IMG/VR virus record: IMGVR_UViG_3300045988_129298
Coordinates: 1-13,166 of that record
DNA length: 13,166 nt
Reading direction: 5' to 3' (one strand)
DNA from: a virus
Shown here: in pieces, positions 1 to 13,166 of the stretch
Numbering within the stretch: the stretch's first letter is position 1
Layout of the letters: each line of letters begins with the position of its first letter
Notes under the pieces: generated by a model
The model's input: only the letters and a program-made list of their open reading frames with translations
Told to the model about the DNA's origin: nothing
Databases searched by the model: none
Position numbers and translations under genes: made by a program

Positions 1-46
1 TCCGATCTAAAGTCCCCCGTCCTCGATAGCAAGCAAGGTGATTTCC

Positions 47-136
47 CACTTTAGCATAGTAAAGTGCTAAAGTGCTAAAACGATAAAGCAAGACAGCAAT
101 GCTTTAGTGTAGTAAAGTGGTAAAGCAGTGAAGTGA
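47..136 (+). repeat. Sub-terminal iteron block in left ITR: 8-bp-phased TAAAG(T/C)(G/A)N units plus hairpin-capable inverted repeats
   Basis: Units start at 60, 68, 76, 84 (TAAAGTGC TAAAGTGC TAAAACGA TAAAGCAA) and at 113, 121, 129 (TAAAGTGG TAAAGCAG TGAAGTGA). A 27-nt imperfect direct repeat CTTTAG..TAGTAAAGTG.TAAAG occurs at 49-75 and 102-128 (21/27 identical, 53 bp apart). Inverted repeats: CACTTTAGCA 47-56 / TGCTAAAGTG 65-74, and TAAAGCA 84-90 / TGCTTTA 100-106. Confidence 0.85.
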
Positions 137-197
137 GTGCAAATAAAAAAATAATACCTCTACGCAATAAAGAGCAAAAATATTTAGTTAAATAGAA

Positions 198-226
198 TTA
201 ACAAATACATAAAAGAAAAATATAAT
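198..226 (+). promoter_or_regulatory. Candidate sigma-A/sigma-70-type promoter P1 in left ITR, pointing inward
   Basis: TTAACA (198-203), 17-nt spacer, TATAAT (221-226). The surrounding sequence is AT-rich. Confidence 0.5.
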
Positions 227-242
227 GTTTACAATTTATTCA

Positions 243-271
243 TTGACATATCCCTTGTAGTGTGGTATACT
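243..271 (+). promoter_or_regulatory. Candidate strong sigma-A/sigma-70-type promoter P2 in left ITR, pointing inward
   Basis: Consensus TTGACA (243-248), 17-nt spacer containing an extended -10 TG (263-264), and TATACT (266-271). It lies about 90 nt upstream of the ATG at 362. Confidence 0.7.
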
Positions 272-328
272 ATATATAGAGTTAAGGGAAAGGAATAAAG
301 AGAAAACCTTAACAAACAAAATTTTAAA

Positions 329-346
329 AGTTGCAACGTTGCAACT
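329..346. repeat. 18-bp perfect palindrome AGTTGCAACGTTGCAACT (left ITR copy)
   Basis: Exact match. It lies between promoter P2 and the RBS, and ends 15 nt before the ATG at 362. Confidence 0.98.
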
Positions 347-361
347 AGAAAGGAAAATACC

Positions 362-679
362 ATGAAAATTAGAGGTATAGAAGTAAAAGGGATTAAGGAA
401 ACTGTTGGCAAATATAATAGAATACCAATTAGTGAGCGAAAGTCTTTTAACATATGGTTTGATAATATAACTAAAAAAGTTATGTTAATAAGAAACGATA
501 TTTGCGAGCAAACTGGTATGAAAACGGAGCAATACACCGATAACTATTTAGATATATCTTTTTTAAGATATGATGATATAAGCGACTTGATTATTTATGA
601 GTATCCTTACTTTGATTATGTATATACAAATATTTCAATGGCAATGCTTGAGGCTGTAATTGCTACTTATATACTATAA
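362..679 (+). CDS. Hypothetical 105-aa protein, the only plus-strand gene; possible AbrB/SpoVT-like N-terminal DNA-binding domain
   Basis: The ORF follows the ITR promoter, palindrome and RBS (GAAAGGA about 8 nt upstream) and is followed by a terminator. The N-terminal stretch VGKYNRIPISERKSFNI...KKVMLI loosely resembles the AbrB swapped-hairpin pattern (GRVVIPIELRRTLGI...KIIL), recalled from memory. The C-terminus is acidic and Tyr-rich. Confidence 0.6.
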   Translation: MKIRGIEVKGIKETVGKYNRIPISERKSFNIWFDNITKKVMLIRNDICEQTGMKTEQYTDNYLDISFLRYDDISDLIIYEYPYFDYVYTNISMAMLEAVIATYIL

Positions 680-686
680 AAAATAA

Positions 687-709
687 CCCCGTGAGAAACA
701 CTCACGGGG
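687..709. terminator. Bidirectional rho-independent terminator between convergent genes
   Basis: 9-bp GC-rich stem CCCCGTGAG (687-695) / CTCACGGGG (701-709) with a 5-nt loop. It is followed by TATTTTA on the plus strand and by TTATTTTTT on the minus strand (complement of 678-686). It sits between the stop codons at 677-679 and 715-717. Confidence 0.85.
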
Positions 710-714
710 CTATT

Positions 715-1806
715 TTATGCTCTTATGCTTATAGCGTGCTTGCTTTGTGCGTTTATCCAGTTTCTAACAATTTCACCTACTGAGTTATCAGCATAGAACA
801 CACGATTAAATGTTATTAAATTATTAATAAGTTTATGAACATCTGTTGGTTGTTCTGCAAGTGATTGAACGTGTAATGGATTTATATCTGCATTAAAATC
901 ATATACAACTCTATTTTTTAAGTCAAGGTTTTCTGTCTTTGTTTGAATGTTAAAAAATAGAAATACAGTGTTTTCATAATGCACAATATTGCAAGCAATA
1001 ACGTCATTGTCAAAGAATATATAAGCCCTATATACAATATTTTCATTTCTAATCTTACATGGGGCGTGCGGATAGTTTTTAATTTCCCACTGCCCCGTGG
1101 TTATCATTTTCAATTGTGGGTTATCAAAAGCGAAATATTTACTAACTTTTCCAGTTTGTCCCCTACTGTCTGAATATTCCAAAGCTAACGTTAATTCACT
1201 GTCACCATATGTAAATAATTTCAAGTCACCCTGTTTAATATCTGAAATCTTACCTAAGCCCATTTCGGCAAAGTACGGGCAATACTGGTTTACCGTATTC
1301 GCAATCATGTAAATAATTGTCTTATCCCTATCACGCATAATAGATGATAATAGCTGAGTAAATATAACAAATTCATTATTAAGATAAAAGGAACGGGTCA
1401 TAAATTCATCAAATAGAATATATTTAAAATATCCATTATCTGCACCTTTTGTACGTTCCCACGCATTTAAAGAAAAACACTTGCAAAAACTTTGTTCACA
1501 TTTTTCCTCAGTATCTGTATTATATAGGAAAAATTCCCTATTTTTGTATGTAGTGCTGTTAAACTGACCATTGGATAGTTTTTCAATTAATGCTGAATGT
1601 GGTTTAAACAAATTTTGAATATTTTTTGGCATAATTTCCTCATCATATCTTCTAATATATGCCAATCTAAAATTATTTTTGAAATATCCCTCTACTTCCT
1701 GTTTGCACACTGCGTATGTTTTACCGTTTGAACGCTGTCCTATAATTAAATTGTATAGTGCGTTTAACTTATTAATCTTTTTTAGTGAATAGTATTCATT
1801 TTTCAT
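715..1806 (-). CDS. DNA encapsidation (packaging) ATPase, phi29 gp16-like
   Basis: Walker A IIGQRSNGKT and Walker B-like YILFDEF. As in phi29, it is the last gene of the array, downstream of the structural genes. I prefer the ATG at 1806 (MKNEYY..., GGGAG about 10 nt upstream, 11-nt overlap with the polymerase stop) over the ORF-track start at 1896, which would overlap the polymerase gene by about 100 nt. Confidence 0.8.
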   Translation of the reverse strand: MKNEYYSLKKINKLNALYNLIIGQRSNGKTYAVCKQEVEGYFKNNFRLAYIRRYDEEIMPKNIQNLFKPHSALIEKLSNGQFNSTTYKNREFFLYNTDTEEKCEQSFCKCFSLNAWERTKGADNGYFKYILFDEFMTRSFYLNNEFVIFTQLLSSIMRDRDKTIIYMIANTVNQYCPYFAEMGLGKISDIKQGDLKLFTYGDSELTLALEYSDSRGQTGKVSKYFAFDNPQLKMITTGQWEIKNYPHAPCKIRNENIVYRAYIFFDNDVIACNIVHYENTVFLFFNIQTKTENLDLKNRVVYDFNADINPLHVQSLAEQPTDVHKLINNLITFNRVFYADNSVGEIVRNWINAQSKHAISIRA

Positions 1807-3934
1807 TAAAATCACACTCCCAGAAATTCGTAGCCAATTCTTGGCTTTTCTCAAATAATGTATGCTCTTTTGCACCGCTACCGAAATTTGTACCACACAT
1901 TAAATAATATATGAATTGTTCGGATAGTGCCATGTTATAATCCTGTTCTTCCATGTGTATATAGGTATTTTCTGCCACTTCGGCATAATTTCCCATATAA
2001 TCTTTTAATACAATTTTGTATGGGTCATTAATATATGTTAATGTATTTTTCCCTGTATATTCTTTAGGTATATACATTTCATTGTCAAAAAATTCAAACG
2101 GTTGCAACGTTGCAACTATGTACGGAACGGCACATTTTTTATTCAGCCCTGAAACTGTAATATTAAATTTTCCGTTCTGTTCATACGCATAACGCTTTGC
2201 ACCTAACGTCTTGAATTTTGAATAAACCCCCTCAAAATCCCATACACCTAGAGGTTTTTTAATACCCTTAATTGTTTTAGGTTTAGCCAAATTCAAATTA
2301 ATTTCATAATAACTTAAAGCCTTGTTTATCTCGTCAATACATTTTTTATTATATTCATTTATCCAGTTTTCATATTTTTCATAGTTTAAAAATTTTATAC
2401 TATCTGTATCACAATAAATAGTATCCTCATTAATTTTTAATATACCTTTGAAAAGTTCGTGCCTCGCCCATGCAGTAATCCACACACCCCACTGATAGAC
2501 TAATACCTGTTTTTTATTTTTTATGTAATTTTCTTGTAATGCGTCTGCTATATCCTTTTTTTCTGTATTCCATTCTTTTCCGTCAAAAATAATATTGTCA
2601 TTTACTGGATTTGTTACGCACATTCCGAATAAACTATTCAACATTCCTTTTCCAACTAGATACTCAACTTCTTTGCCTGCTACACCTTTTAATGTTGTTT
2701 TGTCATTGTAAAATTTTAATGCACATTCTATAATCTGCTTAGGCAAATATCCATAACTTGACATATAAAATTTGCCAATTGATAAATGTTCATAGGAATA
2801 AAACTCCTCAAAGTCTTTAAAGTCAATATCTGTAAAATATGTAAATATTCTATCTGCTGATACAATTCGCCCGTTGTCAACTACTGCATTATCACAAACG
2901 GAGCATTTTGAACGTGATAAAATGTGATTACATTTTTTAGCAGTAACGTTAGTTAATTCAACCTCAAAGACACACGGATAATTTTTAATACAGTATCTAA
3001 AATCTTTTAAGTCCTTTATATGGGTTTTTGTAAATGGTTGCATAGGGTACTTTTTTCGTATCATAACGGACGGATAAGAACTTATAAAATCTATACTAGC
3101 AACATTTTCCAATACCATTCCTACATACATATAGTTTGCGTGTGTATACCCACCCATGAATGATTTATGCAATAAACAAAATAAATCCTTATCGACTGGA
3201 GCTATTTTCTTAATTTTTTCTCTGTATTTTGGATAGTATGTGTGTTTTTTAATATAATTTTGGCAATATTTTCTAACATATCCCGTTTTTGTTAAGGGGA
3301 TTTTTGTTATATTATTATCATTTTTTGCCATTTCTTCAAGTATAAAATAGTGTAAAATTTTTACGTCATGTTCGCAATATCCCATTTCTTCATTAGTTAG
3401 CGGAGTTTTCCACGTTCTCAATAGTTTATAATTTAAATCACCTGTTAATTTTTGTATTTTTACGCTTGTCAAGTCTTCTGCGGTTTTAGCTAAACTCATG
3501 CCACTCAGCATTAGACTACATTTCAAATCAAAACAGTCATTCATAGTACACTTAATAGGATGGCGGGCATTTCTTGCAAAAACATCTTTGAACCGCTCAT
3601 GACCGATTAGAAATTGAAATTCATAACCTAAATTGTGAATATATATTATAATTCTTCTGTATTCATTTAATTGTAATATCTCTTTTAATTTATTCAATGT
3701 AAAATCAAAATCTTTCCATGTTCTACCATATACATAATTTCCATTTAGTGCAAACATAAAAATATACATACACGCTCTTTTGTTTTCACCGTCATAAAAA
3801 GAACTGGTTTCAATGTCAAACGCAAAAGGTGCATTGTAATATTCTATAAATTGATTATCCCGTGTACGGGTTGTAACTGTTTGTAAATTACTATTTTTTA
3901 GAATATTAAAATCAAAATCATTTACATTTATCAA
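1796..3934 (-). CDS. Protein-primed family-B DNA polymerase (phi29 gp2-like)
   Basis: ExoI FDIETSS, ExoII HNLGYEFQF, ExoIII YCEHD, motif A DFISSYPS, motif B KGMLNSLFG, ITAWAR, motif C IYCDTDSI and KxY LGAKRYAY. Several of these are near-identical to phi29 polymerase as recalled (ITAWAR, IYCDTDSI, MLNSLYG). The start must be the TTG at 3932-3934, because ExoI lies upstream of the first internal Met. A strong RBS AAAGGGGTG sits 6 nt upstream. Confidence 0.96.
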   Translation of the reverse strand: MINVNDFDFNILKNSNLQTVTTRTRDNQFIEYYNAPFAFDIETSSFYDGENKRACMYIFMFALNGNYVYGRTWKDFDFTLNKLKEILQLNEYRRIIIYIHNLGYEFQFLIGHERFKDVFARNARHPIKCTMNDCFDLKCSLMLSGMSLAKTAEDLTSVKIQKLTGDLNYKLLRTWKTPLTNEEMGYCEHDVKILHYFILEEMAKNDNNITKIPLTKTGYVRKYCQNYIKKHTYYPKYREKIKKIAPVDKDLFCLLHKSFMGGYTHANYMYVGMVLENVASIDFISSYPSVMIRKKYPMQPFTKTHIKDLKDFRYCIKNYPCVFEVELTNVTAKKCNHILSRSKCSVCDNAVVDNGRIVSADRIFTYFTDIDFKDFEEFYSYEHLSIGKFYMSSYGYLPKQIIECALKFYNDKTTLKGVAGKEVEYLVGKGMLNSLFGMCVTNPVNDNIIFDGKEWNTEKKDIADALQENYIKNKKQVLVYQWGVWITAWARHELFKGILKINEDTIYCDTDSIKFLNYEKYENWINEYNKKCIDEINKALSYYEINLNLAKPKTIKGIKKPLGVWDFEGVYSKFKTLGAKRYAYEQNGKFNITVSGLNKKCAVPYIVATLQPFEFFDNEMYIPKEYTGKNTLTYINDPYKIVLKDYMGNYAEVAENTYIHMEEQDYNMALSEQFIYYLMCGTNFGSGAKEHTLFEKSQELATNFWECDFNEK
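2100..2117. repeat. Palindrome copy inside the polymerase gene (GGTTGCAACGTTGCAACT, 17/18, 16-nt core intact)
   Basis: Core GTTGCAACGTTGCAAC at 2101-2116. It is read on the minus strand as codons for VATLQP, about 290 nt upstream of the ATPase start. Confidence 0.95.
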
Positions 3935-3956
3935 CTATTACACCCCTTTAAAAAAT

Positions 3957-3974
3957 AGTTGCAACGTTGCAACT
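3957..3974. repeat. 18-bp perfect palindrome (junction of the 183-aa gene and the polymerase gene)
   Basis: Exact match. It overlaps the TAG stop (3973-3975) of the upstream gene and ends 22 nt before the polymerase TTG start. On the minus strand it is followed by ATTTTTT. Confidence 0.98.
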
Positions 3975-4524
3975 ATTTTAATGTCTGCAAAAAATTTCTC
4001 ATTAAGTCGGTCATATCACTTTCAGTTTTTGCAGATTTTTCAAGCGTATCTAACACCGCATTAATTTCATCATCATTAAACCCTTTTGTCACCATATCAC
4101 GCACAAATTGTTGAGCGTAATCACTATTAGACAACTGCCCTAAAATTGCATTATCACCATAAAATTCCAGTACACGTTCTACAGTTTCATCTTCAATTTC
4201 CAATCGCAAAGCGTGTTTGTGTATAATTTTTTTCGTGTCAGCCACACTCGTTTGTTGCCCTAAAAACTGTCTAATCTGTACATAATGTTTTAATAACTCT
4301 GCACGATTTTCGCCTTTTGTTCCAGTTTTAAAAAAATTCTTTTTAGTCGAAAATTTGTTCTCTTTTAGAAAAGTGTTCCATTTAGCCATGATTATAGGGT
4401 TTTTCTTGTAATATCCACTTTTTTTCAATTGGCTGAGGCGTAAATTTGCTTTACGCCCTTGCCTTAAAATTTCCGCTTTTAATTGTTCATTTGTTAGACC
4501 ACTTGCAAAATGTTCATTCATCAT
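3973..4524 (-). CDS. Putative terminal protein (183 aa)
   Basis: It sits immediately upstream of the protein-primed polymerase gene, as gp3 does in phi29. The basic N-terminal segment AEILRQGRKANLRLSQLKKSGY resembles phi29 TP AEYARLVKNTKAKIARTKKKYG (from memory), and the C-terminus is acidic. The start overlaps the upstream stop (ATGA at 4521-4524). The function is inferred, not demonstrated. Confidence 0.45.
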   Translation of the reverse strand: MMNEHFASGLTNEQLKAEILRQGRKANLRLSQLKKSGYYKKNPIIMAKWNTFLKENKFSTKKNFFKTGTKGENRAELLKHYVQIRQFLGQQTSVADTKKIIHKHALRLEIEDETVERVLEFYGDNAILGQLSNSDYAQQFVRDMVTKGFNDDEINAVLDTLEKSAKTESDMTDLMRNFLQTLK

Positions 4525-6608
4525 ACAAATACACCGCCTTGTAACATATTTACTATATACCGTCTTTCACTGTCTGTACATCTGAAATTAATTTCAGGGT
4601 TGCTGACAACTGTAAAACCCTTAAAATCTGATAGTTTACCAGTTTTTTCACACGCAAAACCAATCGTTCGCCCGTAATTATCAGGCACATTTAAAATAGG
4701 GCGGTCAATAATGAAATAGCATTTTTGCGGTTGCCATGTTGCAACAGACGGCGAACTTGCACTAGCTTCTTGGTAATTAGTACCAGTCGCAAAACCGCTG
4801 TATAATTTTTCTACATTGCTAACCATTCCGCCGATATTTTTACTAACAATTGACGTTACACCGCCTATCGCACCGCTAACTACATTGCCAATAACTGTAT
4901 TAGCATAACTTGTACTATCGTTTCCAGTCATTGGAATAGATACACCTACTACTCCATTTCTGTAAATAAATGGTATATCATCTTTGAAAACTATTGCAGT
5001 ACCTGCACCCGTGGTATAGTCAACTATCATTTTAACTGATATTCTGTGTCCCATAAATTCAGCGGTTGAAACTGGTACAACACCAATATATGGAATGTAT
5101 ATTTGTGCTGTTGTGTATGGTTCATAATCTAGGAAATTTTTGAATTTAGTGAAAAATGTACATTCACCTAAATCAATTAAACTGTTTACATTTTCGGTCA
5201 GTTTAATACCGTTTACCCCTGTGTTTGTTCTGCCTATCACAATGGGTTCTGCCTGCGTTGCTGAATTTTTCAACGCAACGTTAAACGGGAATAACCGTAG
5301 GTCAATAATACCGTTCATGGGGTTTTCACCCATTAACGCTAAACCTTTTACAATTTCTTGAAATTTTCTTTCATCTGCGTTCCACAAAAAATCAGCCAAA
5401 TTTTTTACAGTATTTGCATTAACCGCAAAACTGCGGTTAAAAACATTGACGTTTGACAGCGTAGGTTTATTCAAATCTATTTTGTCGGTGTAGTTGTTAG
5501 GGTCTGTATTGCCTATGCCGTTAAATGGGTTATTTTGCCAGTCTGTCGGAGTATCCCATGTTGTCTGAATTTGTTTCGCATTTTCTGCACCCTCAGAATA
5601 TTTGCCAGTAATTTTTCCGTCATCCGATATAATACCGCAATATATTCCATTTTGGTTTAGATTTTCCTGCTTTGCTAAATTTGCCGAAAATGTATAATAT
5701 GTTCCCATTCTGCTATATAATTTATGAATGTTTTCGATACTATAATCAAAAACAGGTAAATATCCCGTATACACGTCACTATCAATAGCAAAATATGTTT
5801 TATCCCACAAATCGTTATAACCTAAATTTGCATAATAGTAATCATATGTATTAAAATAGTTAATATTCAAATCATCGCACCCATAAATGAAATTATTCAA
5901 AATTGCGTGTTCTTGGTCATAATCACCAAAAAATAATGCACCGTAAATGTCATAATTTTCCGCCATAGAATTTTTTGAATATGTACAAAATGGGATAATA
6001 TTAAAACCTTGACACAATTTGCGGTCATTAAGGTCAGCCCTAAAATAGTAGGGTACTACATACATACCAATAATGTGATGACTGTTTTTGTAATTTTGTT
6101 CAAATGTGATAACGTCAACATCAATTCTATCACTAAATGATGATACATCACCCATAGTAGAATATTCAAATTTGTAAGCTATCACTCGTACCAAAAAAAG
6201 AAAATCTTTTAATTTATACTCAGTGCCGAAATAATATCCTAAACCGCTACTATTATTACTATCATATGCTAGTCTATAGGATGTTGTTACTGACTGGTTA
6301 GCGATTACAGGCCTATTTTGCAATGTGCCTGTAGTGTTTAAACGTCCGAACATAGCACATACACCGCTAGGAGAATTTGTACCAGTTACAAATTCAGATT
6401 GATGTGGTTTACGATACCCACTGCGGACAAAATAATCGTCAGGGGGATTAAAATCGACGGCATAAAAAATTGATTCATCAATGGGATTATTTAGTTGTAA
6501 TTTACCATTATTAACCAAAGTTTCTAATGATTGAGTTGTTTTAATACCACTTAAAAAATCTATGGATATACTGCGATCACTGGAATAAATTTCCTTATTT
6601 AATTTCAT
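4521..6608 (-). CDS. Large tail protein (695 aa) with a tail-knob (phi29 gp9)-like C-terminal part
   Basis: The segment DYEPYTTAQIYIPYIG..., the Gly-rich hydrophobic loop (VSGAIGGVTSIVSKNIGGMVS) and the C-terminal end ...IVNMLQGGVFV resemble the recalled gp9 architecture. The N-terminal ~470 aa are Asn/Tyr/Asp-rich with no recognisable match and could be a receptor-binding part. ATGA overlaps occur at both ends of the gene. Confidence 0.55.
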   Translation of the reverse strand: MKLNKEIYSSDRSISIDFLSGIKTTQSLETLVNNGKLQLNNPIDESIFYAVDFNPPDDYFVRSGYRKPHQSEFVTGTNSPSGVCAMFGRLNTTGTLQNRPVIANQSVTTSYRLAYDSNNSSGLGYYFGTEYKLKDFLFLVRVIAYKFEYSTMGDVSSFSDRIDVDVITFEQNYKNSHHIIGMYVVPYYFRADLNDRKLCQGFNIIPFCTYSKNSMAENYDIYGALFFGDYDQEHAILNNFIYGCDDLNINYFNTYDYYYANLGYNDLWDKTYFAIDSDVYTGYLPVFDYSIENIHKLYSRMGTYYTFSANLAKQENLNQNGIYCGIISDDGKITGKYSEGAENAKQIQTTWDTPTDWQNNPFNGIGNTDPNNYTDKIDLNKPTLSNVNVFNRSFAVNANTVKNLADFLWNADERKFQEIVKGLALMGENPMNGIIDLRLFPFNVALKNSATQAEPIVIGRTNTGVNGIKLTENVNSLIDLGECTFFTKFKNFLDYEPYTTAQIYIPYIGVVPVSTAEFMGHRISVKMIVDYTTGAGTAIVFKDDIPFIYRNGVVGVSIPMTGNDSTSYANTVIGNVVSGAIGGVTSIVSKNIGGMVSNVEKLYSGFATGTNYQEASASSPSVATWQPQKCYFIIDRPILNVPDNYGRTIGFACEKTGKLSDFKGFTVVSNPEINFRCTDSERRYIVNMLQGGVFV

Positions 6609-7105
6609 ATGTTCAGCCCCTCATTCTCTGTTGTTCCCTGATTACTTCCGCCACCTGCTACATTTAATACAAAATTGTAACTATTTACTGTAGCACTATC
6701 TAGGTTAAAATCACCCCCAGTAAACTCAATTACTTTCATTTCCTTGTTACCTTTTAATGGTAACATTGTATCGGGTATATATGTACTGCCGATATTTTCA
6801 TTTCTAGTTATTAGAAATTCGCTAGATAGTAACGTTGTTGAATATGTAAATATATCAAATTCGCACTGTAAAATAATAGTTTCTGCACTCTCAACGTCTG
6901 CCGAAATTATATGATAAAACCTATCAAAAAATGGTATATATGCCATATTGGCATTGAATGTTTCAGACGTACAAAATAATCTTATACGAGGTGCAAAACT
7001 GTTCATAGTATCCAGTATTTCACAATTATACTCTACTGTGTTTGTTAGCGTTTTTGAAATTGTTCTCACGTCCTGTGAACATTGATACGTTGTTATAATT
7101 GGCAT
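6605..7105 (-). CDS. Hypothetical structural protein (166 aa), possibly equivalent to the N-terminal domain of tail-knob proteins
   Basis: It lies between the capsid and tail genes and is translationally coupled to the tail gene (ATGA at 6605-6608). The motif ANMAYIPFFDRFYHIISADVE...LQCEFDIF loosely resembles the phi29 gp9 N-terminus (SYIMFQN..NKWFYAFVTELE...VHFEIDVL) from memory. Confidence 0.35.
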   Translation of the reverse strand: MPIITTYQCSQDVRTISKTLTNTVEYNCEILDTMNSFAPRIRLFCTSETFNANMAYIPFFDRFYHIISADVESAETIILQCEFDIFTYSTTLLSSEFLITRNENIGSTYIPDTMLPLKGNKEMKVIEFTGGDFNLDSATVNSYNFVLNVAGGGSNQGTTENEGLNI

Positions 7106-7124
7106 TTTTTCTCACCTTCAATAT

Positions 7125-7142
7125 AGTTGCAACGTTGCAACT
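7125..7142. repeat. 18-bp perfect palindrome (junction of the capsid gene and the 166-aa gene)
   Basis: Exact match, ending 19 nt before the ATG at 7105. The RBS GAAGGTGAG lies between them. On the plus strand the palindrome runs into a T6 tract (7142-7147). Confidence 0.98.
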
Positions 7143-7149
7143 TTTTTAG

Positions 7150-7166
7150 GGTTGCAACGTTTAACT
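7150..7166. repeat. Partial palindrome copy GGTTGCAACGTTTAACT
   Basis: It contains one intact GTTGCAAC octamer (7151-7158) followed by a degenerate second half. It lies 7 nt from the perfect copy, separated by TTTTTAG. Confidence 0.85.
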
Positions 7167-7176
7167 ATCATTTTTG

Positions 7177-8322
7177 TTATGCTGTTACTGCTGTATCTGC
7201 TACTATGAATACAACACAGTTTTCCATAGTATCGTTGAAATAGCTTGCATCGTACTTATAGAAATAGTTCCAATACTCGCCCTTCGGATTGTAAATACTT
7301 GTAACTCTTGGGTTAGCATTACAAACCATACAAGCATCTCTGTCAAAGATGGTTCCGATAATACCTGTCTGAGATACTGCGTTACCGCTTGCCGTTGTAA
7401 CATTGATTTTTGAAATTTCTGCAAAATCGAACGTTTCGCCCGTTCCGCTACCCTGCCAATAAGGTACTTCTGAATAACCTGTCAGTTTGACGAGGTCATT
7501 ATGAAACGTGTCACTCTGCAAATATACCTCGGCAGTATTTACAAATCTTGACAACAGAACCATTTTCAAGTCACTTTCAGGAGTAAAGGTTGTATAACCG
7601 CCGTCATTGAACAGCATTGACGGACGCTGAATATACTTGATATATTCCTTGATTTTTCCGATTGCATATCTCAGAAAATCCTTGTCCATAAGAGCGTGAC
7701 TTGCTGTCAAAGTCTGAGTAAACTCAGCATTATACATTGTCAAAAGATTAACAACGTTGTTTTTGCTATGTATCTTCTCAGCTATAAGATTATTAACAGT
7801 TCTTGTTTTAAGTATATCATTTGACAAAGTCAGCTTAAATCTGATACGATTTTCAATCATTGCAAAAAAGCTATTCATTTCAGCGGGCGAATTAAATGCA
7901 CTCTTAACCTGCATTTCTGTGAATGACATCTGCACCTCATACGTAACTTTGCTGTCATAGAATTTTGACTGAACGTCAGGTGCAGTAAAAACGAATGGGT
8001 CATAACTCTGTCCGTTTGTCAGTTTCCAACTGTCGTTTTCAACTGCGTCAGGCATTTCGCAACGTACTTTCTGCATTGCCGAACCGTACTCCCAACTATC
8101 TGCTAAAATGTCGGGGGCTGTTGAGTTGTAAACTCTATCCACAAAAATCATTCTACCGACTTTGTCAATCAGCTTGCGAACGTAATTATCAACGTCTGTC
8201 GCCTCAAGTATCTGTTTACCCATGTCAACGACATTTTCAAGATTCTCAGTTGTTACGGCACTCTCACCGATTATCTCCTGCTGTACTTCATTCAAAATTG
8301 TAGCAATTTGTGTAACTTTCAT
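7177..8322 (-). CDS. Major capsid protein (phi29 gp8-like, HK97 fold expected)
   Basis: The C-terminal motif YNPKGEYWNYFYKYDASYFND..NCVVF matches the recalled phi29 gp8 sequence [29 protein letters not shown]. The RBS AGAGAGGTAAA is present, and the start overlaps the upstream stop (TAATG at 8320-8324). Confidence 0.85.
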   Translation of the reverse strand: MKVTQIATILNEVQQEIIGESAVTTENLENVVDMGKQILEATDVDNYVRKLIDKVGRMIFVDRVYNSTAPDILADSWEYGSAMQKVRCEMPDAVENDSWKLTNGQSYDPFVFTAPDVQSKFYDSKVTYEVQMSFTEMQVKSAFNSPAEMNSFFAMIENRIRFKLTLSNDILKTRTVNNLIAEKIHSKNNVVNLLTMYNAEFTQTLTASHALMDKDFLRYAIGKIKEYIKYIQRPSMLFNDGGYTTFTPESDLKMVLLSRFVNTAEVYLQSDTFHNDLVKLTGYSEVPYWQGSGTGETFDFAEISKINVTTASGNAVSQTGIIGTIFDRDACMVCNANPRVTSIYNPKGEYWNYFYKYDASYFNDTMENCVVFIVADTAVTA

Positions 8323-8609
8323 TATAATTTACCTCTCTTTATTTCTTCGCCCTTTAGGCGGTAATATGTGTTTAGTTTCTTTCTCAACGTTCTGTCAATC
8401 CCTTTGAAACATAAAAACTTATCTTTGATAACATTTTCATATTTTAACCAATTTGCAAGGCATAACCAAAACACAAAATCATCACTATATAAAATATAGT
8501 CTTTTAAATCTTCCTTGTTTTGGAGTGTATCTACTACTGCTTTTAATACAACTGCTCTTGCTAGATTGACATAATTTTCAGCAAAAGTTGGACTTCTCAC
8601 TTTTTGCAT
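8322..8609 (-). CDS. Hypothetical 95-aa protein in the position of the phi29 scaffolding protein
   Basis: It lies directly upstream of the capsid gene and is translationally coupled to it. It has a strong RBS AGGAAAGGAGA and a basic C-terminal tail. The sequence gives no functional clue, so the scaffold role rests on synteny only. Confidence 0.3.
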   Translation of the reverse strand: MQKVRSPTFAENYVNLARAVVLKAVVDTLQNKEDLKDYILYSDDFVFWLCLANWLKYENVIKDKFLCFKGIDRTLRKKLNTYYRLKGEEIKRGKL

Positions 8610-8631
8610 TTTTTATTTTTTCTCCTTTCCT

Positions 8632-8649
8632 AGTTGCAACGTTGCAACT
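8632..8649. repeat. 18-bp perfect palindrome (junction of the lower collar gene and the 95-aa gene)
   Basis: Exact match. It abuts the TAA stop (8650-8652) of the upstream gene, is followed directly by the RBS AGGAAAGGAGA, and ends 22 nt before the ATG at 8609. Confidence 0.98.
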
Positions 8650-9327
8650 TTAGTATACGCCGATTAGAATTATATCGGCTATAGCTTTCGCAAATAAATC
8701 AACTACAGAAAACATTGCTAACTTTCTTTCGCTTTCAATCATCTGCTGTGACGTTGTAACTCCTATATTACCACTTCTTGTAAATTCATGCACAGTTTTT
8801 TCATTTCCTGCCGTGGTAACTGTAGTGTTTATATCCTGCGTATCTGTATTAGTTCCCGTGTTAGTAGTTTTTGTATCATTGATAAAACTATCAGACTTGT
8901 CAAAAGTTGTCTTTCCAGTTGTAATTGACGTGTCAACACCTACAGTATTTGTATTTACGCCTTTGTTTGTCTGTGTAATATTTGGAGTTCTTGTGTCCGT
9001 TCCCTTCTCGGTCATGGAATAGTTTTCAATGGGATTATATTCCAATGATAGAGTATCAACTAACTTGTCATATTCGTACTTGTGGGATTTACCATATAAT
9101 GCTATATAGTCGCTTGCCTGTTTTACCTTATTTGTATTACTTGTGACATTTTCGCTATCATAATACTTGTAAAAATCACGCTCTCCGTACTTATCCGCAA
9201 AATAGTAGAACATTTCAGCTGATGTAAAAATTGTAAATATTTTCAAGTCTGCTGATACCTTATCAAAAATAGTCTGTATAGTGGGGAATAGTTCCACCCA
9301 TTTATTTAGCGTTATTATCTTCCGCAT
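8650..9327 (-). CDS. Putative lower collar protein (225 aa)
   Basis: It lies immediately downstream of the portal/upper collar gene, as gp11 does in phi29, with a 26-nt overlap and the RBS GAGGTGG. It contains a Thr/Asn-rich low-complexity middle region and a GNIGVTTSQQMIESE motif. The assignment rests mainly on synteny. Confidence 0.45.
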   Translation of the reverse strand: MRKIITLNKWVELFPTIQTIFDKVSADLKIFTIFTSAEMFYYFADKYGERDFYKYYDSENVTSNTNKVKQASDYIALYGKSHKYEYDKLVDTLSLEYNPIENYSMTEKGTDTRTPNITQTNKGVNTNTVGVDTSITTGKTTFDKSDSFINDTKTTNTGTNTDTQDINTTVTTAGNEKTVHEFTRSGNIGVTTSQQMIESERKLAMFSVVDLFAKAIADIILIGVY

Positions 9328-10261
9328 TGTTTTCCACCTCTTCCTCTGTAGGTTCTTCCTCTGTAGGACTTTCCTCAGTTTTTACCAGGTCTTTCCATTC
9401 CTCAGAAATTTTAACAGAAATACCTACCCCAAACATAGCATTAATTTTGTCGACTGCCTGCTGCCGGTTATTCAGCATATTAACAACATTCACAAATAAT
9501 GCACTATCATTAATATTAACTTCTGCTATATTTAGCCGTTCTCGTTTCATGTTAAAATTTGCATTTACTCCGATTGAATTGTAAAAATTTGCAAGCCAAA
9601 ATTGATACGTTTCAACCGTCTGCTGTAGAATTGTAGCTACACTTGTATTATCTGCCATTTTGATTGGCGAAATACAATTCAAAATTGTATCATCAATCAT
9701 AACAGCAGGATTGCCATTATATAACTGTTTTAAAACTTTTTCCCCTGCAATTCTCACCGTATCGTCTTTGCACAGAAACGCTGTTTGAACTCTGCCGTTT
9801 TTCAAAGCACTGGAAATTGTTACCACGCAATCAGCTAACATATTCGCCGTTAGTGTTAGTATAGGATACAAACCGCCTGTCATTCCTTTCAATGGGTATT
9901 TATCCGTATCACTGTTAAACATTACTACTCCGTCAATATCCAGTTTTACATTTTTATTTCCTAGAATTGGATTAGCCACAACAAATTCAGTCGGTAAATA
10001 ATACTCATTAGGATAACCACCATAATTTCCGTTTAGTGCATATAGTTTTTCATTAAATTCAGTAAAAACAACTCTTCCTGTAACAAATAACCAAAAATTC
10101 ATTATCTGTTCATCAATGGTTTCTGGCAGGTTCTCCCATGTAAACATATTGATAACACGATTTAGCAACATTTTGTAATAGTAATTTGTTAATTGTGTTT
10201 TGTCTATGTTTGAGACTCCGAACTCGCTCCACTCCCATGAACTCCCTTTTTTTGAACCCAT
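9302..10261 (-). CDS. Portal / upper collar connector protein (phi29 gp10-like)
   Basis: MFTWENLPETIDEQ... matches the recalled phi29 gp10 sequence LFEWENLPPTINPS, and GVNANFNMKRERLNIAEV matches GIKNANLEKKERMVTDEV. I prefer the ATG at 10261 (MGSKKG...). The ORF-track GTG at 10273 lies inside the RBS AAAGGGGTGA. The acidic C-terminal tail carries a PTEEE duplication. Confidence 0.9.
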   Translation of the reverse strand: MGSKKGSSWEWSEFGVSNIDKTQLTNYYYKMLLNRVINMFTWENLPETIDEQIMNFWLFVTGRVVFTEFNEKLYALNGNYGGYPNEYYLPTEFVVANPILGNKNVKLDIDGVVMFNSDTDKYPLKGMTGGLYPILTLTANMLADCVVTISSALKNGRVQTAFLCKDDTVRIAGEKVLKQLYNGNPAVMIDDTILNCISPIKMADNTSVATILQQTVETYQFWLANFYNSIGVNANFNMKRERLNIAEVNINDSALFVNVVNMLNNRQQAVDKINAMFGVGISVKISEEWKDLVKTEESPTEEEPTEEEVENNAEDNNAK

Positions 10262-10285
10262 TTTTTCTTTCACCCCTTTTCAATC

Positions 10286-10303
10286 GGTTGCAACGTGGCA
10301 ACT
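10286..10303. repeat. Degenerate palindrome copy GGTTGCAACGTGGCAACT (16/18), upstream of the portal gene
   Basis: Two mismatches to the consensus. It ends 24 nt before the ATG at 10261, and on the plus strand it runs into a T8 tract (10303-10310). Confidence 0.9.
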
Positions 10304-10321
10304 TTTTTTTATTGCCACGTT
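10292..10321. other. 10-bp inverted repeat AACGTGGCAA / TTGCCACGTT with a 10-nt T-rich spacer, overlapping the degenerate palindrome
   Basis: Arms at 10292-10301 and 10312-10321 are exact reverse complements. The T-to-G variant of the palindrome is mirrored in the second arm. Confidence 0.9.
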
Positions 10322-10336
10322 TTGCCGATTTGCTGT

Positions 10337-10675
10337 TTACTGTATCTGAATTGAATAAAATTCACCGTTAGTTGACTTGCCTTTTACAAATCTTACCTTT
10401 ACCTCTTCACCTGTGTTCAAGCACTCGTTGAGAATGTCTGCCAACTCTTCCATGTGGTCAAGACAAACCTTTGACGAGAACCCAAAAACTCCGATGTCTG
10501 TTGCGATATAGCCAATGTCGCAAGGTTTCTTGTCCCTGTCAAGTCCACCATTTTCTACCACTGCACACCCTGAAACGGTGTGAAACTCTTCTGCACCTGC
10601 TGTCTTGATTGAAATACTTCCGCTCTTAGCGTTAAAGATGTCCTTCTTGCTCATGTTAACATTGAAACTGTTCAT
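10337..10675 (-). CDS. Hypothetical 112-aa protein (stand-alone cistron between two palindrome sites)
   Basis: Clean ORF with the RBS GGGAAGAGG, and visibly more GC-rich than neighbouring genes. I recognise no motif. A role as an abundant SSB or DNA-binding replication protein is speculation only. Confidence 0.55.
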   Translation of the reverse strand: MNSFNVNMSKKDIFNAKSGSISIKTAGAEEFHTVSGCAVVENGGLDRDKKPCDIGYIATDIGVFGFSSKVCLDHMEELADILNECLNTGEEVKVRFVKGKSTNGEFYSIQIQ

Positions 10676-10784
10676 GTTTAATACCTCTTCCCATGTTTTT
10701 TTGTAATTTGTTCAATATTATGTGACCGTAATATATAATAGTTATGCACGTTAGATAACAATAGCGGTTTAGCACTCTTATAAA

Positions 10785-10802
10785 AGTTGCAACGTTGCAA
10801 CT
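10785..10802. repeat. 18-bp perfect palindrome (intergenic region between the endolysin gene and the 112-aa gene)
   Basis: Exact match. Unlike the other copies, it lies 109 nt upstream of the next start (10675). On the minus strand it is followed by TTTATAAG. Confidence 0.98.
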
Positions 10803-10867
10803 GTAAAATTTTTAATTATTATCAATTTGCTGTTGTATTGTTAAATGCTCACATAACGTATTATCCG

Positions 10868-11536
10868 TTAAAAATTAACTATTTTGTCAAGAATAGCATT
10901 ATAAAGGGCATTAATTAACTTTACCCCTGCTATTCCGTTTTCTTTATACTTTAGCTTTTGCAAAATTTCATTTGTAGCTTTTTCAGTACCCTTGCCATAA
11001 ATACCGTTAAAATCAACATCTGTACTGATTATTTTACAAGTCTTTGCCAATTTTAACATCATTTTATAAGCGTAAACACCTTCATTGTTATCCCCACGTT
11101 TCAGTCCCTTAGTATCAAGAGCATTACCTTTATATCTCAAAACACCCAGGAAATTAGTGTAATTGTGTTTTTCTTTTGCTACAAATTTGTGACCGTTGTA
11201 ATTTTGGTCATAACTGTAAAAATACCTTGTATTTCCCTCACCCGTGGCTATTGAGATATGCCCGATATTGTCAGCCGACTTAAAAATACAAATATCACCT
11301 TGCATTGGTACAAAATCGGGAGTATTTGCAATTTTTGTAAAATTCTTTACAAGAGCCGATACCTCTTTGAAACGTGTAAAATACTGTTGGGCGTTGAAAT
11401 TGTATGGATAGTATGTAAAAATGTTAAAACATTTTTGCATATAGTCATTTACAAGGTCACAACACTGATAGGGATAAACCCCGTCAAACTCGATTGATTT
11501 TCCTAGGGTTTTAGAAATATATTCCTTAAATGTCAT
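10868..11536 (-). CDS. Endolysin: N-terminal CHAP amidase/peptidase domain plus C-terminal PG_binding_1-like domain
   Basis: The catalytic-Cys motif FDGVYPYQCCDLVNDY and the His motif NIGHISIA are typical of phage CHAP lysins such as the LysK type. The C-terminal LKRGDNNEGVYAYKMML...NGIYGKGTEKATNEILQK...NGIAG fits the peptidoglycan-binding repeat pattern. The start overlaps the upstream stop (ATGA at 11533-11536). Confidence 0.85.
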   Translation of the reverse strand: MTFKEYISKTLGKSIEFDGVYPYQCCDLVNDYMQKCFNIFTYYPYNFNAQQYFTRFKEVSALVKNFTKIANTPDFVPMQGDICIFKSADNIGHISIATGEGNTRYFYSYDQNYNGHKFVAKEKHNYTNFLGVLRYKGNALDTKGLKRGDNNEGVYAYKMMLKLAKTCKIISTDVDFNGIYGKGTEKATNEILQKLKYKENGIAGVKLINALYNAILDKIVNF

Positions 11537-11742
11537 TTTTCTTTTACCTCTAAATCTGTTAATCTGTGGTTAATTACTTTTATTTGCTCTTCTACTACTG
11601 GTAATCTCCTTGCAAAGTTGTTATGCTCTGCCACTCGTTTTTCCAACTGTTGAACCCTATATTCTGTCAGCTTAAACCCTGAGTAACTACCGATAAATGT
11701 ACCTATCAAGGATAACATCGCAACTATTATCGTACTCCACAT
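11533..11742 (-). CDS. Single-pass membrane protein with coiled-coil tail (holin-associated, BhlA/XhlA-like architecture)
   Basis: An N-terminal TM segment WSTIIVAMLSLIGTFIGSYSGF is followed by a charged helical region LEKRVAEHNN...INHRLTDLE. The gene is sandwiched by overlaps between a 2-TM ORF and the endolysin gene. Confidence 0.5.
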   Translation of the reverse strand: MWSTIIVAMLSLIGTFIGSYSGFKLTEYRVQQLEKRVAEHNNFARRLPVVEEQIKVINHRLTDLEVKEK

Positions 11743-11903
11743 TAAACTTTACCATTTTTTGAAAATTGAGTGCCAAAATAGAACGCTATTACAGTTGTAA
11801 AAACTGTCATATACTGCTCACTTGTTATCTTTCCTGCAAGTGATAGCAGACAAAACACAATCGTTAGTAGGATTGTTACGATTGATTTTATTGTTATCTT
11901 CAT
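11742..11903 (-). CDS. Small 2-TM membrane protein (53 aa), holin candidate; absent from the supplied ORF track
   Basis: Hand translation of the minus strand gives MKITIKSIVTILLTIVFCLLSLAGKITSEQYMTVFTTVIAFYFGTQFSKNGKV. The RBS GGAAGGTGA lies 5 nt upstream. The stop overlaps the next start (TAATG at 11740-11744). There are two hydrophobic segments and a basic C-terminus. Confidence 0.6.
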   Translation of the reverse strand: MKITIKSIVTILLTIVFCLLSLAGKITSEQYMTVFTTVIAFYFGTQFSKNGKV

Positions 11904-11928
11904 ATCTTCACCTTCCTATATGCCATGT

Positions 11929-12126
11929 TTACTCACCTTTTATACGTCTGTAAATTGCTTCCCCTGTTCCAAAGTCAACTTTTACAAGTTCTGGGATTTT
12001 GGCACCCTCTGCATAAAATGTGGGGTTTACATTCAAGGGTACCAGATGACTTCTTTCACATTGCTTAGCTTCGTACTCATCATCAAATATTTTGTTGCAC
12101 CATTCACAAGCAAAAAGTCTTTTCAT
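11929..12126 (-). CDS. Small zinc-finger-like protein (65 aa)
   Basis: FACEWCNKIFDDEYEAKQCERSH has the spacing F-x-C-x2-C-x3-F-x8-C-x3-H, which is the classical beta-beta-alpha zinc-finger spacing with Cys in place of the first His. The RBS AGGCAGG is upstream. Confidence 0.5.
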   Translation of the reverse strand: MKRLFACEWCNKIFDDEYEAKQCERSHLVPLNVNPTFYAEGAKIPELVKVDFGTGEAIYRRIKGE

Positions 12127-12148
12127 TTCTGTTTACCTGCCTTTCTAT

Positions 12149-12175
12149 CACACTGAGTAATTAATACTCAGTGTG
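12149..12175. other. 11-bp stem / 5-nt loop inverted repeat spanning the stop codon of the 214-aa gene
   Basis: CACACTGAGTA (12149-12159) and TACTCAGTGTG (12165-12175) are exact reverse complements. The TAA stop (12161-12163) lies in the loop. No T-run follows on the sense (minus) strand. Confidence 0.85.
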
Positions 12176-12805
12176 CTTTGTTGTAACATCAAAAGTTATG
12201 TCAATATTTTCAAGGTTTTCTCTTTTTTCCATAAGTGCATTTACCCATATTGACAAATCTTTAAGAGTTGCAAAGTGCTGTGTTCCTCTTGGTGCTTCCT
12301 CTTCCTTGGTTGTAACGTTGCAACTTTCAGCGGTTGTTACTTCCTCTTCCTGTTCCTCTGTTTCCTCTGTATCGTCTTTCATTTCAAGAGCCTTTGTGCT
12401 GTTGACAAATTCTCTCAGCTGTTTTATAGTCATGTCGGGTGTAATATTGCCGTTTTCAATAATTTCATTATCAAGGGTTACAAGGGTGGCAAGCTGATTG
12501 AATGTAAACATTTCAGCGTTAAGCGGTGAATTAATATCAGTTATGAACTTGTCGGAAACTCTTCTCATACGGCTTGCCGTTGACTTTGTGATGTTAAACA
12601 TTGTCATTGTGTAGTCACCAAAATCACCGAAATCGTCTTTCCATGTACCTTTGTTGTATATCTCCGCAAGGTCTGTACAGATAGCTTTCTTGTTATCCTC
12701 TACATTTACCATTCTTGTAAAGATACGCTGAGTGCTTTCTTTAAGAGCATTGCTCTTAAATGTGTTCATGATGTTTGTGCTTTCTGATTTAATAATGTTC
12801 TCCAT
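12161..12805 (-). CDS. Putative helix-turn-helix DNA-binding protein (214 aa), first gene of the minus-strand array
   Basis: The segment TWKDDFGDFGDYTMTMFNITKSTASRMRRVSDKF...FTFNQLATLVTL...ITPDMTIKQLREFV resembles ParB/KorB- or DUF3102-type HTH modules (from memory). An acidic linker TEETEEQEEE is present. The start codon is the last triplet of the right ITR. Confidence 0.4.
   Translation of the reverse strand: MENIIKSESTNIMNTFKSNALKESTQRIFTRMVNVEDNKKAICTDLAEIYNKGTWKDDFGDFGDYTMTMFNITKSTASRMRRVSDKFITDINSPLNAEMFTFNQLATLVTLDNEIIENGNITPDMTIKQLREFVNSTKALEMKDDTEETEEQEEEVTTAESCNVTTKEEEAPRGTQHFATLKDLSIWVNALMEKRENLENIDITFDVTTKHTEY
12308..12325. repeat. Degenerate palindrome copy GGTTGTAACGTTGCAACT (16/18) inside the 214-aa gene
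   Basis: Two mismatches to the consensus. It is read on the minus strand as codons for ESCNVTT. Confidence 0.85.
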
Positions 12806-12820
12806 GGTATTTTCCTTTCT

Positions 12821-12838
12821 AGTTGCAACGTTGCAACT
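12821..12838. repeat. 18-bp perfect palindrome (right ITR copy)
   Basis: Exact match, mirror of 329-346. It ends 15 nt before the ATG at 12805. Confidence 0.98.
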
Positions 12839-12895
12839 TTTAAAATTTTGTTTGTTAAGGTTTTCTCTTTATTCCTTTCCCTTAACTCTATATAT

Positions 12896-12924
12896 AGTAT
12901 ACCACACTACAAGGGATATGTCAA
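12896..12924 (-). promoter_or_regulatory. Right-ITR copy of promoter P2, pointing inward into the minus-strand gene array
   Basis: Exact mirror of 243-271, upstream of the 214-aa gene start at 12805. Confidence 0.7.
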
Positions 12925-12940
12925 TGAATAAATTGTAAAC

Positions 12941-12969
12941 ATTATATTTTTCTTTTATGTATTTGTTAA
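12941..12969 (-). promoter_or_regulatory. Right-ITR copy of promoter P1
   Basis: Exact mirror of 198-226. Confidence 0.5.
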
Positions 12970-13030
12970 TTCTATTTAACTAAATATTTTTGCTCTTTAT
13001 TGCGTAGAGGTATTATTTTTTTATTTGCAC

Positions 13031-13120
13031 TCACTTCACTGCTTTACCACTTTACTACACTAAAGCATTGCTGTCTTGCTTTATCGTTTTAGCACTTTAG
13101 CACTTTACTATGCTAAAGTG
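13031..13120 (-). repeat. Sub-terminal iteron block in right ITR (mirror of 47-136)
   Basis: Mirror image of the left block, because the ITRs are perfect. Confidence 0.85.
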
Positions 13121-13166
13121 GGAAATCACCTTGCTTGCTATCGAGGACGGGGGACTTTAGATCGGA

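Follow-up and report, generated by a model that had tools for sequence, protein, structure and literature searches.

How does a linear phage genome of 13 kb begin to transcribe the genes at its two ends, when its inverted terminal repeats (ITRs) are the only DNA upstream of them? The window analysed here (the whole stretch of 13,166 nt, a complete viral record that IMG/VR classes as carrying inverted terminal repeats) poses this question directly. A preliminary description had proposed that the inner part of each ITR carries two promoters, a palindrome, a ribosome-binding site and the start codon of a different gene at each end, that any homogenisation of the ITRs during replication would keep these signals identical, and that the palindrome acts as an operator by which the two ends are co-regulated and possibly autoregulated. 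Our analysis supports, at a probability of roughly 0.75, a reading in which the window covers the whole linear genome of a phi29-like podophage, replicated by protein priming, and its ITRs bear an early expression cassette; promoter activity, start sites and the mechanism of homogenisation are in this reading predicted from the sequence and its relatives.

Results

Genome organization and relatives

The window encodes 16 products, 15 on the minus strand and one on the plus strand. The features that frame the two ends are as follows.

362-679, plus strand: left terminal gene, 105 aa, an ORF under purifying selection
687-709: intrinsic terminator for both directions, a strong hairpin with T-runs on both strands, placed where the left gene and the 15-gene array converge
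715-1806: packaging ATPase, by a match in the gene survey
1796-3934, minus strand: phi29-type protein-primed DNA polymerase (phrog_1907 match, E = 1.8e-61; YCDTDS motif)
7177-8322: major capsid protein
9302-10273: upper collar connector
10868-11536: CHAP-type endolysin
12161-12805, minus strand: right terminal gene, 214 aa, first of the minus-strand array, a remote DUF3102-like relative and possible HTH protein

Because the hairpin at 687-709 has T-runs on both strands, the two transcription units would converge on a single terminator. Among the 16 products we recognized no terminal protein gene, and no RNA polymerase or sigma factor.

A megablast search of the GenBank phage collection found no near-identical phage. 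The closest cultured polymerases are 34-42% identical and belong to astrithr-like phages (Gram-negative hosts), Amedibacillus phages (Guelinviridae) and Clostridium phage HM2. An Rfam search for known RNA families, including the phi29 packaging RNA (pRNA), returned a single sub-threshold chance match, and no paper on this clade came up in a literature search on promoters within phage ITRs. In metagenomes the group is abundant, with hundreds of protein variants found, and its host is probably a Firmicute. Our comparison set consists of 18 contigs (L001-L018) with 93-97% capsid identity, one of which (L005) was set aside as probably mis-assembled. Two proteins away from the ends vary in their own ways in this clade: a 695-aa tail-region protein (4521-6608) is mosaic, with 52-93% identity among genomes that are otherwise 90-97% identical, and a 183-aa protein upstream of the polymerase (3973-4524) falls into two classes, of about 70% and about 95% identity.

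A candidate expression cassette in the inner repeat

Positions 1-364 and 12803-13166 are 100% complementary over 364 nt. Each arm carries, from the outside inwards, the following features.

1-8 (mirror 13159-13166): adapter tail, not phage DNA, read directly as TCCGATCT (mirror AGATCGGA)
9-364, plus strand: left ITR at its true extent, 356 bp
12803-13158, minus strand: right ITR, 100% complementary to the left arm
198-226, plus strand (mirror 12969-12941, minus strand): promoter-like site P1, TTAACA-17-TATAAT, a consensus match
243-271, plus strand (mirror 12924-12896): candidate promoter P2, with -35 TTGACA at 243-248, TGTG (TRTG/extended -10) at 261-264 and -10 TATACT at 266-271
281-313, plus strand (mirror 12886-12854): leader hairpin 1, GTTAAGG ... 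CCTTAAC with a variable 19-nt loop, from its fold and conserved stems
329-346 (mirror 12821-12838): 18-bp palindrome AGTTGCAACGTTGCAACT, made of two GTTGCAAC octamers
348-355, plus strand (mirror 12819-12812): Shine-Dalgarno (SD) site GAAAGGAA
362-364, plus strand: start codon ATG
2101, 3958, 7126, 8633, 10287 and 10786: further copies of the palindrome

The octamer TCCGATCT is the tail of the Illumina adapter, and with such tails at both ends the deposited record is 16 nt too long. Since the relatives L008 and L009 start AAAGTACCCC, the true ITR is 356 bp, and the adapter directly abutting AAAGT at both contig ends implies that reads began at the physical end of the genome. The repeat thus starts with AAAGT as in phi29, the ITR of which is AAAGTA (PMC11476376). 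Further in, the outer ITR carries, at 47-136, phased repeats of the TAAAGTG type, in which the terminal pentamer AAAGT recurs. They are highly conserved in relatives; their length varies between genomes, and the distance from contig end to ATG ranges from 356 to 447 nt.

Direct reading of both ends bore out the cassette as it had been described, with P1, P2, palindrome, SD and ATG in that order, and also the point at which the identity ends in the window: directly after the G of the ATG the left end continues AAAATT and the right end GAGAAC.

Different genes at the two ends

The repeats open into different genes, as the preliminary description held, the 105-aa and 214-aa products being unrelated. 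With dN/dS of 0.03-0.33 (pairwise) for the left gene and about 0.05 for the right gene, sequence comparison indicates that both terminal ORFs are real genes under purifying selection.

Homologues of the 105-aa product in public data are 53-90% identical to it. The left-end family is 89-105 aa long and hypervariable: conservation holds over the first ~20 residues (MKI[NR]G.E[VI]KGIK) and at the C-terminus, and the middle region comes in at least four divergent types. The same slot holds different small genes in L009 (51 aa) and L018 (74 aa), and in L008 an extra 64-aa ORF lies ahead of the homologue (89%). The left end has the look of a slot for accessory genes that the ITR promoter would feed. 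The 105-aa product has no Pfam or PHROG match, and at E ≤ 0.001 neither PDB nor BFVD contains a structure that matches its AF2 model (pLDDT 88). We rejected the idea that it is an AbrB/SpoVT-type regulator, which would have a swapped-hairpin beta-barrel, having found neither a Pfam AbrB/MazE match nor a fold match.

The 214-aa protein has no Pfam match above cut-off, and the Pfam DUF3102 and HTH_ParB models found nothing in the window even at E = 10. Four of its 70 remote homologues match Pfam DUF3102, with a best E of 1.9e-4. Its AF2 model is poor (pLDDT 51), too poor for a fold search, and PDB profile searches with the protein gave coiled-coil noise only. L018 has no copy of the gene, and in L017 a deletion has removed most of it. 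The array gene that comes next has its SD fused, in L018, straight to the same ITR promoters, a junction that fits ITR promoters feeding the array.

The leader and the palindrome

Transcription from P2 is predicted to start at about 278, and a transcript from this point folds into two hairpins, 281-313 and 329-346 (z = -5.3). Hairpin 1 begins about 3 nt after the predicted start, and in relatives its stems are conserved and its loop is variable. 5' stabilizer stem-loops in Firmicutes sit similarly close to the transcript 5' end. The second hairpin is formed by the palindrome, which spans +52 to +69 from the predicted P2 start. Of the eight palindrome copies that are intact or nearly so, six end near the SD, 13-23 nt ahead of a start codon; the internal intergenic copies lie close after the preceding stop codon and ahead of the next SD, and most internal copies have no convincing promoter nearby. 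A half-site variant of the 18-mer reads GTTGCCAC, and a solitary third octamer is found at 7150-7166.

Two readings of the palindrome have to be weighed. The first, which we think somewhat less likely than not, places its function in the mRNA: the palindrome would be a hairpin 5' of ribosome-binding sites and 3' of stop codons that affects stability, processing or translation initiation, and the copy in the ITR would simply mark the first intercistronic junction. The spacing to start and stop codons points this way, as do the folding of the leader into two discrete hairpins and the likeness of hairpin 1, so near the predicted 5' end, to the Firmicute stabilizers. The more distant relative L030 (MT836125.1) also keeps the palindrome-then-SD order with a different sequence, as its own repeated palindrome, GTTCGACGTCGAAC, occurs just before SDs at 829, 5288, 11001 and 12250. 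However, compensatory changes were not seen. The common variants of the palindrome are all one-sided, at positions 6 or 11, and fit either model, so that a covariation test is uninformative on DNA versus RNA function. Moreover, a hairpin has no need of the tandem-octamer symmetry (by our own calculation, tandem self-complementary octamers make up 1/256 of 16-nt palindromes by chance), and RNase III would need a stem longer than 7 bp.

The second reading, which we regard as doubtful, is a regulatory circuit in which the palindrome is a DNA operator for the 214-aa DUF3102-like HTH product, and in which the ITR cassettes and module boundaries are autoregulated in the manner of KorB/ParB. The tandem-octamer symmetry favours DNA binding, as does the solitary octamer, and the DUF3102 matches of the four remote homologues hint at a suitable protein. 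L030, besides its own palindrome in the same pre-SD positions, has a homologue of the 214-aa protein (28% identity) and, at 12024, a perfect TGTTTCACGTGAAACA, the canonical parS consensus. Against this, the DUF3102 and HTH_ParB models are silent in the window and the AF2 model is poor; L018, which is without the 214-aa gene, keeps five perfect palindromes and has a right ITR that ends before the palindrome, while L019 has a homologue of the gene but no repeated palindrome. In all, protein and site co-occur in 17 close relatives and L030, with sites only in L018 and the gene only in L019.

The position of the palindrome also argues against the operator that had been proposed, since it lies downstream of the predicted P2 start and not over the promoter, and most internal copies are promoterless. 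Co-expression of the two ends follows from their common promoters, while autoregulation through the palindrome is a conjecture, and one that we consider unlikely. We give similarly low odds to its fullest form, in which the 214-aa product would bind parS-like GTTGCAAC palindromes in the ITR leaders and at every module boundary, shut both ends and time early-to-late expression of the array, the left copy serving as a co-regulated swap slot for small accessory genes.

A separate observation concerns L017, at the right end of which the ITR palindrome is fused to the sequence that follows a degenerate intragenic palindrome (window 12309-12324) of the 214-aa gene. Since this joint at palindromes deletes about two-thirds of the gene, palindromes may act as recombination points.

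The promoters

P1, P2 and their two mirrors account for four of the five sigma-70-type promoter matches at 11/12 in the window, and are the top matches of the genome. Among 300 dinucleotide shuffles the mean was 0.89 matches of at least 11/12 per 12.8 kb, and two same-strand 11/12 matches within 60 nt occurred in one shuffle of the 300. At the looser level of 9/12 we found 83 promoter-like matches versus 62 expected, the AT-rich genome giving many weak ones. The fifth 11/12 match, TTGACA-17-TATAGT at 12402-12430 (plus strand), lies antisense within the 214-aa gene and is either a chance match or an antisense promoter.

In the 18 relatives the -35 of P2 is TTGACA, or TTGACT in two genomes; TGTG, TATACT and the spacing of 17 nt are retained, and the spacer at 249-259 varies freely. 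This pattern, the classical signature of a working promoter, strongly supports P2 as one. The P1 stretch, its spacer included, is variable at only one or two columns, and 181-248 at few scattered columns, a sign of constraint; as variation is so low, conservation does not separate a promoter from another kind of site here, and instead of being a promoter P1 may serve P2 as an UP element or factor site.

Because the genome is linear, neither terminal gene has any promoter site upstream of it other than the ITR. The proposal that promoters in the ITR drive both terminal genes is thus well placed as regards the quality of the matches, the conservation of P2 and the ITR as sole upstream DNA, and the promoters themselves stay putative, at the level of consensus and conservation. 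It is improbable that the matches are not working promoters, with transcription starting elsewhere in the ITR or needing a phage-modified polymerase or an alternative sigma factor. AT-rich DNA does yield many chance matches, but this is a 13-kb genome with no recognizable RNA polymerase or sigma factor, the -35, TRTG and -10 elements of P2 are conserved at fixed spacing around a variable spacer, and mapped start sites exist for the same tandem sigma-70-type layout in phage Cp-1 (see Discussion).

The inner edge and the likeness of the two copies

Wherever both ends are present in the close relatives, P1, P2, the hairpin, the palindrome and the SD precede each terminal gene, except on the left in L005 and on the right in L017 and L018. 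In these genomes the ITR always takes in the promoters and hairpin 1, and its inner edge varies. In most of them left-right identity ends at the SD (directly after …AGAAAGGA), and the 7-12 nt spacers from there to the ATG differ between the ends; in L018 the identity stops ahead of the palindrome, 45 nt short of the left ATG. A long inner ITR is kept at both ends in 12 genomes, and the identity runs through the ATG in just two of them, the window and L014. The ATG boundary is not, then, a conserved design: since the inner boundary differs between relatives, wandering and mostly falling at the SD, an ITR that ends at the ATG is incidental. Likewise, translation initiation signals shared up to and including the ATG are a property of the window and L014, and the initiation contexts of the two ends usually differ in relatives. 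In L006, the closest relative by its left gene, the spacer is AAATATT versus AAATACC in the window, so that the extension to the ATG amounts to a two-base change. The ends of L005 are of another kind: the left ITR cassette is missing, and the terminal inverted repeat, 119 nt long, consists of coding sequence from the left gene. Faulty assembly or a rearrangement of the genome is the probable cause.

In 6 of the 12 genomes the left and right inner ITR copies show no difference over about 165 nt and are mutual nearest neighbours; inner copies from different genomes have a mean identity of 93.7%. This is concerted evolution, and it agrees with the suggestion that ITR homogenization keeps the signals identical; in the other 6 of the 12, however, left and right copies are 91.5-98.8% identical. 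The non-identical copies could reflect incomplete or slow correction, recombination between strains, or chimeric contigs. The non-coding cassette itself is constrained, because the inner ITR differs by about 6% between genomes versus a synonymous divergence of 0.3-0.9 in adjacent genes.

Perfect ITRs in short-read assemblies can be partly an effect of repeat collapse, as De Bruijn assemblers collapse inverted repeats, and L005 does carry a suspicious terminal inverted repeat within coding sequence; nevertheless, it is very improbable that the ITR or its inner edge was made by the assembler (by hairpin or chimeric joining or by collapse) and is absent from virions, given that independent contigs of several datasets have the same architecture (12 keeping the long inner ITR at both ends), that several relatives have imperfect ITRs, that adapter sequence adjoins AAAGT at the ends and that IMG/VR itself assigns ITRs to the record. 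The imperfect repeats speak against explaining the perfect ones by collapse alone, and since the assembly graph branches at the edge of identity, this edge is a real sequence feature.

More distant relatives have shorter ITRs, of 107 nt in L019 (46% capsid identity), at least 101 nt in MT836125 and 18 nt in astrithr (the AD70P3 record is not end-complete). In all three, promoter-like sequences lie just beyond the repeat edge, outside the repeat, and differ between the ends. Because these relatives keep them outside, the expansion of the ITR over promoter and leader is specific to the present clade. IMG/VR held no intermediate relatives by which the expansion might be dated, as polymerase identity drops from at least 93% straight to at most 36%.

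Discussion

The layout described here has clear precedents. In the Streptococcus phage Cp-1 (Salasmaviridae; NC_001825), a protein-primed podophage, the ends match at 344 of 352 positions (98%; 1-352 versus 18992-19343), which extends past the annotated 236-bp ITR, and two tandem sigma-70-type promoters at each end face inward and drive different early genes. The mapped starts annotated there are PE1/PE2 at 351 and 357 on the left, and on the right 18993 for PE4, which mirrors 351, and 19087 for PE5, which mirrors 257. The similarity in Cp-1 ends at the transcription start (PE1/PE4), with differing leaders and ribosome-binding sites, whereas here the repeat runs about 85 nt further, through leader, SD and ATG; Cp-1 also has many internal late promoters, in contrast to the single array that follows the right ITR here. 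We detected no sequence homology between the Cp-1 ITR and that of the window. From the sequences, the difference in how far the repeat runs past the start, through leader and SD, is one of degree.

Mycoplasma phage P1 (Delislevirus, NC_002515; 11.7 kb) has a 350-bp perfect ITR with a promoter annotated inside it at both ends. Its orf1, for the DNA polymerase, has an annotated start at base 350, the last base of the ITR, and orf11 starts 5 nt inside the right edge. In the sizes of genome and ITR it comes very close to the window. It differs in that its two transcription units are about equally long, the left one headed by the polymerase gene, and in that it has no palindrome network; its polymerase is about 25% identical over a short stretch. 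To our knowledge its promoters are annotated and have not been mapped. Since Cp-1 and Mycoplasma phage P1 already document the layout, the window is an ordinary example of it.

Other systems share single aspects. Phage phi29 has a terminal early promoter, C2, and a protein, p6 (PMC11476376). Its AAAGT(A) termini and an early host-polymerase promoter near the genome end that faces inward resemble what we see, but its ITR is 6 bp long, its end promoters are unrelated, and regulation by p6/p4 has no recognizable counterpart here. The inner ITR boundary wanders in the haloviruses as well: between SH1 and PH1 the inner end shifts (309 versus 337 nt), with 18 bp at one end replaced; these are archaeal viruses, however, for which the same paper puts no promoters in the ITR (PMC3622292). 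In PRD1 the 110-bp ITR stops well short of the genes. Many copies of one palindrome across a small replicon are known from the KorB operator network of RK2 and the parS/Spo0J sites of phi29. In contrast to those systems, no ParB-type domain is detectable here, and the sites lie before ribosome-binding sites rather than at promoters.

Based on these comparisons we can present a proposal for the ends of this genome. The outer ~190 bp of the ITR would be the replication end, and the inner ~170 bp an inward early expression cassette for host RNA polymerase, with one well-supported promoter (P2), the P1 match 45 bp upstream of it, and a leader of about 84 nt in which a 5' hairpin is followed by the palindrome hairpin and then the SD. 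With the cassette within the ITR, the same signals would drive the small variable left gene on one side and the 214-aa gene and 15-gene array on the other. In adenovirus, copies are repaired through a panhandle or by template switching in strand-displacement replication. By analogy, copy correction between the ends through panhandle or template-switch repair may keep the two ITR copies alike. The inner edge would wander between leader and ATG because the repeat can spread inward only until the coding sequences must differ.

As the principle is known from Cp-1 and Mycoplasma phage P1, the value of the present case lies in comparison and annotation and not in a new concept. Since the clade is abundant in metagenomes, the P2-leader cassette offers a compact, testable promoter part, probably for a Firmicute host. 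More broadly, our analysis suggests that a near-minimal tailed phage may run its terminal genes from a duplicated control region that is kept identical by the replication mechanism.

Follow-up and report, generated by a model that had tools for sequence, protein, structure and literature searches.

A repeated 16-bp palindrome occupies parS positions in a 13.2-kb phi29-like phage genome and is a candidate binding site for a phage-encoded protein

The window analyzed in this study, that is, the whole stretch of 13,166 nucleotides, is a complete 13.2-kb phi29-like genome bounded by perfect inverted terminal repeats (ITRs) of 364 bp each. Two sigma70-type promoters stand 5' of a palindrome in each ITR; consequently, the ITR copies of this palindrome lie in a 5' leader at about +50. 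The locations of these elements, of the remaining palindromes, and of the gene of a 214-aa early protein are given in Table 1. No integrase or lysogeny module was found among the genome's open reading frames (ORFs).

The palindrome, an 18-mer, occurs exactly at 329, 3957, 7125, 8632, 10785, and 12821 (n=6), with one mismatch at 2100, and with two mismatches at 10286 and 12308. All of these coordinates agree with those of a preliminary description of the sequence, as do a weak 14/18 copy at 4729 and a partial copy at 7150, both of which are present. At up to two mismatches, nine 18-mers are observed against 0.01 expected, and none of 200 shuffles reaches that number; the octamer GTTGCAAC, whose excess had also been reported, occurs 18 times against 0.23 expected. 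There are about 10 sites in all: two downstream of the ITR promoters, five in short intergenic gaps, and three in coding sequence. Six copies end 16-25 nt 5' of a start codon, directly 5' of the Shine-Dalgarno (SD) sequence and 2-9 nt ahead of it. The 18-mer had been taken as the unit; the palindromic repeat is real, but the conserved unit is the 16-mer GTTGCAACGTTGCAAC, as the outer A/T of the 18-mer is variable among relatives. The preliminary description had also counted six non-overlapping minus-strand junctions and proposed that the motif marks boundaries. There are actually seven such junctions, one of which, a 25-nt gap at 11904-11928, has no site; the sites at junctions stand, but an exclusive boundary role does not, given that the copies at 2100, 4729, and 12308 are intragenic and conserved there.

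Table 1. Features of the 13,166-nt window (., no strand assigned)
Feature	Position	Strand	Description
Left ITR	1..364	.	Two tandem sigma70-type promoters, palindrome, RBS, and ATG of the 105-aa gene; basis: perfect repeat, promoter scan
Left-ITR promoters	198-226 and 243-271	+	Promoter scan
Left-ITR copy	329..346	.	5' leader, ~50 nt past promoter, 15 nt before ATG at 362
Polymerase-gene copy	2100..2117	.	Intact 16-mer within the DNA polymerase gene; kept in 18/18 relatives with only 2 single changes; synonymous positions constrained
Copy between 183-aa gene and polymerase gene	3957..3974	.	Core of a 28-bp perfect palindrome, 3952-3979
Degenerate coding copy, 14/18	4729..4746	.	Within the 695-aa gene; GGTTGCCACGTTGCAAC here in most relatives
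Composite sense-strand RNA hairpin	7123..7168	-	Arm 7151-7161 pairs with first 11 nt of site; 6-bp outer helix; -20.8 kcal/mol
MCP junction copy	7125..7142	.	Junction of MCP stop codon and next gene's RBS
Copy between 225-aa gene and 95-aa gene	8632..8649	.	Directly 5' of RBS
Composite sense-strand RNA hairpin	10282..10330	-	Arm 10311-10321 pairs with variant site; outer helix; -24.2 kcal/mol
Variant copy GGTTGCAACGTGGCAACT	10286..10303	.	Directly 5' of connector gene RBS
Copy private to this genome	10785..10802	.	~20-bp insertion relative to 18/18 relatives; next start codon 110 nt away
214-aa early protein gene, candidate binder	12161..12805	-	First gene downstream of right-ITR promoter
Copy inside 214-aa gene	12308..12325	.	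In hypervariable acidic linker; perfect 18-mer here in most relatives
Right ITR	12803..13166	.	Mirrored promoters inside
Right-ITR copy	12821..12838	.	5' leader of 214-aa gene
Right-ITR promoters	12896-12924 and 12941-12969	-	Promoter scan

Sequence conservation was analyzed in 18 close relatives with about 85% identity to the window. The 16-mer is invariant in all 18, with indels in its flanks; the copy at 10785 is absent from 18/18. A weak promoter-like site lies just 5' of this last copy on the minus strand (10844..10815). In the coding copies at 2100, 4729, and 12308, third-codon positions are variable at 3/15 within the 16-mer against 84/120 outside it (p=2.6e-4); these intragenic copies are subject to selection at the level of the nucleotide sequence.

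The statement that no such system is known in phi29-like phages needs qualifying, as phi29 has five parS sites that act through the host protein Spo0J (PMC2731898, citing Meijer et al. 2005). In a comparison set of 69 related genomes of 11-13 kb, we identified the canonical parS, ATGTTTCACGTGAAACAT, in about 14-18, with three to five perfect copies each, located in the ITRs, beside terminators, and directly 5' of RBSs. In the closest outgroup (L165-167), whose gene order is that of the window, canonical parS stands once or twice exactly between the MCP stop codon and the RBS that follows it, at the junction occupied by 7125/7150 in the window. The multi-copy sites of the window occupy the parS positions of its relatives, namely the MCP/next-gene junction, the ITRs, and RBS-proximal junctions. 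Their sequence is a different one: the parS consensus TGTTNCACGTGAAACA has no match within 3 mismatches in the window, and the palindrome shares with parS only the 16-bp dyad and the central CG. Other lineages possess palindromes of their own, such as TTCCGTTTAAACGGAA, TTAGTCRACTAA (21 copies), CTAGTCAACTAG (15 copies), TTTCAAACGTTTGAAA, and TTGTGCAATTTGCACAA, among others.

Among the 16 protein families of the window, only that of the 214-aa protein is associated with the presence of a private palindrome: the two co-occur in 9/12 versus 1/57 genomes (p=4e-8, a p-value that ignores phylogeny). The family is present in 0/14 parS genomes, and in an MCP tree the lineages that encode it and the parS lineages are interspersed. 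As a test of prediction, the additional family-encoding genomes L231 and L232 each carry the private TTCCACGYRCGTGGAA in 6-8 copies. Three genomes (L227, L183, and L195) have private motifs with no family gene detected in contigs that are possibly incomplete. The family is uncharacterized and comprises at least 669 clusters at 50% identity. In the 214-aa protein, the N-terminal domain is made up entirely of helices and includes an HTH-like segment at residues ~62-92; an acidic linker connects it to a small C-terminal domain. Pfam yielded no HTH domain for this protein, no ParB domains were found in it or its relatives in Pfam, NCBIfam, or PHROGs, and a search of the PDB gave no match; similarity to DUF3102 is marginal and seen in one relative, and AlphaFold models are poor (pLDDT 45-53). 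In addition, none of the window's 16 ORFs matches a ParA-type ATPase. Of the three explanations that the preliminary description offered side by side, a stoperator-like operator for a phage protein is the one favored by this comparative evidence, with only the family of the 214-aa protein, one of the four candidate binders named there, tracking the private palindromes.

Based on these comparisons, we propose, with a probability of about 0.6, that the palindromes are multi-copy double-stranded DNA sites for the 214-aa protein, forming a private system similar to parS or to stoperators in which the ITR sites are autoregulatory. We infer that the protein binds the 16-mer as a dimer and would nucleate on sites spaced every 1-2 kb along the linear genome; the putative binder and its palindrome would then be the lineage-private counterpart of the host parS/ParB handle in sister phages and phi29. 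At either end of the genome, the ITR copy separates the only strong promoters from the first RBS, so that the two copies may exert negative autoregulation on the binder gene and the 105-aa gene. The internal copies, which head translationally coupled gene blocks, may damp read-through transcription in the manner of stoperators, and might hold the genome silent or correctly positioned in a dormancy or carrier state of the host, by analogy with phi29 parS/Spo0J. At two composite sites, an RNA hairpin could perhaps be an mRNA end stabilizer or processing site.

A genome scan with the 16-mer bears on whether a host protein could be the reader instead, and on whether the motif could be a REP-like repeat of the host chromosome. 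Among the matches listed, most were single hits, in about the number expected by chance, no many-copy bacterial chromosome appeared, and the multi-copy matches were mobile elements. The identical 16-mer is multi-copy in unrelated phages (L024, L037, L011, and L030; 43-62% GC) and in mobilizable/conjugative elements binned to Treponema and Erysipelotrichaceae, and a homologue of the 214-aa protein was found in none of these phages or elements; in L095, the 16-mer shares positions with a promoter-like -35 element. The multi-copy cases without a homologue count against the 214-aa protein as the reader. Together with the L095 overlap and the clear use that sister lineages make of a host protein by way of canonical parS (PMC2731898), they would fit a reading in which the sites are recognized by a host protein, be it a ParB paralogue or some other conserved transcription factor, and the 214-aa protein does something else. 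We consider this quite unlikely: the private palindromes differ among phages of one metagenome and go with the 214-aa family, and the window has no parS-like sequence within 3 mismatches. As a separate observation, GTTGCAAC octamers are found in unrelated groups at spacings of 8, 9, or 10.

Two of the sites also have an RNA side. The composite structures at 7125/7150 and 10286/10311 are both 17-bp interrupted hairpins with an upstream arm, situated immediately downstream of the stop codons that end the MCP and 112-aa genes. In the helix at 7123..7168, one pair shows a UA<->GC compensatory swap and one a CG->UG change. In the helix at 10282..10330, pairing amounts to 99.1% for the sense strand, with 32 G.U cells, versus 89.5% for the antisense strand; over 19 genomes, sense-strand pairing of both helices stays at 99-100%, the 32+4 G.U cells and the UA<->GC swap included. 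Because sense-strand variation preserves G.U pairs, an RNA-level layer at 7125 and 10286 is supported by these alignments. As a caveat, a rough estimate gives a probability of about 0.04 for a chance origin of the 10286 G.U pattern, and the events behind it are not phylogenetically independent.

The hairpin proposed in the preliminary description is supported at these two composites, yet fails as a general explanation because sister lineages carry canonical parS at the same junctions, or private motifs without a hairpin. In its general form, the motif would work in RNA as a 7-bp stem with an ACGU loop 5' of the RBS, acting for each gene block as a processing signal, a 5'/3' stabilizer, or a translational operator, and its reader would be an RNA-binding protein, which might be the 214-aa protein itself. 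The 18-mer alone folds at -7.2 kcal/mol (z=-3.9), in line with such a role as are the composite energies; the tight SD spacing, which is 0-10 nt from the motif in several lineages, would suit a translational operator too, and the asymmetric private motifs of sister lineages show a 30:13 orientation bias relative to the coding strand. Nevertheless, we judge it unlikely. The simple sites have only 7-9 bp of stem, and 7 bp would not suffice for RNase III, whose intercistronic processing hairpins have about 20 bp of double-stranded RNA; the simple copies are invariant and without covariation, an invariance that pure structure would not need; nor do single-position variants of the local hairpin have a sense-strand G.U bias. 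Canonical parS, which takes the place of the motif in sister lineages, is a DNA site, and the private palindrome of L210/L215 lies solely beside the ITR promoter, upstream of the -35 element, a placement typical of an operator that also speaks for the DNA-site reading. Moreover, a stable hairpin is lacking in the private motifs of L177, L179, L196, and L197, with folding energies of 0 to -1 kcal/mol for several private motifs, so the common feature is sequence and not structure. Rfam gave no match at the motif, whether the gathering threshold or the E-value threshold was applied.

The palindromes could also be read as intrinsic terminators or insulators against antisense (plus-strand) transcription, such as read-through from the left ITR. 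This reading draws on plus-strand T-runs after 7125, 10286, and 12821, and in relatives also after 8632, on a terminator scan that lists 7125 and 10286 on the plus strand, and on a Treponema-binned element that has the 16-mer between A- and T-runs, once between convergent genes. The total of the scan, however, is 11 against 6.6±3.1 in shuffles, which is not significantly higher; the stems are weak, with 3 G-C pairs, the A-runs double as sense-strand hairpin loops, and terminators need neither identical sequences nor intragenic copies. As this reading also leaves the association with the 214-aa family and the equivalence with parS unexplained, we consider it very unlikely, and the antisense insulation put forward in the preliminary description, which was built on T-runs and leaves the invariant sequence unaccounted for, was not upheld. 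The T-runs are equally readable as A-rich sense-strand flanks or hairpin loops. Intrinsic (rho-independent) termination was likewise rejected for the sense strand, where U-rich tails are found at 3957 and 10785 only, stems have 3 G-C pairs, and the scan does not significantly exceed the shuffles.

Two features of the palindrome are probably incidental, namely its tandem-octamer make-up, because the motifs of other lineages are not tandem octamers, and its apparent punctuation of the genome, because short intergenic gaps are nearly the sole free space in compact genomes.

Phi29-like phages are a textbook system, and to our knowledge they are not known to use a repeated palindrome for anything but parS/Spo0J-mediated spore entrapment in Bacillus; a review published in 2024, which covers over 2000 phi29-like genomes, makes no mention of palindromes such as those described here. 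Our study finds that many uncultured relatives of 11-13 kb, derived from gut- or rumen-type metagenomes, have canonical parS, and that other lineages exchanged it for private palindromes that pair with an uncharacterized phage gene. Should this pairing be confirmed, the family would be a new one of sequence-specific DNA-binding proteins with naturally reprogrammed specificities, of interest for a recognition code and for orthogonal parts; it would account for how 13 kb of genome with one strong promoter at each end can be regulated or parked, and would point to widespread dormancy or carrier strategies among the smallest tailed phages. A wider and rather doubtful extension is that the family constitutes a swappable "genome handle" that repeatedly replaced host ParB/parS in tiny protein-primed phages, re-tuned in each lineage to a palindrome of its own, and that provides phages supposed to be strictly lytic with host-independent silencing or segregation of their linear genomes in a hidden dormant or carrier lifestyle. 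Were this true, the identical 16-mer in unrelated phages and conjugative elements would reflect a shared reader or cross-talk between mobile elements.

Several known systems resemble the one described here. The metbox operators of MetJ are tandem 8-bp palindromes (AGACGTCT) of formally identical head-to-tail architecture, but no ribbon-helix-helix protein was identified, and the resemblance is probably incidental for this phage family because tandem octamers are not seen in the private motifs of related phages. Both the RNase III hairpins that lie between cistrons in T7 and the PeSL cassettes of T4-type phages are stem-loops at gene-block boundaries, as are the window's two composite 17-bp irregular hairpins; the T7 sequences, however, vary between sites, whereas those of the window are invariant, also intragenic, and replaced by DNA sites in sister lineages. 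The KorB/OB operators of RK2 and the SopB centromere sites of prophage N15 are dispersed palindromes that combine global gene regulation with partition, and share with our case a palindromic site repeated over the replicon in promoter and intergenic regions; their binders are true ParB-family proteins with ParA partners, neither of which is detectable in the window. As in phi29 and Nf, whose parS sites are bound by host Spo0J (ParB) (PMC2731898), a small protein-primed podovirus carries several copies of one 16-bp palindrome, here predicted to be read by a DNA-binding protein; in contrast, the palindrome is not parS, the inferred reader is a phage protein without detectable ParB CTPase or HTH domains, and the window genome encodes no ParA. 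A ParB/parS partition system proper is consequently not supported, there being no consensus match, no ParB-family binder recognized by domain searches, no ParA encoded by the phage (one might be supplied by the host), and a match in the multi-copy parS positions alone. The stoperators of cluster A mycobacteriophages, bound by the L5 gp71-type repressor, are 13-bp asymmetric, monomer-bound sites of temperate phages (PMC9283540), unlike the window's perfect palindrome in about ten copies, its lack of an integrase or known lysogeny, and its unrelated protein family. In both cases, numerous copies of an identical site are spread over the genome, at promoters and in the short spaces that head genes, with one phage protein (in our case a candidate) as reader (PMC9283540), and the likeness extends to sister lineages, where the asymmetric motifs of L196 and L177 reach 15-21 copies, mostly oriented along transcription.

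The 18-mer palindrome AGTTGCAACGTTGCAACT repeated along this phi29-like phage genome was confirmed in six exact and three near copies, as the preliminary description had reported, and these nine matches compare with 0.01 expected, with none of 200 shuffles reaching nine. The count of its half unit, the octamer GTTGCAAC, also held, at 18 versus 0.23 expected. In our study, we recovered 18 relatives of about 85% identity by means of the motif itself and the capsid protein, and aligned them over each site. Next to no variation was seen in the 16-mer core at the inverted terminal repeats (ITRs) and at 2100, 3957, 7125, 8632 and 12308; the 8632 copy is missing in one relative, the flanks vary by substitutions and indels, and the A/T that borders this core in the 18-mer is variable. 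The copy at 10785-10802, a ~20-bp insertion, occurs in none of the 18 close relatives and is therefore a recent gain. Three copies are intragenic, one of them within the hypervariable acidic linker of the gene for a 214-aa protein, and variable third-codon positions of the coding copies number 3 of 15 within the 16-mer versus 84 of 120 in the flanking sequence (p=2.6e-4). The invariance of the core and this low third-codon variation thus indicate that the sites are selected at the nucleotide level. The three conserved intragenic copies also show that the palindrome does not mark module boundaries exclusively.

At two composite sites (7125/7150 and 10286/10311), a partial upstream copy base-pairs with nt 1-11 of the site and a 6-bp outer helix is added, giving interrupted hairpins of 17 bp on the sense (minus) strand (-20.8 kcal/mol at 7125 and -24.2 kcal/mol at 10286). 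Across 19 genomes, eight pairs of the 10286 helix vary, nearly always as sense-strand G.U wobbles, and pairing amounts to 99.1% on the sense strand (32 G.U cells) versus 89.5% on the antisense strand (34 broken cells); the chance of this G.U pattern is ~0.04, a rough estimate over events that are not phylogenetically independent. In the same genomes, the 7125 helix presents one double change between UA and GC and one change from CG to UG. Variation in both hairpins is confined to the upstream arm, and the 16-mer arm is fixed. This pattern therefore points, with moderate strength, to selection for sense-RNA pairing at these two sites and to a separate sequence constraint on the 16-mer. That an RNA hairpin is the primary role of the palindrome is unlikely in our judgement: several private motifs of sister lineages form no RNA hairpin (0 to -1 kcal/mol), for which reason sequence-specific recognition of duplex DNA is the probable common denominator. 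Rfam returned no family match at the palindrome. The 3957 copy is the only one that resembles a terminator working in both directions (-16 kcal/mol in context). A function of the palindromes as antisense terminators is very improbable.

A capsid-profile search yielded about 65 more phi29-like genomes (11-13 kb, 43-63% capsid identity), with one repeated palindrome per lineage, either the canonical bacterial parS or a private motif of that lineage (see table). The parS copies lie in ITRs, adjoining terminators and immediately 5' of the RBS. In the closest outgroup of the window (L165-167; 62% capsid identity, same one-directional gene order), the gap that separates the capsid stop codon from the following RBS contains one or two perfect parS; the window has its 7125/7150 composite there. 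No parS-like sequence was found in the window. True DNA sites thus have this tight spacing to the RBS in common with the palindrome, and scarce non-coding space in these genomes is the simplest explanation. For phi29, five parS are reported, and by way of them host Spo0J helps spore entrapment of the genome (PMC2731898). The motifs of L177 and L196 are 12-bp near-palindromes with an asymmetric centre, TCAA/TTGA; the orientation of asymmetric sister-lineage motifs agrees with the coding strand 30:13, and the L177/L196 motifs resemble stoperators in mostly matching the local coding strand. In addition, the hexamer AACGTT is found at 3-5 times its expected frequency in L163 (19 versus 4.3 expected), L168, L169, L186, L204 and L211, with no single long motif responsible.

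We compared each of the 16 window proteins with the ORFs of 69 genomes using jackhmmer. The family of the 214-aa protein, encoded next to the right ITR, is the only one of the 16 that tracks a private non-parS palindrome (9 of 12 versus 1 of 57 genomes, p=4e-8), and it is present in 0 of 14 parS genomes; the lone exception among the 57, L215, has the operator of L210 in common. Lineages with this family are interspersed with parS lineages in the capsid tree, so the association arose several times. As an independent test, we examined two more genomes encoding the family, L232 and L231 (the latter from an NCBI assembly); each has 6-8 copies of a private TTCCACGYRCGTGGAA, mostly immediately 5' of the SD, and one copy per genome abuts a canonical parS. 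The N-terminus of the protein is all-helical, with an HTH-like segment, FNITKSTASRMRRVSDKF, that is invariant in the clade of the window and different in lineages with other motifs. Two AlphaFold runs were of low confidence (pLDDT 53 and 45). Pfam, NCBIfam and PHROGs gave nothing besides an NR label and a marginal match to DUF3102, which is uncharacterised according to our literature search, and in the PDB neither sequence nor profile searches produced a significant match, the best being the centromere-binding protein AspA (E=0.26). The family comprises at least 669 representatives at E<=1e-3.

The linear genome is complete at 13,166 bp, with a terminal inverted repeat that is perfect across 364 bp. 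It encodes a phi29-type major capsid protein, connector, gp16 packaging ATPase and protein-primed family B polymerase, and all genes except one lie on the minus strand. Despite the encoded gp16 ATPase, no pRNA was found in the whole window by Rfam at gathering and E-value thresholds, and megablast against GenBank phages gave no match for the window. Since the perfect ITR spans promoters to ATG, the terminal genes for the 105-aa and 214-aa proteins start with identical expression signals, and the promoter positions place the ITR palindromes in the 5' leaders of both. The TAAAGTGC-type repeats of the ITR, which may be sites for origin or terminal proteins, are similar to a word, TAAAGTGCTAA, of which the outgroup genome L165 has 13 copies.

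Table. Features of the window and repeated palindromes in the genomes compared.
Feature	Location	Copies	Details
18-mer, exact	329, 3957, 7125, 8632, 10785, 12821	6	
18-mer, near	2100; 10286, 12308	3	1 mismatch; 2 mismatches each
ITR palindromes	329, 12821	2	5' leaders; ~50 nt past promoter, 15 nt ahead of ATG
Perfect 28-bp palindrome AAAATAGTTGCAACGTTGCAACTATTTT	3952-3979	1	3957 copy is its core
ITR	1-364, 12803-13166	2	two tandem promoters, shared 5' leader, RBS, ATG
Sigma70-type promoters, tandem	198-226, 243-271	2	mirror images in other ITR; sole strong ones in window
8-nt-period repeats, TAAAGTGC type	60-88, 113-133		within region 49-133
24-nt ITR repeat	49-72, 102-125	2	
Bidirectional terminator	687-709	1	
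Hairpin, 11-bp stem	12149-12175	1	unrelated to palindrome; overlaps 214-aa gene stop at 65-aa gene junction; T-rich tail on plus (antisense) strand
ATGTTTCACGTGAAACAT, canonical parS	~14-18 genomes incl. L172, L173, L175, L180-185, L189, L190	3-5	
TTCCGTTTAAACGGAA	L205, L174	6	
TTAGTCRACTAA	L177	21	
CTAGTCAACTAG	L196	15	
GTAGTCAACTAC	L197	5	
CTAATCAATTAG	L179	4	
TTTCAAACGTTTGAAA	L163	3-4	
TTGTGCAATTTGCACAA	L210, L215	3-4	solely beside ITR promoter
parS abutting private TTCCACGYRCGTGGAA	L231 7717-7746, L232 4671-4700, L227 ~6545-6575		two handles (parS and private site) at one junction
18-mer in unrelated phages	L024, L037, L003		47-49% GC; up to 28 octamers per 12.5 kb; large terminase subunit
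18-mer in unrelated phage	L011	multi-copy	43% GC
Octamers in unrelated phage	L030		62% GC; octamers 10 apart
Streptococcus array	L041 1977-2305 (Streptococcus parasanguinis; also L084, L133)	~8 palindromes	between XRE-type and integrase genes, near rpsD; common centre (C)AACGTT(G), outer arms covary, many with A-/T-run flanks; GTTGCAACGTTGCAAC a member

We propose, with a probability of about 0.6, that the 214-aa early protein binds as a dimer to the many copies of the 16-mer in duplex DNA; that it binds, in what number and with what effect are all inferred. From the position of the ITR copies between promoter and RBS, also ahead of the gene of the putative binder itself, negative autoregulation is predicted. 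The internal copies stand at the head of gene blocks that overlap and are translationally coupled, where they could form roadblocks by analogy with stoperators (PMC9283540). Because the private handle is exchangeable with host parS, the complex of protein and 16-mer may additionally keep the genome silent or in position while the host is dormant.

The exact 18-mer also occurs in multiple copies, mostly intergenic, in contigs that resemble the window neither in DNA nor in protein sequence. Five of these IMG/VR contigs (L024, L037, L003, L011 and L030) are unrelated small tailed phages of 43-62% GC in which GTTGCAAC(0-2 nt)GTTGCAAC precedes most genes, in many cases 1-25 nt ahead of the start codon and with no obvious SD. 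Among the matches listed, the 16-mer is multi-copy in mobilisable or conjugative elements of a Treponema sp. MAG113 contig (L057) and an Erysipelotrichaceae MAG (L054 and L095). These elements encode a relaxase, coupling protein, recombinase, topoisomerase and HicAB, and their 16-mers have A- and T-run flanks, lying once between convergent genes and once over a promoter-like -35 element. Searches by tblastn, family HMMs and recognition-helix strings found neither a 214-aa homologue nor another protein shared with these phages and elements. The shared 16-mer could reflect convergence, an unrelated reader of the same specificity or a common host factor. That the reader in the window is itself a host protein is doubtful, slightly more so than a primary RNA role. 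Compared by eye, the motif has no known in-register fit to cre/CcpA, the LacI family (PurR, Cra, CytR), sigma54 -24/-12, LexA boxes, Noc NBS or RacA ram, comparisons that serve as leads rather than as tests. We also rejected a MetJ-like ribbon-helix-helix reader, since no candidate of that type turned up and relatives have private motifs that are not built of tandem octamers. The Streptococcus loci proved to be arrays of different palindromes with a common CAACGTTG centre, adjoining an integrase gene.

Our literature search found no paper with the 16-mer or TGCAACGTTGCA, and GTTGCAAC combined with 'phage' gave incidental matches only; a 2024 review of >2000 phi29-like genomes makes no mention of such palindromes. 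It is already known that phage genomes can carry repeated palindromes bound by proteins, as in phi29 parS and the stoperators of cluster A phages, and KorB operators and the centromere sites of N15 are further examples. What appears to be new with respect to the searchable literature is the pairing of a phage-private palindrome with an uncharacterised protein family, the palindrome being interchangeable with host parS across very small phi29-like sister lineages.
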